Origin: Bugula neritina
Taxonomy: Eukaryota; Animalia; Bryozoa
Assembly (NCBI GenBank): GCA_964035545.1
Contig: OZ037769.1
Coordinates: forward strand, 14,042,633 to 14,106,632
Length of the DNA: 64,000 nucleotides
Reading direction: 5' to 3'
In this document: positions 1 through 64,000 of the stretch, in pieces
Layout of the letters: every line of letters begins with the position of its first letter
How positions within the stretch are numbered: the stretch's first letter is position 1
Position numbers and translations under genes: made by a program
The notes under the pieces: generated by a model
Database searches by the model: none
Told to the model about the DNA's origin: nothing
The model's input: only the letters and a program-made list of their open reading frames with translations

Positions 1-2323
1 TAAGGAATACAGGTACGTGTACTTCTGACACTCTATAAAGAAGTGATCTTTAAAGCTAAAATAGAATGAGAAAACTATTAAACCTACTTAATTAATAATT
101 AAAATGTGTCATTATTTATTGGAAATGCTAATGTGTAATTTTGTTATTTTCATTGTAATATTTTCGGCCCCAAAATATTTAGACATCTAACTCTAGTTAC
201 ATCATGTAGATCTTTTAAGTTCTAGTAATAAAAAGAGTTGCTTTAGTTTTTATTTGCAGAGACTTGAGCAAAATTGTAACAAATAATACAAAACCAGCAT
301 TGCTGTTTCAACAGCTCAAAGTTATTTATCATAATTATTGCGTCAATTATTTTTAGTGGTGGAAACAAGAGAAAGCTAAGCACAGCCATTGCACTGATTG
401 GTGACTCACCCATTATATTCCTGGACGAACCCACCACAGGATTGGACCCAGTAGCCAGGCGAATGCTTTGGAAGACTTTGAATAAAAACAGAGAAAGTGG
501 CAAAACCTTGATACTCACATCTCATAGGTAACAGCTGTCTGTTTACTTACTAAACTATTGTGATTTGAAATATAAATCTAAACTAGATTATTGGCAAAAT
601 ATTTACTAAAAAACTGTGCCAGCAGTAAAACTCTTGAAAATATTGCAGAGTGCAATTTTATGAGGTCAAAAACAATATTGAATTAAATATTTATGAGTTG
701 TCTTCTCTTTGAGAAAAGAGAAACTGCAATAAATGAAATTTGAAATAACTAAAAACGAATTTATATTTAATATCATATTTATTGAGGCAAAACATTTGCT
801 TTTTCTGCATCTTTATAAGCAAAGTGACTTTTTAAAAGCAGTTTCATAACTTTTTATGAACTTTAATATAGCATAACTGCGTAGATTAGAACGTCAATTT
901 AGGGTATATTGCCATTATTTGCTTTGTTTAAACACAAATTTATTTATTGTCTGTTGTCTTCATATGAACAAATACAGTTTCAATCAATTTGATAAAGGTA
1001 ACAATAAAGAAGTGTCACCTTTAATACACCAATATTTAACTAATAGTATTAGTACTTCTATTTAGTCATATTACATAATTCATTAACATAACAACAATTT
1101 AAAATATAAACAAATTGATTTATTGGAGTATCGAAAGATTTTCTTTAAAACATTGTTTTAAAATTTTCATTTTGAATCTACCATTTCTGGCATTAAAACA
1201 GTATGGAAGAGTGTGAAGCCCTGTGCACCAGAATGGCTATCATGGTGAACGGCAAGTACAGATGTCTCGGCAGCACGCAGCACTTGAAGAGCAAGTTTGG
1301 AGCTGGTTACACACTAATAGCAAGAGTTAGCTACCCTGCGGATGGCTCTTTGCCAGATATTCAGCCAATACAAGACTTTGTTGCTCAAAACTTCCCAGAT
1401 TCTACACTGAAGGATGTTCACCAAAACTCTGTGCAGGTAAAGACAGCATGAGTTTTAAAATTTGAGAACTATTAAATAAATTTTAGTTCGTCAAACTTTT
1501 GATCTATAATTAGGGAGCAGCCATTGTCTAAGCCCTAAGGGTTAGAGAACTTGCTTAAACACAAAGTCACATGTTCGAACTTCATTGAAAGCTTTTTGGT
1601 GATTTTTAAAACTTAATAATATATAACAATACTTTTAAATGCAAACAAATTGCTTTATTGAACTATCTAGAGATATGCTTTAAAAAATTGTTTTAAAATT
1701 GAAATGGTGTTTGAATACCATTTCTATAAGGCATGCCTGATGGAAATGGTATTTCAAAACCGGCTAAGGGACCGGGCTCTTTCACAGGGGTAGTGACTAT
1801 AAACCTGCGTAATTCTTTTATTGCCCCACAAATAAAATGCATCTTATACTAGCGCAATTAAATCAGCAATTAAAAATCTTTGTGCAATGTTACAAAAATA
1901 TAGTAAGCTTATAAATTGCCGAATTATAACAATGCCAAAACAAATACCTTTGAGCACAGAGAATAAATATGTTTCTTGAGATGAGCGTTGCAGTTTGCCA
2001 AAAACCTAAACAGATATTTTTCCAGTCTTGCAAATGTTATTTCAGTATTCATTTCTTTTTTGTAGTATGATATTCCCCGAGAAAATATTTCTTGGGCGGC
2101 CATATTTGAAAAGATGGAGTCGAATAAAGTGTCACTCAACATTGAAGACTACTCTGTGAGTCAGACGACCTTGGAACAAGTGTTCTTGAACTTTGCCAGA
2201 ACTCAAGTTCCGCCAGACGAGAGCAAACCCGGATGTGGAAGGATGATGAGGAGGGCATGCTGTACTTTATGTATGCCTGAATACGTTGTAGAGTCGGGTC
2301 ATGTGACTTCTACCGCACTCTAA
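1..2323 (+). CDS. 3' end of an ABCA-subfamily ABC transporter (second nucleotide-binding domain and C-terminus), multi-exon, 5'-truncated by the window
   Basis: GT-AG exons <1-12, 357-527, 1202-1436, 2066-2323 splice in frame to ...[42 protein letters not shown]...[24 protein letters not shown]...[13 protein letters not shown]...[19 protein letters not shown]. These are the ABCA signature, Walker B/D-loop, H-switch and C-terminal motifs. Stop TAA 2321-2323. Confidence 0.95.
1514..1590 (+). mobile_element. Degenerate tRNA-derived SINE head (intronic)
   Basis: GAGCAG..GTCTA..GGGTTAGAG..TTGCTTAAACAC..GTCACATGTTCGAAC resembles Pol III A/B boxes and the inverted relic at ~25195-25322. Confidence 0.35.
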
Positions 2324-3805
2324 ACTGAATCAGCTAATGAGAGAAATAAACTACACAAAGTTATGAAATTTTAGGCAAAGGCTATACATTTGAAGCTATG
2401 ATGGGTGCATGTTTTTTATGTACGATTTTTTACTATATTGAACTGGAAAAAATGCGGCAAACAACGGTTTAAAAAATAATAGCTATTATTTTGTGTTATT
2501 ATGTTGGATATATTTGTTTTATTGAATCATAATCTCAACTCATTTTTATTGGGCCCTTTTTCTTTTGTGTTTTCTATGTTTTTAGATGTTTTTCTGTTGC
2601 AGCATTCAGATATTTTTTGTGTGTAAAATGAATATAATTTAATCTGCTTCACAAAATGTTTTGTAAAATATTGATGTGACGTTCTTTATGACAGATTTGC
2701 TCAAAGCAAACAACCCCACTGTATTTATTGTGTTAATAAAACGCATAATCACCTTAAGAAAAGGTTTTATGCTTCAGTTTATTATTGTGTTATCTCATCA
2801 ATAAACTGAAATATTATCAAACTCAGATATTAATTCTTTCTAAATTAGAAAAGTTGAAAATTTATAAAATGCAAGTTTATACTATAGGAGCATATTATAG
2901 TATTTAAATACTTTATATCATCAATCTGAAGCATTTAAATTTTTCCAAACTGGCTGACAAAATTTTAAAATAAGTATAGTAAGCAGTGTTGTCACAAAAA
3001 TGACAAATTTACTTTAATTATTATAATATATACATGCTTTAAGATTCAAGATAAAATAGGTCATCTCAAACAAAAACTTTACTAGTGTTAAAAACACAGG
3101 GTATGGATTTTTATTATTTAGCAGTTAATATTTTTCACATTATACAACTTGAGTCTTTTTGATTAGAATCATTGTGGGGAGAACAACTATTTACTTATGT
3201 TGTTATAACAGTGGAACTTCGTTGATACACTTTATAAATTTCCTATTGAAAAATTGCTTTCTGTAAAATTCAACTGAAGTACCACATAAGTTTTCAGTTA
3301 ATCTATAAATTTTTGTTGTACATTGTGACTACAATAAATTGCACCTAAAAGGTGTTTGCTATATGTGCTAGTATCAATGTGTTATCATATGTCACAAAAT
3401 TAAATTAACATAATTTTGCAGCAATTTATATCAACAAAAGCGAGCATTCAATGGCTTCACCTCCTTCGTGCTAAATATTACCAAACAATGTTATTTTTTG
3501 CTCTTCACTACATTTATCAGTGAGACCAACAAAACTATTAACTAAGTGCATACAACTTTTTTTCTGTTGAAGTTTGTAGATTTTAGAATTCACCATAATT
3601 GATCCAGAAGCTTTTTTTAGACATTGTTTCATTATGTAAGATATAAATGAAATGCTTGTTGAGTCATATAAATACTAGTATAGTAGAAAAGTTTCACTTG
3701 AAAGTATGATATAAACCAATTTTTGATTTTTGCGAAAAGATATCTTTATTGCTGAAGAAACATGACAAGTTATATATATGATTTCTATTTAAAAATATTT
3801 CAATT

Positions 3806-6119
3806 TTATAAGCTTGCTCGAAATTTCATTTCTGTTGTTTTTAGAGAGTAGTAATAGCCTTTCCAGGCAGCCCAGTCCACACCATCAGCAAAGGAATTGT
3901 GATGACCTTTGAGATACTTGCCATTTAAATTGGAATGATGCAAGAAACATACCACCAAGCACCATGGTATTTAACTGCGCAGTGGTTTTTGTTAACGTCG
4001 TTATCAACATTATACGTTGAAAATTTATATCCATTGTGATACTCAAGGCTGTCTCCTAAAACATTCAAAGTTTTTTGTCATAACTGCATGTTAGTCTAAA
4101 CATATATTTCGAAAGTCTAATATAAAAAATAAATATTGGCCTAGCCCATGTAATGAGTCATAGAATGTAAAAATGCAATACAAACTGATTACTTGTGAAG
4201 CAAAAAACTTAACCAGTTGTAAATAAAAACTTTTGTGAAATAAGTGATGTCAAAAGTTGTTAACAAAGCTAGTAATGGTATTATATATATATATTCCATA
4301 TCAATATTTAAATAATTGATAAAAAACTTTAATGCGTTAACAGCTACACAGCTTATTTTAATTAAATTTTGTCAATTTAAAACCACCAATTATTGGCGTT
4401 GCTTATTTAAATAAAAAGAATTCCACATTTTAAAGTCCAACAACAAATACTGGATTACACTGAAAACATTCAGCAAGTTTTGAAAATGGTATATGGTAGC
4501 ACTGAGTTAATTTAAAAATATTTAGTAACAGTGTTTGTTGTTAGTACAGATTTACCTGCTGTCCCAGTATAACCGGAAACGGAGAGTTTGTATTTAGTCG
4601 TAGAATCACCAACGCTGAAGCTGCTATATTTAGCGTACGCTGTTTCATTCTCAAAACTTTCCAGATCAACTCTCAGCTCATTTTTTCCTTTGGCTAAGAG
4701 GGCTGCTGCTATCTTGTAGTTACCAAGCCAAAACTCTCCACTCAGATTACCAAAACCTGCTCTGTAGTCAGCCCACGTTCAGTAAAAGTTAACGGAGCCA
4801 TCCATTCTTCTTTGGAACACCTACAGGTTGCCTTTAATATGTAAGAATTACTTTTAGAGAGCTAGCAATGCAAACACAAGTTGACCGATTTAAAAAAACA
4901 AGTTATTTTTACAATATTTTATTGACAAATTAGGCTATTTTTTAGTCTCCTTGATAGAAAAGTATTGTAGTTCCAATATATCAAACACAACGATAAGCTT
5001 TTACAAATACAGTGAAGAACAGTGCATATAGACAATTTCAGCATATATGTCATTGTTATAAGCCACGTTCTAATTCATGAAAGTTATATTGGTAGATTGA
5101 TTATAGTTATTATTACTTATATACCGTCCATCCACCTCCATCAATTTCCTGGTCATAGAATACTTCAATTGCGTCAGCAGCATTTCCTGTTGAGTAGATC
5201 GTGTAGACACCACTTTCATTTTTACCAAGACACAGCAAATCTAAGCATGATGTAGGTTTACAGGTAGTTTTTGTTTTCAGTTTCTCATAGCAATACTCTT
5301 CCATATCACAATCCAGCTGTAAACACAAAACATCATCAAACTGCAGCTGGTAGCATCAAAAAGTATGCCCTATTATCTTGAGGTTTAAAACTGGTAATAT
5401 ATTATAAAACCGTACCCATTATGCAGGCGATGAAATAAAAAAAAGAATTTTATATTATAATAGTGAGCATTTAATATAACCTTGGAGTACGTAAAAATTT
5501 GTTTAATGTTTTGCATACAAAGTATATCTGATAATTATAATGCTGGTAACTTTCTATTCAAGCTGAAAAGAAATTAAAAAAACATTTTCAGCCTGAAAGT
5601 TAATTTGCATTTCTTGTCTTCTGCAGAGATCTAACCTTATAAAAGTTAATATCTAAAAGAAGTAATTCTTTTTTGGTGTTCATTGCTATTTAAAAAAAAA
5701 TATTTTTACTACATTAATTTATATAACTTGCCAATTATGCACTAAGCTGCATGTAAGCAGTTAAACAAACAAATTTAGATGCTAATATCTTGAGTTGTAT
5801 TTGCTTTGAAAACTTTAAATAAAATGGAAAATAATTGTAGAAGTCTTCTGCACTAATATATATTAATTTTTAAAACTATATTACATTATATATATAACCG
5901 CTGTTAATTTGTAGTGACAGATTTTAATTATATTTATCATAATATATATGTGTTAAATTCATTTGATATAAAATGATCTATACCATATGTGATTTGGTAA
6001 CCCGATAATTGGGGTATATACTGTAGAATAATAATAATTTGAATATAACCTAGCCTTGTAATACTTACCCCTTGCAAGGAAGCTGCTAGCAAAAGTGTAA
6101 ATAGAATATGCACCTGCAT
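3806..6119 (-). pseudogene. Fibrinogen C-terminal domain (FReD; ficolin/tachylectin-like) secreted protein, disabled
   Basis: Exons 6119-6069 (signal MQVHILFTLLLAASLQG), 5316-5125 (..SCLDL..SGVYTI..DGGGWT), 4820-4556 ([62 protein letters not shown]), 4055-3806 ([31 protein letters not shown]/fs/[31 protein letters not shown]). Lesions: in-frame TGA at 4779-4781, 1-nt frameshift near 3940, and conserved VxCD Cys changed to Tyr. Confidence 0.9.
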
Positions 6120-6942
6120 CTTTCCAGTGAAGTCTATGCAGTAGGCTACAAGTGTATATAGTTCTACAACAAAGTCTTAAGTGTAGAATACAGGAGCTAC
6201 TCTGCAGCTTTTATACTTTCTGCCAGCCAATCAAATTCAAATGTGTCTGCCATTTGAGAATACAGATAAAAATATTTAACTTTTGCATTATTTTCCATGC
6301 TGTTATTATTGTCAGTTATAAAGATATACAAATTTTAGTGATTTAAAATTAGTAATTATGTAGTCTATAAAGGTTTTTGAAATTCATGATATTATTTAAA
6401 ATAATAATTATAACATTTATAATAAAACTTATGAAAATACATTCTCACAATATATTTACTTTATAATATTATTATATTGCCTACATTAAGTATAGAAGTG
6501 CTGTAAAACATTTTTAAACGTCGTTATTTTGTCTGTTAAAACATACTCACTACTTCTAGTGCTATTTGCAGTACAGTAATTATTTACACATTTAAAAATA
6601 TGCTTTCCTAGATTAAAATACTATAGCTTTTGACAATATGATATTCAAATTGAAATGTCAACATAATACAACTATAATATATTTTATATATTTTAATCTA
6701 GTAAAGCATATTATAACTTTATTCAACAATCTGGCAATTACTAAGCAGTTTTAAACTTTGTCCTTTACTGAGCCTGCATGATATTTGATCTAAATAATTC
6801 CAATGCGTGCATCATACATATATATAAAATTAAAGTTATTTGAATGAACACATCATGTAATGTTATCATAAGGAGCGAATGAATATAATTATTGTTTTAA
6901 AATGGGTTAAGTGGCATAAGTTGTGATAAAAATAACAATATG

Positions 6943-7066
<124 letters not shown>

Positions 7067-8361
7067 CACATATAACATGAACTCACAAAGGAACGTGCTG
7101 TTATAATACCACAATCATAAAATCTATATGATTGGTTTACCATATTTTAATGATTATATAAAGCTATAGCCATTCATTTAAATAATACATACACCACGAT
7201 ATATATATTAATTATTTTGTCTATCGCCTGACAAGTGCTATTTGCTGCATGAAATTATTACAGTTCTATAATTATCTTTATTTTGGATTTAGTCGTTACA
7301 TTGAATGTATGCAACCCTCAGTTGTTACAGCATAAGTAAAAGCCCTATTGAGAATTGATAAGGTGCGTCAATGTACTCAATACTGCTAAACAAATTTTAA
7401 AAGTTACAAAAAATTCAAATGAAACATTTCAATTTTATATGTTAGAAACAATTTTATGCTTTGTGGTTTGTTTTGCAATTATATTATTTGAAAATTTTAA
7501 CTTGGTTTTTAATTTACAGTCTCATCATAATAATTGACATATGCGGGTTTCTCAAAGTGTAACTATAGTTTTAAGTTACAGGTATGGTGTTTTTGTTGTA
7601 TGATGCCTGCATAAATATTGCATGTCACGTACACAATTTCCAAAATTGACATTTTACCAAAACAGATGGTATATTTTAAAAGCAAATATTCAATTTTTAT
7701 CTCATATTATATAGCCTCGATGCTGGTGCATGTACAAGTCTAATCTAAAGGTGCACATGACATTTATATAAATAGACAAAATATGGTTAGCAACTTCAGT
7801 GCATTCTATAAATGAAGTGTAAAAGCCAGGGTACGACAACATGTTTTGGAGTTTATCTTACGATATAATATGTAATTACTTTATTTATATGAGATAACAA
7901 CTGTAAAAAAATAAATTACAAAATAGAAGTTTGAATCTAGCTAATAGTTCAAATGCATATCAAAAACACAATTGGATTTGTATAAAGAATAATTTTGAAC
8001 TATAAGCCTATAATCAATATTTTCACCTCTTTATTATATTATAATTACTTGTCACAAAAACTTTCACGTTTGTATATCCTAAACAGAAAAATATAAAGAA
8101 ATTCTATAAACCTAAATAACCCTCTATAACTTGATAGTATATTTTAAACAATTAAGAAAAGAAACTAATATATGTGATTTAAAGCAAAATTTTGCAAGTA
8201 CTTATTTTAGGGAGTTTGCACAGTATAGGCTTTAAGTACAGCAAAACGACAGCATGATGGTAATGAAGAGACGGCTAGGTGAGGTCTGCTGACGATGCTG
8301 TCAGACAGTGACAATAGGATCCTCCATAAACTACTCCCAGTTATACTCAAGCTACAGGAGT

Positions 8362-8428
8362 CGCTCGCACAGCTCAACTCGCACAGCTCAACTCACACAG
8401 CCCAACTCGCACAACTCAACTCGCACAG
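8362..8428 (+). repeat. 14-bp minisatellite (GCACAGCTCAACTC, ~5 units), possibly the tail of a LINE relic
   Basis: Tandem units seen directly. The preceding frame reads ..LSDSDNRILHKLLP, reminiscent of LINE ORF2 C-termini (weak). Confidence 0.6.
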
Positions 8429-10500
8429 AACCGACCTCACCTTCTCATCGGTATTGATATTATGTTCTTTCTATTAAAAATCAAAAATTTAATGCTTGAT
8501 GCATGACTTAATATTTAGATCCATGATATTTTTCTCACAATTTAAAAGGACCGTATCTTTATGATAGGAGTTGTATTTTCTTCAAATTCTAAAGGAAACG
8601 ACTAAATACAATCCACATATGCATCTGTGGAATGGCCAAGCATATATTTTTATTTATAGAAGAGGGATGTGTACTAAAACCTGCTTATATATATATATGC
8701 ACTAAAATGGTGCCTTCAATGGCAAGCTGGTTAAAATGTGCATTCATTGCAAACATTGAAATGTAAAAAACATGCATTATAAGAAAATGCTTTTGTTGCT
8801 AAAAACTCATTGATTTGATAAGATTATAGCAAAAAGTTTTTTATAGAAAATTCTTTATCAGAAGACTAATTGCTTAACTGCTCAAAAAACAAAATGTCAC
8901 TTTATATACTAAATCAGCCATAATATATGTCTAGAAACTCGAACATTTCGATTTTTGAACGAGCACATATATAATATGCATACGGCTAAAAATTGATTGA
9001 CTATAAATCATTTTAAATATATTTGAAACTACTTTGATAATTTTCTATATTTTTTTTATTACTTACTAATATAGTGTGATTACAGTCAGTGCACAAAGTC
9101 AGCTGTCTATAGCCAGCTTCAGGAATTTATTATTAATTAATCTAGAAAATAACAATTATAGTTATACCAGTATACACAGTGTATAGCATGTGCTGTTTTG
9201 TAGATTAAACTTATGTGGTTTTATAGTTAATTCATTAAATTATTTCATAGAGCTAGAAATAACTTTAGTGTAAAAAAAGATACAGAAATAATGTTGTTTG
9301 AAATCTTTTTCATCAATATAAACACTAATCAGTTTATAAACTTATTTAATGTGTGTTGAAATGCATGTGAAATAACTGAACTTATATTTATTATGGTTTG
9401 AAAACGAAGCTTTTATTTTAGCAGTATATTAATATTTTAAATATAATATTCTAACTTTCCTATAAGTATAGGTAACAGAATATAAATAGTGCATTCCCTG
9501 TGTAAAGCAATAAGTTACTTGATATGCAAGAAATTAGGAGCATGTGAAGATAACTCTAAACCTGTTAAGAAAGTGCAATAGTATTATTGCAATAATAAGT
9601 TATTATTATCTAGAATTGTAGAAAGCAATTTTGATTGATTATGATGACTTCCGTAGCAAACAAGATGGAAAAAGTTTAAATAAATACATAAATTATTAAA
9701 CAGCTGATGTCAAATTTATTAATCATTACAAACATGAAAAGAATAAATCCATCAAACAGTTGTTATAATTAATACTATACTATATATAAAGAGATTTAAA
9801 ACTCAATTTAATAAAAATACAAAGAACACAATTAAGTCAATTTGGCTAAAAGCTTGGATGTGTAATTAAATTTTTAGTTTTAAATTGAAGAATACATTTA
9901 ACTTTACTCAAGAAACTGATTTCTTAAGAGTTGATGTTTTTTCTTGATTAATTTTTTTTGTTTTGGAAATTTTAAAACTCAACAAACATAGTTAAGATTT
10001 AATATTACGTAATATTTTGGTTTATTTTCAATTATTGACATATTTTTCTGCATATAAACAAATAATTATTGCAAATAAGTGAAAAACGATCAAAGTCTAT
10101 TTAGCCTATAGCTGATTGATCGTTGGTGCGCCTTTCACTTATCAAATTTAGTTGCCTTCAAGTCAAATTGAACTAACTAATTATTAAATTAAAATTGATT
10201 TCTAAATTATGTACTTATAAATATAATGTAATGTTATTTCACAAAGTGTAAATCAACTGATGCTGTATAATATAGATATAAGTGGAACAACGGCCGTTAA
10301 TTTATAAACAAATTGATTGAGTTTTGACTACTGTCAATAAAACATCAGGTTACACAATGCAACACTTATTTGTTTATGGTGGCTATAGAAACCAAATAAA
10401 CAGGTGAAGTGCAAAGTAATAATGCCTTGGTACTACTAGCTCCTATAGTCTATACTCTGGCAGCAAACAAGGAAGCAGCAACACTATCATAGCTGACACT

Positions 10501-12161
10501 GAGAAAGCCCCAGAGTATTCTCAACCACCACCTGCAGCTCCATATCAACAAGCACCTGCAGGCTCATATCAGCAATCGGCACCAGGATATTACCAACAAC
10601 CAAATACCGTGGCTCCAATGGCTATGTCTATGAACCAAATGCAGAATAACACAACTGTGAGCATTGAGAAAGCCCCAGAGTACTCTCAACCACCACCTGC
10701 AGCTCCATATCAACAAGCACCTGCAGGCTCATATCAGCAACCAGCACCAGGATATTACCAACAACCAAATGTCGTGGCTCCAATGGCTATGAATCAAATG
10801 CAGAATAACACAACTGTGATTGTAAATCAAGCAGGACCAGTGAGTTCCTTGCCTTATCCACAGAATGTCAGGGAGTTTTCTACAGGACTTTGTGGATGCT
10901 GTAGTGACATAGGAGGCTGTAAGCATTAAATAAAATATTATTCTGAGTAATGAGGAAGTAGCAAATATAGATTACAATTTTAAAAAATCTAAACATATTT
11001 TTGTTTATTTAATTTGTGGTATATATGTTTTAAATCATTCACTGCACGTATGTCCATTATATATATTTTATTTTAAAAAATTGAATAGTGAAAATCAAAA
11101 ATATTTGGAAATAATTTGCTGCCCAATAAAGTTTTACATATACTCATTATAAGGTTATATTTTAATATGCATTCTAATAGTAATGTTATTTTATTCTTTT
11201 AAATGTCTATATCATAAGTTTATTTTAATATGCAGTATGTGAAATGTAAGGTCCTACTCAGTTAATGCAGTTAATGACTCAATTTTCTGTAGACACTTAC
11301 AAATTGCAGTTTTAACTCAAGTTCAATAGTGAAGCACATCAAGATGGGATTACTATTGGCAAATAAACAATCAAGTATTTGAATGATTGCTGGCTTTTAG
11401 AGAGATAATTTGCGCAATCAGTTTTATAGCCACGTGATAGTTGCATAAAATAAAATCATTTTATTTAGAAAAATTATATATTTGGTTACTTGTGATGTGG
11501 TTGTCATGTGGTCATAGGAAGCTGCAGATACTTTTACTAAAGAATGAAACTTTGCATGTATAGTATGTCATGCAATGCATTTATTTTACAGGTTGCTTTG
11601 CATGGTTCTTTTTCCCTTGCTTTGCCTGCAGTGTAGCCAGTCGTATGGGAGAAGACTGCTGCTGTGGTTGTGGGGCTGGGTATTGTCTCGCCCCAACCAG
11701 TTGGGTTGCCATGAGAACCAAAGTCAGAACTATGCTAGGTATTAGGGTGAGTGATCATCAAATGTAATATAAAAGTGAAAAAAAATTAGAGCATCTTATT
11801 AAACTACACATAATAAACTAAAAAACCTAGTGTTATTTTAACTATTATAGCGAGTGAAAACTATGTCTGAAGAGTAAAGGTGTTTTATTGTTTATGTCAA
11901 ATTATTGCAAATATTAACAACAGCTATATGAATAGAGTTATACAAGGATATATTTTCTCTCATATATTCTGTCTTGATTTTTACATAACCCATTCATTGT
12001 GAGTAACTCAAGAGTATTTAGATGATATATTGTTTATTGCATCACTAGTTCTATAATTATTCTTGAAGGGCTCTATTTGTGGAGATTTCTGCATGATCTC
12101 ATGCTGTCATGAGTTGGCCATGTGCCAGATGGACAGAGAGTTGAAGAATCATGGACTCTAA
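10501..12161 (+). CDS. PLAC8/cornifelin-family Cys-rich protein with duplicated Pro/Gln/Tyr-rich N-terminus
   Basis: Exons ~10501-10918 (first ATG at 10618; 5' end uncertain), 11592-11746 and 12069-12161 give ..REFSTGLCGCCSDIGGCCFAWFFFPCFACSVASRMGEDCC..AMRTKVRTMLGIRGSICGDFCMISCCHELAMCQMDRELKNHGL*. This is a canonical PLAC8 pattern with GT-AG junctions in compatible phase. Confidence 0.9.
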
Positions 12162-15100
12162 ATCATGTTTTCGCTGCGAAATGTTCTCTCATGTTGCTTG
12201 CTTGATGCAAAATCCTTTTATTTTATTATACAAAACACCATATATCTAAAATTTTCTAGCTAACATCTATAAAGACTAAATGCTGCATGCAATTATAAGT
12301 TGAATTTGTGATTTTTTTAGCTATAAAATAAAATATAAAACATAGAAATTTTACCCACGCAGCTATTTAAAATAAGAACATTATTTAATATAAACATAGA
12401 TTGCACAAAATTTCTACATACTACATTCGTTTCTGCACTATTAAAACAATGATTGCTATACATACGATATAACGAATCTTCACTTATACTCACTGCATCA
12501 TGGCAGTAATATCTCAAAACTTTTGATGAGAACATGTATATATTTATTGACTCGTTGCATAGCAAGAATTAGTAAGTTATTGTTAGAATTACAAATTTAA
12601 GAACAATGAAGAATGGATAAAAAGGGGACTCCCCTTTTTATATAGGGGAGTCCCACTATATGACATAATGACAAACTTTCTTCATATTGGATCAATTCGA
12701 GGCATTTTGCCACCTAAACGTTTTTACTTAAACTGAAAATCTGAAAACTACAGATCTTGAAGCGCTTCCAATATGTTATCTTTTGTGAAATGTCAAAGTA
12801 TATTTTACAAGAAAAACATTTTTTTTCTCAAAAATTGTCATTTATATAATATGTAACCTCTAAGCAATACGTAAGTTCAAAATGATATTATAACTTTGAA
12901 CTTGACTCCATTAGGTTTAAGACTAATTGTAATAATAAAAAGAAGTACAAAACGTATAAAAAAGTGTTAGTTTAGGATATTATTTAATCTTACATCATAT
13001 TCAAATAAACAATATATTTTGCTATCATATTATAACACAGAATTTAGCTTTCTGATACACAGATAATCATGTAGAGTAAATTGATTAAATATACAACTTT
13101 TTACTGATATGAATTAGTGTGTGAAATAAAAAATGACTTTGAGTATACGAGCCATGGGTGCAGCATCTGCTAAACCTGTATAATTTATGCATTTGAGTGT
13201 CTATATGACAGAGATATTGATTAGACAAACATGATAATGTTTACATACAACTGCTACCTAGCAACAAAAGCTTTCCTTCTATGAAACTCACACTATTGAA
13301 ATGTATACTGCAGGTTTTTAGCTGACACTTAATAAAGGCACATATTTATATAGTTTGTTTGCACACTGAGCTAAATATAAACATGTACAATAGTGCTGGT
13401 GAGTTTTTTATTGATATGTTAGCTATAGTCATAACAACTACCAGTCACTTGTATTTTAGTTTTACTAATTTACTTACGCAACTGTTGCATTAAAGAATGA
13501 CAGGATTTTTCTTCCCTTTGTTATTAAATAGGAAGGCAAATTAAGAACTTTTTGCAGCAATGTAAAAAAATAGATTATATAGATGAATGAACGTTGTGTC
13601 TATATTTAGTCAATACTTCTCAACAATTAATGTCTATTTGCCCAGATAAATAGGTATATATATTGAGTACTCATAGTTTAAAACACTTGGCCATTAGCAA
13701 ATAAAGAAAAGGCCAGTAAGACTGAAAGATTAAACAAACAAAAATGTCATAAATCATGACTTTGCAGTCAGATGTATTGTACCATCTCCTACAGTTTGAT
13801 TGTTGATTATTTACAAACTGTTCCTTCAAATTTTGGAATAAAATGTATTTTTCATTTTCAGTAATGAGTATGTTAACTATCCCTAAGTATTCAAAAATAT
13901 TTCAATAGCTATAGTTATTATAGTTCTAGTTGCTGAATTTGCAAAATAACAACAATTTGTTAATGTATTATATTAACAATAATTTGTAGTAAAAAACCTA
14001 TAATTGCCATGAAAGCTATTCTTTATTCCAATAATTGAAATGCGTAGCTTATTAACAAAAAAATAATGTGTTTTTGGAATGCATGCATATAGTCTAATTG
14101 TTGTGTATCTATCAAGACTAAAGTTTTCCAACTGTACAAGGAAGATTTAAATGAATATATATTTGATCATTGGTGTAAAGAAAAGTTTACACTCCAACTA
14201 TAAAAGTTAGAGTCTATCTCCTACCTGCCAATTGCATGCTGTCAATGTAAAGTGATGCCTAATTGCTAGCAGCCATGGCATGCAATAGATCTAATGCAAT
14301 CGAAGTTTTGAAATTGTCAATTTAGCTTTGCCTACTAGCAAGGTTTTTATTAAAAATATGTTTAATAATATAATTTAGCTAAATAGGATATCTTCTTGAA
14401 TTTTAAAAAATTGCTCTGTGGAATCATCATATATTTCTAACGAATCAAATGATAATAAATCTCCTTCAGCATTACACAAGCTCGAATTATAGCAACCAAT
14501 AGGATTGGCTTATAAATGCACATAATATGTGCATTTATAAGTCAATCCTAGCTATCGGTTGCTAGTATCAGTGTATACACGCTGGACAATTAAAATATTT
14601 ACTAAAACAGGCTGCTTGCATCTAAACCCAACTGTTGCTGGCAAGTAACTTATAGAGCTACAGTGTAAGCAATGCTTTGCAGTACTTTTTTAGCTTAAGA
14701 TAAGTCCTAGTTGTTACCCTGCATGTTGTATTTACTTCTGGTACTTATAAAAACACTCAATAAAAAGCAACCACTCAAATTTACAATAAACAATGACTAA
14801 TTTATTAGTTATAGGACCAATAATTTACATTTTACTCTTTTATTGGCCTATTGAAAATTCATATGTTTTTTGTTTATTTGTTTAGAAACCGTATTGCTTA
14901 GCTGCAATAGCTCAACTCGTTTATCTTTATTAGTAAATATATAAGTAGTAGAAGAAATATAACAATCAAAGTGGGAAAGAGGGGAGGATGATCTGTAGAT
15001 GAACGTTCATACAGACAGTTATACAGGCTGAGCTTATTGTTGATGTTCGGAGATGTTGCTATATATAATGTCTTATTTTAGAATCTACTGTAGATGTTTG

Positions 15101-16379
15101 ATTTTGTATTAAATAGCATAGTTTTAGTAGCAATATACACAGCATTGTGCAGGCATAAAGTAATAAACCAAAACCTATAAATAAAAATACAACATCATTG
15201 TTAACTCAAATCAACTATTATGCAGGGGAAGACAACTCTACTACACAGTCAGAACAGTGCTAAGGAGGTTGAGTTTATCTACATACTGGAGCTTTGTTGA
15301 GAATGCTCTGCATTTCATCTCATATGTGTCGAAATTAATAACAAGCAGTTCATTTTACATATATGATATGAGCTGTACCATGGATGTGTCTTAGAATATG
15401 GCTTCTGAAAAATTCTATTTATAGCTATAAATGAACAGCAAATTTCCATGATAATATACTCTAGCGTATCAAAAGGTTCTTTCCATGCAAGCTACATTGA
15501 GCTAGCAGACACGCTTTTAAACATTAAAATTGATGAATAATTTGCATGGCATTTGCATAAAAAGTCGGCATGTTTTCATAAAAACAATTACACAAGTCAG
15601 AAGCACTCTGTGATGGATAGAAATCAATTATTTCAGAATAAAACTATTATGTCATGCAAAATTGTCTTAAATCTACAACTTTTTTATTTTTTACACCAAT
15701 ATGATGTATTTTTAGGATTTTCATTAATTTTTAAACGCTGTATTTCAACCGAGTACCTTGAAGCATTTAACTTAAGACAGCTCCCACTCTGAATATATTA
15801 TAGTACTTCTACAAGGAGTTTGATAGTCAATTAAATTGATAAAAGTGCATAACTATGAGAATTTTGCTATATATTACATTCTCTCATTAAAATTTTTTAA
15901 ATATATAAACTACTCCTATATAATATGTAATTTGGCTTAATATATAGGCAATTGTTTTTGTGCCTGCAATTAAAACTTTTATGCAGAATTGTTTGATTTG
16001 CCAACTAGAATTAAAGGTCTAATTTTACAGTTTAAAGTTTTTAAGATGAAATTTCTCGATTCCAACCATTTATAAGTTGCTTAATTATATATAACTCTAT
16101 TCTCTATAGTTTTAAAGAGCATGTACGCGATCACCTGGTGATTGCAGTTCTATAAAAAATGGTCAGTTGTAACAAGTAATGTAATTGTCTGATCGTATGA
16201 TTATCAATACTTATAAAATGAATGTATCACTCATCAAAGTATATAGAAACATGGTTAGTATCATCTGTATGTTTTGATAAAGTTGATGATGGCAAAAATA
16301 ATTTTGATTTTACTATAAGCATTTAATTTAATGCTTTACTTTGAAGATATTAGGAAGTTTATACATGATTGTGATAAAA

Positions 16380-16525
16380 GTAGTTGCTCTTAGATATATT
16401 TGCATGGTGAGCTAAAATGACACCAATGACTCATTTCTCCCTAAATATATTTGTGAGAGGCGGAAAGCTAATCAGTCAATCAATTAATCAATCAATCAAT
16501 CAATTAATCAATCAATCAATCAATT

Positions 16526-16556
<31 letters not shown>

Positions 16557-16573
16557 GAATCAATGAATCAATG

Positions 16574-16608
<35 letters not shown>

Positions 16609-19600
16609 TCAACAATTAACCAATCAATCAATCAATCGATCGATCAATCAGGCAATCAATCAATTATTTAATCAATCAATCAATATCTTTATCATTTCCA
16701 TGTGGATTCAACTCAAATAATGTTTATAAGTGTTTATAGATGTCTTTCTGCTATAGTTACACCTGACAATTTAAAGGCAGATGCAATGCATAATCACCAT
16801 TATTAGCTTAGTACCATTAAAATTGATTTGAATTTTTAGTACCAATAATAGAAAATTGTAACGCCAAGCAGCATTGTCCAAACACAAAGTTTAGGTTTGT
16901 ATCAAATTAAGTTATATATTAGTTACATATCATCAATTTGAATATATATACTGGGGTATAGTTTTGCTGGTACAATGATTTACAATTATGTTTGGTTTAT
17001 GCTTAAATTTGATGTATATAATGTAGATCTGCTTATGTAATTGATTGATTCATTGCATATCACAAACATGACTTAAAACGTTGCGAAATTCAGTGTAAAT
17101 CCTGGCTATAATATAAATAGGCATGAACAAAAATGAGAGAAAATGTCAAAACTCTAGTCAAAACTCTGTAGGAATATTTAAAATAGAAGCCCATTTAAAA
17201 TATTACAAGATGTCCCAAGAACCTATCTCTGCCCCATGCCCCTCTATATTTGATGGTTCGATATCTTCCAGAAGGCATTGACTCAAAAAGTTATTGATGA
17301 AATGGTCATTGTCTTATACTATATATTTGATGGCAAGTTCTTTAGTGAGTTTCTGAATGTGCAAATCAATGTTTAGATACTCAATCCCAAATTTTGAGCA
17401 ATTTTCAAAAATCTTTCGGATAGCCTTTTTATCACTGGCATAGACACAAGTAAAAATAATAAGTAGACAATAGACGAAGCGGGAGATGATGAAACTTTTG
17501 AATAACATATTTGCTAGAGGTTTAGAGCTAAGACACACAAAATTCTTCACAATATACATTCTTCTTGATACTGTTGTAACTATTGATTTTACATGTTCAT
17601 AAAATTTCAAGTTCTGAACCACTAACACACCAAGGTATCTCACTTTATCAGACAGTACAATGTTAGTTCTATTTAATACGAGAGTAGGGGTACGAGGTTT
17701 AGCACATTGAGCTGAGAACGTCATTTCTTGGGTCTTGCTAAGGTTTAGTAATATATATTAAAATCATCACATTGCGAGAATGCATATACTGGTTAATGTG
17801 AATTATTAAAACACTACAAATCACTTTAGGATGAATTATTATTTAAAACTGAATAAACAGGTTCAAATGTTAATGTCTAATTTAGCAGTCATTTGCTGCG
17901 ATTTTATTGTTGATATTTTATAAAATTCATGCATTACTTTTCTACACAAAATGCTCAACCTTTGATGCAGGAAGTTAGTTTACATAACTTATTTGTTAAA
18001 ACGAGAAACGACAGGGCAATTAATTTATAATGTTTTTTCACGGGCTAAAAAGATAGATTAATTTCACTTGATATTTTTGAATAAGTGCTTATAGCTTATT
18101 TGTGTTTCCAATCAGACAAATTAAAAGTGCATGCAGCCGCTATAAGTTTCAAAAATGCAACCATTGCCGCTTTTTGCAATTTTACAATTAATATTCCATG
18201 CTCAAGTGGCTATATTGTTACATATAAACTTCCTATTATACAATTATAGATGCACTAAATTAATCAAGTGCAGAAAAAAATTACAAACGAAAGTCTTACG
18301 ACTGAAAAATAGAAAATGAGAACTAATTTGTTGATTACTGGTTATTTTTTGTCTAGCCAATGCTAATAATACTATTTTCTCATTATCACATTTTGACGAA
18401 GGGAAAAGAAATGAATTGGAATAAAAAATAACTTGAATTGAAAACTTTTTTTATAAAGAACAGTAAAAAACCGAATATCTTGGCTCAAAGGTTTTGTGAA
18501 TAATAATAACAACAATATTTTTTAGCAAGTGAAATGTTAATTAACTTCTTACTGAAAGCAGTTGCTTTTAGATATATTTGATGAGCTACAAAAACACCTA
18601 TATATGACTCATTTCTCCCTAAATATATTCTGTCAGAGAGAAAGACAGCTAATCAGTCAATGAATCAATGAATCAATGAATCAATGAATCAATCAATCAA
18701 TCAATCAAACAATTAATCAATCAATCAATCGATCGATCAATCGATCAACCAATCAATGATTCAATTAGTCAATTAATCAATTAATCAATCGATCAATCAA
18801 TCAATCAATCAAACAATTAATCAATCAATCAATCAATCAAACAATTAATCAATCAATCGATCGATCAATCGATCAACCAATCAATCATTCAATTAGTCAA
18901 TTAATCAATCAATCAATCAATCGATTAATCAATGAATGTCTATATATATCATTTCAATGTGGATTCAAGTTGAATATTGTTTACAAATGTTTATAGAGGT
19001 CTTTCGTCAAGCGACACCTGACAATTTAAAAGCAGATGCAGTGCCTATCACCATTATTAGTTTGGTACCATTAAAGTTGATTTGAATTTTTAGTACCAAT
19101 AATAGAAAATTGTAACGCCAAGCAGCATTGTCCAAACACAAAATTTAGGTTTGTATCAAGTTAAGTTATAAATTGTTTACATATCATCAATTTGAATATA
19201 TACTGGGATATAGTTTTGCTGGTACAATGATTTACAATTATGTTTGGTTTATGCCTAAGTTTAATGTATTATATAATATTGTAAATATGCTTATATAGTT
19301 ATATATGTGAGAATGCATATACTGATTAATGTGGATTATTAAAACATTGCATATGAATTTAGGATGAATCACTATATTTAAAACTGAATAAAATAGGTTC
19401 AAATGTTAATGCCTAATTTAGTAGCTATTTGCTGCAATTTTATTTTTTATATGGTAGAGTCATGCTTTATTCTTCTAAAGTGTTTACGTCAAGAAATGCT
19501 TAATTTTTGATGCAGAAACTTATCATAGTTTAAAAGTTCATTTAAACTTAAAAAAATAGGGCAACTGATGCATTTTTTGTTCACGGATTTAAAAGATTGA

Positions 19601-20040
19601 TATTTTTGAATAACTGCATGCTAGCTTTGTGTTTTCAATCAGATAAAATAAAAGTGCATTCAGCCGCTAGTTTCAAAAATGCAGTCTTAGCGGCTTTTTG
19701 CAATATTGCAATCACCATTCCATGCGCAATTGTGGCAATATTGTTACATATAAACTTCCTATTATACAACTATATGCATTAAATTGATCAAAAAAAAAAA
19801 ACTCACAAACAGGAAGTCTTAATACTGAAAAATAGGAAGTTGCAACTATAATTAGTAGATTACTGGTTTAGTGTTTTGTCTAGTCAATGCATATAAATAT
19901 CATTTTCTCATTTTCACATTTTGACAAAGGGAAAAGAAATGAATTGGAATACAACAATAACAATTACTGATTTATAAACTTTTTGGAGAAAAAACAGGCA
20001 AACATTGAATATCTTGGCTCAAAGGTTTTGTAAAAATAAT
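16380..20040 (+). repeat. Diverged tandem segmental duplication (unit A ~16380-18510, unit B ~18560-20040), each with a (CAAT)n tract
   Basis: Colinear shared blocks: ATGACTCATTTCTCCCTAAATATAT, (CAAT)n, ACACCTGACAATTTAAA, TTGTAACGCCAAGCAGCATTGTCCAAACACAAA, AATATCTTGGCTCAAAGGTTTTGT. Confidence 0.9.
17040..17770 (-). mobile_element. 5'-truncated non-LTR retrotransposon (LINE) fragment, RT C-terminal region
   Basis: ORF 17314-17724(-) reads ..VLSDKVRYLGV..LKFYEHV..VSRRMYIVK..MLFKSFIISRFVYC, with upstream NLSKTQEMTF, typical of the ORF2 thumb region. The segment is absent from duplicate unit B. Confidence 0.8.
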
Positions 20041-20243
20041 AATAATAATTATTGTTTTGTAGGCCAAGTGTCAATTTATAGCTTCAATTTGCAATTGCAA
20101 TTGATATCACTTGAAAATACATATCATGGTCTTGATGAAAAAGAAATTTTAATTTGTTTTCTCATCTGTTAGGTCTAATGATCAAGCTTGTGGCGTGGCT
20201 TGGGGCTAACTATAAGCGTACAGTTAATGCATCATAACGCAGT

Positions 20244-20252
20244 TATATAAAT
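20244..20252 (+). promoter_or_regulatory. Candidate TATA box of deaminase copy 1
   Basis: TATATAAA about 60 bp upstream of the initiator ATG. Equivalent boxes at 31159, 45626, ~55122 and 60711 precede the other first exons. Confidence 0.55.
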
Positions 20253-20304
20253 GAATGTGTACATATAAACAGCTAAATGTTAGTCAAGATTTGACAAAGT
20301 CACA

Positions 20305-20319
20305 ATGAAGTGTCTGATT
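20305..20319 (+). CDS. Initiator micro-exon of deaminase copy 1 (MKCLI)
   Basis: ACAATGAAGTGTCTGATT|GTAAGT. Phase-0 splice to AG|21149 gives signal peptide MKCLIGASLLLLAVLQHGLA/DE. Confidence 0.75.
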
Positions 20320-21148
20320 GTAAGTATATTTCAACTATTATTAAAAAATCAAAAGAGACATTCAAAACAAAACATTTTGTCTTTGAAAATTTGCTTCAAA
20401 GTGTTCCAAATAATGTTTTGATTTAGCAAAAAGCTAACGTAAAATATTTTGTCAAACTATGATTTATTGTATTTAAACTAAAAATCCTTTAAAAAGAGAA
20501 CATTTTACAACATTAAGCTCTTATAACTCGTTTAACTTTTTAGCAATTATATATTTATTTTTTGTTTTTTAAAATTCATGTTTTTGGTAGAAATATGTTC
20601 TTCTAAATCATTCAGTAAAAATCTTCATCGTTTTTCATTATTTTGTTGTGCTATATATAATTATAATAACTGGAATAATCTACTTTTTCTATAATTGACT
20701 TACAATTTCCAAAAAAGAAATCTAATGTCAATTAAGTTATTCTCAACATCGGATTTAAAAATGTCCAGCATTAATCCTCACATATAGTTAAAAAAGCTAT
20801 GGTTAACTTTAAAAATATATTACTTTTTTCAGATAAAAGCATTCAACAATAAAATGCATGCTGAAACTTATAAAAATTGGCTGTTTTGCAACAAAATAAT
20901 TTTTAGGATGTGATTCTTATAAAAACTAGAAACTAATATAAACATCGGTTATTCTTTATTTTATGTGAAGTTATTATTCCAATGTAAAAATAATTGCTTC
21001 TTGTCATATTTTAAAAGATAGAAGCTAACTTTGCTATAAAAAACATAAGTTTTGTATTTCATTTAATTATACAAACTTTGCTATAAAAATATATATTTTG
21101 TATTTCATTTAATTATGCAAAATTAACTTTGAAATTATATATATGCAG

Positions 21149-22420
21149 GGTGCATCGCTATTGCTTCTGGCAGTTCTCCAACATGGTTTAGCTGACGAGG
21201 CAGCCAAAACTAAAGCGTTATTTAAAGAGTTGGACAAAGAAACCATTCCTCCAACAATAGTAACACAGCTAGAGACCATTGCTAAAAAACTTCATAGTCT
21301 TTACAAATATCGACCAGTTACTACGTTTAAACAATGGGTTGTTGCTACTCCTTTGGTCATCGATATGGGCACGGATGGCAAAGGTCCAATAAAACTAGAC
21401 AAAGGTTCAGTTATTAAAAAAAACCAGATATTCAGTAATGTCAGGAAGAACAACTACTACCGACGGCCTGACATTTGTGACAACAGCTGTTTGAACACAC
21501 TCAACACTCTCCCAACAAAAATCAAACGCTATCTTGGTGAAGCAAATCAAATTCATACTGAAATACAGATGCTTTACAGACATAACCACAACTTAATGAC
21601 AGATGTGACAAATAAAGATAAAGTTATTCTAGTATATTCCAGGTACATTCCTTGCTCCCAGAATCAAAATAGCCAGGGCGGCGTTTTCCTTGAATGTGCT
21701 GGTGAGATGGCGAACTTTGTTGTTAATAAGAATCCTCAGAAGAACAAGTTTATTGTTTTTTATGAAACTGTACATGACAAAGAGGAAACAGTCATACCAG
21801 TATCTCAGTTGTACATGCAACTTAGTGGTATTATGTCATTTAAGTACAACCCGACCACAAAAAAAATTAAAAAAGATTCCAACTTGCTAGACAAACATAG
21901 TTATAGTTACTTGAGAAAAAAGCCAACATTCCTGCATTTTGGTCGGCCTATTTTGAATGATAACTACAAGACAACAGTTACACAATTGTTCGTCGATTGC
22001 CTTGCTCGAAATCAGTTTATTAAAGTAGCCGGCACACAGCCTCCTAACAGCAAGGAAATTATTTTTGTAGCCACAAAATATCGGCTCTACAAGGCATTTT
22101 CTATGGATGAAGATAAACTGGCTGATCTTTATACAAAAGCTAAAAATTACAAAAAGAATAAGTTTCAAAAAACAGTAGTTGAAGGTTGTTATCAATATGC
22201 CATTAAAATGGCGGCGAATGTACCTAAAAAAAAGGCAATCATTGTGCCTAAAAAAGCTACAAACTATCTCAACTTTCGGGGAACGTCTTTAGCATCCTAT
22301 GATGTCCGGAAACCAAGATTTTTAGGAGATGAGCTACAATTTTGTTATAAATTCATGGACAAGTTAAATGAATATTTTGCTATTCGTAAAGGAATAACAT
22401 GCCAAGAAAAATGGAAATAA
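21149..22420 (+). CDS. Secreted AID/APOBEC-like (SNAD-like) zinc deaminase, copy 1, main exon
   Basis: Intact frame with QWVVATPL, CDNSC, HTE (21554-21562), YSRYIPC-x13-CAGEMANF, KFIVFYE, DCLARN. AATAAA signals at ~22668 and ~22685. Confidence 0.8.
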   Translation, partial: GASLLLLAVLQHGLADEAAKTKALFKELDKETIPPTIVTQLETIAKKLHSLYKYRPVTTFKQWVVATPLVIDMGTDGKGPIKLDKGSVIKKNQIFSNVRKNNYYRRPDICDNSCLNTLNTLPTKIKRYLGEANQIHTEIQMLYRHNHNLMTDVTNKDKVILVYSRYIPCSQNQNSQGGVFLECAGEMANFVVNKNPQKNKFIVFYETVHDKEETVIPVSQLYMQLSGIMSFKYNPTTKKIKKDSNLLDKHSYSYLRKKPTFLHFGRPILNDNYKTTVTQLFVDCLARNQFIKVAGTQPPNSKEIIFVATKYRLYKAFSMDEDKLADLYTKAKNYKKNKFQKTVVEGCYQYAIKMAANVPKKKAIIVPKKATNYLNFRGTSLASYDVRKPRFLGDELQFCYKFMDKLNEYFAIRKGITCQEKWK

Positions 22421-24199
22421 AGAAAACACTGACAAAAAGCATGCAATGTATAATGGTGTTGACATGCTTGTTTGTAAACAATTTTTGATTAGAGTTTACT
22501 ATATCAAAAATTTCCATATTTGTTTGTCTGAAATAATTTACTATAATCTTTACCTGCAGGCATGCTCTGTGACCTAAGGAAATTTATGGATGTCGTGATT
22601 TTAGCTATGGGACAAATTATTGTATGCTAAAAATATTGTGGTTTAAATTTTATTTTGTGCTTTTTGTAATAAATCAATGTTGAAAATAAAATGGATTTTA
22701 ATAATATTTCGAGTGTTTCAAGTTTTAGCATGAAGTTGAAACTAAAAATGTCTGTAAATAGAATGACTCTGTTTCTTATACAGCATCAGTCATAATACAA
22801 ATATTAAAATGCATCATTAAGAAAGAAATTTCTACAATAATATTATACTTCCTTGGCTTTGCCAAAATTATATATTATATAATTTTGGCAAAGCCAAGAA
22901 AGTTCTATTATACGCAGGTATATATAACATGTTAATACATATACACTATAATATAATATAAGCAAACGCTAAGAACAGATTTGGTAAAATTATGAATTTC
23001 TAAAAAACTGAAGTTAAGCCAACGCAGAATTTCAATAATTTGATTGCTCAATATATAAAAAGATTGTGCTGTTTTAAACTTGAAAACTTTTAAAATTATA
23101 ATTTTAAGTTTAAGATATGCTTAAAATAACACAGTCCATTTATATATTGAGCCACCGTTATTAAAATAAAATAACATGCATGATGAATATCTACATTGCA
23201 GTATATAATGACATATTAAATTTGTTTTGCATTGAAAACCATGTATGCATAAAATATTGAGGTCATAATTTTTTATTTATAATACAAATTAATCAAAAAT
23301 ATGAGATAAATAATTAAAGTTTGCTCAAAACCTATAAAAATATTATATATAACTGGTAATTTTATGTCTTGATTCCAACTATGCATAGCAAAATAAGGCT
23401 GGGAGGATGTTGCTGTAAAACATCTATATAAGTACAACGACATTGTGATAAATGAGCTAAATAAACATACACGAACTGTGATGGAAAAAACCATCACTGT
23501 CTGTGTATTTTAATTTACCAAAAGGTTAAAAAAATACATAAAAAGTCAAATAGAATCAGAAAAAACATCGATTATATTAAATTGGATTTGTTATACTTTA
23601 TTAGCTTATGTAAATCAAACACATATAAACTAATAGCGGTTAAATTGTGAAAATAGCTGAAAACTAGAGAACTATAATCAATTAAGTAAATATGACCCAT
23701 CAAAACAATGAACCAATAAAAGTCCATGCTAAACGAAAACCTTATAATTTATTTAATATATATTCTGTTAGCATTGATAACCAATACAAACACTAACTTT
23801 CACAAAATGGTTAAATGTAAGCAATTATTATTACATTTTGCATAAGAATATTATATATTCAATTTGCATAGTTGATGCACCATATGCAAACACTAATAGA
23901 TAAAGCATGTAAAAATGAGCGATGGTGTGCATATGTGTAATATGATGCATTTTATAATGGCGCTGCTGCTAATTTGAAAAATGTCTTGTAGTGTGTTCTA
24001 CTGTAGCATGCAATGATTATAAATTACTTGTTGCAGGAATAGCTTTGATTAGCAATAGTAGTTGTGGGTTGAGATAGAAGTGTTGGTATTAATAGAAACA
24101 GGGGGAAGTTTCAATTGAGGATAGTATTAGAAGTTGATGTATTTAGCAATGACCATGCTTGCTGCAAATATCTTTTGTACCTGCACAGTGCCTGGTATA

Positions 24200-24270
24200 G
24201 ATGACACAGGTAAAAATGACCCAGGTAAAAATGACCCAGGTTAAAATGACCCAGGTAAAAATGGCACAAT
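24200..24270 (+). repeat. 15-bp minisatellite (AAAATGACCCAGGTA), probably part of an interspersed element
   Basis: 4-5 tandem units producing the MTQVK repeat ORF, followed by a G-rich/TTTAGG tract at ~24340-24380. Confidence 0.75.
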
Positions 24271-24629
24271 TAAGTAATAATGACACAGATAATAATGGTA
24301 CAAATGAAAAAGAAGATAAAAATAGTCTACTTTCAATTCTGGGGATTGAGGGTGTTGGGGGGGGGTTTAGGTTTAGGTTATTAATTATGCTGAGAGCAAT
24401 AATAATAAGTTATAACCTCAGTATCAAGCAATACAAAGATGAATCATCCTAGAATCTTATATACTTACCAAATTCAAGAATTGGCATCAATCTCCAAGTA
24501 GTAGAAGATTGGAGCATTCTCAATAGTCCTCTTATGTGTCAGTAATTATACAAAAGCATTTTGTGTATTGCACTCTGACATATTGAGTGCAGGTACTCAT
24601 ATATGCTATATGAATGCAGTGACATTGTT

Positions 24630-24661
24630 TGTGTGTGTGTGTGTGTGCGTGTGTGTGCGTG

Positions 24662-24756
<95 letters not shown>

Positions 24757-24870
24757 GTGTGCGTGTGTGTGTGTGTGTGTGCGTGTGTGTGTGTGTGTGT
24801 GTGCGTGTGTGTGCGTGTGTGTGCGTGTGTGTGCGTGCGTGTGTGTGCGTGTGTGTGCGTGTGTGTGTCT
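24630..24870. repeat. (GT)n microsatellite with GC interruptions
   Basis: Seen directly; explains the CV/TH repeat ORFs. Confidence 0.95.
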
Positions 24871-25194
24871 GCGTGACTGAGAATGAATGCGTGTGTGTAT
24901 GTGTCCAATTAAAACTATAATGTTTTATACTCTTTTCAATTTTCTGCAAATTTTATATTTAGAATTATAGGAGACAACTTGTGATTTACCATTTAAATGT
25001 TTCAATGCTACTTCCACACTTTCTCATGTTATGCAAGTGCACCCTGATAGCAATAATTACGGAATAACACATCTTTTCTGATTTTAATTCTAAATACTGT
25101 AAAAAACTCACACAATTTTATAGTCACTATTCCTGTGAGACACTCCTGATAGAACAGGTTTTTGTTAAAGCTGGCTAAGCGCTTATTTAAATGA

Positions 25195-25322
25195 GACACA
25201 TGCAAGAGCAATTACGACTGGATACTCTTCCTAACATCACCAATTTGGCCGTTGTCAAGGCTCATACCCATGACCCCGTGTTTACTAGGCAAACACTCTT
25301 AACCCTAGACTACAACTGCTCT
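25195..25322 (-). mobile_element. Degenerate tRNA-derived SINE
   Basis: Reverse strand reads GAGCAGTTGTAGTCTAGGGTTAAGAGTGTTTGCCTAGTAAACACGGGGTCATGGGTATGAGCC, with A-box-like and degenerate B-box motifs at tRNA-like spacing. Confidence 0.45.
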
Positions 25323-25670
25323 CTTTAGTTCTGAATACTGTATATTTATAGTTATATTTAAACTATGCTATTAAAATTCAAAACTATAAAAACTTAACAT
25401 AATTATATAAGGGTTTGTTATATACATAACTACTTGCAAAAGACAAGCGTAATGGCTATATATGATTACTCTGAGCGAAGTAGAGCATTTTATTGAAATG
25501 CTGCTACCTCTGCAGGTAAAATATTTGTTGTGATTGATGCACAGTCATATGCATATATATTGATACATCAGGCCATATGTTGGTTTATAGTTTTGACTAT
25601 ATACGTAAGAGTCGCTGTCACATGACAGTTTACAATGCAATACTTTGCTATTTCGGTGTACACGTACAAT

Positions 25671-27827
25671 ATGAAAATCTAATCGTTACTATATTGGCGG
25701 CTTAGAAGTTGACTGTAAGTTTACAATCTTTTAGTATTACACAATTTTTTTCTTTACAAATAATTTATTACTGTTTTTAAACTAAAATTTAAAAATAATT
25801 GGATGGTAGAGTTATTGACAAAAAAAATGTAAAATGTTTGTGTTGAAAGTTGGTGCACAAAAACCTAGCTCACTAATATAAATATTTGACAAGTTCTTCT
25901 CAAATTGTTAAGGTTAGGGCAAATCACAGATTGTGATGACACAATAATTGCATACTAATAATTAGATGTTTAATTGAAACTCTCATTTTGAGTAATTAAA
26001 CTGTAAGTACATAATATGTTCACCTAGCAAAATTAAGTATTTAAAACTTTTTGATTACAGCAAAATTCAAAAGGGATGAAATATAATATAAGTATGCATG
26101 CATATAAAGTTATTAACATTTTTTTATTTATTCTGTTAAACTTGCACTGCAATATACTAGATGCTGTAAATAGCAAGAACCTATGTACTAATTTTTGTAT
26201 GAGGCAGTTTTTGGCAGAAATATAGCATAAATTTAACTTCAATTAGTTTTCATGCTCTTATTATTTTTTGAGCCAGTCGTTTAGTTTTAAGTTCAAAGCC
26301 AGTTGTGAGCTTGTGTTTTATATATTAAGTTTTGTAAATAATGTATATGAAGGGAAGTATCCCAAAAATATTTGTGAATAGTAGAAAAAGTACAATTGGC
26401 TAAATTTCAGCAAATAACTCATCTCTACTTGATAAAAAAGTATTTTATAATTCATTTTTAGCAACGCCTATTGTATAAACTCATAAACCAATATATATAT
26501 GCTCTCTGCCTCAATTTATATTATGCAAACTCTTTATTACAAAAAGCAGTCATCTTGGTGGTGCCAGTTTTGGGGTACAGAAATGCTGTTAGTGAAAAGA
26601 AAAGCCGAGGACCTTGTGAAAATTCTAGACAAAGAAAACCTTGACGCAGATATAAAGAAGGAGCTAGAGGCTGTTGCAGAAAAACTACTTATTAGCTAGT
26701 TTGATGATAGGCCTAATAAGGGAGCTGACCAATGGGTAGCAGCGACTACTTTAAAGGTCGACCTAGGAGCAGATGGCAATGGGCCAATGAAATTGTCTGC
26801 TGATGAACTCGTGCCAAGATATCAAGTGTTTACTAACATCAAAAGCTCCAATGATGATAGAGCTGTAATCTGTAACGACGACTGCATAGCGGAAATTAAA
26901 CACTTCCAACAAAATTAAAGAAAAGAATGTCAGGCGGTCATCAGATTCACACCAAAATTCAAATGCTTTATCGGAATGACCATAACCTTTTTGCAAATGC
27001 GAATGCTAAAGACAAAGTGATTTTAGTCTTCTCACACTACATTCCATGCGCACAAGATCAAGGAGAAGCTGGTGGGACATTTACAGAGTGTGCTGGTGAA
27101 TTGGCAAACTTTCTGGTGAATGATAATCCAAACAACAACAAATTTATTGTGTTTTGGGAGAGTACTCATCGAGCTAAAAGGACTGTGGTTCCAATTGCAC
27201 AGATGTATATGGAGCTCAGTGGCATTGCTTCATTTAATTATGACAAAAAAACAAAGAAGATAAAAAAAGATCCAAGCCACTTCAAGCGCCCAGAGTATTT
27301 TAGGAACAACTCTATGCTTATTAGACTAGGCCGTCCGCTGATGTCCAACGAGTTTAAATTCACAGAGACTCAGCTTTTGGTTGACTGCATAGCCCGAAAT
27401 GACTTTTTTATGGAAACAACTAATAATAGAATATGCAAAGAAATTCAGTTTCTAGCAGCAAAAAGACAACTTTACAAAGCATTCCCCAATGGGGGCTGGG
27501 AGCTATGGCACCATAAGAGACCGTCTTGCTAAAAATTACGGCAATGACAACGTTCCTTTCAAAAAGGCTGTTGTTGAAGCGTGTATTTTGTACGCAAACG
27601 CCATGTCTATGGATGAAAATAAAAAAAATTTACTTGTTCAGGACCATACCACGGATTATCTTAATTTCTACGGCAAGAGTGTGTTGAAGGATTATTGTCA
27701 AAATCCAAAATTTCCTCAAGATTATCTTCAATATTGCAACAGTTGTTTGGCAGCAGTTGAAAGATATTTTCAAATTCCTCAACAAAAGCAAATTCAATGT
27801 CAGCTGAAAAATCCTCGTCAACACTAA
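25671..27827 (+). pseudogene. Secreted AID/APOBEC-like deaminase, copy 2, pseudogene
   Basis: Full-length homology across several frames (KAVILVVPVLG.., DQWVAATTL, CNDDC, HTK, FSHYIPC-x13-CAGELANF, DCIARN, DYLNFYG). Lesions: frameshifts near 26598, 26900 and 27488; TAG at 26697-26699; catalytic Glu to Lys at 26954-26956; acceptor apparently CAG to CAA at 26540-26542. Tentative degenerate exon 1 at 25671-25684. Confidence 0.85.
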
Positions 27828-30800
27828 ACACTAAACACTGACATGTTCAACCAACTTTAGAAATGTCAAATTCCTAACCCTAAATCGATGATTTAAAATA
27901 TAAATATAAATGATCAAATAGTACAGCATGCCATGTTACTAGGTTTACTATCTATGTGTTTTTGTAAAACTTTTAATTATTGCAATTAATAAAATAAAAA
28001 CATGAGCTAACCTAAGAAAGGATTTGTATTTTGAGTTACATCACAAAATTCATTTTCTATTGACTTGAATCAAAGTCCTATAATATCTGAAAACTGCAGT
28101 AATTATGTAAACAGCATACATGTGCAAATTTGCAATTTACTTGTTCACTATTGAACTTTTAGATTCTATAGCATTTTATTTACTTCCCACTGTATTATGA
28201 GGCAAACATGGCTCTCTGTTTATTAAATTCTAACTCTACAAATTAAAAGCCAAAACAGCTTAAAATTACCTGTTGCGATTTGAAACACTTTGCAAATTAA
28301 CCCATAACATAGAAAACAGAGCTGAGAGTTGCAATTGTCAAGAGTGAATAACTCCTCTGTTGTAGTTGTATAGTTGATTATCTAAGGCCTCAGATTAAAA
28401 TAAATGTGTACGTATAAACAATGGGATGAGCATCTTTGCTATAAGAATCATGAGAAACTGCATTAACTTACATTGATCATAAATTTATGCAAAGTCCTAT
28501 AATTATTCATCACAATAATAATATACTTCATAACAGTTGTCTAAAATTTAGTGCAAAAGAAGTTGATAACACTGCTAGATTTAAAAAAAATATTATTAAG
28601 CAATTCCATTTAATTTCGCATCTCCTTTTACCAACTATAATATCTCATAAGTTTTTCTTTGTTTAAAAATACGAGACGCTGCATTTTTTAGTAAATGTGA
28701 ATTTTACTGAAATATATTTATAATACTTCAACACTTAAATTTTTTACTGGCCATGACTCATGTTAAGCTAAGCCATGGCAGCAGAAGCAAAAAAACATAA
28801 TTTTATATATATTTGTAAATTAATCACAATAGTAAAATTTAATCTAAAAACATGTGTAAACTGCATGCAGATGCTTGTGAAAGCATTGCACCATATAATG
28901 GTTTTGATTTTCTGGCACATCCTTTTTATTACAACGGTCTTTCTCAAAGTGTGAAAATAAAAATTTATTTATAGTAGTTTTTACACGAATATCATAATTA
29001 CACTTCAAAGTATTTCCGTTTATATACAAGCTATTACCAATATTCTAAAAATTTGCAGTCATCAATTTATATTTTTGTCATAAGTGTAATTAATGAGTGA
29101 ATTAGATCTTAGAATTGATAGTTCGAGTTCTTATTAAAGTATTGATTATAAATATACACAACTTCAACTAAATTATAATCTGCCATTTTTGTGCAAAAAT
29201 AAGCCTGGTTTTTCAAAAAACTTTCTCATTTCTTATAGCTTGACTTTAGTTAAACTCTTCCAGTGTCAGCTTTTCATCTGATTACTAGTCTATATCAATT
29301 TCCAACCCTCACTCTCTTAGTGTGACAACTTTCAACATGTCTGTGTTCTTCAGTTTTATCCACAACCACTCTGAGTCAGCATCACTCTAATTGCGCACTT
29401 TTTCTTTCAACAATTATATATTCACCTTAGCTATTTTCTAACAATTATTTGGCTTATTTTTTCTCAAATACAAATCGGTGAGTTTTTGCTCAAACTCCAA
29501 ACTCAAATCAATACGCCCCTGGTTTTCAGATTGGTTTCCTTATTTTCTATCAACTGAGTTGAATGTAATATTTTCTGCTATTCACATCTTTATTCTGTTT
29601 CCAGCTTTTCTTCTATACTAAAAGCCTTCATGTCATAGCTCTAAGCTGTTGAATTGTATAGTAGTTCAAAGTTGCATGAATCCATTCGAATATACTTCCT
29701 TGCAGTAGCTAAAATGTATATATACATTTTATTATAGGCCTACATATACGCAGCATGGGTTATTCGTCATAGTTTCTTTGACAAATAAAAAAAAATCACC
29801 ATGCAGTCTGATAATATTCTATAGCTCTTTTACCTTAATGACTTTGATCAACTGCACCTTGTTGAAGCTCTCTCATTTTTTAAACCCTAGTCTATGGCCC
29901 AGAATATAGTTTTTAAAACTTAGTACTGCAAAGTCATTCCTCATTCTGAAACTTCACAATTCAATGTATTAATATCTATCTGCATGTTATATTATGATTA
30001 ATAAGTTTTAATTTTAATACAAAATTCCACAACACCACTTTTTGATGACCATTATAGGCTATGCCACCAGTAAAAGTGAATTGTCAGATATATATGATTG
30101 TCACCCTAAAATGTTTTTCATGGAATCACAGATGTGTTTCAAAATTTGTTATTTATAATGTTATAGCTGGAAATGTTTGAATCAATGCTTTGATATTTAC
30201 AGCAAGCAAGGCATGAGGGTTTTGTATATCTTTATACGTCTACCATAACTGAGCAGAAGCTACAACATGCATGAAGGCACAACGCAACATTAAGGATCTC
30301 AGTTACTTTGTAATACAAGTCTAACACTCTCATCCCAACTTGAAACTGTAAAATACTTCATGCAATTTGTCAGGTTCATGATTTGCAAATGGGGCTTACG
30401 GTGGTTTCAGTCAGGATTAATTGTAAATGAATACATTTGGAAAAATCACTAATGGCTAAGAAAAACTAAATTGACTAATGACATAAATCAAATTATTTTG
30501 TATGTTGACCACACTTGAATGTGTTTCAAAAAGATTAATAATTACAAAGCCTTGTTCTAATATTATGTGTGATTCCAGCCAAAATTAGAAGCTTTTGGGA
30601 TGGTTGAGGAGTAATACAACAATGATAATTATGTATCTTTTGGAATGTTGAAAATATTTCTAAAAATTTAGAAATGAAGCATGATAAATGAAAAAAGAAT
30701 AACTATAATATGTTAACCTGCTATACAGTCTGATAGAGAAACAGAAAAGCAAACATACATATTCATGAGGTATATACACAGCATATATATGGCATGTATA

Positions 30801-30853
30801 TGACATATATATATACACGACATCTATATTATATATCATGTGCATATTATATA

Positions 30854-30857
<4 letters not shown>

Positions 30858-30928
<71 letters not shown>

Positions 30929-31000
30929 TACATATATACATATACACATATACATATATACATATATACATATATACATATATACATGTATACATGTATA
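30858..31000. repeat. (TA)n / (TATACA)n microsatellite upstream of the copy 3 promoter
   Basis: Seen directly. Confidence 0.95.
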
Positions 31001-31228
31001 TATATTTTATTTTTTTTATTTACATTTTTTATGAAATCCTAACTTTTAACTATATAATTATTAATGATACCATCATTATACCAATACTGTAGACAAGCTT
31101 GTATAGCACAACGCCATGCTATTAACATGCACAACGCTAGAGTTATCGTTGAGCTATCTATAAAAGCAGTTGCTTTAGAGGTAATTTTACATTCTAGTTT
31201 TAAGTTATTCTGCAGGATTCATCGCAAA

Positions 31229-31249
31229 ATGACTAATACAAGACTTTTG
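31229..31249 (+). CDS. Initiator micro-exon of deaminase copy 3 (MTNTRLL)
   Basis: AAAATGACTAATACAAGACTTTTG|GTGAGT with TATAAAA at 31159. Splices in phase 0 to 32333, giving MTNTRLLVFLFTAIIIVHRGNS. Confidence 0.75.
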
Positions 31250-32332
31250 GTGAGTGAAGACATTATTTTTTCACAATTATTATATCTAATCTAAACGAGA
31301 CTTGATGAGCTAATTTTTAAAGTTTTGCTTTTTTAAAGTATATTCACAATATTAATTTATGTTAAAAATATCCAAAGTAATGTGTTTGTCAGTTAACTTA
31401 ATATGCTTATGCAAAAGCATAAATTATATGGACTAATTTCAATATATAGCACCGTACTATGCTGTTATGCATATAGTCCACGCAAAATTGAAAATGATAT
31501 TATATTATAATATATTTAATTAAATTTTATTATTTTATACTATATATTTTATTACATTGCATTATATTATATTACATTATATTATTTTATGTTATATTAT
31601 ATTATAATATATTATATTATGTTATTCTATCTTTTAACGTATTATATTACATTATATTGTATAATATATTTTTATGAATAACTTGAATATATGCTGATTA
31701 TTGTGCTCTGTCCTAAACATTTGAGTAATTAGAAAAAAGCTTAGGATAAGCAATATATTGTATATTTACCAGTATATGTGTCCGTAAAACAATAACTTTT
31801 AAGAAGTTAAAATGATTTTCAGCCTATAAAACAAAGGTTTTGGTAAATAGTTTCTCATTCATAACTTCAACTTTGTTTGAAAAAGAATTTGGAGTTGGTT
31901 TTTCTAATAACATGAGCAAAATTTTCTTTCATAATTCTTCTGTAATAAATAATTTCCTTTAAAATGAAAATTTAACGGCCAATGTTTTAGGGCAGCAATT
32001 TATGTTACCTATAGTAACATTTTACGTGATGACAGGTTATAATTGTTATAATACAAAGAATTTTTGTTTGATCTTTAGAACTCTTTGAACCTATTCACTT
32101 TTTTCTTGAAAACTATTGCTTCCATCAAAATTATTTTATTTCAAGAAAGAAGAAAAACTGTTTAAATAGCACTCTCATATACATTTAGTTACCTATAAGT
32201 TATACATGATATATGTAGAACTTGTTTTCTAACAAAAATATAGCCTTAACAGAGAATCACATTTTTTGTTACAGTGTGATAAACTTAAGATTGCTGATAA
32301 CGTAATGTAATATTAATTAATAATTGTTTTAG

Positions 32333-33787
32333 GTCTTTCTGTTCACCGCTATCATCATTGTGCATCGCGGTAATTCAACTCCCGAAGAAGAAAAGGCAAA
32401 AGCTGATGATTTGATGAAGGAGCTTGACAAACCGCATGCAGAGATTCGTGCAACTCTGATGACTCAGTTGAAAAGAATTGCAGGGGAGCTGAGGGCATAT
32501 AATGGAGAACGCCCAAACCTTGACTATCTTCAGTGGGTAGTGGCTACTCCATTAGATATAGAGAGAAATACTGAAAGTGGTGCAGAACCGTTGATATTAA
32601 CAAAGCAAGACGTCGAAGTCGACAAACATATTTACAGTAACTTCAAGAAAAGGGAAAATACACCAAAAAAGAGAAATGACAGAAAAAAATATTGCAATGC
32701 TAATTGCATTAAAGAAATAGAAAAACTTCCAACTACAATAAAAAGAGATAACAAAGAAATGGGTAATGGTCACGTGATACACACCGAAATACAAATGCTA
32801 TGCAGAAAGAAGGAAGACAACATATTACATGATGAAGCTAACAAGAACAAAGTAATACTAGTTTACTCAAAGTACATCCCATGTTCTCAAAATCAAAATT
32901 CTCAAGGTGGAACGTTTGTAGAATGTGCCGCAGAGTTGGCAAACTTTATGGCTAATCATAATCCGAACAAAAATAAATTGATTGTGTTTTATGAAACTCA
33001 ACACACTGCCGTGGATAACAACGATCGGGATGTACAAGTTTCATCTGTGGTTGGAGTGTCACAACTTTACATGGAGATGAGTGGCATAGTAGCTTTTAAG
33101 TACACGCCAGAGAATGAAGATGAATCAGGGGGTCCGAATCCACCGAGCGTTTTGCAGAGAGATCCTCAGCTTGTTGAAAAAGCTACATACTTTCGCAAAT
33201 ATCCAAAATTTATTAATTTGGGACGACCTCTTATAAACAATGATTATAAAGCAACTATTACCCAAATTTTCATTGACTGCCTAGCTCGAAACAACTTTGT
33301 AACCCCAAAGACTAGCAAAGAATCAACGCTTGATGTACAATTCATAACTGCTAAGCATTTTCTTTCTCTGATCCCTTATGCTGAAGAAAATGACATCGAC
33401 AAATTATTTGAAATGGCTAATCAAGCAGACAGAATAACAAATAAACAAGACGCATTCATTAAAGGGTGTTACACATTTGCAAAAGATATGTCAACAGATG
33501 ACATCAAAGGAGGCCTTATAGTTCCGGAGAAGGTGGGGGATTACCTCACTTTTAATGGCTACGCTACAAAATTGAATAAATCAAAGAAGATCAATGAGCT
33601 TTCTGTAAACAGTGAAAGAGACGCCTGTGAACCATTCCTAGCTGCTCTGAAGAAATTTTTTAAGCGTGAACGTTATTTGACACCTGTATGCACGGTGAAA
33701 GATTATTCTAATAGATATTCTAATGGCAGAGGTAACAGAAGCAAGGGTAGAAATGGGGGCAGAAGAGGACGCCGACGATATAAGTAG
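32333..33787 (+). CDS. Secreted AID/APOBEC-like zinc deaminase, copy 3, main exon; Arg/Gly-rich tail
   Basis: Acceptor TTTTAG|GTC. Intact ORF with HTEIQML, YSKYIPC-x13-CAAELANF, KLIVFYE, DCLARN; ends GRGNRSKGRNGGRRGRRRYK. Confidence 0.8.
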   Translation, partial: VFLFTAIIIVHRGNSTPEEEKAKADDLMKELDKPHAEIRATLMTQLKRIAGELRAYNGERPNLDYLQWVVATPLDIERNTESGAEPLILTKQDVEVDKHIYSNFKKRENTPKKRNDRKKYCNANCIKEIEKLPTTIKRDNKEMGNGHVIHTEIQMLCRKKEDNILHDEANKNKVILVYSKYIPCSQNQNSQGGTFVECAAELANFMANHNPNKNKLIVFYETQHTAVDNNDRDVQVSSVVGVSQLYMEMSGIVAFKYTPENEDESGGPNPPSVLQRDPQLVEKATYFRKYPKFINLGRPLINNDYKATITQIFIDCLARNNFVTPKTSKESTLDVQFITAKHFLSLIPYAEENDIDKLFEMANQADRITNKQDAFIKGCYTFAKDMSTDDIKGGLIVPEKVGDYLTFNGYATKLNKSKKINELSVNSERDACEPFLAALKKFFKRERYLTPVCTVKDYSNRYSNGRGNRSKGRNGGRRGRRRYK

Positions 33788-36700
33788 TTTGACATTTTAT
33801 ATTTGTCTAAAAGTGCTGTGCATGCTAATATCACAGATCAATAATGTCTTCTCCTAATAAAAACAGCTTGGTAAATAATATTTCTATATTATATCTAGCT
33901 GCACAGCAAAAAGTGTCCTTTCATAATACAAGCAACTTTGTATGTTTATGATTTGTTAATTCAATAAAAGTCTTGCAACTTCATTTGCTTGTTGTTTGTT
34001 TTTGTTATTTATAAGAAATAGGGTACATGCAAAGTTTGCAATAAATTAAGATTAGGACAAACACATAAAATGCATAAAATAAATAAAGTGTTACTGTAAT
34101 TAAAGAGAATTATAAAAGAAATAAACAATCATTTTATGATACAGATATGATTATCCATCCTATTGAAGCAGTAACACAAGTAAAACACTTATATATAGTT
34201 ATATTTAGCATAAATTACAAAGAATTAGAGTTAAGACTTTTTGTCTTACAGGAAATTTGTTTTAAATTAGATAAACTCACCATAAAAGCTAAATATTTTT
34301 AAAATTAAAATGTATGAGTGCCTATAGTTTTATTGCCTGATCAGTTGTGCTCATGTTGCGTAATAATTATATACTATATCATTAGAAATAGGTACAAAAA
34401 TATGCACCATTTTAAAACATCAACGATGCAATTATTCGTATGTACGTTAGACTTGTTTCTCTGCAAAAATGCAAAATAAAATGCACAGTAGTGTATATAA
34501 TGTAGATATAGGCTTAAATAATTTGCATATTTTATTATTATTGCTCTCTCTTTTTCTATTTCATGCTAAACGATTTCACTCACAGTATAATAAGTTATAA
34601 ATATAATTTCAAAGTTCTTCTTAATAGCTGTTCTGTTGACACTAAATAAAAACATTTTAAAAATATCTACAGCATATATACTTAAAAATCACCCTCAAGC
34701 GACTACATATATAGCATCAAATTAGGAACTGTAACAAAAATTGCTATGCATGGTTTTGTCATATAAGTAAAAGAAGGGATTCAGTAATTTATTACTGATG
34801 GAGTAGCTAAATTTTTAGACCACCTATATCTATATGTGAATAAAAAGGTAGTAAACAGTTTTCACTTCACGTTCTGGAAACTTATGGTTTTTGGTGCATA
34901 AATGGAGGCTGATGCTCATTTGCCGCTGAGTAAACTACTACCTATATAGGCTAGAAAAGCGCACAGCTAAAGGTTGTATTTTATCTTTATTTTAAGAACT
35001 GAAGGTTTAAACCAACTATATACTACCTACTTTTACCAACCAGGAAAACTGTGGGTCTATGCCTAGTAGAATATTGCTTACTATAATTTGCTTGCTGTAA
35101 ATAACTTAAAGTAACAGCTATTCTCTAATGTAACAGCTTGATAGCCAACAGCAGCCAGCTATATAGCTGAATCAAACTGAGTCGTTCTATAGCAATTTGC
35201 ATTGAATTATAGCAATAAAAACTAGTAGTAGAACAGGCATGACTCTGGTCCAGATTAAGTGTGGTCCTCAAGCAATGCATGGGACTCCTTATCTTTGAAT
35301 ACATGTGGGTTATTATATATTTGTACAAGAGAAAAGAGTAATTAACGGAATTTGACATAGTATTTTTCATTGATCTTACAAAATTTAAAACGAACCATGT
35401 TTTCAAAATTAGGAGAATACAACTCTAAAATATTTGAAGCATAATTTTAAGTCTGTTGTTACAAAATTATGTATCTAAAACTACAAGTGTACTGCACATT
35501 TTAAAATTATTTTACCTAATCTTTATATCACTAATTTGCAATTTAAACAATTCAGCCCTTTTAGAATAGTATTTTATTTTTAAATTATAAGTATTTAATG
35601 CAGACAGCCAAGATAACATGTTTATGCAAGTGGAAAAACTTGTCATAGTGCTTCTTATTTTTGATAATAATTTATAACCTGTTGTTTGAACCACAAAGAG
35701 CTAAAGCATTATCATCAATTTTGAGAATTCAAAATGGACTTTGGCTAATGAATTATTTGATTTGTGAGTAATATTTTGAAGTTATCCCGTCTTCCTTTAC
35801 AAAGACAGGATAACTCCAAAATATCATTTTTATGTCAACTTTTGTGTAAAATTTCATTTCACATGTGAGCTACTGTAGTAACTTTTAGATTTGTTTTTTC
35901 TTACTATTATTTAATCTAGCACATCAATATTCTTATTTCTTTTTGTTTTAAATTATTTTATTTTTTAAATTTTGTAAACTGGTCTTTGTCTGGAGTCGGG
36001 CATGTCGGAGTGTCGAAATGTACGAAGCCTCCCATGATATCATGGGTTAATTATAGTGTGGCTTGCTTTTTAAAATTTTCAACTGTATTTACTTTCAGAA
36101 AGTATTCTTAAGCCAATCAGTATTGTTCTGAGACTTAAATTTCAACAATTAATATTATGCAACTGTATGTGTAAAATGGTATCTTATTAATATATATTGT
36201 TCCTGATATTATTGAAAATAATGTTCGAAGCATCACTTATATATAATTTGCAGCAAGCAATAGATGAAAGATGTTAGTCATTTTCAACTTTTATAATAAT
36301 TATTTCAATTATAGCATGTATGCAACAATAAACCTTCATGAACATCATGTTCCTGACAGCTACTATTGTATACCATTTTGTAATTTCACTGAAGCAAACC
36401 AAGCACTGTACTGCAAACTAAGAAATGAGTGTTAAATTTGTTATAAGTAAAAATATATATACACATTTGAAGCTAGCATAATATATCTTTAGTTGGTATG
36501 CCATTTGCAAGTTTGTGCGACAAAATTTGATTGTTAGAGAGAATAGGTTTATTTAAACTACACGTACAATGGCCATTACGTGTGTAAATCAATGCTGCAA
36601 AGTGCATGAATAGTTTTAAAGCAAGGGAGGTGTTATTAAACTAGGTGAATGTGATTGTTGAATGAGTGCTCGTTCATCATTCAGTTTTACTTCCAGTGTC

Positions 36701-37300
36701 TGCTTTCATTAAATTAATATATTGCTGTTACTTATTCTTAGTCTGCTTGCTTAAGATTTGAATAAAAAACATGCTGCAAGAAAACACTATGTCCTTCTAT
36801 AGAACAATGTATTTGTACTCTGCATAAAATCAATACATTATAATGCAGCACATGATAGTTGTGCAGTAATCAATAGTATATATATACTTAGAACTTATTG
36901 TGTACATAACAACTTTTTTCATTATTATATTGTTGATAATGTTATTGAGAGAAATGCTCCATACGATATGCTGTAGAATTTATAGCAAGCAGTTTATAGC
37001 ATAGCTCAGTGAAGTCTACTATACACGCATGAAGGTACGAAAAGACTAAACAAGTGTGTAGTATGTAGAAACAAACTCCGTTTGCCTATATAATATGATA
37101 GTAGCTTATATGTATATTATATGTGGTAGCATGTATATTATAGCTGTTAGTATGTATACTATAACTATATGTGTGATAGCATAGATATTATAGCTGTTAT
37201 AGTATGTATGTATATTATCAGTGATAGTATGTATAATATACTGTATGTTGTAGCATATATGTTACAGGTATTAGCATGTATATTATAATTATGTGTTGTA

Positions 37301-37357
<57 letters not shown>

Positions 37358-38397
37358 GTGTTAGTATGTATATAATAATTATGTTGTATATAACACGTAT
37401 ATACTATATGTGTTAATATGTATATTATATGTGATCGTATATGTATTATATATATGGTTATAGAATCTATGCTACATTTGATAGAATGTATATAATAGAT
37501 TGGCTACACAACTTTTAGTGGAATGCGGATAATTTTCATTACAGTAAAGTTCACCATCTTAATAATCTCCTATAATAATATGCTTTTGCTTTCGTTATCG
37601 TTTAAATCAATAGTAAAATCCTAGTTTATTTTCTGCCGACATGCAGTGATATACGTGTGCATGGCTATTATAGCATATTGCATCATCCTTGCATCATCTT
37701 TGTGGCTATAGCTTAAAGTAATGGCATCGCGTAATGGCATCACCCTACATACTTATACAAGGTTATTACAGTCATCAACACATGTGTTGATTAAATTAAA
37801 GACGTTTGTATGCATCTTTCTGAAATAGAAAGTTTGTTTTAGATTATGTATAGAATTTTAGGACAACAAATTACTTACCATCATATTATTGTAATGTTTC
37901 AATAGGGGTTTGGCAATCTATATGTAATATTTTCTGACTTTCTAAATTATAAAAATTGTGCTTTAATAGATGTGTGTATATTTATCATCACAGACCATGA
38001 ATGTTATAGGAGAATAAATATAACAGAAGTTGCAAAAAAGCAGCTTTCCCTGAGTATCAGAAATCGCCTTATATGTCAGCCAATCACAGCAGAGAAAAAC
38101 ATAATGTTATAGCTAATATATAGCCATTAAAATACAAATAAAATTATAATGATTTAACCAAAACTTTCCAAGCAGTTTTTGGAGTAATGCTAATTAATTA
38201 TACCATCAAAATAAATTATTTAATACAATGATGAAAACACAAATGGTAAAAAGCTTTATTTACTTCTCTAGTATACCATAGAACTTTCCGCCATGTAGCA
38301 CGTATCAACTTCTGCATGACATGCAATATTTGTACAATATGAAAAAAAGTTAATTTTGACTTATAGGAAGTATTGTACTTATTTATGTGTGTTTTAG

Positions 38398-39819
38398 ATC
38401 TCAGTGTTGATCACTGTAGCCATTGTACGCCGCTGTGTTACACATTCTGAAGAAAATGCAAAAGCTAATGACTTGATGAAGGAGCTTGACAAACGGCATG
38501 CAGAGATTCGTGCAACTCTGATGACTCAGTTGAAAAGAATTGCTGGTGAGCTGAGAAGATATTATCATCAACGTCCAAACAAAGAATATAAGCAGTGGGT
38601 AGTCGCTACTCCATTAATTATAACGAGAAATACTGAAAATGGTAAGGACTCTTTGACTTTGACAGCGCAAAGTGTGGAAGAAGATAAACATATTTACAGC
38701 AATTTCAAAAGACTTCATAATCAAAATGATGAATTAAGAAGAAAATATTGTGATGAGAATTGTATTCAACGAATAGAAGCACTTACAACTAAAATAAAGA
38801 AACATCAGAGAAAACAAATGAGTGAGAACAATATAGTACACACAGAAATGCAAATGCTGTACAGAGATAAAGTTGACAATATACTACACAATAATGCTAA
38901 CAAAGGCAAAATAATACTAGTTTACTCTAAATACATTCCGTGTTCTCAAAATCAAAATTCAAATGGTGGAACGTTTGTGGAATGTGCCGGGGAGTTGGCA
39001 AACTTTATGGCTAATAACAATCCCAATGGAAATAAGCTAATCGTGTTTTACGAAACTAAACATGAAGCAGTAAATAAACACGATGGAGTTAATGTTTCAT
39101 CCGTACTTGGAGTTTCCCAACTTTACATGGAGATGAGTGACATAGTCGCGTTTAAATACACCCCAGAAGATAGAAGCAATGAGAGTAAATTAAAAAGAGA
39201 TCCTTTGCTTGTTGACATGGCCACATATTTTCGTGAGTACCCAATGTTTCTCCATTTGGGTAGACCTCTTATGAATAAAAAATGCAAAGCAACTGTTACC
39301 CAAATATTCATTGACTGCCTAGCTCGAAATAGGTTTGTAAAGTTGACAACGAATCTGATTGAAAACTCTAAAGTACGATTCATAGCTGTTAAATATTTTC
39401 TTTCTGAACTTTCACATGCAAAGGAAAATAATCTTGAAGATTTGGTTACTGCAGCTAAGAACGGTAAAAATCCAACTGATCAACAACGTGCTATTGTTGG
39501 AGGATGCCATGTTTTTGCCAAAGAAATGATTGAAGATAGTATCAAGAAACAGTACATTAAAACTGAGCGGAAGAAAACTGAATATCTCAGTTTTGATGGG
39601 ACTGCTGCAAAAACTACTGAATATTTTGATAAAGATGAGAAAGAAACTTGTAGAGCATATCTCAAAGTTCTAAATGAGCATTTTAATAGAAAAACTAGTA
39701 AAACAAATGTGTGTTTGGTAGAGCCACTTTTTAATGGTGATGATTATGAGAGGGATAAAGAGAATATTATGAGTGATAAAAAAACTGAAAATAATAATCA
39801 TATCTATGACGAATTATAG
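38398..39819 (+). CDS. Secreted AID/APOBEC-like zinc deaminase, copy 4, main exon (intact ORF but own exon 1/promoter deleted)
   Basis: Acceptor TTTTAG|ATC; HTEMQML, YSKYIPC-x13-CAGELANF; ends IYDEL*. Upstream DNA lacks the segment homologous to ~44748-46165. Confidence 0.7.
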   Translation: MSVLITVAIVRRCVTHSEENAKANDLMKELDKRHAEIRATLMTQLKRIAGELRRYYHQRPNKEYKQWVVATPLIITRNTENGKDSLTLTAQSVEEDKHIYSNFKRLHNQNDELRRKYCDENCIQRIEALTTKIKKHQRKQMSENNIVHTEMQMLYRDKVDNILHNNANKGKIILVYSKYIPCSQNQNSNGGTFVECAGELANFMANNNPNGNKLIVFYETKHEAVNKHDGVNVSSVLGVSQLYMEMSDIVAFKYTPEDRSNESKLKRDPLLVDMATYFREYPMFLHLGRPLMNKKCKATVTQIFIDCLARNRFVKLTTNLIENSKVRFIAVKYFLSELSHAKENNLEDLVTAAKNGKNPTDQQRAIVGGCHVFAKEMIEDSIKKQYIKTERKKTEYLSFDGTAAKTTEYFDKDEKETCRAYLKVLNEHFNRKTSKTNVCLVEPLFNGDDYERDKENIMSDKKTENNNHIYDEL

Positions 39820-42800
39820 AGCGGAGGTGGAGGAGATTACGTAATCAATAAAAATCATTTTGAATATCGAACTATAAAAATGGTTACTATATATAAGTGT
39901 TATACAGCGGAAAGAATAAAAATTACAGATAGAATAATAACTCTGAGATAAAGATTATATAGAATCAATGCTGGATATAACAAGTGTAACAACGATTATC
40001 AAGAAGGAAGAAATAGAAAATAATTTTAAAAAATTGCTTAACTTATAGACCTCGTCATGATCTTGAAAAATTAAGAAGATACAAAAAAGCAAAAGTTTAA
40101 AGAAATTTCTTGCAAATTATATTAGGGTATAAAAAAACTCTTTCTATAGTACAAGCTGTTTTGTTTGCTCATTATAATATACATGATTGTTTAACAATAG
40201 ACATTTTGCAATTTTAAATACTTGTATTTTTTAAAGTTTTTTTTATTCACTAATTTATTTTTATTTTTCATCACTAATTAGATTGTCATATAATATAAGT
40301 TCTATAATATGCAAATAAATAAAAATCATGACAATGAAACCAACTCAGTTTTTGTACAAGTTATTGAAACATAGCAGTATGTTGAAAACATCAACATTTG
40401 TTTAATCACAAAAATAGCATAAAACATGTCATAAAAACTAAAGGTATTACAATATATTGTAAAAAATTGTCTGAAAATTCAACATTTCTATATAATATCC
40501 AACTTGGTTGATAAAATGTGTAAGAAGTTTTGAAACAACTTTTGCTCTGCATTTTACAATACATTCCAATGCTATTTCTTGGTTATTTTCATTATCATAT
40601 TCAGCTAAATTGTCCTTATAAGATTTTAAATCATGCATGCATACAAACTATTAATTGTTTTTCATTAGAAGGCTTATTGGATATAATATAATAATTTACA
40701 AAGAAGAAGTGATCAAATTGAATTAATTTCTTCAATCTATCTTTTCAACAAGATATTAATATACAGCTCTTTGTACATCTCAGCTATAATTGTTTGGTAT
40801 TCTGTGATCATCTATATAAAAGTAGTATATATATGCAGCATGTCTATGTGTTTATTTACAATTAATAGCCAATCACATGCTGTTATTAATCAGCAGTTGT
40901 AACAAAACTATGTGCAGATGGAGTTTCACAAATTATAAAAAAAATTTTAACTGTTTGAAACATTTACTCAGCACAAAAGCCAGTAACAATATTATAAACT
41001 TCAAAATATTCAACTCTATAAGTTTAGAGCTGTGAATTATAGACTGCCCAATGCAGACGATCCCGACCATTGCTATCAAAGACTTTGAACTTTAGAATTA
41101 AATGATTATAATGTAGAAGAACAGTAGCTATAATAGTGCATTATAGTATTTTAAAAAATTAGACATTTTATGAATTTGGCTGCAGTATAAACTGTTAGAG
41201 CTGTATATATAGCTTCAATGAGTCATAAAATATGCACATGCATGCATGGCGTCAATTATAACACACCTGCACGCATGAATTCACATGAAACCAAAATAAA
41301 TGCAACTATTAGCATCAAATATTATTTTCTTAATTTTGAATGCTTTTCAAATGAAGTTGTCTATCTGAACTGAAACCGAGTTAGCAGCTATCTAAAAGCA
41401 AGAAACATTAGCTACGGTCCTATAGCTACATAACAGCTTAGCTATAGTTGATATATTACAGCAGAGCCTTCCTTGAAATATTGTCAAGGCTTAGCTATGT
41501 TTGAGCCATTAATTACCCATCACCCTCATACAATACCAGTACACTACTGAATACAAAAAACACCCAAGCGTCATAATAATTCAGCTGATATAATAATTCT
41601 GCTCATAATAATTCTGCTCATAATAATTCTGCTCATAAGATCTGATGATAACTTTCAGAGAGCAGAAGAAAAAGATAATATCAATACTGTGAGCATCATC
41701 AAGTTCATTGGAACACAACTCCTACTCACTGTCTCTAGATTCAGACAAATTCAGGTGCTGTAAAGATAAATCACCAAGTGCAGCAATGCAATACGCATGT
41801 GTTGAATGTGTTGATTATAGGATATAATCTTCCACAGTGATGAAAATAAACATTCATATAATACCATTACTTATCAATGCTAATAATAGTAATTGTCTTC
41901 TCTCTGTTTGAATACTTTATCATATTACACACAATACTTGTCCTGTTCTTTCTCTTCTTCTTTATACGTAAAGTACAGCATGTCTTGTCAACTACAGCTC
42001 TACTGATTTTATCTCAATAACTAACATAAATAAGATTACCATCAGCCTCCAACTCAACAAAATGGTAAAGACAGCTATAATTACTGCTATGACAACAAGA
42101 CGTTAATTAACCTCAAAAATTATCATCATAATCAACAGCCTATTGTCTCAGGCTACAGAAAGAAGCAGAAAAGCTACCAATTGCTTCACTAAAATGATGT
42201 CAAGATCAATTTGAAGCCAAAAACTCTTAGACCATATTTATTGCAATAATTCACATCTACTTATGTTATATTGGTTGGTTACTGCACTATAAATGCATAC
42301 ATTAAATACCATTTAATTAGTATAAGCTCAAAAATTGGACATGAAGAAGCAAATTTTTTATTATCATGTGCATAATAATTTTATGTGTTTTAGAAAACAG
42401 GATGTGAAACGTGAAACGTTATGCTAAACGCAACGCTGAATGCTTAATAATTACTGTTGGATATTCATTACGTTATGCTGCTTTTACAACTTGACATATA
42501 ATTATGCTATGTGATAACTTTACAGCCTGCATGAGCTGTTATATAAATGCTGGTTTTCTCATATATTCATAAAAAAACGTTACTTCTAATTTTCAAGTCT
42601 GTTGTTGTGTATTTAAAAGTGTGTACACATTTTAAAATCATTTCATCTAATCTTCATATGAGTAATTTGCAATTTAAATAATATAGCCCTTTTGGAGTAC
42701 TATTCTATTTTTAAATTAGTATAATATATAATGCATACAGCCAAAATAATATGTTTATGTAAGTGAGTGGAAAAACTTGTCGTAATTCTTTTTATTTTTG

Positions 42801-45244
42801 ATAATAATTTATAACCTGTTGCTTAAACCACAAAGAGCTAAAAAATAATCCTCAACTTAGAGAATTCAAAATGGATTTTGGCTAATGAATTATCTGAATT
42901 AGTGATGGAAGACAGGATGACTCCAAAATTTCATTTCTATGTCTGCTTTTGTGTAAAATTTCATTTCACATGTAAGCTACTCTGGTGAATTTTAGAGTTA
43001 TCTTTTCTTACTGTTGTTTAATCTAGCACATATCAATATTCTTATTCCTTTTTGTTTTGAAGTTTTCGATTTGATAAACTGGTCTTCATTTGAAGTCGAG
43101 TCAGAACTTTGACACTCCGTACTCAGAATGTCAAACACTCATATGATATTGTGGGTTAATTATAGTGTGGCTTGCTTTTTCAAATTTTCAGCTGCATTTA
43201 CTTTTGAAAAGTATTTTTAAGCTACTCGGTTTTGTTCCGAGACTCAAATTTCAACAATCAATATTATGCAATGGTTTAGAATTAATGCGCTTTACTTTGC
43301 ACGTCTTTGAGCCTGTATGTGTAGAATGATATTGTTAACATGATATTATTGAAAATAATGTTCGAAGCATCACTTATATTATATAATTTGAAGCATGCAA
43401 TAGATGGAGGGTGTTCGTCTTTTTTAACTTTCATAATAATTATTACAAGTATATAGCATGTATGCAACAATAAACCTGACTATCATGCTCCTGACAGCTA
43501 TACTATTGCATACAAAGTTGTAGTTTTACTGAAGCACTATGCAAGCACTGTACTGAAAATTAAGATATGAGTGGTAAATTTTCTATTATAGGTGAAAATA
43601 TACACACATTTGAAGCTAGCATGTAATATATCTTTAGTATGCCCTTTGCAAGTTTGTGGGACAACATTTGATTGTTTGAGAGAATAGGTTTATTTAAACT
43701 ACACGTATGTATCAGTATAATATATACAATTGCCATTACGTGTGTAAATCAAAGCTGCAAAGTGCATGAATAGTTTTCTATAAGTAAAGGATGGTGTTAT
43801 TAAACTAGGTGAATGTTAATTCCAAATGAGCACTCGTCTATTCGATCATCTAGTTTGACTTTTAGTGGCTGCTTTCGTGAAATCAATCTATTGCTGTTAC
43901 TTATTCTTAGTCTGCTTGGGGTTGATGATTGAGATTTAGACAAAAAACATGCTGCAAGAACACATAATATCTTTCTATAGAACAATACATATTTGTACTC
44001 TGCATAAAATCAATACATGATACGCTGTTAGTTGTGCAGTAATCAATGGTATATATATACTTAAAACTTATTGTGTACATAACAACTTTTTTTCATTATT
44101 ATATTGTTGATAATGTTATTGAGAGAAATGCTCCATATGATATGCCGTAGAATATACAGCAAGCAGTTTATAGCATAGCTCAGTGAAGTCTACTACATGC
44201 ATGAAGGTACGAAAAGACTAAACAAATGTGTTATAGTATGTAGAAACAAAATCCTTTAGGCTATACATGATAGTAGCATATATGTATATTATATATTGTG
44301 ATAGCGTATAGAGGTGTTAGTATATGTATATAATAAATTTGTTGTATATAACATGTATACTATAAGTGTTAGTATGTATATTATATATGATAGCATATGT
44401 ATTATAATATATATATATATGGTTATAGGATCTATTACATTTGATAGAATGTATAATAGATTGGCTACACAACTGTTAGTGGAATGCAGATAATTTTCAT
44501 TACAGTAAAGTTCACCATCTCATTAACCTCCTATAATAATATGCTGTTGCTTCCGTTATCTTTCAATTCAATAGTAAAATCCTAGTTTATTTTCTGCTGA
44601 CAGTGGTATCATACTTGTGCATGGCTATATAGCGTATTGCATCACTATTGCATCATCTTTGTGGCTATAGCTTAAAGTAATGACATCACCCTACATACTT
44701 ATACAAGTAAGCCAGTTGAAGGTTATTACTACAGTCATCAACACATGTTTTTAGACACTGATTTGTAAAGGTGTATACAGCCAATTTAAAGAATGATATA
44801 GTTATCTGCATCCCATAGTGTGACAACAGAGATAACAAAGGGTAAATAAATGGTTAACAAAGGGTTAAAAAATGGTTAACAAAGGGTTGTTAATAAAGTT
44901 ACACCGAATCAAACATTTGCACCCTGTGCAGACTGCAGACTCATTATTGCCACTGAGAAGTAGATACATAGTTTGTGTGTTACTTTTGGTGCTTATATGT
45001 ATATTATATGTGATAGTATGCATCTCTTATATGTGATAGTAGTTATAATGTATTGTATATACTATCGCACATACGATGTATTATATGCAATAGTATATAT
45101 GTTGTATATTAATAGTACGTGTATAATTATTTTATGTGTTATTATGGATTTTATGTGTGTTAATATGTATGTTCTATGTGATAGTATGTATGTTATATAT
45201 GTATTATGTGTGCATGGGTGTGTTATAACATTGTATATAATGCA

Positions 45245-45500
45245 CATATTATCATACACAATAAACATATGCTTATATATAATATACATATGCTTATGCA
45301 TAATAAACATATGCTTATACATAACATACATACGCTTATACATAATACACATATGTTTATACATAATATATATATGCTTATACGTAATACACATATGCTT
45401 ATATATAATATACATATGCTTATGCATAATAAGCATATGCTTATACATAACATACAAATACTTATGCATAATATACTTATGCATATACATATATATAATG
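45245..45500 (+). repeat. ~21-bp AT-rich minisatellite (CATAATAAACATATGCTTATA) upstream of the copy 5 promoter
   Basis: About 11 degenerate tandem units; source of the spurious I/Y/C/H-rich ORFs. Confidence 0.85.
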
Positions 45501-45695
45501 TATACAATATTATATACACAATCAAATATTTTAACTCTATATATAATACGCTCATTTTATTAGACTGTACTAGGAGCAACACCCAAGCATGGCGCCACAC
45601 CACACAAGAATATTGGTAAACTAAGTATATAAGCAGACAGCAGGAGGCGCTTTTTCACTTCTTAGTTCAGAGGCTTTCTAAGAAGTTCATCTAAA

Positions 45696-45716
45696 ATGAC
45701 TCATCTAAGACTTTTG
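45696..45716 (+). CDS. Initiator micro-exon of deaminase copy 5 (MTHLRLL)
   Basis: AAAATGACTCATCTAAGACTTTTG|GTAAGT, homologous to copy 3 exon 1; TATATAA at 45626. Confidence 0.8.
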
Positions 45717-46787
45717 GTAAGTGGAGAAAATATATATTTAATGCTGATGTACTCTAAATTATATTTTAGGAAAGTAGCTATAGCTCAAAGTACTCATTAT
45801 ATGAGTTTAGTTTATGCATGGAAAGTTCCAATGATGTTTTATTTATGAATACGATGTTTTTATATGCAACTTTAGTTTACAATCAGCTATTTATTACTTC
45901 TAACAAAATTATAATGTAGGTATAGTTATAAGAGCCAACTTTATTATGAGTAAATTTGGAAGTCCATTCTTTAAAGTGTTTTGGGGACAATTGACTATAA
46001 TTTGAATGGTCTGTAAAATGTAGTATTTTGTATATTATGTGTACAACAGGTAGCAGCAGTTCAAAAGTAGCTATCTTAAACTTAGTCAGTAATATAAAAA
46101 GTTTTCGCAACATAATTCCTGATCTATACACCCCAATTTTAGTTTTGAAAATGGTAACAAAATTGTGTGTCTTTAAATTAAAGACGTTTGTATTCATCTC
46201 TCTGAAATAGATATTTTGTTTTAGATTATGTATAGAATTTTAGGACAACAAATTACGTACCATCATATTATTGTATTAATGTTTCAATAGGAGTTTGGCA
46301 ATCTATGTAATATTTTTTGACTTTCTAAATTATAAAAATTGTGCTTTAATATGATGTGTGTATTTATCATCACAGACCATGAATGTTATAGGAGAATAAA
46401 TATAACAGAATTAATTACGTTGCAAAAAAGCAGCTTTCCCTGAGTATCAAAAATCGCCTTATATGTCAGCCAATCACAACAGAGAAAAACATAATGTTAT
46501 AGCTAACATATAGCCATTAAAATACAAATAAAATTATTATGATTTAACCAAAACTTTCCAAGCAGTTTTTGGAGTAATGCTAATTAATTATACCATCAAA
46601 ATAAATTATTTAATACAATGATGAAAACACAAATGTTGTGAAGCTTTATTTACTTCTTTAGTATACCATAGAACGTTAGGTCATGTAGCACATATCAACT
46701 TCTGCATGACATGCAATATTTTTACAATATGAAAAAAAGTTAATTTTGACTTATACGAAGTATTGTACTTATTTATGTGTGTTTTAG

Positions 46788-48209
46788 ATCTCAGTGTTGA
46801 TCACTGTAGCCATTGTACGCCGCTGTGTTACACATCTTGAAGAAAATGCAAAAGCTAATGACTTGATGAAGGAGCTTGACAAACCGCATGCAGAGATTCG
46901 TGCAACTCTGATGACTCAGTTGAAAAGAATTGCTGGTGAGCTGAGTGAGTATTATAATCAACGTCCAAACCGTGCCTTTACTCAGTGGGTAGTGGCTACT
47001 CCATTGAATATAAAGAGAAATACTGAAAATGGTAAGGACTCTTTGACTTTGACAGCGCAAAGTGTGGAAGAAGACAAACATATTTACAGCAATTTCAAAA
47101 GACTTCATAATCAAAATGATGAATTAAGAAGAAAATATTGTGATAATGACTGTATTCAGCAAATAGAAACACTTACAACTAAAATAAAAAAACATCCGTG
47201 GAAACAAATAGGTGAAAACAATATAGTACACACAGAAATGCAAATGCTGTACAGAGATAAAGTTGACAATATACTACATAATGAAGCTAATAAAAATAAA
47301 GTAATACTAGTTTACTCAAAGTATATTCCGTGTTCTCAAAATCAAAATTCAAATGGTGGAACGTTTGTGGAATGTGCCGGGGAGTTGGCAAACTTTATGG
47401 CTAATAACAATCCCAATGGAAATAAGCTAATCGTGTTTTATGAAACTAAACATGAAGCAGTAAATAAACACGATGGAGTTAATGTTTCATCCGTACTTGG
47501 AGTTTCCCAACTTTACATGGAGATGAGTGGCATAGTCGCGTTTAAATACACCCCAGAAGATAGAAGCAATGAGAGTAAATTAAAAAGAGATCCTTTGCTT
47601 GTTGACATGGCCACATATTTTCGTGAGTACCCAATGTTTCTCTATCTGGGTAGACCTCTTATGAATAAAGAATGCAAAGCAACTGTTACCCAAATATTCA
47701 TTGACTGCCTAGCTCGAAATAGGTTTGTAAAGTTGACAACGAATCTGATTGAAAACTCTAAAGTACGATTCATAGCTGTTAAATATTTTCTTTCTGAACT
47801 TTCACATGCAAAGGAAAATAATCTTGGAGATTTGGTTACTGCAGCTAAGAACGGTAAAAATCCAACTGATCAACAACGTGCTATTGTTGAAGGATGCCAT
47901 GTTTTTGCCAAAGAAATGCTTGAAGATAGTATCAAGAAACAGTACATTAAAACTGAGCAGAAGGAAAATGATTATCTCAGATTTGATGGAACTGCTGCAA
48001 AAACTACTGAATATTTTGATCAAGATGAGAAAGAAACTTGTAGAGCATATCTCAAAGTTCTAAATGAGCATTTTAATAGAAAAACTAGTGAAAAAAATGT
48101 GTGTTTGGTAGAGCCACTTTTTAATGGTGATGATTATGAAAGGAATAAAGAGAATAGTATGAATGGTAAAAAAATTGAAAATAATAACCAAATCTATGAC
48201 GAATTATAG
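46788..48209 (+). CDS. Secreted AID/APOBEC-like zinc deaminase, copy 5, main exon
   Basis: Recent duplicate of copy 4. Signal MTHLRLLISVLITVAIVRRCVT; intact HTE/PC-x13-C; ends IYDEL*. Confidence 0.8.
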   Translation: MSVLITVAIVRRCVTHLEENAKANDLMKELDKPHAEIRATLMTQLKRIAGELSEYYNQRPNRAFTQWVVATPLNIKRNTENGKDSLTLTAQSVEEDKHIYSNFKRLHNQNDELRRKYCDNDCIQQIETLTTKIKKHPWKQIGENNIVHTEMQMLYRDKVDNILHNEANKNKVILVYSKYIPCSQNQNSNGGTFVECAGELANFMANNNPNGNKLIVFYETKHEAVNKHDGVNVSSVLGVSQLYMEMSGIVAFKYTPEDRSNESKLKRDPLLVDMATYFREYPMFLYLGRPLMNKECKATVTQIFIDCLARNRFVKLTTNLIENSKVRFIAVKYFLSELSHAKENNLGDLVTAAKNGKNPTDQQRAIVEGCHVFAKEMLEDSIKKQYIKTEQKENDYLRFDGTAAKTTEYFDQDEKETCRAYLKVLNEHFNRKTSEKNVCLVEPLFNGDDYERNKENSMNGKKIENNNQIYDEL

Positions 48210-49360
48210 AGTGGAGGTGGAGGAGATTACGTAATCAATAAAAATCATTCTGAATATCGAACTATAAACAATGGCTACTATATATATTCGTGATGATAAG
48301 TGTTATACAGCGGAAAGAATAAAAATTACAGATAGAATAATAACTCTGAGATAAAGATTATATAGAATCAATGCTGGATATAACAAGTGTAACAACGATT
48401 ATCAAGAAGGAAGAAATAGAAAATAATTTTAAAAAATTGCTTAACTTATAGACCTCGTCATGATCTTGAAAAATTAAGAAGATACAAAAAAGCAAAAGTT
48501 TAAAGAAATTTCTTGCAAATTATATTAGGGTATAAAAAAACTCTTTCTATAGTACAAGCTGTTTTGTTTGCTCATTATATACATGATTGTTTAACAATAG
48601 ACATTTTGCAATTTTAAATACTTGTATTTTTTAAAGTTTTTTTATTCACTAATTTATTTTTATTTTTCATCACTAATTAGATTGTCATATAATATAAGTT
48701 CTATAATATGCAAATAAATAAAAATCATGACAATGAAACCAACTCAGTTTTTGTACAAGTTATTGAAACATAGCAGTATGTTGAAAACATCAACATTTGT
48801 TTAATCACAAAAATAGCATAAAACATGTCATAAAGACTAAAGGTATTATATAATATATTGTAGAAAATTGTCTGAAAATTCAGCACTTCTAATATCAAAC
48901 TTGGTTGATAAAATGTGCAAGGAGTCTTGAAACAACTTTTGCTCTGCATTTTACAACACATTCTGATGCTATTTTTTGTTATTTTCATTATATTCAGCTA
49001 AATTGTCCCTATAAGATTCCAAATCATGCATGCATACAAACAATTAAGTGTTTTTCATTAGAAGGCTTATTGGGTATATAATAATTTACAAAGAAGAAGT
49101 GATCAAATTGAATTAATTTCTTCAATCCATTTTCTTTTCAACAAAATTTTAATATACAGCTCTTTGTGCATATCTCAGCTACAATTGTTTGGTATTCTGT
49201 GATCATCTATATAAAAGTAGTATATATATGCAGCATGTCTATGTGTTTATTTACAATTAATAGCCAATCACATGCTGTTATTAATCAGCAATTGCAACAA
49301 AACTATGTGCAGATGGAGTTTCAAACATTATAAAAAAAGTTTTAAGTGTTTGAAACATTT

Positions 49361-49713
49361 AGTCTAGGGCCACATGGTGCGTATTTTCGCATGCGAAAAT
49401 TGAAATCATGGGTAGCAAAGGTGTCCACTGTACGCGTTAAGAAAACATTCGCACTTGTCGCTCAGCATTCTCAACGCAAGTGCGAATCGTCTCTGTCGTC
49501 GTCACCTAATTGGCTGGTAGTTATTCAGCAAACCCAATTTCTTTATTTTAGTGCTACATTCCAGTAAATTGCGTTTTATTGAAAGCGAGCGCGATTTAAA
49601 AATGAAAGCTTTATATATATCACTCAACGCATCACTGTCATTACAGTGGACACCTTTGCTACTTGTGATTTCAATTTTCGCATGCGAAAATACGCAACGT
49701 GTGGCCCTAGGCT
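49361..49713. mobile_element. MITE (non-autonomous DNA transposon), 353 bp with ~72-bp terminal inverted repeats
   Basis: 49361-49432 (AGTCTAGGGCCACA..GGTGTCCACTGTA) is the imperfect inverse of 49642-49713. The empty site GAAACATTTACTCAGCAC is present in the paralogous unit at ~40957-40974. Confidence 0.9.
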
Positions 49714-50868
49714 TATACTCAGCACAAAATCTAGTAACAATCTTATAAACTTCAGAATATTCAATTCTATTTGTTTAGAGCTGTGAATTATAGACTGCCC
49801 AATGCAGACAATCTCGACCATTGCTATCAGATACTTTAAACTTTAGAATTAAATGATTATAATGTAGAAGAATATAGTAGCTACAATAGTACATTATAAT
49901 ATTTTAAAAAATTAGACATTTTATGAATTTGGCTGCAGTATAAACTTTTAGAGCAGTATAAACTGGTAATAGAGCAGTATTATATATAGCGTCAATGAGT
50001 CATAAAATATGCACACGCATGGCGTCAATTATAACACACCTGCACACATGAAACCAAAATAAGTGCAACTATTTATAGCATCAAATATTATTTTCTTAAT
50101 TTTCAATGCTTTTTAAAAGAAGTTGTCTATCTAAACTGAAACCAAGTTAAAAGCTATCTAAAAGCAAGAAACATTAGCTACGGTCCTATAGCTACATAAC
50201 AGCTTAGCTATAGTTGATAATTATATTACAGCTAGCAGAGCCTTCTTTGAAATATTAGCAAGGCTTAGCTATATTTGAGCAATTAATTACTCATCACCCT
50301 CATACAACACTGGTACACTACTTAATACAAAAACACCCAAGCGTCATAATAATTCTGCTCATATAAAACCTGATGATAAATCTCGTGGAGAAGAAAAAAA
50401 AAATAATATTGATACTGTGAGTATCAATAAGTCCATTGGTCCACAACTCCGACTCGCTGTCTCTAGACTTATAAAAATCAAGGTGATAAAAATAAACCAG
50501 CAATGCAATATACAGGATATAATTGAATGTTTTGATAAGATACATTCTTCTATAGTGATGAAAATAAACATTCATATAATATTATTATTTATCAATGCTA
50601 ATAATAGTAATTGTCTTCTCTCTGTTTGAATACTTTATTATATCACTCACAACACTTTCCTGTTCTCTCTCTTCTTATTTATACGTAAAATACAGAAGTC
50701 TTGTCAACTACAACTCTACTGATTTTATCTCAATAATTAACATAAATAAGACGACCATCAGCCTCCAACTCAAAAAAAGGTCAAGACAGCTATAATTACT
50801 GCTATATGGTGACAAGACTTTACACCTGAAAAATTATCATCATTATCAACAGCCGATTGACTCGGGCT

Positions 50869-50871
<3 letters not shown>

Positions 50872-50955
<84 letters not shown>
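50872..50955. repeat. (TA)n microsatellite at the end of duplication unit B
   Basis: Seen directly. Confidence 0.95.
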
Positions 50956-50957
<2 letters not shown>

Positions 50958-52438
50958 CTAACCTGACCATTTGAATGCAAAGTTTCCCAGTTTCCCCATG
51001 GGATGTATAGTGTATGCAGTTAGTGCTATATAGCTAGCCAATATATAAGTAGATATATAAAGTTTTATGTAGATAAGATATTTTGCCCTGAAGCACATTT
51101 CTAAACTTTGGTGCCTTTTTGGTTCTTTTACTAACTTGAGTGAATTGGGTGTTGAGGATTATATACATTGTCTTTAAAGTTTTTAACTTTGTCAATATTG
51201 ATGTGTAGCTGTATTCGATCCTCATTCAACCACCTATATAAATATTAAGAGTTTGTGTAGTGTATGTGGTGTTTGCTTTTCACAGTGCTTTCAAATATAC
51301 AATTAGAAGGTTAGAGTCGCATTCTAAAAAACTTGATGATGCATGAGGTGTTATGGGCAATCAATTAAGTCAATATACAAATTATTGTAATTTTCAGATG
51401 CCTTAATTTTTTCATTTGATGAAAAATGACTATAAGGTTGGTGGATGAAACCAAAACTATAAGTTCAGGAGTAACTCAACTATATTTGAGTAATTGCTAT
51501 TACTTCAGCTCCAGTTAGCTTAACTAAAACATGCCTAGGCTCAACTATGGTTGAGACCAGGCATGTTGGCTGAGACATTACAGCTAAAGTCCGATTTATA
51601 TATAACCGATCTAAGCTGAAGTTTCTATATGCCTTTAGATAGCTGTGTCTATCAAAAAATTTTGACAAGAGTTATAAGGAAAATCACAATGTGTAGCGCA
51701 AAATTATAAAGATTATAGATTCTGTAAGATTTAGGCCTATAGAGTTGCGATAACTGACATGTTGTTTTTCATTGAGTGCATGAATGCTTTGATCAATTTT
51801 AGTTTTTTTACGTTTTGATTTCTGATATTTCATTACCAATTAACAACTCGATAACTGCCTATAAATACTTTTCAACATACTGCATATTATAGCTCTATAT
51901 AACTACTTTTAGATTACTGCCAAATAGCTCATGATAGACAAGATACGCAAAGTCTAGCATAAATTATTTTAAAGAGTAGATGAAATTAGGAATCAATTGA
52001 ACCAGCTGAACAGTTTTGTCTTTGTAATTTTGTTATCTATGTATAACTCATAACAAATATGACATTATGAAGTTGCGAAATGTTTATTAAGCCAAAAAAT
52101 ATGTTATAGAAACAATTTAAAAAATTTGCTTTCGTGTAGTTTTAACTTATCCATAACAATAATATCTTCTAAATAAGCAAACTTCATCAAACTATAGTTT
52201 TCTCCTTTACAATTTTGCCATTCCCTTATTAATATTTACTACCTATATAATGACGATTTTTACTAGTTATTTTCAAACACTTATCTTTGCATGTACAGTT
52301 CTTAGAATAAAAAGTTGTTTGATGGCTTTTGATTTTGTTTTCTCTAACATTAAAACTTTGGTATTATTTTACAATTGATTTTAGAACATTTTCACATATC
52401 ATCTTTCCTAATAATAATATTGTGTAGAAGAACACATA

Positions 52439-52480
<42 letters not shown>

Positions 52481-53885
52481 CTTCCCTCCCCCTCTCTTTC
52501 TCTTTCTCTCATCGACATGTTTTTTATTCTGTGATATACATTATGTAATTAATAAATTATTCAATTTTAGAAAAAGAGGTATATCTGTGAAACTACTATA
52601 TATATAGCTGCATCATAGTTGAAGGCCTATTAGTTTTAAAAAGCTCAATTAATATCTATGAATAGAATAACTGACAATCAATATGTCTAACCCGTATCAT
52701 AGGAAAAGCTGTTTAGTTTGCGGCTTCAATTGAATTCAAAGTATAACTACTGCAGCATCACAACAAAAACACTACTCTCAGATGCTCGTCTGTATCACAT
52801 ATCTGACGCTATGCTTGTTTGGTGTAAAGCTTATGAAAAGCATATAGGATAATAATTTTAGATGTTGTTGTTTCAAAAGAACTAACCTACTAGATTGAAT
52901 GCTATATTTACTTTCAGTGAGCAACCAGATACGCCAAGCATTGTTTCTTATTCACCCAAAAATATTAAGCAAATAATCTGCAAAAGCATCTATTTGATTT
53001 ATTTAAACTGCTTCTGCAATGCTTTAAAATCGCTGTTACAGCGTGGTTTAGTTATAGGAAGGACAGTTACATTTGCAGTTTCTTAGTATTGTAAGATGCA
53101 TATTACACTGGCTATAATGTGAAAAAATTATGCATACAGCATTATAAATATAACAGATACAAAAGCCATCTGACTCACTAAAACTCTACAAATATAAACA
53201 ACGTGTTATTGTTTAGTCAGGAAAGGTGAATCATTACAAAACAATTTAATAAAATTGCATTAAAGGACATGACACAGGGGTTTTGCTGCTGATATATGCA
53301 ATCAATAATGTGGCAGCTAACACTATAATTACTGATATTTCAGCTAGCTAAACCTGTAACTATGTAAACAAAATAATAATTTTAAGTGATAACTAATTGT
53401 ATTCAAAATAGTAGTGATTGCTCAAAATGTACTATAATAGCTGTATTATTATATGAATCTTGCAATATGCTTGACCTGTACAATAATTACCTAATTTGCA
53501 ATTTATAATTCCATTTTTATCCAATAAAAGCACTTTATATCATTTTTTTACTTTAGAAAACATAATAATGAATCTATATTTGACAGTATTTTACCTCAAT
53601 TATATTAAGCACCTATATAATATCAGTTTAGATATTGCAATCTTTACTGGTTATAACTTTACAAATATCAAGTATTGCTATATATACTGTAATTGTATAG
53701 TTATATAGTACAATTAGCTGTTGGTACTACATTTGCTGTAACTTATGCTCAGTAATCAGTAACTAGTAGTTAGTAATTAGTTACTTATATTATTAACTTA
53801 AACTGATACAGTGTGATTGCAACTATCATCAAACTTATTATGTATATATACATAGATTTAAGTTACATGTGACTGCAATTAGTGT

Positions 53886-53955
<70 letters not shown>

Positions 53956-54218
53956 ACACTAATTGCAGTCACATGATTTTTTTGCACGAAATCTGTATTA
54001 TCATATAACTAAATCTAAATAATTTATCCCTAAATCATGTTTTGTGCTTAGTTGAACTAAGAAACATAAAGCCTGATTTCTAGCAGCAGCAAAATATAAA
54101 AACCTAAATAGCACTTGCAGTCACATGTCACTTAATACTAGGAATATATATATATATATATATATAAATAGCCATATAATTATTAGATTGGTTTTTGTTT
54201 GTTTGTTTGTTTGTTTAT

Positions 54219-54380
<162 letters not shown>

Positions 54381-55195
54381 AAAAAGAATACAAGGGATCA
54401 CCCAAAGGAGGTATAATGATGAGGCCCAATGGTGCGTCATATATATAGCAGAGGCTAGTGAAAGCAAAGGGCCTAAAAGGAATAACAATTAATCAGTTAA
54501 GTCAGTCAAGTTATGTGAATTAAGTTAAATCGGTTAAGTAAGTCAGTAAAGTAAGTCAGTTAAGTTAAGTCATAGCTCTCCGGCAAGAAGGCAAAACCTC
54601 ACACCTGCCCCAAATGCACCGGAATTAGACTGATTTTTAAGCTCAGGTTTTAACCTGTTCCATAGCGCTGACACCCGATAACATGTACTTCTTTGACCTG
54701 CAGTGGTAGAGAGAAAAGGAACGGGTGTGAATCATGCATTTCCTTATTTTTATTGCATTTCCTCATTGTCATAGTCAGCATATATATGTTTAAATATAAT
54801 ATTTGGGTGGTTTTTGCTAAACAGTTTATATAGCTAGTTGCTAGATTCAACAGTGTTACAATCATTTTATATTCAAAGGAGTTGTAGCAAATAAATTAAC
54901 AATGTCATGCATTACAATTCAACACCATCCTGTCACATCGCGTACCATTATAACAAATTTCATCTATATTGCATTTCTCAGAAATTGATCGTAAACTGCA
55001 TTAGTAATAATTTCGTTCACAGCTAAACAGCATTAACAGCATGACGCCTAGCACAGACCACCATAGCATAAAGCGATGCAAAGCTGCATTAAGCTGGAAC
55101 TGTATAGTGGTATTAGTTTTATATATAAACTAGACATTCTGAAAGTTTGACATCCATTTCTCAGTTCTGAAAGTTACTGAAATCATTTGCACAAC

Positions 55196-55216
55196 ATGGC
55201 ATATCTAAGACTCTGT
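55196..55216 (+). CDS. Initiator micro-exon of deaminase copy 6 (MAYLRLC)
   Basis: AACATGGCATATCTAAGACTCTGT|GTAAGT with TATATAAA at ~55122; homologous to exon 1 of copies 3 and 5. Confidence 0.78.
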
Positions 55217-56230
55217 GTAAGTTCATTATTTTACTTTCTACTTTTAGTTTTAGGTTTGTCTGATAATGATGATATCAGCTATTTTGAAGTTTCAATTTAT
55301 TTTAATTAGTAAACACCAAGGATATTTATTTTCTGCCTATGTCATACTTTTAGGTGCTAATAAAAATCGGCTTTTGCCTAAATTGCTAGTTAGAAATCAC
55401 CAAACAAAACTAAAAAACGCAGTTATTTGTCATATTTTGTTTTAATTATTTGTAGCAGTCTGTACATGGATAAAATGAGTTTGGCACAATATAAACATTT
55501 ATTGAGTTTAGTCGTTTTTTGTTCAGATTTGTTTTAAACAGAATGATTTTTTTTATGTAAATTTTCTCAGACAATTAAAAATTATTGTTGTTCAATAGTA
55601 ATGTAGGATTCTTCCACATTATAAAAGACATGTTTTAAGAGCATTCAGAAAAGTATTAAGGCATGATTTTTTATTAGGTGTATTTTTGTCTTGTGTTATC
55701 TATGGCAGTAAATGTTGTTAGAACTAAATTTAGTATATACAATTAATTTATTAAAACGTTTTTTGTTTCAAAAAATAGTTATGTTTTTGTTTCAACAGTT
55801 ACTAAATAATGTTAAAATCAACACACGGTTCTCAAATGATTAAAAACATATGTTAATTATAATCAGTTTCTAAAATAAATAAAATTTAGAATACTTGTAT
55901 TTATAAGACAGTACATACTACGAAAGTGCTTGTAAGTATGTCATTTGACATTTGGCAGATGTCTTATCAAAACATTTTTTCTTATGCTGACACGTCAGCA
56001 TATTTATAAAAGTAAATGCTACAACCCACCCTACAATAATATAAAGGCAACAGGATTTTTGAGAACTGGTAACATTGAAAATTGTTTATACAGCTAATAA
56101 TACTTTCAAATCAAGAGTTTTTATTTTGAAATCTTTGAAACTGGTCAAACTATTTAAATATTCATGCAAAATGAAAATGCTAAAAATGTATGAGGTAGCT
56201 TGAAATATTTAACCACTGATGCATTTTTAG

Positions 56231-57577
56231 GTTGTGCTGTTGGTCACCACTACCCTTTTAAGTTATGCTAATGCAGATGCTGCCTTTGAAAAAGCTAAAG
56301 CTGACGAATTGATGAAACGGCTGGACAAAAAAACTATTTCGAAGAATCTGATGAGGCAGTTGAAAAGAATTGCTGGTGAACTGAGCTGGTATTATTCTCA
56401 ACGGCCAAACCCGGACTATGCCCAATGGGTAGTGGCAACTCCTTTGGACATACAAAAAACTGGTAACAGCGATACGGATCCGTTAATTTTGACTAAACAA
56501 GATGTGGTTACTGAACACATTTACAGCAATTACAAAAAGAAAGACCCTGAAAATGACACCAAAAATGAGGAGAGAAAAAAGTTCTGCGATAATCAGTGTC
56601 TTAATAGAATAAAAAAACTTCCAACCAAAATTAAAAAAAATAGAGCGGTAATTGCCGATAGCACCGTTATACACACTGAAATCCAAATGTTATGCAGGAA
56701 AAAGGAAGACAATATACTTAAAAACGAAGCTAATAAGAACAAAGTAATACTAATTTACTCCAAGTATATTCCGTGCTCTCAAAACCAAAATTCTCAAGGT
56801 GGAACGTTTGTGGAATGCGCAGGAGAACTGGCAAACTATGTAGTTGACAAAAAAAAAAATGCTAATGGAAACAAGTTTATTGTTTTTTACGAAACTACAC
56901 ATGAAGCAACAAATGAAAACGATGGAGTAAAAGTTTCATCAGTGCTTGGGGTTTCCCAACTTTACATGGAGATGAGTGGTATTGTAGCTTTTAAATATAC
57001 GTACACATCAACTAGTGATAGGTTAGTAAGAGACCCTTTGCATATAGACAGAGCAGACTACATCCGTAAGTATCCAAAGTTTCTTAGTCTAGGACGTCCT
57101 CTCATCAGTGATAATTACAAGGCAACTTCTATTCAGATGTTTATTGACTGTCTTGCCCGAAATAGATTTCTAGGCCCAGTGACAAAAAAAGTGGATAAAT
57201 TGGAAGTGGAATTTATAACTACTAAACACTTTCTCTCGGAGTATGTTGCCAAAGATAGAAGAGACTTAAAGAAACTGTATAAAAAAATGATAGACGTTGA
57301 AAATATAAAAGCACGTGTATATGTTACTATCACAGGCTGCTATGTTTATGCTAAGAAGATGTCTGCGGATAGCATAAAAAGTGATCTTATTGTGAGAGAC
57401 AAGGAAACTGATTACCTAAACTTTAATGGCTACTACACAGAACTGAATCAAGCAAAGACTACTAGCGACTTTACTTCAGAAACAAAAAAAAATTATTGCA
57501 CTCTTTTCCTCACAAGTCTCAAAAAGTTTTTCAAACGCCAAACTGATTTACAACCTGTATGCTCAGTTGGCAATTAA
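56231..57577 (+). CDS. Secreted AID/APOBEC-like zinc deaminase, copy 6, main exon
   Basis: Acceptor TTTTTAG|GTT. Signal MAYLRLCVVLLVTTTLLSYANA/DA; HTEIQML, YSKYIPC-x13-CAGELANY, KFIVFYE, DCLARN. Confidence 0.8.
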   Translation, partial: VVLLVTTTLLSYANADAAFEKAKADELMKRLDKKTISKNLMRQLKRIAGELSWYYSQRPNPDYAQWVVATPLDIQKTGNSDTDPLILTKQDVVTEHIYSNYKKKDPENDTKNEERKKFCDNQCLNRIKKLPTKIKKNRAVIADSTVIHTEIQMLCRKKEDNILKNEANKNKVILIYSKYIPCSQNQNSQGGTFVECAGELANYVVDKKKNANGNKFIVFYETTHEATNENDGVKVSSVLGVSQLYMEMSGIVAFKYTYTSTSDRLVRDPLHIDRADYIRKYPKFLSLGRPLISDNYKATSIQMFIDCLARNRFLGPVTKKVDKLEVEFITTKHFLSEYVAKDRRDLKKLYKKMIDVENIKARVYVTITGCYVYAKKMSADSIKSDLIVRDKETDYLNFNGYYTELNQAKTTSDFTSETKKNYCTLFLTSLKKFFKRQTDLQPVCSVGN

Positions 57578-58948
57578 GTTATTACAAAACAGTATGAATA
57601 ATTTGATTTTCTCTATTCATATAAACAATAATATGGCTAATACAAACTGCAATCACCATAAAAACTGTTTTAATAAAGATGATTAACAATAAACTTTTAA
57701 AAAAATGTTTCTATATATAATCAACTCTATTTGTCCAGTATACATGTTCATTGAATAAAAGTTTTCCAACTTTACAATTTGTATATTTGTCATTGCTTAA
57801 CTATGCATGCATAAAATAAACTCAAATTTAATAGCACCAACTAATAAGAAATTGGCTAAATATGGCAATAATCTAAATAGATGACATATATAAGAACATT
57901 TTTTTACTGTTATATAATAGGAGCTTGAAAGCAACATTAAATGCAAAATGCAGTGTTGAAAAACAATCTAACAAAATATTCTGTCAATTTTTTTTAAATA
58001 TATAATTAGCATAGCAAAGCAAATTTATTATATTATGTTTGTAGACATGCACAATTAAATAAGCAATGCATTATCATTTACAACTTGCTATATGTTTTTA
58101 GTATTGCTAGAAAAATTATGCAGTTTAAAATTGAGACACTTGAAGTTTCACAAAGAATGTTGCCACAAATAAACTAAAACATTTATCAACGTTTCACAAT
58201 AGTAAAAACGCTGTGTGGGTACGAAAATGCCACAGTGTAATTGTTTCAGCAAATCACAGTTGGTGAGCATGTGGTAATTAGTTGAAGGGTTCAAAGCTTG
58301 AGCAAGAGGACTTCAGTAGATTTTGTGTTGTGAATTTTTGCTTTGCCAAGTGTTTGGGTTAATTCGAGAACTCAATGCTTAAACATATTCATCTTTGCAA
58401 TAGAGAGAGGGAGTGTACTTTGAGTAAGTCGATAAATGCATTATCAGCCTGCAATGCAAAATAAATCTATGCTTGACTCTTCACGGCAATATAAAAAGAT
58501 ATCTCAATAATTATGTACAAGGTAGCGCCAAGGGGCATCACATCCTCTTTATATGTGGTTGAACAGAGTCATTTGATTGGCCCCTTGCATTACAGTCATT
58601 CTGTCACTATTCAACGCTATTGTTTTATTGTAGTCACAGCATTGGGTGAGTTCAGCCAATTAGGAGACTCAGTTAGGCATTATACAGAGGATCATGATTG
58701 ACTACAAGATAATAGTGATGAACATAAGGAATATCAAGTAGCATTGCTGTAACATAGGCTACTTAAAAAAACAACAGTGAATGTCTAAAACCCATTACAT
58801 TTGCACTCTATATAAACTTATTAATATTCATAATACTCTACGTAATGCGGTTTAATTATTAGTGTTTGTGCTCAATTACCTTGGTTTTTGTGAAAGTCTC
58901 TTGAATTCCTTTTTAATTGAACAATTCTTCCCATTGTAAACTAACTAT

Positions 58949-59159
<211 letters not shown>

Positions 59160-60779
59160 ACTAATTTCCAATGAAAGAATTATAGTTGTACAAATGACAA
59201 TTACCTTTATAAAAATAAATTATAAACAGCTACTTGTATCAATAAAAACACGCAGGCAAATAAATTTACAGTTTTGAAACAACATGCATAAGTTTAAACA
59301 AGCTGTTGGGCTTGGCTTCAGTGATTTATTTTAGGATATAGTTTCAGCTTCATTACTCAAATATCTGGGGAGAGATACAATGAAACCAGTACCTGCAGAT
59401 TCAAAATGAAGTTACAAAAATATTGAGGTTGTTTACTACTACTGGCTTAATGTAAAGTTTATGCAACTCACCATCATACTATTTTTGTGTTAAATAATTT
59501 GAATCCTATAGTTTTTGATGTTGAGGCCAGGCTAGCTATAATATTGCAACAATTAGGGTTAGTTGTATTTGCAAAGCAAAAACTTTCTCCTAGTAGCAAT
59601 TAATGAGTCATTTTTGTGCCTTTGAATTGAACCTGTTAAATAAAATAATTGGCAACGTCCTATATGCTGTAGGCAACAATGACACTGCATAATTACTGCT
59701 TATATGTTGTTTCCAGAATAGAAATAAAGGTATCTAAATATATCTGCAAAAGCCCTGCTTTTTTCCACTGCCAAAAGCTATTCAATTCAAAAACTGCTGC
59801 GTGAGACTTTGCAACACTTATACTGACTCATTAATGTTTATTTGGTATACAGACATCATCTTTACCATATAACATAAAATAATCATTCGAGTTTGAAATG
59901 TAAAGTTAAGAAATGCAGATATGATGCATAATGGTAGCTTTAGCTATTATATATCTATAAAAGGCATACTTACTGAGTAAAGATAACTCAGCGTATGTAC
60001 AAGCTTATATATATACGATAAATTGTTAAGCTCAAAAATTAATTAGGTCTGTTATATTTTAAAATACTTCAAAATATTCTGTATTTCTAATGCTAATCTA
60101 TATATGAAGATTTTAAAGCAGCAAATAAAATTGCTATACATGCATTAGAGATCATTATTTTAATTGTTTCTTTTTATATTCGAGTCTGCATCAAGGTATA
60201 TGGTTGTTTAGGTTGCAACCATTAGTCTATAATAAAATTAAAGTTACAACTAAATGGCAGTCATCCTAATGTAAACAACTTTATTTAGTCTATTCAAGTA
60301 AACTAATATTATATGTATAACATTCAGCTATTCAGGGCTTTTTTAATCTAATTTGCAGATTAGAATTTAAAAAGTGGCTTGTCTTGTTTTAAGCTGATTA
60401 AAAAGGAACATGACAATTAGGCAATTTTAATTTATACATGCCAAAGATCTTAAATGTAATAATGACGAGAAAAGCAATACTTGGCATGTCAATTTGAATA
60501 TAACTGTAGTTTTAGAAGTAGAGAAGAAAAGATTCAACAAAGCTATCAGATGTTCAATTATTTAAAAAAAGAAAGAGTCATTTTGAGTTAATAATATAAA
60601 ACAGATTTGAAGCTGCCGTTGGTATGAGCACGCCATTTATATAAACATGTGTATATATTGCATGCAAGCTTGTTGTCAAACATAACCCTAACTGCCAGCA
60701 TATTAATTATTATATAAGGGAAGAGCATTTCTGAAGGCTGTTGTATCTTTTGAAGGAAATCTACAAGACAGCAGCTCTC

Positions 60780-60803
60780 ATGATGCCATCAATAAAGCTT
60801 ATT
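60780..60803 (+). CDS. Initiator micro-exon of deaminase copy 7 (MMPSIKLI)
   Basis: ATGATGCCATCAATAAAGCTTATT|GTAAGT with TATATAA at 60711. Confidence 0.75.
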
Positions 60804-61617
60804 GTAAGTATATAGTGAGGCTATCTTAAAACATAAACAGTATTACAAATTTATAAGTTATAACCTCATTTTATTTTAATTGATTATAATAAACACTGTC
60901 AATGTGGTTAGTACAGTAATTTGACATCAAAATATTTTTTCTAATTTAATTTTGTATGTATATATTACTATAATTCAATGCTACTTATAATACATTTAAT
61001 AAATAAGTCAATATGTTCTATATACCTTTTGCGGTTATTTAGTAGAAGTATATTAAATTCTTTTCCTTATTATATAATTGTGAGATAATTATAAACCAAA
61101 ATTAAAAATAATTGAAGTTATAGTATTAAATTTCAAATCAAATTATTTTTCATGTTTATTGTTGTTCATTTATAAGATATATAAAGTGTTTGCTATAGTG
61201 CTAATTTTATTTAACATAAAGATTTTAATACTTTACCATGCTGTGCAGTTGCCGTTAATGAGCTTTTAGTAATATTTCAGTTTTATGTATGATGAACTTG
61301 TTATGACATTTAAAAAAAATTCAAACTGCATAAATAATACCCAAATTAATTGTTTGACATCAAATAATTAGCAGCAATAACCATCTTGCTAATGAAACAA
61401 AACATATTGTCTTATTTGCAAGTTGTTGTTGGAAAGTAAATTGATTGTTTATTTGCAGCTAAAAAGAAAGTGTATTACTGTGGTCTACCAAGTTGCAATT
61501 GCTTTATAGAAAGTTAAAATATTTTAGTGAAATGACGGAGTAAAGTTTTTTTTAGAGTAACTTTATTTGTATATGTATTTATAATTTTAACGCTGCTCTT
61601 CCACCTTTTGTCTTTAG

Positions 61618-62952
61618 GTTGTTTTGGTGCTTTTAAACACAATTTGGAGAAGTTGCACTGCAGATGACGATCAACAAAAAAAATTAACTAGAAAATTGAT
61701 GAAAGAACTTGATAAAGATCATGAAAACATAGATACTGATATAATGCAAAAACTGAAAAGAATTGCATCAGAATTATTTGCTTATTCCAATCATTATCGA
61801 AAAAAGTCATTTAACACGAAAAATGGTAAAAAGATTAACCAGTGGGTAGTGGCGACCCCCTTAAAAATTACAAAAACACAAGAAGGCAAGTTTATTTTGG
61901 AAAAAGAAGTTGTAGATGAGAAAAATGACATCTACTCTAACATTTTTTATAACAAAAATATTGGAAATGCTAAGTGTGATTCCACGTGCATCAATAAGCT
62001 AAATACCCTCCCAACAAGAATAAAACCAGAAATCGGAAATGGAAATTCTATACATACTGAAATACAGATGATGTACAAACACACTAAATCTATTTTGAAA
62101 GAAAAAAAATATAAAAATAGAATAATATTGGTTTACTCTACATACATTCCTTGCTCTCAGAATCAGTTTCACAATGGTGGTGTTTTTCTAGAATGCGCAG
62201 GAGAAATGGCAAATTTTGTTGTAGATAAAACTGTAAATGAAGGGAACAATCGATTTATTGTTTTTTATGAAACTGTACATAAGAAGAAGAACACAGTAAT
62301 TGAGGTATCGCAGCTCTACATGGAACTGAGTGGGATAATAGCTCTAAAGTACAACCCAAACACCGGTGACTTACGGAGAGATAAAAGACTTTTGCCAGAA
62401 TTCACAGACCACTTGAGAGATCAGCCAATGTTTCTAAGACTAAGCCGCCCTCTGTTGAATAGTACTTACCAAGCGACTGGTACTCAACTGTTTGTTGACT
62501 GTTTGGCTCGTAATAGTGTTAAAAATCATCCGCCAGAAAAAAACGTGCAATTCACAGTTGCAAAGTACCAACTCTACCACGATTTTTCTATGGGCACGAA
62601 CAAAATTGTAGATGAAAATGAAATGGACAAAGCTTTAATAGCAGCTTTGAAGAATACAGATCAATCCAAAACGCAAAAGGCTTATGCTTTAAGTTGTGGT
62701 GTGTTTGCTAAAGCTATGTTTAAAGACAAAATTAAACATGATTCGATTATAGTTGAAAAGCAGACGACTGACTATTTTTCATTTGACTCTATAAATATTG
62801 CTGCATTGACGCCTAATGAACAAATTCAAGAAAATAAATTTACTTTTAACACAAAAGATGAAATGAAAGCATGCGTTATTTCTCTTCGTAGAGCTAGAAA
62901 CCGTTTCGGATTTGACAAAACAGATCAGCTAAGTTGTAAACTTAAATCTTAA
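61618..62952 (+). CDS. Secreted AID/APOBEC-like zinc deaminase, copy 7, main exon
   Basis: Acceptor CTTTAG|GTT. Signal ..VVLVLLNTIWRSCTA/DD; QWVVATPL, CDSTC, HTEIQMM, YSTYIPC-x13-CAGEMANF, RFIVFYE, DCLARN. Confidence 0.8.
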   Translation, partial: VVLVLLNTIWRSCTADDDQQKKLTRKLMKELDKDHENIDTDIMQKLKRIASELFAYSNHYRKKSFNTKNGKKINQWVVATPLKITKTQEGKFILEKEVVDEKNDIYSNIFYNKNIGNAKCDSTCINKLNTLPTRIKPEIGNGNSIHTEIQMMYKHTKSILKEKKYKNRIILVYSTYIPCSQNQFHNGGVFLECAGEMANFVVDKTVNEGNNRFIVFYETVHKKKNTVIEVSQLYMELSGIIALKYNPNTGDLRRDKRLLPEFTDHLRDQPMFLRLSRPLLNSTYQATGTQLFVDCLARNSVKNHPPEKNVQFTVAKYQLYHDFSMGTNKIVDENEMDKALIAALKNTDQSKTQKAYALSCGVFAKAMFKDKIKHDSIIVEKQTTDYFSFDSINIAALTPNEQIQENKFTFNTKDEMKACVISLRRARNRFGFDKTDQLSCKLKS

Positions 62953-63005
62953 TTTTTTTTATTTTAATTGGATAAACCAACTGATTGTTTTTACCTGGTA
63001 TAATT

Positions 63006-63007
<2 letters not shown>

Positions 63008-63069
<62 letters not shown>
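63008..63069. repeat. (TA)n microsatellite
   Basis: Seen directly, just 3' of copy 7. Confidence 0.95.
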
Positions 63070-63071
<2 letters not shown>

Positions 63072-63194
63072 AATATTACGTAAAATTACAAAATATGTCT
63101 CTTTTGTGCGCAAATAAACGTAAAATACTAAAAATAATTTTGATATGTAATAATTATTGTTTGTTTTCCTTTAAACTGATCTTTTTGGATTTTG

Positions 63195-64000
63195 AAAAGC
63201 TATTGTTGCTTTTTCTAACTTGTTTCTATATTTCAATTTTTTTCAAAATAATTATTAAAATGTATGCTGGTTTTGAGGAGTTTAATTGCTATATATAATA
63301 CCTTTAACAGATAACTGTGTGCTATATGCACAATTTATTATGTCATCTATAGTTATTAAAACTTTTTTGCTACTGCATGTTGACAACTTTTATAGAAACT
63401 TATTATAGAGCCTATATATAGCAAAAATTATTATTAGAAATTTTCTTTGTTTTATAACACTCATAAGTTCATTTCAAATGACATTGTTATATATGCTAAG
63501 GTATCTAGAATTTTTTCAATAAGTTTATATGATCTTGAAAATAGCAGCAAAATTTTGACCTATATGTATTAGCAACAAAGATTTATTCTATAATGTAAGT
63601 CTCCTCAGTATATAGAGAAATATCAATGTTTTGTTCTTCTTGCAACAAATTTGTTGATTTTCCTAACTTGTTTTTATGTTTCAAATATTTTCAAAGTATT
63701 AAAAAATTATGCTGGTTTTGATGAACTTGGTATATAATCATCTTTTATAACGCAATTATGTGCTACATGTGTAATATGTAATGGAGTTTTGTTATTAAAA
63801 CTTGGTTTCTGAATACTGGTGACTGTGGTATTGTTGTAAATAAATGTTTCAGGAAACCTAGCAAAAATTATTGTTATTATTTTCTTTATTTCTACGCACT
63901 CACGCAAATATTTCAAATGAGCTCATTGTACTAAAGCTCCTAGGACTTTTGGTAATAAGTTTATAGAAAATATAAGCAGTAATTGTTTATCCTAATAATT
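63195..64000 (+). repeat. Diverged ~445-bp tandem duplication
   Basis: CTAACTTGTTT..TATGCTGGTTTTGA at ~63215 and ~63664; TAGCAAAAATTATT..ATTTCAAATGA at ~63419 and ~63859; AATAAGTTTATA in both units. Confidence 0.7.

Follow-up and report, generated by a model that had tools for sequence, protein, structure and literature searches.

Residues 236-425 of a putative nucleic-acid deaminase encoded by the bryozoan Bugula neritina may represent a separate all-helical domain with four cysteines, which is confined to this Bugula family of deaminases and serves as a rigid disulfide-stapled accessory extending the substrate- or target-binding face of the enzyme. In our opinion, the chances of this reading, which is based on structural models, are about even. 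The module would be fixed rigidly on the catalytic domain and stapled to it by disulfides, and would not be a detachable delivery domain. The six spare cysteines would form three disulfides, and a plausible pairing connects the Cx3C of the loop-3 insert with C286 and C349 of the module, and C401 with C420. The module would adjoin the active-site loops and add to the recognition of nucleic acids or targets, and the hypervariable tails past C420 may set the destination of each paralogue. Alternatively, by analogy, the six cysteines could bind a second zinc; metal-chelating inserts are described in other AAD clades (PMC5889660).

Gene array, predicted secretion and deaminase core

The gene of interest is one of seven tandem paralogues, six of them intact, within the analysed 64-kb stretch of B. 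neritina DNA (the window; Table 1). The seventh copy, at about 26.6-27.83 kb, is broken: its motifs F..GRP and Q..DC.ARN lie in the frame 26900-27532, whereas C..(F/Y)A..M, (D/N/E)Y(L/F).F and the terminal Cys are found in another frame (27456-27827), and the catalytic HTE is changed to HTK. When the upstream DNA of the paralogues was compared using blastn, only the 38404/46794 pair aligned, plus one 49-nt match. The neighbouring ORFs 10423-10926 (+), 17317-17757 (-) and 243-521 (-) gave no Pfam match above the cut-off, and no immunity-like gene was noted among the listed stop-to-stop ORFs of at least 90 aa in the window, a minority of which were searched. The read set X1 has an even depth of about 135 over genes and spacers alike and thus behaves as DNA; no splice junction was observed in the reads.

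Table 1. Features of the gene of interest and modules of its paralogues, in window positions (paralogues are named by number)
Feature	Position	Strand	Basis or remark
Candidate mini exon 1, MKCLI then GTAAGT donor, phase 0; start of signal peptide	20305..20319	+	strict scan
Predicted intron, 829 nt, acceptor ...ATGCAG	20320..21148	+	sequence signals
Gene of interest, ORF	21143..22420	+	425 aa
Remainder of predicted signal peptide (GASLLLLAVLQHGLA), predicted cleavage before DEAAK	21149..21193	+	hydrophobic core, small -3/-1
Helical N-terminal extension plus helix 1 (residues 18-60, with helices at 19-30 and 37-56)	21194..21322	+	AF2
Deaminase core from strand 1 through strand 5 (residues 61-235), last residues SGIMSFKY	21323..21847	+	Foldseek, VIA
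Cx3C (C112, C116), insert between strand 2 and HxE helix	21476..21490	+	alignment, 22/22
Catalytic HTE (H138, E140)	21554..21562	+	alignment
PC-x13-C zinc motif (P170, C171 ... C185)	21650..21697	+	alignment, AF2
C-terminal module, residues 236-425, 190 aa (Cys 286, 349, 401, 420)	21848..22417	+	AF2, alignment
C286 in TQLFVDCLARN, most conserved motif	21998..22000	+	alignment
C349 (GCYQYAIKM), helix 340-358	22187..22189	+	alignment, AF2
C401, final helix 396-411	22343..22345	+	alignment, AF2
C420, last conserved Cys, paralogue tails diverge beyond	22400..22402	+	alignment
Module remnant of broken copy, two reading frames	27242..27827	+	
Module of 32360 paralogue, Arg/Gly-rich tail	33104..33784	+	
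Module of 38404 paralogue, tail ending IYDEL	39160..39816	+	
Module of 46794 paralogue, tail ending IYDEL	47550..48206	+	
Module of 56234 paralogue, 4-residue tail	56999..57574	+	
Module of 61624 paralogue, 4-residue tail	62353..62949	+	

Signal peptides were judged by eye from the letters, using the -3/-1 rule. According to this rule, small residues at these positions mark signal-peptide cleavage. A pyrimidine-rich tract and AG directly 5' of a hydrophobic stretch, in the same phase, were found in all six intact copies. Scanning with the strict pattern ATG...GT[AG]AG[TA] revealed one candidate mini exon 1 upstream of each of four intact copies and two overlapping candidates at a fifth, three of the candidates being clearly homologous to each other; no exon 1 was found upstream of the 38404 copy using the strict scan or a relaxed donor. 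The joining of exon 1 to the start of exon 2 (for example, MAYLRLC joined to VVLLVTTTLLSYANA/DAAFEK) gives a basic n-region, a hydrophobic core of 10-14 residues and small -3/-1 residues in 5/6 copies. For the gene of interest, translation could also begin at the in-frame ATG at 21143. The tails after the last Cys vary among paralogues, the module being constant: they are absent, Arg/Gly-rich, or Asn-rich with a (Y/H)DEL terminus, the latter present in four family members. We infer from the split signal peptides and some (Y/H)DEL tails that the family proteins enter the secretory pathway. The suggestion of a secreted protein, made in the first-pass annotation, is better supported than before by these canonical signal peptides and termini, still as a prediction.

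Superpositions of the model on other deaminases begin at model residue 36-55. The Cx3C insert is modelled as helices 108-111 and 114-120, and the HTE (138-140) opens helix 139-145, its H and E being present in all 22 sequences spanning these columns. In the zinc motif, C171 is conserved in 23/23, C185 in 24/24 and P170 in 22/23 sequences; helix 185-195 begins at C185, and the 13-residue insert has low confidence in the model (pLDDT <50 at 177-179). The 13-residue spacer is unusually long; inserts in loop 5 are described in some AAD clades (PMC5889660). Helix 4 (218-227) lies between strands 4 (202-209) and 5 (231-236) according to DSSP.

With Foldseek, the best 24 matches listed for the full model were APOBEC3 or AID throughout, with E values of 1.3e-3 to 9e-3 and probabilities of 0.75-1.0. 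VIA superimposed the full model on APOBECs with Z 9.2-8.3 across 126-147 residues, and on RibD/Rib2 and dCMP deaminases with Z 9.4-8.6, the best APOBEC value of 9.2 leaving these classes not separated. None of the 24 family members reaches the gathering cut-off of the Pfam AAD models; sub-threshold matches are to NAD1 (three members, best E 0.0025), SNAD4 (two), SNAD1, APOBEC_N and APOBEC4 (one each). A search of PDB sequences using hmmsearch with the family profile gave no match at E<=10. By language-model features, the clusters nearest to the core alone are a molluscan cluster (0.92) and the SNAD1/SNAD2 clusters (0.90), and their proteins are only 206-226 aa long, which suggests, as a lead only, that similar cores exist elsewhere without such a module. 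As a whole, the family likely belongs to the AID/APOBEC-like nucleic-acid deaminases, with putative activity, as judged from its motifs and models. An ADAR-like large deaminase domain was considered, ADARs having a helical C-terminal half, and was rejected, with Z values of only 5.3-6.3 and no ADAR among the Foldseek matches listed.

Conservation of the C-terminal module and searches for its relatives

The start of the module had been placed at 21940, at the F..GRP motif (about residue 266), but the region past the last core strand begins at residue 236, window position 21848. In the full-length model it contains a short strand (241-244) and the helices 251-259, 279-289, 303-318, 323-334, 340-358, 360-365 and 396-411. 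The first-pass annotation listed four motifs as kept in all copies. Each of them occurs once per copy in the six intact copies (regex), the frame-split seventh copy with HTK being the exception. Three stand as written, namely Q(L/I/M)(F/L)(V/I)DC(L/I)ARN, C..(F/Y)A..M and (D/N/E)Y(L/F).F; the fourth, F..L(G/S)RPL, is slightly too strict, since the gene of interest has FLHFGRPI, and is better written F..(L/F)(G/S)RP(L/I). The count of six conserved non-catalytic cysteines was right: residues 112, 116, 286, 349, 401 and 420, with the zinc ligands 171 and 185 separate, are conserved, in this order, in 22/22, 22/22, 23/23, 20/20, 20/20 and 20/20 covering sequences of the 24-sequence alignment. Likewise, no second HxE/PC motif is present in the module of any of the six intact copies.

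Mean pairwise identity of the module is far above chance, at 0.40 for the six copies in the window and 0.38 for the full set of 24 sequences; in the core the mean identity is 0.60. The module has a dN 1.5-2.8 times higher than that of the core in 14/15 paralogue pairs, omega being 0.31-0.73 where dS is estimable, and its non-synonymous evolution is about twice as fast as that of the core. In the six window modules 28 columns are invariant, among them D245, R258, R268, R289, N290, K312 and K362. The pI of the modules varies from 8.0 to 10.0, and the module of the 32360 copy has 28 K+R vs 27 D+E; the charge is thus not uniformly basic, which weakens a simple nucleic-acid-binding reading.

In the libraries searched, the module is without a detectable relative outside the family. 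A profile of the six modules, run against 1.84 billion protein representatives, gave 12 matches, all of them to the same family, either complete or as fragments, the named ones being Bugula neritina proteins only; among these 12 the module was not found alone or on another N-terminal domain. No PDB sequence matched the module profile at E<=10 (hmmsearch). Foldseek against the PDB with the module alone, a check proposed in the earlier annotation, found no match (best E 1.5), the best E in BFVD was 0.77, and a wide VIA search of 48,161 chains gave no match at Z>=5 (best 3.9), the best Z in a second look being 2.5. Pfam over the module residues of the window copies gave a single weak match, DUF1492 (314-388 of the 56234 copy, E 0.49). 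The outcome in which the module proves to be a well-known domain did not occur in these sequence and structure libraries. DUF7168 (PF23771), with an Atlas feature score of 0.89 and low recognition, was rejected, since none of the seven window proteins and 24 family members matched this Pfam family at E<=1.

Placement of the module on the core and its possible roles

The full-length AlphaFold2 model (425 residues) has a pLDDT of 86.1 and a pTM of 0.87, and the isolated module a pLDDT of 83.7 and a pTM of 0.81, values which may flatter the models because the alignments used were small (24-25 sequences, the named ones from one species). Seven helices are formed both in the full-length model and alone, in agreement with the helical module predicted earlier. 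A pTM of 0.87 is hard to reach for loosely placed halves and suggests that the module is fixed on the core. When the full model was superimposed on deaminases using VIA, all 50 matches listed ended at model residue 235-252, so that the module does not appear as simply a part of the deaminase fold. In the wide VIA search with the full model, 5/50 matches listed (full-length A3G, A3H, CDAT8, an ADAR2 fusion and blasticidin-S deaminase) extend to residues 352-382, and helix 340-358 may occupy the place of the C-terminal helix of those enzymes. Taken together, the pTM, the matches to helix 340-358 and the hypervariable tails argue for substrate or target binding or auto-inhibition over a detachable delivery part. 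A non-globular, wrap-around shape, and not a new compact fold, may in part account for the low structural scores obtained with the isolated module. An ESMFold2 complex of the core (18-250) and the module (251-425) scored 0.00 in two runs, in which family alignments were unused and the partner fold was uncertain, and is given no weight in either direction.

It is rather unlikely, in our opinion, that the module is the delivery or receptor-binding B-part of a toxin-like secreted mutator, carrying the deaminase into microbes, parasites or competitors. The proteins are likely secreted, some paralogues bear Arg-rich tails, and the doubled evolutionary rate of the module fits a part that faces a changing target; in addition, secreted AADs have been likened to bacterial polymorphic toxins and Crinkler effectors (PMC5889660). 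However, the pTM and the superpositions to helix 340-358 suggest an integral part, the module is seen neither alone nor on another protein (all 12 profile matches belong to the same family), and no known binding domain was matched. Moreover, paralogues with (Y/H)DEL would remain in the ER, yet they retain the module.

Somewhat less probable is a lineage-specific elaboration of helices 5 and 6 providing stability only, the cysteines of which may bind structural zinc instead of forming disulfides. The five far-reaching superpositions indicate that at least one module helix may replace the canonical C-terminal helix, metal-chelating inserts are present in other AAD clades (PMC5889660), and the unusually low structural scores of the isolated module fit a non-autonomous shape. 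Against this, the module, with its 190 residues and seven helices, is about four times as large as helices 5 and 6, all 50 listed deaminase matches stop by residue 252, and the isolated module folds confidently in AlphaFold2. The seven charged or polar residues among the 28 invariant columns suggest more than packing.

An auto-inhibitory cap, covering the active site or groove until set free by a trigger such as proteolysis, reduction, pH or a ligand, and thus protecting the RNA and DNA of the producer in transit, is to be regarded as doubtful. The predicted docking is tight, the module always accompanies an intact HxE/PC..C centre, and a conserved basic-Asp stretch (IKKD, LKRD, LRRD, LVRD, LQRD) directly past strand 5 falls within the least confident part of the isolated module (the first 40 residues, pLDDT 61-73). 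But this stretch is modelled as strand 241-244 beside strand 5 and not as an exposed linker, and the routing by a signal peptide already separates the enzyme from cytosolic and nuclear nucleic acids. Proprotein-convertase-type cleavage at the same stretch was set aside in view of the modelled strand and of a P4 residue that is not consistently basic.

A similarly low probability is assigned to a new fold making the secreted mutator a self-targeting immune weapon, which would bind foreign cells or virions and present their nucleic acid to the enzyme, with the tails sorting the paralogues. If this were true, the tails would direct the proteins to the ER lumen ((Y/H)DEL), to export, or to association with nucleic acids or membranes (Arg/Gly-rich), and the array would correspond, in an invertebrate and outside the cell, to the APOBEC3 arsenal. 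Finally, it is highly improbable that helices 276-365 make up a bundle of six helices, related to Death, DED, PYD or CARD domains, that acts in protein-protein assembly: the FADD death domain scores best in VIA (Z 3.9, 78 residues, rmsd 4.5) and about ten of 50 matches listed are of these types (Z 2.5-3.9; 4.2 in the full model), but no Z reaches 5, all values lying well beneath those common for helical models, Foldseek gave no match, no Death-family Pfam match at E<=1 was found among 24 members, and death-fold domains are cytosolic, whereas the Bugula proteins look secretory.

Significance and comparison with known deaminases

Vertebrates, sponges and slime moulds are known to possess secreted AID/APOBEC-like deaminases. 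For SNAD1, it was stated in 2024 that there was no prior knowledge of the characterization of the protein, its biochemical characteristics or catalytic activity (PMC11004436). The main text of PMC5889660 and the supplement consulted contain no mention of Bugula or bryozoans, and a bryozoan clade of secreted deaminases was not found among the titles and abstracts listed. The Bugula family adds a large, confidently modelled accessory domain without a match in the libraries searched, and one 64-kb array offers natural experiments in which the same core and module are combined with different sorting tails and loop-7 lengths. Judging by the models, the module would likely assist the enzyme in holding its target. 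A role in holding substrate or target, if proven, would open a way to what secreted deaminases act on, and a compact deaminase-plus-binding unit could interest enzyme engineers. If the module were merely stabilising, the family would still extend the list of fast-evolving immune-type deaminases, though modestly.

Among known systems, SNAD1/2 share with the Bugula family the N-terminal signal peptide (predicted in Bugula), the HxE and PC..C centre, the lineage-specific tandem expansion, and extra cysteines for which disulfides are proposed; they are also the nearest named clusters to the Bugula core by language-model features. In both cases helices 5 and 6 are replaced, in SNAD1/2 with a neomorphic hairpin past strand 5 and in Bugula with the short strand 241-244. 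In contrast, SNAD1/2 are single-domain proteins of ~200-230 aa, whereas the Bugula family adds ~190 helical residues and has the 13-residue insert in its zinc motif. The cysteines of SNAD1/2 cluster in strands 5-7 (the end of strand 5, CxxC in strand 6 and Cys in strand 7); the copy of interest has no Cys between residues 186 and 285. The Pfam SNAD models were matched below the cut-off only (SNAD4 in 2/24 and SNAD1 in 1/24 members).

The APOBEC3/AID proteins, which give the best Foldseek matches listed, have the same order of strand 4, helix 4 and strand 5. They differ in being cytosolic or nuclear, without a signal peptide, in having a PCx2-4C zinc motif, and in ending ~40 residues past strand 5; at the sequence level there is no match (0 PDB matches at E<=10). 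Secreted AADs with a C-terminal four-Cys domain are described in dictyosteliids (PMC5889660). They resemble the Bugula architecture by description only and come from very distant organisms; since the profile of the Bugula module had matches within its own family alone, no relationship between the two C-terminal domains is detectable. Bacterial polymorphic-toxin deaminases (for example, DddA and SsdA-type T6SS effectors) offer a functional analogy, as exported nucleic-acid deaminases with non-catalytic trafficking parts (PMC5889660). In these polymorphic toxins the deaminase is a C-terminal cassette behind N-terminal trafficking domains, whereas the extra domain of Bugula is C-terminal, and their structural scores are low (Z 4.2-4.9).

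The C-terminal module and its constraint

In the copy beginning at 21143, the last core strand, SGIMSFKY, occupies residues 228–235 and is followed by a module of 190 residues that begins at 21848; the range 21940–22420, given for it by the first-pass annotation, starts only at the first motif. Every intact copy, six in total, has a single occurrence of each of the four motifs claimed for all copies, the spelling F..L(G/S)RPL being slightly wrong for the copy at 21143 (FLHFGRPI). The six conserved non-catalytic cysteines described earlier, 112 and 116 (Cx3C), 286, 349, 401 and 420 in this protein, hold in every covering sequence among 24 family sequences, as do H138 and E140, while C171 and C185 are zinc ligands. 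HxE and PC are absent from all modules examined, in agreement with the view that there is no second HxE/PC motif. The six modules in the window share 28 invariant columns, clustered in GRP(L/I) and TQxFxDCLARN near the module start.

Judged by substitutions, the module is under constraint, weaker than that of the core. Pairwise identity averages 0.60 for the core and 0.40 for the module, dN of the module is 1.5–2.8 times that of the core in 14 of 15 paralogue pairs (the exception is 38404/46794), and omega, where dS is unsaturated, is 0.09–0.31 in the core and 0.31–0.73 in the module. The pI of the module varies from 8.0 to 10.0 and its charge excess from +1 to +22.

In our opinion, chances are about even that the module is, taken as a whole, an integral accessory domain, likely disulfide-stapled and likely extending the substrate or target binding face. 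This reading follows from the constancy of the module while tails and substrate-side loops vary, from its constant association with this core and from its fixed position in the predicted model. In one attractive arrangement of the putative disulfides, C286 and C349 would be tied to the loop-3 insert through its Cx3C helix, and C401 would be bonded with C420; small Tim proteins are known to carry twin Cx3C disulfide staples. Held there, the module would likely enlarge the surface that binds substrate or target.

Using a six-module profile against 1.84 billion representative proteins (no word filter), 12 matches were obtained at E<=0.001, all of the same family, full-length or gene-call fragments, and none of the 12 carried an N-terminal domain other than the family's own. 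A delivery or receptor-binding moiety, proposed by the first-pass annotation along with secretion, is an unlikely identity for the module.

Folded alone (25 rows, whole homologues aligned to the window module), residues 236–425 gave seven helices with pLDDT 83.7 and pTM 0.81. All 50 listed second-look superpositions of the model on deaminases end at residues 235–252, and when 48,161 chains were searched without bias, the deaminase rows mostly stopped at residues 229–270. Five rows reach residues 352–382 (full-length A3G, A3H, CDAT8, an ADAR2 fusion and blasticidin-S deaminase), so in the model helix 340–358 may correspond in position to one of the C-terminal helices of these enzymes, the ranges being first and last aligned residues only. 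That the module represents an elaboration of helices 5 and 6, which might include a structural zinc, is still less probable than delivery, and an auto-inhibitory cap, also suggested earlier, is a little more doubtful again.

The libraries gave no identity for the module: hmmsearch against PDB sequences returned nothing at E<=10, Foldseek of the module alone, advised in the first-pass annotation, no PDB match (best E 1.5, probability 0.04), and BFVD a best E of 0.77. VIA found no chain at Z>=5 among the 48,161, and its best Z on 269 Foldseek candidates was 2.5. A death-fold-like adaptor is very improbable. The top VIA row is the FADD death domain (Z 3.9, 78 residues, rmsd 4.5), after which come assorted death-fold proteins, membrane proteins and designed helical ones. 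Given the superposition ends and library misses, the module comes out of these searches as neither simply deaminase fold nor a well-known unrelated domain, either of which would have spoken against the earlier description, with helix 340–358 as a caveat. DUF7168, indicated by an Atlas feature (0.89, low recognition), was rejected for want of Pfam support.

The deaminase core compared with secreted AADs

The core is a very divergent deaminase. No Pfam model exceeded its cut-off in the 24 family members; sub-cut-off matches (E 0.0025–0.17, in 1–3 of 24 members) were to NAD1, SNAD4, SNAD1, APOBEC_N and APOBEC4, and a search of PDB sequences with the family profile stayed empty up to E<=10. The AlphaFold2 model of 425 aa (24-row alignment) has a mean pLDDT of 86.1 and pTM of 0.87, and its first 24 Foldseek rows are APOBEC3 and AID chains (E 1.3e-3 to 9e-3). 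VIA-align places it near deaminases generally (Z 9.4–8.2), RibD/Rib2 and dCMP deaminases being level with APOBEC3A/3G. By language-model features of residues 18–250, which provide a lead only, the nearest cluster is molluscan (0.92), then SNAD1/SNAD2 clusters (0.90), all 206–226 aa long. The zinc motif is PC-x13-C, with the insert modelled at low confidence. The loop that joins strand 4 to helix 4 (APOBEC loop 7; alignment columns 331–351, e.g. window positions 33000–33040) is longer by 9–10 residues in copies 32360, 38404, 46794 and 56234 than in 21143 and 61624; loop 7 of APOBEC3 determines target-sequence preference.

The order of core elements, strand 161–168, helix 185–195 (C185 at its start), strand 202–209, helix 218–227 and strand 231–236, agrees with the helix-4 division described in PMC5889660. 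That paper also describes the secreted AADs SNAD1–4 and, from dictyosteliids, secreted AADs that end in a four-Cys domain; SNAD1 models with a C-terminal three-Cys cluster are described in PMC11004436. As far as these descriptions go, the Bugula family resembles secreted AADs in its predicted signal peptide, lineage-specific expansion, replaced helices 5/6 and extra cysteines, but differs from SNAD1/2 in the Cys pattern and in not reaching Pfam cut-offs, and its module exceeds any extension in them about fourfold. The main text and supplement of PMC5889660, in the portions available, do not mention Bugula or bryozoa, and the titles and abstracts listed in literature searches contain nothing on bryozoan APOBEC or Bugula neritina deaminases.

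Predicted secretory routing and C-terminal tails

Each of the six large exons has a pyrimidine tract ending in AG before it, always in one phase and immediately ahead of a hydrophobic stretch. For each acceptor, 2.5 kb of upstream sequence were scanned for ATG, 2–15 sense codons and GT[AG]AG[TA] in phase 0. This strict scan gave candidate mini exons for five of the six copies, one each (two overlapping in one case), 0.8–1.1 kb upstream, three of them plainly homologous in DNA; over the whole window the filter passed 14 sites on the + strand, the six candidates among them, and 8 on the − strand. No mini exon was found by the scan for copy 38404, whose upstream region is unlike that of its near-twin 46794. 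Mini exon and exon 2 together form predicted textbook signal peptides, e.g. MAYLRLC joined to VVLLVTTTLLSYANA, then DAAFEK, as judged by the -3/-1 rule.

A stretch some 100 nt ahead of mini exon MTNTRLL resembles the N-terminus annotated for B. neritina EB796_007870 (MHNAGVIVELSIKAVALE...), with 63% identity over 30 aa. Either an alternative first exon lies here, or the annotated N-terminus is artefactual.

Beyond the last cysteine the paralogues are wholly divergent, with 3–8 residues, Arg/Gly-rich tails, Asn-rich tails ending in (Y/H)DEL, or long low-complexity ones. The last residues are IYDEL in copies 38404 and 46794, HDEL in the database homologues P0007 and P0014, and HGEL in the fragment P0020. 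The (Y/H)DEL ends resemble the ER-retrieval signal, so it looks as if some paralogues would be kept in the ER lumen and others exported. The Arg/Gly/Asn-rich tail of copy 32360 (31 residues; ...GRNGGRRGRRRYK), matched in kind by that of EB796_007870, could by its composition be RGG-like nucleic-acid-binding or polycationic.

The gene array and its surroundings

Seven paralogues of one gene lie on the same strand inside about 42 kb of the AT-rich window (GC 0.25–0.35). In the broken seventh copy, the catalytic HTE is changed to HTK, the N-terminal part is out of frame and stopped by a stop codon, and the module is spread over two frames. It is either a pseudogene or a product of assembly indels; the protein collection includes an unbroken counterpart, P0002 (401 aa).

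Features of the window and their positions
Feature	Position	Strand	Remarks
Intact long ORFs (n=6)	21143, 32360, 38404, 46794, 56234, 61624 (starts)	+	425–475 aa
Broken seventh copy	about 26595–27827	+	module frames 26900–27532 and 27456–27827
Candidate mini exon MKCLI	20305	+	strict scan
Candidate mini exon MTNTRLL	31229–31249	+	7 codons, consensus donor
Candidate mini exon MTHLRLL	45696–45716	+	7 codons, consensus donor
Candidate mini exon MAYLRLC	55196–55216	+	7 codons, consensus donor
Candidate mini exon MMPSIKLI	60780–60803	+	8 codons, consensus donor
EB796_007870-like stretch	31127–31216	+	
IYDEL ends	39805–39816; 48195–48206	+	copies 38404; 46794
Tail of copy 32360	33692–33784	+	
High-depth spot	17500–17680		
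ORF overlapping it	17314–17757	−	147 aa
Repeat-bearing open frame	10423–10929	+	168 aa
Microsatellites	24505–24952; 30660–31092; 54077–54492; 58941–59277		between paralogues

A collection of 5.8 billion protein clusters yielded 18 homologue matches, the only named ones being three hypothetical proteins of Bugula neritina; the others are metagenome or assembly proteins, with 35–89% identity to the copy at 21143 in the 24-sequence alignment. By these homologues, the window comes from a Bugula-type bryozoan. Of the paralogues, B. neritina EB796_019972 (P0018/P0027/P0028), on a different contig, has diverged furthest, with 35% identity in the family alignment; it retains all six spare cysteines, but has a basic tail of 90 residues and, ahead of its first helix, about 90 low-complexity residues rich in Pro, His and Lys.

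The copies 38404–39819 and 46794–48209 are a recent tandem duplicate pair. Their dS drops from 0.152 in the core to 0.018 in the module, suggesting that the 3' half has undergone gene conversion; the module's dN/dS of 1.66 comes from very few changes.

Outside the array, the high-depth spot has 20–130 times the contig depth of neighbouring DNA in three contig runs (2,700–17,500 versus about 135 for X1, one of the runs) and is probably a high-copy repeat or transposon remnant; the overlapping ORF has no Pfam match. The 168-aa frame contains a Pro/Gln/Ala/Tyr-rich repeat twice (EKAPEYSQPPPAAPYQQAPAGSYQQ...) and has a Cys-rich end, CGCCSDIGGC, and no Pfam family is above cut-off in it. The long microsatellites, of (TG/CA)n, (TA/TATG)n, (TA)n and (GA/TC)n types, are visible as low-complexity open frames and as a GC-skew spike at 24–26 kb.

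Follow-up and report, generated by a model that had tools for sequence, protein, structure and literature searches.

Seven gene copies within a 64,000-nucleotide stretch of the Bugula neritina genome (AT-rich, 216 Mb), referred to here as the window, encode a proline-cysteine pair followed by 13 residues and a second cysteine. Does this PC-x13-C motif belong to the zinc site of a deaminase, and what might its long spacer do? The reading we prefer, with a probability of roughly 0.6, is that the motif supplies the latter half of a zinc site in a secreted AID/APOBEC-like (SNAD-like) deaminase and that the spacer is an insert in loop 5 which is probably a lid.

The array and its gene models

A six-frame scan recovers all seven motifs of the original prediction, with their spacers and in their places, on the plus strand (Table 1). 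The fuller pattern HxE-x(25,35)-PC-x13-C is found in the window six times and in none of 40 shuffles, and the canonical PC-x2-4-C form is absent from the window. HxE is kept in six of the seven copies, the exception being copy 2, in which HTK replaces HTE and an in-frame stop and frame breaks are present. The closest named proteins are EB796_007870 and EB796_007869 of B. neritina (82% identity to copy 3, 79% to copy 5).

Each copy contains a single large exon of 430–485 codons that follows an AG acceptor. Candidate initiator exons of 5–8 codons with a GTRAGT donor lie 815–1084 nt upstream of the main exon in five copies. Judged by inspection, the basic mini-exon and the hydrophobic start of the main exon in these five copies together resemble a signal peptide, and single-exon relatives have similar leaders. 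For copy 3 there is a second candidate first exon (31127-31180), and the B. neritina orthologue has an NCBI model that matches this one; the candidate listed in Table 1 follows the pattern of the other copies. Copy 4 is without an initiator exon because its duplicated block begins downstream of the copy-5 initiator exon. This 3.2-kb block (37791-40969 and 46173-49364, 94% identity) contains copy 4 in one unit and the main exon of copy 5 in the other. The amino acid differences between the two are concentrated at main-exon residues ~53-76 and ~120-142, and their spacers are identical.

Table 1. Coordinates of the array features in the window; the PC-x13-C motifs were located by six-frame scan
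Feature	Position	Strand	Remarks
Copy 1, candidate initiator mini-exon	20305..20319	+	signal-peptide start; 5 codons, GTAAGT donor, ~830-nt intron; predicted from sequence
Copy 1, main exon	21149..22420	+	remainder of signal peptide, N-terminal helix, deaminase core, C-terminal domain
Copy 1, Asn99	21437..21439	+	end of strand 2; N in 26/31; equivalent of APOBEC3A N57 inferred from model (PMC5889660)
Copy 1, HTE	21554..21562	+	His138 (putative zinc ligand), Glu140 (putative catalytic), start of helix 2
Copy 1, PC-x13-C	21650..21697	+	Pro170, Cys171, 13-residue loop-5 spacer, Cys185 opening helix 3
Copy 1, variable spacer tip	21668..21676	+	spacer positions 5-7, entropy 1.5-2.1 bits; conserved stems at 1-4 and 8-13
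Copy 1, His211	21773..21775	+	loop 7; aligned with APOBEC3G loop-7 tyrosine; F/H/Y/W in 29/31 relatives
Copy 1, C-terminal helical domain	21887..22417	+	four conserved cysteines 286, 349, 401, 420; probable disulfides
Copy 2, pseudogene	26601..27827	+	HTK, stop, frame breaks; motif 27044-27091
Copy 3	31229..33787	+	candidate exon 1 31229-31249, main exon 32333-33787, motif 32879-32926
Copy 4, main exon alone	38398..39819	+	motif 38938-38985; recent duplicate of copy 5, dS 0.08
Copy 5	45696..48209	+	candidate exon 1 45696-45716, main exon 46788-48209, motif 47328-47375
Copy 6	55196..57577	+	candidate exon 1 55196-55216, main exon 56231-57577, motif 56771-56818
Copy 7	60780..62952	+	candidate exon 1 60780-60803, main exon 61618-62952, motif 62149-62196

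An eighth array copy (L002; G000:C5:14109659-14110894) lies ~3 kb beyond the end of the window; it is inverted and intact, with a 13-residue spacer. The dN/dS ratio between copies is 0.13–0.49 where dS is measurable. Copy 2 has an intact orthologue (P0011) in another sample. With such a pseudogene and a headless duplicate, the array shows apparent birth and death, as in defence families. An assembly artefact was considered and rejected: a contig from a public run, possibly the assembly's own source, matches 3.5 kb with one difference, and orthologues occur in other samples. A search for RNA runs returned none, and the one sequencing run found behaves as genomic DNA.

To the left of the array, the window holds the last exons of an ABCA transporter (PF23321; 1203-2323), an exon for a fibrinogen C-terminal domain (PF00147; minus strand, 5113-5328) and exons encoding a small protein, rich in cysteine, that is PLAC8-like by eye and has no Pfam match (10609-11767). 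Upstream of copy 1 is a tandem duplication of ~1.5 kb (16377-20076, 76–78% identity). Its first unit is split by an intervening segment that carries a minus-strand ORF of 136 codons (17314-17724; no Pfam match).

The putative zinc site and its spacer

The proposal that the two cysteines are zinc ligands agrees with their positions, which fit the ligand sites of the deaminase fold in a predicted model and in a weak profile alignment. The AlphaFold (AF2) model of copy 1 (pLDDT 86.9, pTM 0.87) has the five-stranded alpha/beta deaminase fold, and helix 4 precedes terminal strand 5 (E202-209, H218-227, E231-236), the order of AID/APOBEC-like deaminases (AADs). His138 is predicted just ahead of helix 2, strand 3 ends just before IPC, and Cys185 is the first residue of helix 3, which is the layout of HxE and CxnC described previously (PMC5889660). 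These two features of zinc-dependent deaminases, HxE at helix 2 and CxnC across loop 5 and the start of helix 3, are present in the six intact copies. Among 31 diverse cores the H, P, C and C are invariant (31/31) and the E is found in 30. In the family profile alignment, Cys185 falls on the APOBEC3G helix-3 cysteine, a weak match (E 0.13); a PDB sequence search with a narrow profile gave no match. We consider zinc binding by His138, Cys171 and Cys185 very probable from sequence and model together, and catalysis by the array proteins likely, at a somewhat lower level of confidence.

Other positions in the core resemble AADs to varying degrees. Asn99 fits the AAD pattern of Asn or a small residue where loop 3 begins, an equivalence taken from the model. 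The loop-7 position is F/Y/W in 22 of 31 relatives and His in the window copies, in a register that rests on a weak alignment. The strand-4 arginine of classical polynucleotide deaminases is not kept, and IPC stands for SPC in all seven copies, as originally reported. The C-terminal domain of the bryozoan proteins has a confident predicted fold with no clear structural match. A death fold was rejected as its identity; the best Z is 4.1, and the death-fold rows are scattered and weak (Z 4.0 or less).

The spacer had been described as one of the best-conserved segments of the family. Its identity across the six well-separated copies (0.73, against a median of 0.41) ranks 36th of 392 13-residue windows, but this is level with the catalytic core (0.64 in the HTE region) and below strand 3 (0.79). 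The residues called invariant (Q2, Q4, G8, G9, F11 and E13) are indeed shared by all seven copies; with 16 more x13 relatives, only positions 2, 4, 9 and 13 remain invariant in the 23 sequences, and positions 8 and 11 are nearly so (22 of 23 each). Synonymous sites in the spacer are near-saturated (pS 0.65, pN 0.21, pN/pS 0.32), which indicates purifying selection on the protein rather than gene conversion. Neither gene conversion nor recent duplication was accepted as the source of the conservation, as synonymous sites approach saturation in the loop and in most pairs and only copies 4 and 5 are recent.

Between its conserved stems the spacer has a variable tip. Every one of the seven orthologue pairs has a difference at position 6 or 7 of the spacer, for which the rough joint chance is 0.016 using whole-protein identity or 0.0008 using core identity, the positions having been picked after the data were seen. 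In other AADs, loop 5 is the least variable loop. Residues 171-180 form the block of lowest pLDDT in the core (61). Conserved stems with a mobile, fast-changing tip are compatible with a lid at the pocket rim, and a lid or substrate role for the loop is plausible.

The loop might instead be a tolerated surface insert in the same zinc enzyme, with the stems kept for packing beside the cysteines and the tip drifting without function. Conservation equal to that of the neighbouring core and the low pLDDT would suit such an insert, as would a length that ranges from 9 to 16 residues with little common sequence across the family. However, no member falls below nine residues, paralogues whose synonymous sites are saturated all keep a length of 13, and four spacer residues do not vary in 23 sequences. 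We regard a functionless insert as possible but doubtful.

Relationship to known deaminases and range of the family

Structural comparisons place the copy-1 model among deaminases, with modest scores. The top 21 Foldseek rows are all APOBEC3 (E ~1e-3 to 6e-3, all above 1e-3). Deaminases fill the top 16 VIA-align rows (Z up to 9.0), and small-molecule enzymes are not separated from AID, as Rib2, dCMP deaminases, RibD and AID appear together at Z 8.4–9.0 (AID 8.4). The array proteins might deaminate free nucleosides or nucleotides outside the cell, with the long loop closing the pocket as the RibD insert does. That Rib2, dCMP deaminases and RibD head the VIA rows (Z 9.0-8.5), that the RibD insert lies in the same motif, and that a secreted enzyme can reach free nucleotides are in keeping with this idea. 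In contrast, Foldseek, sub-threshold Pfam matches and the Atlas all indicate AID/APOBEC and SNAD, a ring residue is apparently kept at the weakly aligned loop-7 position, and the window copies are basic (pI 8.0–9.6). Additionally, divergent multi-copy arrays are atypical of metabolic enzymes. A free-nucleotide substrate is unlikely in our estimation.

Inserts between the zinc cysteines have been published for AID/APOBEC-type proteins, namely SNAD3 and the cnidaria-algae and nematode clades (PMC5889660). In RibD and Tad1/ADAR an insert inside the CxxC motif caps the pocket and zinc binding is kept (PMC3239186). These inserts are at the same position, and the insert type is therefore already known. 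The original prediction presented the spacing as non-canonical and named a known family with this spacing as evidence against it, and the published inserts supply such evidence in part. RibD and Tad1/ADAR, which belong to other clades with other substrates, are a mechanistic rather than a sequence-based precedent for a lid.

No family member reaches any AAD Pfam cut-off (best 22.3 bits against 27). The sub-threshold matches are to NAD1, APOBEC_N, SNAD1, SNAD4 and APOBEC3. The expectation that motif searches would overlook the family is borne out in that canonical searches and every Pfam AID/APOBEC cut-off miss these proteins; either the insert or overall divergence may keep them under the Pfam cut-offs, and the Pfam models do align across the insert. 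The Atlas, as a lead at low recognition, ranks an unnamed, mostly mollusc cluster first, followed by SNAD1/2 and then SNAD3. The best named clusters are SNAD1/2 (feature score 0.92; TM 0.68 by row).

SNAD1/2 (PF18744, PF18745) have been described from vertebrates only and have a four-cysteine cluster in strands 5-7 and, in carp SNAD1, a short CVxxC (PMC5889660, PMC11004436). The window proteins differ from SNAD1/2 in their 13-residue spacer, an added helical domain of 175 residues, scores below the Pfam cut-off, and the lack of the cluster; copy 1 has no cysteine between 185 and 286 and its model shows a hairpin and one short helix in the region compared, while some distant members have a partial pattern. 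SNAD3 (PF18749) also has an insert between the zinc cysteines, an N-terminal helical extension and a length of ~450 aa. However, SNAD3 is restricted to ray-finned fish and has no signal peptide, whereas the window proteins have a putative one. Neither SNAD3 nor APOBEC4_like matched the family at E 0.5 or better in Pfam scans, and the Atlas score to SNAD3 is 0.76. SNAD4 (PF18750) is likewise a secreted invertebrate AAD with lineage-specific expansions, and it gives weak Pfam matches (best E 0.0013), but it is confined to sponges, has no reported loop-5 insert, and the family falls below its cut-off.

The cnidaria-algae/APOBEC4-like (PF18774) and nematode AADs, the latter compared by published description, share inserts between the two zinc cysteines (PMC5889660, PMC3239186). 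Unlike the window proteins, with their putative signal peptides, they are not secreted, and the cnidaria-algae clade is defined by a metal-binding loop-1 insert that is absent here, as there is no conserved Cys/His before strand 1 and no PF18774 match; Atlas TM is ~0.3. APOBEC3/AID resemble the window proteins in fold, HxE, the helix-3 sequence past the second cysteine, the loop-3 Asn, the aromatic before xPC and, apparently, a loop-7 ring residue. They differ in being intracellular and in having PC-x2-4-C, SWSPC and a conserved strand-4 arginine.

The 1.84-billion search, made since Pfam and word search left the protein open, gave 41 matches. They comprise proteins of 370–475 aa, of which the majority begin with signal-peptide-like leaders, as well as short forms and a cluster that includes Mytilus edulis and M. 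trossulus; members from M. coruscus and M. californianus were added subsequently. Several distant matches belong to samples with the tag BRYA16 and have animal genes, innexin for one, as neighbours; we infer that these samples are the bryozoan-dominated plastic-debris metagenomes of PMC5069773. The family is probably also present in other bryozoans. Close bacterial or viral relatives were sought and none was found, and a third word search with the core alignment gave no further members. No homology between the Mytilus and bryozoan C-terminal domains was detected (probability 0.3%), and the common part is therefore the core. Some distant relatives are in tandem pairs (L013:4196-7600, L038:7584-11320) with the entire gene, including the signal peptide, in one exon. 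P0024, P0025, P0031, P0035 and P0038 have a third cysteine inside a 10-residue spacer, and most also have strand-5-end cysteines, as in SNAD1/2.

Spacer lengths in 59 sequences are 9 (25 sequences), 10 (7), 11 (2), 13 (21), 15 (3) and 16 (1), making nine residues the commonest. Two x15 paralogues (L009, L010; G000:C5:12739588-12760400) lie 1.3 Mb from the array in the same genome; the loop that follows helix 2 is longer in them, and their ends are of low complexity, either Pro/His-rich or basic. Together the x13 and x15 proteins make up one clade with good support (100/99) within a family tree whose deeper part has long branches and no outgroup. Five short x9 forms are found at two other sites of the genome, four in a 24-kb cluster (L030, L031, L033, L036; G000:C2:32904445-32928460) and one elsewhere (L034; G000:C5:9036676-9037170). 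They have no evident signal peptide and no C-terminal domain, and two of them, at 21.6–22.3 bits on Pfam APOBEC3, are the family's closest to classical AADs.

On sequence grounds, the 13-residue spacer is a mark of the Bugula array subclade only; the suggestion that the motif may define a new clade is borne out in that the family matches no catalogued clade, but the length itself, at 9–16 residues across the family, is no signature. The family could be an ordinary, if divergent, part of a clade already described (SNAD3, SNAD1/2, SNAD4 or cnidaria-algae) and under-sampled by Pfam. The Atlas feature score to SNAD1/2, the SNAD3 insert at the same place, and the cysteines at the strand-5 end and just past it in some distant members, as in SNAD1/2, would agree with this. 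However, the Pfam scans, including those for SNAD3 and APOBEC4_like, argue otherwise, as do the CVxxC of carp SNAD1 and the missing four-cysteine cluster in the window copies, and no recognisable SNAD is among the 41 matches (motif and Pfam scans of most). We consider membership of a described clade improbable, slightly more so than a free-nucleotide substrate. As far as sequences and, in part, published descriptions allow the branches to be set apart, the family matches no catalogued AID/APOBEC branch.

Finally, a Cys171-Cys185 disulfide stapling the loop of a secreted, non-catalytic protein could draw on the predicted secretion, the other conserved cysteines and the extra spacer cysteine of some relatives, but it is very improbable, since His, Glu and both cysteines persist in short relatives without an evident signal peptide or C-terminal cysteine domain, His and Glu are conserved as much as the cysteines, and the six other cysteines (112, 116, 286, 349, 401, 420) could form three pairs of their own.

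Proposed function and significance

In the preferred reading of a lidded zinc deaminase, His138, Cys171 and Cys185 would hold Zn2+ and Glu140 would activate water for deamination of a base, for which cytosine in single-stranded RNA or DNA is the best candidate. The insert in loop 5 formed by these 13 residues would lie at the pocket rim, its conserved stems holding the two cysteines in register and its exposed, variable tip probably acting as a flexible lid with a part in the choice of substrate or partner. Most likely, the secreted enzyme would turn cytosine into uracil where nucleic acid of microbes, viruses or foulers is single-stranded. We slightly favour a polynucleotide cytosine substrate, and the chance that the lid contacts it is about even. 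An extracellular defence role, which fits the tandem birth-and-death array and the putative signal peptides, seems a little better than an even bet. The window proteins are SNAD-like in this proposed working; they do not fit any SNAD subclade as described, and the Atlas places them near SNADs.

SNAD1-3 are confined to vertebrates and SNAD4 to sponges, with neither bryozoans nor Mytilus named (PMC5889660). Catalysis by SNADs was undescribed as of PMC11004436, which also gives the route of SNAD1 to nucleic acid as unknown, and we found no later assay of SNAD activity in the literature. AADs of invertebrates that have the canonical spacing act as mutators (PMC5956068). A literature search found no paper on the present family or on the source runs.

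The zinc site is thus very likely, the insert type already known and the exact spacer length not diagnostic; the spacer by itself would not surprise a specialist, and the value lies in an uncatalogued lophotrochozoan family. New is the family itself, comprising signal-peptide AID/APOBEC-like proteins of Bugula, probably other bryozoans, and Mytilus, with short forms that have no signal peptide. Tentatively, it may be a previously unrecognised branch of secreted nucleic-acid deaminases in lophotrochozoans, akin to SNADs and bridging the gap between sponges and vertebrates, in which loop 5 became a long lid with a fast-changing, target-tuning tip and both secreted and unsecreted forms exist. Invertebrate deaminases are undercounted by motif and Pfam searches. 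The natural spacers of 9–16 residues, the secreted and short unsecreted forms and the one-exon core make the role of loop 5 and the targets of secreted deaminases easy to probe. Secreted AID/APOBEC-like enzymes in animals have so far been reported only from vertebrates and sponges, with no report of activity found, and a bryozoan and mussel family would extend them to protostomes.

Follow-up and report, generated by a model that had tools for sequence, protein, structure and literature searches.

The window analysed here, a single stretch of 64,000 nucleotides of DNA, carries seven copies, in tandem and all on the plus strand, of a two-exon secreted-deaminase-like gene whose nearest relatives are found in the bryozoan Bugula neritina, where the orthologous cluster is on the contig with EB796_007868-70. 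Exon 1 encodes only the initial methionine and six further residues, and exon 2 encodes the remainder of the putative signal peptide together with a protein of about 470 residues with a predicted AID/APOBEC-like deaminase fold. In the intact copies, exon 1 and the start of exon 2 together read MTHLRLL-ISVLITVAIVRRC, with a hydrophobic core recognizable by eye, and a leader motif, AGACTYTKKGTRAGT, is common to copies 3, 5 and 6. Copy 2 is a frameshifted fragment within the same array as copy 4. Copies 4 and 5, which lie in what we call units A and B, respectively, are sisters in the tree (support 100/99); their features, and those of copy 3 that bear on them, are collected in Table 1.

Table 1. 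Coordinates, within the window, of the features of copy 4 and of its reference points in copies 3 and 5
Feature	Position	Strand	Remarks
Copy 3 exon 1	31229..31249	+	MTNTRLL, phase 0, donor GTGAGT
Unit A, upstream part	35442..37790	+	homologous to unit B 42587-44753; stops at the deletion junction
Deletion junction	37780..37799	+	ACATGT/GTTGA/TTAAATTAA; left flank corresponds to B up to 44748-44753, right flank to B from 46173
Intron 1 remnant of copy 4 (607 nt)	37791..38397	+	matches last 615 nt of copy 5 intron; polypyrimidine tract and AG acceptor intact
Copy 4 exon 2	38398..39819	+	open 473-codon frame plus TAG; part of putative signal-peptide hydrophobic core, deaminase-fold domain, C-terminal YDEL
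First in-frame ATG (codon 27 of copy 4)	38476..38478	+	
Codon 248 of copy 4	39139..39141	+	GAC (Asp); GGC in copy 5
AATAAA	39847..39852	+	28 nt past copy 4 stop; equal distance in copy 5
Exchange tract	39885..40435	+	547 aligned bases without a difference from unit B 48276-48834; read here as recent
Unit B segment absent from copy 4 (reference)	44754..46172	+	21-mer tandem array, TATA box, exon 1, 456 nt of intron 1
Copy 5 exon 2, intact sister gene (reference)	46788..48209	+	91% amino-acid identity to copy 4

Aligned with unit B by MAFFT, copy 4 shows a single gap of 1419 nt, opposite B 44754-46172, and BLAST places 37323-37788 against 44278-44751 and 37791-40969 against 46173-49364. The initial annotation, which had joined ~44747 to ~46166 with a loss of about 1.4 kb, is by both methods right to within a few bases, and its claim that the TATA box and exon 1 went with this segment is borne out by the unit B counterpart: the TATA box, TATATAAGCAG, lies at 45626-45636 and the initiator exon, ATGACTCATCTAAGACTTTTG, at 45696-45716 (donor GTAAGT), both inside the part that copy 4 lacks. 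As a tandem duplicate, copy 4 is thus cut short at its 5' end: it has no promoter and no 21-nt initiator exon, and of the 1071 bases that intron 1 has in copy 5 the initial 456 are missing. Its intron remnant, its 3' flank and its upstream flank all align with unit B, as in a genomic duplicate and not a retrocopy. The missing segment carries the leader exon common to copies 3, 5 and 6, and must therefore have been lost from copy 4 rather than gained by unit B; no second copy of it is present elsewhere in the 64-kb window. What sets the two paralogous units apart is structural, and not a statistical pattern, so that chance is not at issue. The break cannot be placed to the base, because unit B is a paralogue and not the ancestor; a short TGT(G) microhomology, read by eye, is possible at the junction.

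The leader-exon pattern that we scanned for (ATG, an open frame and GTRAGW) gave no rows in 33788-38397, in a scan by sequence alone that weak or unconventional exons would escape. Five control intervals scanned alike gave nine rows and recovered the real leader in all five units (copies 1, 3, 5, 6 and 7), in each case preceded by a TATA box at a distance of 61-76 nt. The AGACTYTKKGTRAGT motif was not found in the copy 4 upstream region, none of the 24 matches in the window to TATAWAAGCAG (at most one mismatch) falls within 33788-38397, and no ORF of at least 70 aa with a gene-like look lies upstream of copy 4. A different initiator exon in the interval from 33.8 to 38.4 kb, which the initial annotation had named as the finding that would speak against its account, was thus looked for and none was found. 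With promoter and initiator exon gone, and no substitute detected in these searches, copy 4 has the structure by which 5'-truncated pseudogenes are recognized.

The exon that is left was described from the outset as an uninterrupted reading frame behind an intact splice acceptor, and so it proved: all 473 codons are open, with no stop or frameshift, and the acceptor differs from that of copy 5 at one position across the last 60 intron nt. Over its whole length the intron remnant shows 4.5% substitutions relative to copy 5 (95.5% identical) and 4 indel events. The codon at 38476 is indeed the first in-frame ATG of exon 2, and the change from SGI to SDI at 39139-39141 was also confirmed; G248D occurs only in copy 4, the otherwise invariant glycine being present in 17 of 18 aligned family members.

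In coding sequence copies 4 and 5 are 5% apart. Its 1419 nt show no indel events, whereas the intron and 3' flank of the same tract have 15 in 1734 nt, from which it follows that the 5% divergence accumulated for the most part while the sequence was under coding constraint; as the coding sequence is without decay, the head of copy 4 was probably lost recently. The open frame itself tells against a pseudogene, since random substitutions, when simulated, keep it open in only 29% of trials with 35 changes and in 10% with 71. The dN/dS ratio between copies 4 and 5 is 0.56, where other pairs with defined dS give 0.17-0.41; it lies below 1 (Fisher p 0.02-0.05), in a pairwise comparison that does not assign selection to one branch. 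At nucleotide sites where copies 3 and 6 agree, copy 4 is derived at 19 and copy 5 at 6, with 46 undecidable (binomial p 0.015), and the branch lengths in the tree are 0.056 for copy 4 and 0.034 for copy 5. Amino-acid relative-rate tests with five outgroups gave no significant result (11 v 5, 13 v 11, 12 v 7, 12 v 9 and 13 v 5), nor did majority polarisation (22 v 15, with 5 undecided), and a search of metagenome contigs for related loci to serve as outgroup DNA found none. G248D, the longer branch of copy 4, the 19 v 6 polarisation and the higher dN/dS are signs of what may be relaxed constraint.

Copy 4 exon 2 might nevertheless be used as an alternative terminal exon, with transcripts reading through from the copy 3 promoter and 31229-31249 being spliced to 38398. 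Copy 3 exon 1 is the closest leader exon 5' of copy 4, 7148 nt from the copy 4 acceptor, and the phase 0 earlier ascribed to it was confirmed; both exons are in that phase, the leader peptides are near-identical (MTNTRLL vs. MTHLRLL), and the product would be a secreted protein whose signal peptide (MTNTRLL + ISVLITVAIV...) would be close to normal. The intact acceptor and polypyrimidine tract of copy 4, its open frame and the dN/dS below 1 would be in keeping with such use. However, copy 3 has an acceptor and an exon 2 of its own and, 69 nt past its stop, an AATAAA, a transcript would meet 15 more AATAAA and 7 ATTAAA hexamers en route to 38398, and both G248D and the greater branch length suggest that constraint on copy 4 is relaxed; on balance we consider a shared leader unlikely. 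A reading in which the exon-2 bodies are cassettes, copy 4 being either spliced to an upstream leader or kept as a conversion donor, appears decidedly unlikely; on that reading, one promoter would serve several variant secreted mutator-like deaminases, diversifying a family of invertebrate immune effectors. Spliced-leader trans-splicing, considered as a cap for the orphan acceptor of copy 4, was set aside; it is not known to us to have been reported from bryozoans.

Contigs from the public run X1 give a hint that the deletion is polymorphic and that an undeleted haplotype may exist. One of them fits copy 4 as far as 37788 and then continues for 26 letters that are exactly those of B 44750-44775, the start of the "deleted" segment; this is one contig, its fit to copy 4 over unit B was judged by eye from the flanks, and X1 is possibly the sample behind the assembly and so not independent support. 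Two other X1 contigs depart from the window sequence at 39969 and 41006, into sequence absent from the window, and therefore at least one other haplotype or individual is structurally different here. All three departures could also be taken to mean that the junction is an assembly artefact or a feature of one haplotype only, and that the real copy 4 has a head. Against this, the junction joins non-homologous points with a microhomology of a few bases at most, whereas assembly collapse makes joins inside long repeats; X1 covers the bins on both sides, with no loose end on the right and with a bridging contig absent among the matches listed; and if a second haplotype without the deletion did exist, the deletion would be a polymorphism rather than an error. 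Either form of this reading is, in our estimation, very unlikely.

The same run yielded 29 "other letters" on copy 4, which were rejected as variants, since all equal copy 5's letters and thus belong to copy 5 contigs; the letters specific to copy 4 include the A at 39140, TC at 38446-38447 and a cluster at 38887-38934. Hemizygosity of copy 4 was also set aside as a reading of the X1 contig depths (about 59-65 for copy-4-specific contigs, about 107 for unit-B-specific ones and 106 for the upstream contig), which do not give copy number. X1 leaves the bins 40035-40304 without cover, and runs X2 and X3, of unknown kind, provide only 30-50-nt pieces on paralogue-conserved parts and a few scraps of intron and flank.

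Differences between units A and B are patchily distributed. The 547-nt identical run (Table 1) is of a length reached in none of 5000 permutations, and the same is true of a cluster of 14 copy 4/5 differences within 50 nt; from this patchiness it follows that the units of copies 4 and 5 have exchanged sequence. No inverted-repeat or transposon structure was found that would account for the identical block. Substitution rates between A and B are 3-9% in the unit centres versus 12-25% in the outer flanks, running from 12-25% at 35442-36846 to 6% at 36847-37092 and 9% at 37486-37790, and standing at 4.6-7.5% at 40965-41435, right of the junction. The possibility that copy 4 was "born headless", as a promoterless 3.2-kb piece of unit B pasted into unit A, was rejected because the low-divergence zone spans both sides of the junction in the global alignment. 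The 356-nt "gap" on the right is due to a MITE-like insertion that unit B carries and that has long terminal inverted repeats.

Exchange of this kind, seen in the 547-nt run, in the clustered differences and in the lower central rates, is what a silent, promoterless store of variants would produce if copy 4 fed gene conversion, germline or somatic, into an expressed copy 5, and the want of promoter and leader recalls the pseudo-V donors considered below. The proposal of such a donor, which was also made in the initial annotation, stands only as far as the exchange with copy 5 is concerned, a transfer from copy 4 into copy 5 and a selected donor role being conjectural. Patchy conversion is usual among tandem paralogues of any kind and calls for no selected role, one donor at 95% identity offers little diversity, and the deletion, if polymorphic, would be too young to have been maintained for this purpose; a donor function for copy 4 seems highly improbable. 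Most improbable of all would be a signal-less intracellular deaminase-like protein made from ATG 38476 on a transcript starting in the intron remnant: that ATG is in frame and lies 5' of the whole deaminase-fold domain (model residues 54-273), and the AT-rich remnant does contain TATA-like strings, but the family-type promoter motif is absent from it, the 95.5% identity of the copy 5 intron leaves nothing promoter-like that is specific to copy 4, and the conserved cysteines and C-terminal YDEL are features that we take to be suited to the secretory pathway.

Our preferred reading, to which we assign a probability of about 0.6, is that copy 4 is a young pseudogene, truncated at its 5' end, in an array that evolves by birth and death. 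This was one of the options first put forward for it, and it is the one that fits best with respect to the absent promoter and initiator exon, G248D and a branch somewhat longer than that of copy 5, though the undecayed state of the coding sequence does not in itself speak for a pseudogene. Most likely, copy 4 is unexpressed and possibly still segregating, its frame being intact only for want of time. An old tandem duplication would have given rise to units A and B, the centre of which, from about 36.85 to 41.4 kb, would later have been homogenised by gene conversion; a 1419-nt deletion within this central zone, probably bounded by short TGT(G) repeats, would then have left copy 4 headless. 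Exon 2 of copy 4 would normally be neither transcribed nor translated into a secreted protein, because the TATA box, the start codon and the splice donor are all gone. Recent exchange with copy 5 would also have wiped out part of what distinguished the two copies.

So understood, copy 4 as a young pseudogene would be a textbook step in birth-and-death evolution, with the head just lost and the decay of the frame still ahead. An ORF finder or a homology-based annotation pipeline would call it an intact gene, and it could serve as a natural marker for dating and tracing gene conversion in the array.

The context of the deaminase-like family may be of greater interest than the headless copy itself. 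The AlphaFold model (pLDDT 78.4, pTM 0.81) aligns through residues 54-273 with APOBEC3A 8fij_B in VIA-align (Z 9.2, rmsd 4.2, 150 residues) and with RibD and dCMP deaminases at Z 8.2-8.8, scores that in every case exceed only narrowly the background of 7-8 given for the tool; Foldseek gives a best E-value of 0.013, and its top rows are all deaminases. Tested in this way, the modelled protein has an AID/APOBEC-like deaminase fold. In an alignment of 18 sequences, H148-T-E150 and P181-C...C are invariant or nearly so and make up the HxE...PC...C motif; 13 residues lie between the PC and the second cysteine, where classical AID/APOBEC-like members have 2-4 between the cysteines. None of the 18 members matches a curated family model above the Pfam threshold, the sub-threshold matches being to NAD1 in three of the 18 (best E 0.0025, 16 bits vs. 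a cut-off of 27), to SNAD4 in two, and to SNAD1, APOBEC_N and APOBEC4 in one each. Two of 28 distant relatives have sub-threshold SNAD4 or APOBEC3 matches, and a profile search of PDB sequences gave no match. Among 1.84 billion proteins the family comprises 41 representative clusters, and going by the modelled fold it is a small, lineage-restricted set of putatively secreted AID/APOBEC-like proteins. Our literature search found no paper describing such genes in bryozoans, and Krishnan et al. 2018 (PMC5889660) mention neither "bryozoa" nor "Bugula" in their main text.

The array protein resembles the AID/APOBEC-like clades of that 2018 paper in its HxE...PC...C motif, its APOBEC-like fold, its N-terminal hydrophobic leader and its lineage-specific tandem expansion. 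It differs from them in falling below the Pfam thresholds, in the 13-residue spacing between PC and second cysteine, in a helical C-terminal extension of about 200 residues and in the (Y/H)DEL with which the copy 4/5 clade ends. For copy 4 itself, one point of comparison is the chicken immunoglobulin pseudo-V genes, gene-conversion donors that are without promoter and leader. Copy 4 is like them in having no promoter or leader exon, in lying in cis beside an expressed-type paralogue and in exchanging sequence with it, but it is single, with no bank of donors, and the exchange is germline, nothing somatic or programmed being indicated. Another setting is offered by the AID/APOBEC-like families as Krishnan et al. 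2018 (PMC5889660) describe them, with genes in tandem arrays, differences in copies from one individual to another, a pseudogene within an array and paralogues of mosaic make-up. Like the AID/APOBEC-like pseudogene of the Nematostella array described there, copy 4 sits in a same-strand, lineage-specifically expanded tandem array. As with the duplicated 5'-truncated pseudogenes of immune-type arrays, there is a second, decayed pseudogene (copy 2) alongside, there are mosaic paralogues, and structural differences between haplotypes or individuals are hinted at. Unlike such pseudogenes, copy 4 has a wholly undamaged frame and, as lesions, only the missing head and a single radical substitution; the loss of a head is, for all that, an ordinary event in arrays of this kind.

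The unit carrying headless copy 4 (unit A) and that carrying its intact sister, copy 5 (unit B), align on either side of one clean gap. BLAST pairs 37323-37788 with 44278-44751 and 37791-40969 with 46173-49364, and MAFFT places a single 1419-nt gap in copy 4 opposite 44754-46172; the absent segment comprises a 21-mer tandem array, the TATA box (45626-45636), exon 1, its donor, and 456 nt of the 1071-nt intron. Copy 4 retains the 3' 607 nt of that intron, including polypyrimidine tract and AG (one difference from copy 5 in the final 60 bases), then an uninterrupted frame of 473 codons ending in TAG and, 28 nt 3' of the stop, the same AATAAA as copy 5. At codon 248 copy 4 reads GAC (Asp); Gly occupies this position in 17 of 18 sequences of the family alignment. 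The initial annotation had described this loss, the open frame and the Asp, and all its factual statements on copy 4 hold. The junction reads ACATGT-GTTGA-TTAAATT, and since TGT(G) is seen by eye on both sides in unit B, a deletion by microhomology is plausible there; the break is not fixable to the base because unit B is a paralogue, not the ancestor. Our preferred reading, with a probability of roughly 0.6, is that a recent 1.4-kb deletion removed the head (promoter and initiator exon) of one member of a birth-and-death array, which would leave copy 4 as a not-yet-decayed pseudogene probably still exchanging sequence with its sister.

The AT-rich window (25-35% G+C) holds one gene in seven copies, all on the same strand. 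Intact units have a TATA box about 70 nt 5' of the ATG (motif TATAWAAGCAG in copies 3 and 5), a phase-0 exon 1 of 15-24 nt with a GTRAGT donor, an intron of about 1 kb and a single long exon 2; read by eye, exon 1 and the beginning of exon 2 together resemble a signal peptide. The best relatives among 16 database matches are unnamed metagenome proteins and three B. neritina 'hypothetical proteins' (EB796_007868-70). In an 18-sequence tree every copy in the window has a Bugula-type sequence as its partner, and copies 4 and 5 are sisters (100/99) with the B. neritina database relative P0006 as outgroup. Copy 2 (window 26601-27532) is a decayed pseudogene whose similarity to copy 5 changes frame at 26900 and ends near residue 339, a 210-aa open stretch being all that is left. 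Upstream of copy 1 (16377-20076) lies a local tandem duplication at 76-78% identity, pairing 16377-17042 with 18555-19300 and 17773-18542 with 19306-20076. Long (AT)n and 20-23-mer AT-rich tandem arrays stand a few hundred bases 5' of several units' promoters, and one was lost together with the head of copy 4.

Window coordinates of units, gene copies (c1-c7) and tandem arrays, with A/B substitution rates (unit A coordinates)
Feature	Coordinates	Remark
Unit A	35442-42157	self-comparison
Unit B	42587-50871	self-comparison
A/B substitution rate	35442-36846	12-25%
A/B substitution rate	36847-37092	6%
A/B substitution rate	37486-37790	9%
A/B substitution rate	intron remnant	4.5%
A/B substitution rate	coding sequence	5.0%
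A/B substitution rate	3' flank to 40964	2.9%
A/B substitution rate	40965-41435	4.6-7.5%
A/B substitution rate	beyond 41435	10-18%
c1 exon 1	probably 20305-20319	
c1	21158-22378	
c2	26601-27463	frameshifted, truncated, old pseudogene
c3 exon 1	31229-31249	MTNTRLL
c3 exon 2	32333-33787	
c4 exon 2	38398-39819	
c5 exon 1	45696-45716	MTHLRLL
c5 exon 2	46788-48209	
c6 exon 1	55196-55216	MAYLRLC
c6	56231-57577	
c7 exon 1	60780-60803	
c7	61618-62952	
AT-rich tandem arrays	30805-31005, 37096-37497, 44278-44440, 44980-45520, 53886-54376	

A scan for leader exons (ATG, open phase-0 frame up to 120 nt, GTRAGW donor), which a weak or unconventional first exon would escape, gave no candidate in 33788-38397; in five control intervals 5' of other copies it returned nine rows and recovered the true leader exon in all five units, a TATA box lying 61-76 nt 5' of it. 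The leader motif common to copies 3, 5 and 6 has no match upstream of copy 4, its five matches in the window being the three true exons and two minus-strand sites elsewhere. With up to one mismatch allowed, the promoter motif matches 24 times in the window and never in 33788-38397; the window has no second copy of the missing 1419 nt, and no other gene-like ORF was found between copies 3 and 5.

Copies 4 and 5 differ by 21.5 synonymous and 49.5 non-synonymous changes, a pairwise dN/dS of 0.56 that lies below 1 (p 0.02-0.05); ratios for other pairs are lower, 0.17-0.41, with dS near saturation. When the 71 nucleotide differences are polarised with copies 3 and 6, 19 are derived in copy 4, 6 in copy 5 and 46 are undecidable (p 0.015), and the copy 4 branch of the tree is 1.6 times that of copy 5. 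All five amino-acid relative-rate tests lean towards copy 4, none significantly, and majority polarisation of 42 amino-acid differences leans likewise, 22 to 15 with 5 undecided, also short of significance. Any sign of relaxation since the loss of the head is at most mild. There are no indels between the copies in 1419 coding nt, against 15 events in 1734 nt of non-coding sequence from this tract, where homopolymer runs are some 2-3 times more frequent; even allowing for that excess, drift of copy 4 through the whole 5% divergence should have produced several indels. In simulations with 35 random substitutions, 29% of trials kept an open frame. These comparisons say that most of the divergence would have arisen with both copies under coding constraint, which argues that the head was lost recently. 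The main counter-evidence to a pseudogene is that continued use of copy 4 accounts for the intact frame equally well. Splicing from the phase-0 leader exon of copy 3 to the retained acceptor would be one route to such use, and we consider this rescue unlikely.

Judged by their substitution rates, units A and B go back to an old duplication whose centre was homogenised later, and it is in this younger centre that the deletion junction sits. The 131 A/B differences of the centre are strongly clustered, with up to 14 in 50 nt (reached in 0 of 5000 permutations), so that the units have kept exchanging sequence in patches. A 547-nt identical run shared by copies 4 and 5 in their 3' flanks (39885-40435 = 48276-48834; 0 of 5000 permutations) has the look of a conversion tract formed very recently; adjacent stretches differ by 5-7%, and the run is without cover in the public sequencing run X1. 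Codons 164-179 (38887-38934) hold 11 nucleotide differences in 48 nt, 7 of them synonymous, and no other window copy matches the copy 4 version throughout, which points to micro-conversion by a donor beyond the window, either a paralogue or an allele. The 356-nt gap at 40964/40965 was rejected as a conversion-tract boundary, being a MITE-like insertion in unit B (49360-49715, 356 nt; terminal inverted repeats some 70 nt long, with 30 nt identical) with no second occurrence in the window; the empty site in the copy 4 unit is CATTTA/CTCAGC, the target duplication possibly TA. Such exchange would also be seen were copy 4 selected as a conversion donor; it already belongs to the pseudogene reading, and selection for that role seems to us improbable.

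X1, available as contigs only and possibly the assembly's own sample, contains 71% of sampled words of 37300-40300; contigs of the runs were aligned over 37470-41500. Its variant letters were rejected as copy 4 variants: all 29 are copy 5 letters, from copy 5 contigs placed at 97%, and are thus uninformative on copy 4. One X1 contig follows copy 4 to 37788 and then for 26 letters equals unit B 44750-44775, where the 'deleted' segment begins. Because the unit B flank differs from that of copy 4 by two small indels in the 30 nt before the 37788 junction, this contig was judged by eye not to be simply unit B; it would be an undeleted form with the copy 4 upstream flank, belonging either to another haplotype or to a further paralogue beyond the window. 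At 39969 and 41006, two more X1 contigs diverge into sequence absent from the window; together the three contigs hint at structural polymorphism of the locus. That the junction is an artefact, or confined to one haplotype, we also hold to be improbable. A short contig of a further run, X2, shares 30 nt with the LKRIAGEL-coding part (38526-38555) and continues, by eye, as family-like coding sequence unlike any window copy, so that further paralogues lie elsewhere. That copy 4, with its open frame and lost signal-peptide-like start, makes an intracellular isoform is very improbable indeed.

The family itself is predicted to work like a secreted AID/APOBEC-like deaminase, with no named clade assigned. 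Pfam matches are sub-threshold and all AID/APOBEC-like (NAD1 in 3 of 18 members, best E 0.0025; SNAD4 in 2; SNAD1, APOBEC_N and APOBEC4 in 1 each). Among 1.84 billion representatives, a profile search found only 41 relatives at E <= 0.001; a Pfam scan of 28 distant relatives gave none above threshold, and the family has no match in a PDB sequence search. In the AlphaFold model of copy 5 (pLDDT 78.4, pTM 0.81), residues 54-273 score Z 7.7-9.2 against APOBEC3A, 3G, 3B and AID and 8.2-8.8 against RibD and dCMP deaminases; Foldseek matches are all deaminases, weak (E >= 0.013), and language-model atlas leads are SNAD1/SNAD2 and other APOBEC clusters (scores <= 0.86). H148-x-E150 and P181-C...C are conserved in the family alignment. 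The C-termini, YDEL in the clade of copies 4 and 5 (39805-39816, 48195-48206) and HDEL in the Bugula relatives P0003 and P0006, resemble a signal for ER retrieval. In the clade of copy 3 a basic GRRGRRRYK-type tail takes their place, and the family may include branches resident in the ER and others that are secreted. For AID/APOBEC-like families, Krishnan et al. (2018, PMC5889660) describe tandem arrays whose copy number differs from one individual to another, a pseudogene within an array, and paralogues of mosaic make-up; their main text makes no mention of bryozoans. The copy 4 event is a fresh instance of a well-known kind, and the surrounding gene family is the more novel object.

Follow-up and report, generated by a model that had tools for sequence, protein, structure and literature searches.

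Tandem arrays of APOBEC-like deaminases outside the vertebrates are thought to be immune effectors, and to our knowledge almost no such array has been studied. Gene conversion takes place among the APOBEC3 genes of mammals. Mosaic paralogues and tandem, lineage-specific arrays have been described for AID/APOBEC-like deaminases (Krishnan et al. 2018, PMC5889660, section 12). According to that survey (PMC5889660), APOBEC3 genes have been under positive selection, and loop 7 is a specificity loop of APOBEC3A, where the −1 base is contacted by D131 and Y132. The main text of the survey contains no mention of 'bryozoa' or 'Bugula', and a literature search judged by titles and abstract starts found no paper on bryozoan or Bugula APOBEC-like or cytidine deaminase genes.

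The window analyzed here, a 64,000-nucleotide stretch of Bugula neritina DNA, contains a tandem array of seven APOBEC-like deaminase gene copies, six intact and one a pseudogene (Table 1). The proteins of copy 1 and of most distant relatives begin with Met followed by a hydrophobic stretch; the window ORFs other than copy 1 begin at a splice acceptor within that stretch, and their first exons are only candidates. The copy 5 ORF is likely exon 2, since a pyrimidine tract and AG precede it. The array proteins are predicted to be secreted. Copies 4 and 5 end in YDEL and the relatives P0001 and P0004 in HDEL, ends of a kind that may keep the proteins in the ER instead of letting them be released. 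Among named relatives, the nearest are hypothetical proteins of B. neritina. Copies 4 and 5 lie in duplication units of 7 to 8 kb whose outer flanks are only 80 to 93% identical, and two insertions, one of 1.4 kb and one MITE-like, are present in just one of the two units. No tRNA was found in positions 49000 to 50000.

Table 1. Features of the deaminase array, in window positions
Feature	Positions	Strand	Remarks
Copy 1	21113–22420	+	ORF with its own Met and hydrophobic N-terminus (MQGASLLLLAVLQHGLA)
Copy 2	26601–27809	+	Pseudogene; homology across three reading frames; catalytic HTE changed to HTK
Copy 3	32333–33787	+	Array member
Copy 4	38398–39819	+	Tandem duplicate of copy 5, of equal length
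Loop-1 island, copy 4	38556–38595	+	Counterpart of 46946–46985
Copy 5	46788–48209	+	Encodes an AID/APOBEC-like zinc deaminase predicted to be secreted; stop-to-stop ORF of 473 codons and a stop codon
Loop-1 island, copy 5	46946–46985	+	13 differences in 40 nt (32.5%) from copy 4
Rest of non-homogenized N-terminal segment	46986–47324	+	Copy 4 38596–38934; 8.8% divergence over all sites
Loop-3 patch	47193–47216	+	HPWKQIGE in copy 5, HQRKQMSE in copy 4 (38803–38826); four residue differences, directly ahead of the HTE helix
HTE	47229–47237	+	His predicted to bind zinc, Glu predicted to be catalytic; invariant in 27/27 aligned family members
Low-divergence tract from PC motif on	47325–47958	+	Copy 4 38935–39568; 8 differences in 634 nt (1.3%); dS about 0.02
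PC-x13-C zinc motif	47328–47375	+	PC 47328–47333, EC 47370–47375; identical in copies 4 and 5
C-terminal part of ORF and start of 3′ flank	47959–48275	+	Copy 4 39569–39884; 6.3% divergence
Noncoding 3′ tract	48276–48834	+	Copy 4 39885–40435; 0 differences in 547 aligned nt
Copy 6	56231–57577	+	Candidate mini first exon MKMLKM at 56171–56188, 43 nt upstream
Copy 7	61618–62952	+	Array member

As modeled, the array proteins adopt an APOBEC-like fold, and they are divergent members of the zinc deaminases. Residues H146, T147, E148, P179, C180, E193, and C194 are invariant in all 27 aligned family sequences, and a conserved insert (loop 5) lies between the two cysteines of the PC-x13-C zinc motif. 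In the AF2 model (pLDDT 81.9; pTM 0.84), the HTE and PC/EC positions agree with helices 147 to 153 and 194 to 204, and strands 4 and 5 are separated by helix 4. The features of a cytidine/nucleotide deaminase (CDA) fold were found, namely a three-layer alpha/beta/alpha arrangement with HxE where helix 2 begins and PC...C where strand 3 meets helix 3. The best Foldseek rows were nearly all deaminases, mostly APOBEC3 chains with some dCMP deaminases (E about 0.01 to 0.1; probability up to 0.97). VIA aligned model residues 52 to 272 with residues 11 to 196 of the APOBEC3A chain 8fij_B (Z 8.9; rmsd 4.2 over 151 residues); APOBEC3 chains took most of the top VIA rows, with RibD (Z 8.6) and dCMP deaminase (Z 8.2) within 1 Z unit of them, and these deaminase values are barely above the VIA noise range of 7 to 8. 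The stretch ECAGELANF matched APOBEC3F PCPECAGEVAEF in a profile search of PDB sequences, in which APOBEC3F was the sole match (E = 1.7). Weak AID/APOBEC-family profile matches were seen in two of four window proteins and four of 12 distant relatives. The short PCxxC spacing is absent: the six intact copies and close relatives have PC-x13-C, with a few residues of variation in the distant members of the 27-sequence alignment. This spacing does not exclude AID/APOBEC-like membership, because some accepted clades carry inserts between the two zinc cysteines, as described in PMC5889660.

Like the invertebrate expansions surveyed by Krishnan et al. (2018, PMC5889660), the array encodes HxE and PC...C zinc deaminases in tandem together with a pseudogene, its paralogues are mosaics of identical segments beside distinct ones, and variable loops 1, 3, and 7 and, in some clades, an intercysteine insert are shared features. 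Unlike those expansions, the window proteins fall below the Pfam AID/APOBEC cut-offs (best 16 to 17 bits against 25 to 27): no curated AID/APOBEC profile scored above its cut-off, and the best matches reached 16.3 bits for NAD1 (cut-off 27), 15.7 for APOBEC_N (25), and 17.4 for SNAD4 (27). In addition, every protein ends in a further helical domain of ~170 residues for which no convincing solved relative was found; for this domain alone, the best Foldseek hit had an E of 1.7, and the best structure comparison, with the FADD death domain, gave a Z of 4.0, which is under the noise range. The SNADs (secreted AID/APOBEC-like deaminases) resemble the window family in a hydrophobic N-terminus, which in the window family would be consistent with a signal peptide, in conserved extra cysteines, and in lineage-specific expansion. 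Profile matches to them were weak and all below threshold (SNAD1, E = 0.0088 in P0018; SNAD4, E = 0.0047 to 0.11), and the Atlas neighbors of the family include a SNAD1/SNAD2 cluster (score 0.84). However, the PC-x13-C spacing and the C-terminal domain set the family apart from SNADs, and the YDEL ends of copies 4 and 5 may do so as well. Mammalian APOBEC3 proteins head the list of structural neighbors of the model (Z 8.4 to 8.9 over the whole catalytic domain), by less than 1 Z unit, and likewise belong to a tandem array evolving by duplication, but sequence identity to them is only 11 to 15%, entry into the secretory pathway is predicted for the bryozoan-type proteins, and ω above 1 is not robust in the bryozoan array.

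Copies 4 and 5 (1,422 nt each, no indels) differ at 71 nucleotides and in 42 of 473 codons and residues. The original prediction held that these differences cluster in substrate-recognition loops, and the peptide pairs that it quoted are indeed found where it placed them: before strand 1, copy 5 has SEYYNQRPNRAFTQW (46944 to 46988) and copy 4 has RRYYHQRPNKEYKQW (38554 to 38598), and the second pair lies in the patch before HTE. Its further observations that the copies are nearly identical from the PC motif on (3 residue differences in 166, codons 181 to 346, at codons 248, 286, and 295) and that the segment after IVFYE varies in length across the family (ETVHDKEET in copy 1, ETQHTAVDNNDRDVQVSS in copy 3) were also borne out. 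Of the residue differences, seven are packed into 13 codons ahead of strand 1, and four occupy the patch ahead of HTE. By the order of secondary-structure elements in the confident model, with loops defined after PMC5889660, the patches are predicted to be the helix 1-strand 1 loop (loop 1) and the strand 2-helix 2 loop (loop 3) of the APOBEC-like fold, so that, by topology, both patches are predicted to flank the active site, not to lie far from it. Clustering exceeded chance: permutation gave P = 0.005 for the maximum of 7 differing residues per 13-codon window and P = 0.02 for the longest stretch of identity, 75 codons. The prediction left unmentioned that loop 7 and the PC...EC loop (loop 5) are identical in copies 4 and 5 and that only 11 of the 42 residue differences lie inside the two quoted patches. 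A further 17, likewise unmentioned, are in the C-terminal third (codons 347 to 468); in the part of the ORF from 47959 on, the amino acid changes are mostly in predicted disordered stretches. Differing sites fall on columns that are variable family-wide (entropy 2.02 versus 1.36; P = 9 × 10−6), and loop entropies (about 1.5) are not above those of the C-terminal domain (1.6 to 2.0).

Divergence between the two units forms a patchwork in silent and noncoding sites as well. Along a 3.2-kb core, successive segments diverge by 3.9%, 32.5% (40 nt), 8.8%, 1.3%, 6.3%, 0.0% (547 nt), and 5.8%, with six breakpoints supported by segmentation (permutation P ≤ 0.007 each). The noncoding tract without differences is taken as a recent conversion tract, because the neighboring DNA is 6% divergent. 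NG86 dS was 0.253 in codons 44 to 179, 0.019 in codons 180 to 346, and 0.018 in codons 347 to 440, making synonymous divergence about 13-fold higher in codons 44 to 179 than in codons 180 to 440. Synonymous differences numbered 16.5 in 77 sites in the N-terminal segment and 5 in 175 from there onward (Fisher P = 7.6 × 10−6), and codons that differ by silent change alone made up 11 of 116 against 5 of 273 (P = 0.0012); fourfold-degenerate sites by themselves, with 2 of 30 against 1 of 98, were too few to bring out the contrast (P = 0.14). Within 46986 to 47324, silent changes were frequent and ω was about 0.22 outside the patches. Silent and noncoding divergence is therefore heterogeneous and interspersed with tracts of identity, the pattern by which we recognize gene conversion, and the clustering of the differences largely coincides with the tract boundaries.

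Other copies show the same patchwork. Copy 3 is 94 to 95% identical in DNA to copies 4 and 5 over codons 20 to 52 and 50 to 83% identical elsewhere; against copy 5 alone, identity is 95% in these codons and 62 to 83% in the remaining N-terminal windows. The dS of copies 4 and 5 against copy 3 was 0.62 to 0.66 in the N-terminal segment and 1.1 to 1.6 further on. In segment trees with outside proteins, the pair (P0001, P0003) grouped on the copy 3 side in the N-terminal segment and on the copy 4/5 side in the C-terminal segment; with support of 45 to 70%, this shift is suggestive only.

Tracts of perfect identity could also arise in the assembly, if collapse or cross-polishing of near-identical repeats had made them and exaggerated the contrast between segments. 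The 547 nt with zero differences and the 634 nt at 1.3% beside segments at 6 to 9% would fit such an error, as would the word depth of contigs, which is 145 to 159 for the copy 5 unit and 61 to 65 for the copy 4 unit, although this depth is not copy number. However, short-read contigs (run X1) match copy 5 without other letters over 742 nt (47217 to 47958), a match that spans positions distinguishing copies 4 and 5. The two tandem units also lie on one sequence with diverged flanks and with the 1.4-kb and MITE-like insertions in one of them only, and the silent clustering in the N-terminal segment is independent of the perfectly identical tracts. We regard an artifact as very improbable.

From the loop differences, the original prediction had gone on to infer diversifying selection. 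For codon tests, we used the six intact window copies only, leaving out pseudogene copy 2 and the metagenome relatives (13 distant loci, 23 to 39% identity); removal of gapped columns retained 382 of 473 codons. For the site models, we computed a GY94 F3x4 likelihood of our own on a fixed topology and took NEB posteriors. Power is low in every site test, because there are only six paralogues and the deep branches are saturated (dS above 1). In single-hit models, M2a was favored over M1a in the N-terminal segment (LRT 11.25; P = 0.0036), with posteriors of 0.85 to 0.98 for ω of about 10 at sites 54, 57, 62, and 65; in the middle and C-terminal segments, the LRT was 0. The signal was lost when multi-hit rates were allowed (P = 0.77; P = 0.20 with rates fixed from the gene remainder) and when copy 4 was dropped (P = 0.21). 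The fitted double-hit rate was 0.16 in the N-terminal segment versus 0.034 in the gene remainder, a difference of about five times, and multi-hit models can absorb genuine signal of repeated adaptive substitution. Pairwise pN/pS of copies 4 and 5 was 0.85 in the patches and 0.37 across the N-terminal segment; given the segment pS, 14.5 patch changes were observed against 10.2 expected (ratio 1.4; Poisson P = 0.15). Overall ω between the two copies was 0.52. Among predefined loops, ω was 0.51 to 0.59 for loop 1, 0.22 for loop 3, and 0.19 for loop 7, against a background of 0.13 to 0.20. Sites with dN/dS above 1 thus appear only as a single-hit signal that is not robust, and diversifying selection on copies 4 and 5 is not demonstrated.

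The dependence of the site-model signal on copy 4 is what one would expect if that copy were drifting toward loss of function, its differences reflecting relaxed constraint on a redundant duplicate rather than anything specific to loops. With copies 3 and 6 agreeing as the outgroup, derived changes numbered 19 in copy 4 and 6 in copy 5 (P = 0.015), and maximum likelihood branch lengths were 0.131 and 0.036, respectively. Copy 4 also has Asp (Asp248) at a near-invariant Gly (MSGIV to MSDIV), a residue present in at least 90% of the 27-sequence alignment and with zero entropy in 14 close relatives, and the array already holds a pseudogene in copy 2. Nevertheless, in a genome with about 30% G+C, copy 4 retains an unbroken ORF of 473 codons, and HTE, PC, and EC are all preserved in it. 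Constraint persists, with the ω of 0.52 overall and 0.22 outside the patches in the N-terminal segment, and relaxation would leave the excess of silent changes and the identical noncoding tract unexplained. We therefore consider decay of copy 4 an improbable account of the pattern.

A stronger contender, although still unlikely in our judgment, is diversifying selection on target recognition: specificity would be set by loop 1 and, less strongly, by loop 3, and selection would favor unlike loop sequences in the two copies and keep the loop-1 island distinct while conversion homogenizes its flanks. All 13 nucleotide differences of the island lie within seven residue-changing codons, and its six conserved codons carry no silent change. 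The island is only 62 to 69% identical in every paralogue pair, the youngest included, and adjoins a tract that is 94 to 99% identical among copies 3, 4, and 5. The model topology that predicts the patches to be loops 1 and 3, the single-hit result at its four sites, and the ω of loop 1, the highest among the predefined loops, point the same way, and PMC5889660 describes substrate loops as highly variable in fast-evolving AID/APOBEC-like clades. Against selection, ω is never significantly above 1 once multinucleotide changes are allowed or copy 4 is dropped, the patch pN/pS stays below 1, and the N-terminal segment that holds the patches also shows elevated silent divergence. Loops 5 and 7 are identical between the copies, only about a quarter of the residue differences fall in the patches, and the loops are no more variable than the C-terminal domain.

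The reading we prefer, with a probability of roughly 0.6, is that the clustered differences are a gene-conversion mosaic in which amino acid changes survived where constraint is weak. The original duplication of copies 4 and 5 would be old, at about 0.15 to 0.25 substitutions per silent site. Later conversion would have homogenized the greater part of the core, with the PC motif and all that follows it, and codons 53 to 179 would have stayed at the depth of the original duplication. The scaffold of this older segment would have remained under purifying selection (ω of about 0.2), and the helix 1-strand 1 loop and part of the pre-HTE loop may evolve at about the neutral rate, so that differences pile up there. 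Since the last homogenization, new amino acid changes would have fallen mainly in the C-terminal domain and in disordered stretches. Some features of the island count against this mosaic: its 32.5% divergence is bounded on both sides by 95 to 99% identity, no donor for either version was found among the seven window copies, and the confinement of its differences to residue-changing codons speaks against a pasted foreign tract, which would be expected to bring silent changes.

These results carry a caution, as a standard site test for positive selection with P = 0.004 vanishes once conversion mosaicism and multinucleotide changes are considered. At the same time, copies 4 and 5 provide a clean natural experiment, being two intact copies that are identical in loops 5 and 7 and in most of the catalytic core, with loops 1 and 3 as the main places of difference. 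Measuring their activities side by side, or exchanging loops between them, would tell if target preference depends on loops 1 and 3 in this remote branch of the family. The N-termini, cysteines, and HDEL-like ends suggest that the family is secreted or ER-resident. More speculatively, and with a likelihood that we put lower again than that of selection on the loops in general, the loop-1 island could be a specificity cassette that has been kept different in every paralogue despite repeated conversion around it, in a bryozoan-specific, secretory-pathway family that is diversifying its target recognition. Were that so, target recognition would have diversified much as it has in immune receptor families.

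Seven paralogues of one APOBEC-like zinc deaminase gene lie in the window, all on the forward strand, in DNA of 25 to 35% G+C (see table). Intact open reading frames (ORFs) of 435 to 484 codons are present in 6/7 copies; copy 2, whose homology to copy 1 passes through frames 3, 2, and 3 and whose catalytic HTE motif reads HTK, is a pseudogene. A pyrimidine tract and AG stand directly 5′ of every intact ORF but that of copy 1, a sequence signal suggesting that these ORFs are probably second exons. The copy 1 ORF itself encodes a Met and then a hydrophobic stretch; for the other copies, first exons are only guesses (e.g., MKMLKM, lying 43 nt 5′ of copy 6).

Paralogues, divergence segments between copies 4 and 5, and neighboring features of the window
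Feature	Position	Strand	Observation
Copy 1	21113-22420	+	Intact ORF
Copy 2	about 26601-27809	+	Pseudogene
Copy 3	32333-33787	+	Intact ORF
Copy 4	38398-39819	+	Intact ORF
Copy 5	46788-48209	+	Intact ORF
Copy 6	56231-57577	+	Intact ORF
Copy 7	61618-62952	+	Intact ORF
Duplication unit, copy 4	35.4-42.2 kb
Duplication unit, copy 5	42.5-50.9 kb
Upstream DNA and first 158 nt of ORF			3.9% divergence, copy 4 vs 5
40-nt loop-1 island	38556-38595 (copy 4)		32.5% divergence vs copy 5
Island end to codon before PC	to 38934 (copy 4)		8.8% divergence vs copy 5
Next 634 nt	after 38934 (copy 4)		1.3% divergence vs copy 5
C-terminal 316 nt	(copy 4)		6.3% divergence vs copy 5
547 noncoding nt after C-terminal segment			0.0% divergence, copy 4 vs 5
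Core beyond 547-nt noncoding tract			5.8% divergence, copy 4 vs 5
1.4-kb insertion	44772-46172		Upstream of copy 5
353-nt insertion	49361-49713		Copy 5 unit only
168-codon open frame	10423-10929		Unrelated to the array

When the six intact copies were aligned with 21 outside relatives, the H-T-E, P-C, and E-C motifs were invariant in 27/27 sequences. All Pfam matches were sub-threshold and to AID/APOBEC families, both for the window proteins (NAD1, E = 0.011; APOBEC_N, E = 0.015; SNAD4, E = 0.11) and for 4 of 12 distant relatives (SNAD1, SNAD4, NAD1, NAD2, and APOBEC_N). An AlphaFold2 model of copy 5 was confident (pLDDT 81.9; pTM 0.84), and its best Foldseek rows were mostly APOBEC3 chains with some dCMP deaminases (E of about 0.01 to 0.1). 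In VIA-align, model residues 52 to 272 matched APOBEC3A across its entire catalytic domain (Z 8.9; rmsd 4.2; 151 residues), with RibD and dCMP deaminases within one Z unit of APOBEC3A. The sole match in a PDB-sequence profile search aligned ECAGELANF with PCPECAGEVAEF of APOBEC3F (E = 1.7), which places the second zinc cysteine 14 residues past the first (PC-x13-C; 47328-47375 in copy 5) instead of in PCxxC. The insert between these cysteines ranks with the best-conserved regions of the protein (entropy 0.48). The family is small, with 22 representatives (E ≤ 0.001) among 1.84 billion proteins, and its named relatives are limited to three hypothetical genes that lie side by side in Bugula neritina.

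A C-terminal helical domain of about 170 residues (copy 5 residues about 270 to 443; 47601-48122) is kept across the family and folded confidently when modelled alone (pLDDT 85); no convincing solved relative of it was found by Foldseek (best E = 1.7) or VIA (best Z = 4.0). Death-fold domains (DD, PYD, CARD, and DED) made up ~10 of 50 weak VIA rows, which may reflect only a common helical bundle. The last four residues are YDEL in copies 4 and 5 (39805-39816 and 48195-48206) and HDEL in P0001 and P0004, the outside relatives closest to them; these endings resemble an ER-retention signal, which would be odd for a protein otherwise taken as secreted.

Copies 4 and 5 are of equal length and differ at 71/1,422 nt and 42/473 codons. 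As the original prediction held, the quoted peptide pairs are present at the coordinates given and the differences cluster, with 7 in a 13-codon window (permutation P = 0.005); a run of 75 codons is identical (permutation P = 0.02). Seven residues differ in codons 53 to 65, where, in the model, helix 1 completes its last turns at codons 53 to 57 and the loop before strand 1 contains codons 62 to 65, and four differ in codons 137 to 142, in the long loop ahead of the HTE helix. With loops named after the definitions in PMC5889660, the predicted topology puts these two patches in loops 1 and 3, which supports the proposed placement in substrate-recognition loops. Neither loop 7 nor the PC...EC loop differs between the two copies. 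From the PC motif to codon 346 only three residues differ (248, 286, and 295), in agreement with the earlier count; a further 17 differences that it left unmentioned fall in codons 347 to 468, about ten of them at pLDDT below 50. Derived changes numbered 19 in copy 4 versus 6 in copy 5 (P = 0.015). Codon 248 of copy 4 (39139-39141) encodes Asp, so that MSGIV, which lies between helix 4 and strand 5, reads MSDIV; at this position at least 90% of the 27-sequence alignment has glycine, and entropy is zero in 14 close relatives. This Asp may impair copy 4.

The duplication units carrying copies 4 and 5 (about 7 to 8 kb) are 80 to 93% identical in their outer parts and 94.5% identical in a 3.2-kb core. 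Change-point analysis of every ungapped core column (3,158 columns, 131 differences) identified six breakpoints (each permutation P ≤ 0.007). Silent sites showed the same mosaic, with NG86 dS of 0.253 in the N segment (codons 44 to 179), 0.019 in codons 180 to 346, and 0.018 in codons 347 to 440. Synonymous differences numbered 16.5/77 sites in the N segment versus 5/175 (Fisher P = 7.6 × 10−6), and codons differing only silently 11/116 versus 5/273 (P = 0.0012); fourfold sites alone were too few for a test (2/30 versus 1/98; P = 0.14). Since the mosaic appears in both all-site and silent divergence, the near-identical block beginning at PC has been homogenised as a tract and not merely conserved. 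The N-terminal cluster of differences sits in the part that retained roughly outer-flank divergence. Over codons 20 to 52 (about 32390-32490), copy 3 shares 94 to 95% DNA identity with copies 4 and 5, versus 50 to 83% elsewhere, and dS of copies 4 and 5 to copy 3 was 0.62 to 0.66 in the N segment versus 1.1 to 1.6 further on; these codons look like a conversion tract common to the three paralogues, ending at the loop-1 island.

Diversifying selection, to which the original prediction attributed the clustering, was not demonstrated. Pairwise pN/pS in the two patches was 0.85 (14.5 nonsynonymous, 3.5 synonymous); at the segment-wide pS of 0.215, 10.2 nonsynonymous differences are expected under neutrality versus 14.5 observed (Poisson P = 0.15, which carries no correction for the post hoc choice of patches). 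Omega was 0.22 in the remainder of the N segment. Across the six paralogues, with loops set in advance from the model, omega was 0.51 to 0.59 in loop 1, 0.22 in loop 3, 0.19 in loop 7, 0.06 in loop 5, and 0.13 to 0.20 in the rest. Codons 347 to 440, where many sites are predicted to be disordered, had 11 nonsynonymous versus 1 synonymous difference (omega 2.7; not significant, P = 0.29).

Our own implementation of the M1a/M2a tests gave a nominal signal in the whole gene (LRT 11.2) and the N segment alone (LRT 11.25; P = 0.0036), with posteriors of at least 0.85 for sites 54, 57, 62, and 65 under M2a and an LRT of 0 in the middle and C-terminal segments. Each flagged codon differs between copies 4 and 5 at two or three nucleotides. 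Adding double- and triple-hit rates improved M1a by 22.3 log-likelihood units, the fitted double-hit rate in the N segment being about five times that in the rest of the gene, and the M2a signal disappeared (LRT 0.52; P = 0.77). It was also lost with multi-hit rates fixed from the rest of the gene (LRT 3.26; P = 0.20) or without copy 4 (LRT 3.14; P = 0.21), and remained without copy 5 (LRT 9.65; P = 0.008). Therefore, the signal belongs to multi-nucleotide codon changes of copy 4. Diversifying selection is not needed to explain the copy 4/5 pattern.

Island identity was 62 to 69% in every pair among copies 3 to 6, the youngest pair included, directly beside a tract 94 to 99% identical among copies 3, 4, and 5. 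All 13 copy 4/5 island differences lie in residue-changing codons, and no donor for either island version was found among the seven window copies. Three explanations fit these features of the island. It may be a nearly unconstrained loop at the neutral depth of its segment, or a short templated conversion whose donor would be an unseen paralogue; together, we favor these two at a probability of roughly 60%. Selection maintaining diversity, the third, would be in keeping with the unusual juxtaposition of low island identity in all pairs with the near-identical tract, but its M2a signal is absent once multi-hit rates are allowed or copy 4 is dropped, and we consider it unlikely.

Bounded by 72-nt terminal inverted repeats that are 92% complementary, the 353-nt insertion looks like a MITE; the bin at its start (49129-49500) had very high word depth in 4/4 sequencing runs. 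The 1.4-kb insertion, absent from the copy 4 unit, is made up of short, degenerate repeats, and these produce long spurious ORFs on each strand. Three runs (X2 to X4), made on another sample of this organism, gave contigs that match copy 5 for ~40 nt (46981-47020) and diverge on both sides, which suggests other alleles or paralogues joining this stretch to different loop-1 and downstream sequence. In the best-matching run, contig word depth was 61 to 65 at 40406-44518 (copy 4 side) versus 102 to 159 at 45403-48834 (copy 5 side), which could be a copy-number or haplotype difference, word depth not being a copy number. The 168-codon open frame carries a pair of Pro/Gln/Ala-rich repeats (APEYSQPPPAAPYQQAPAGSYQQ) and closes with the Cys-rich sequence CGCCSDIGGC.

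PMC5889660 describes lineage-specific AID/APOBEC-like deaminases arrayed in tandem in Lingula, sea urchins, Nematostella, and other taxa. It also describes a pseudogene within such an array, paralogues in which identical segments adjoin dissimilar ones, variability of loops 1, 3, and 7, secreted clades (SNADs and dictyosteliid forms), and, in some clades, inserts separating the zinc cysteines. Its main text has no mention of bryozoans, and no bryozoan deaminase of this kind was found among the literature listings. The locus joins this known kind of lineage-specific tandem array; PC-x13-C spacing and an extra C-terminal domain are two features of its own.
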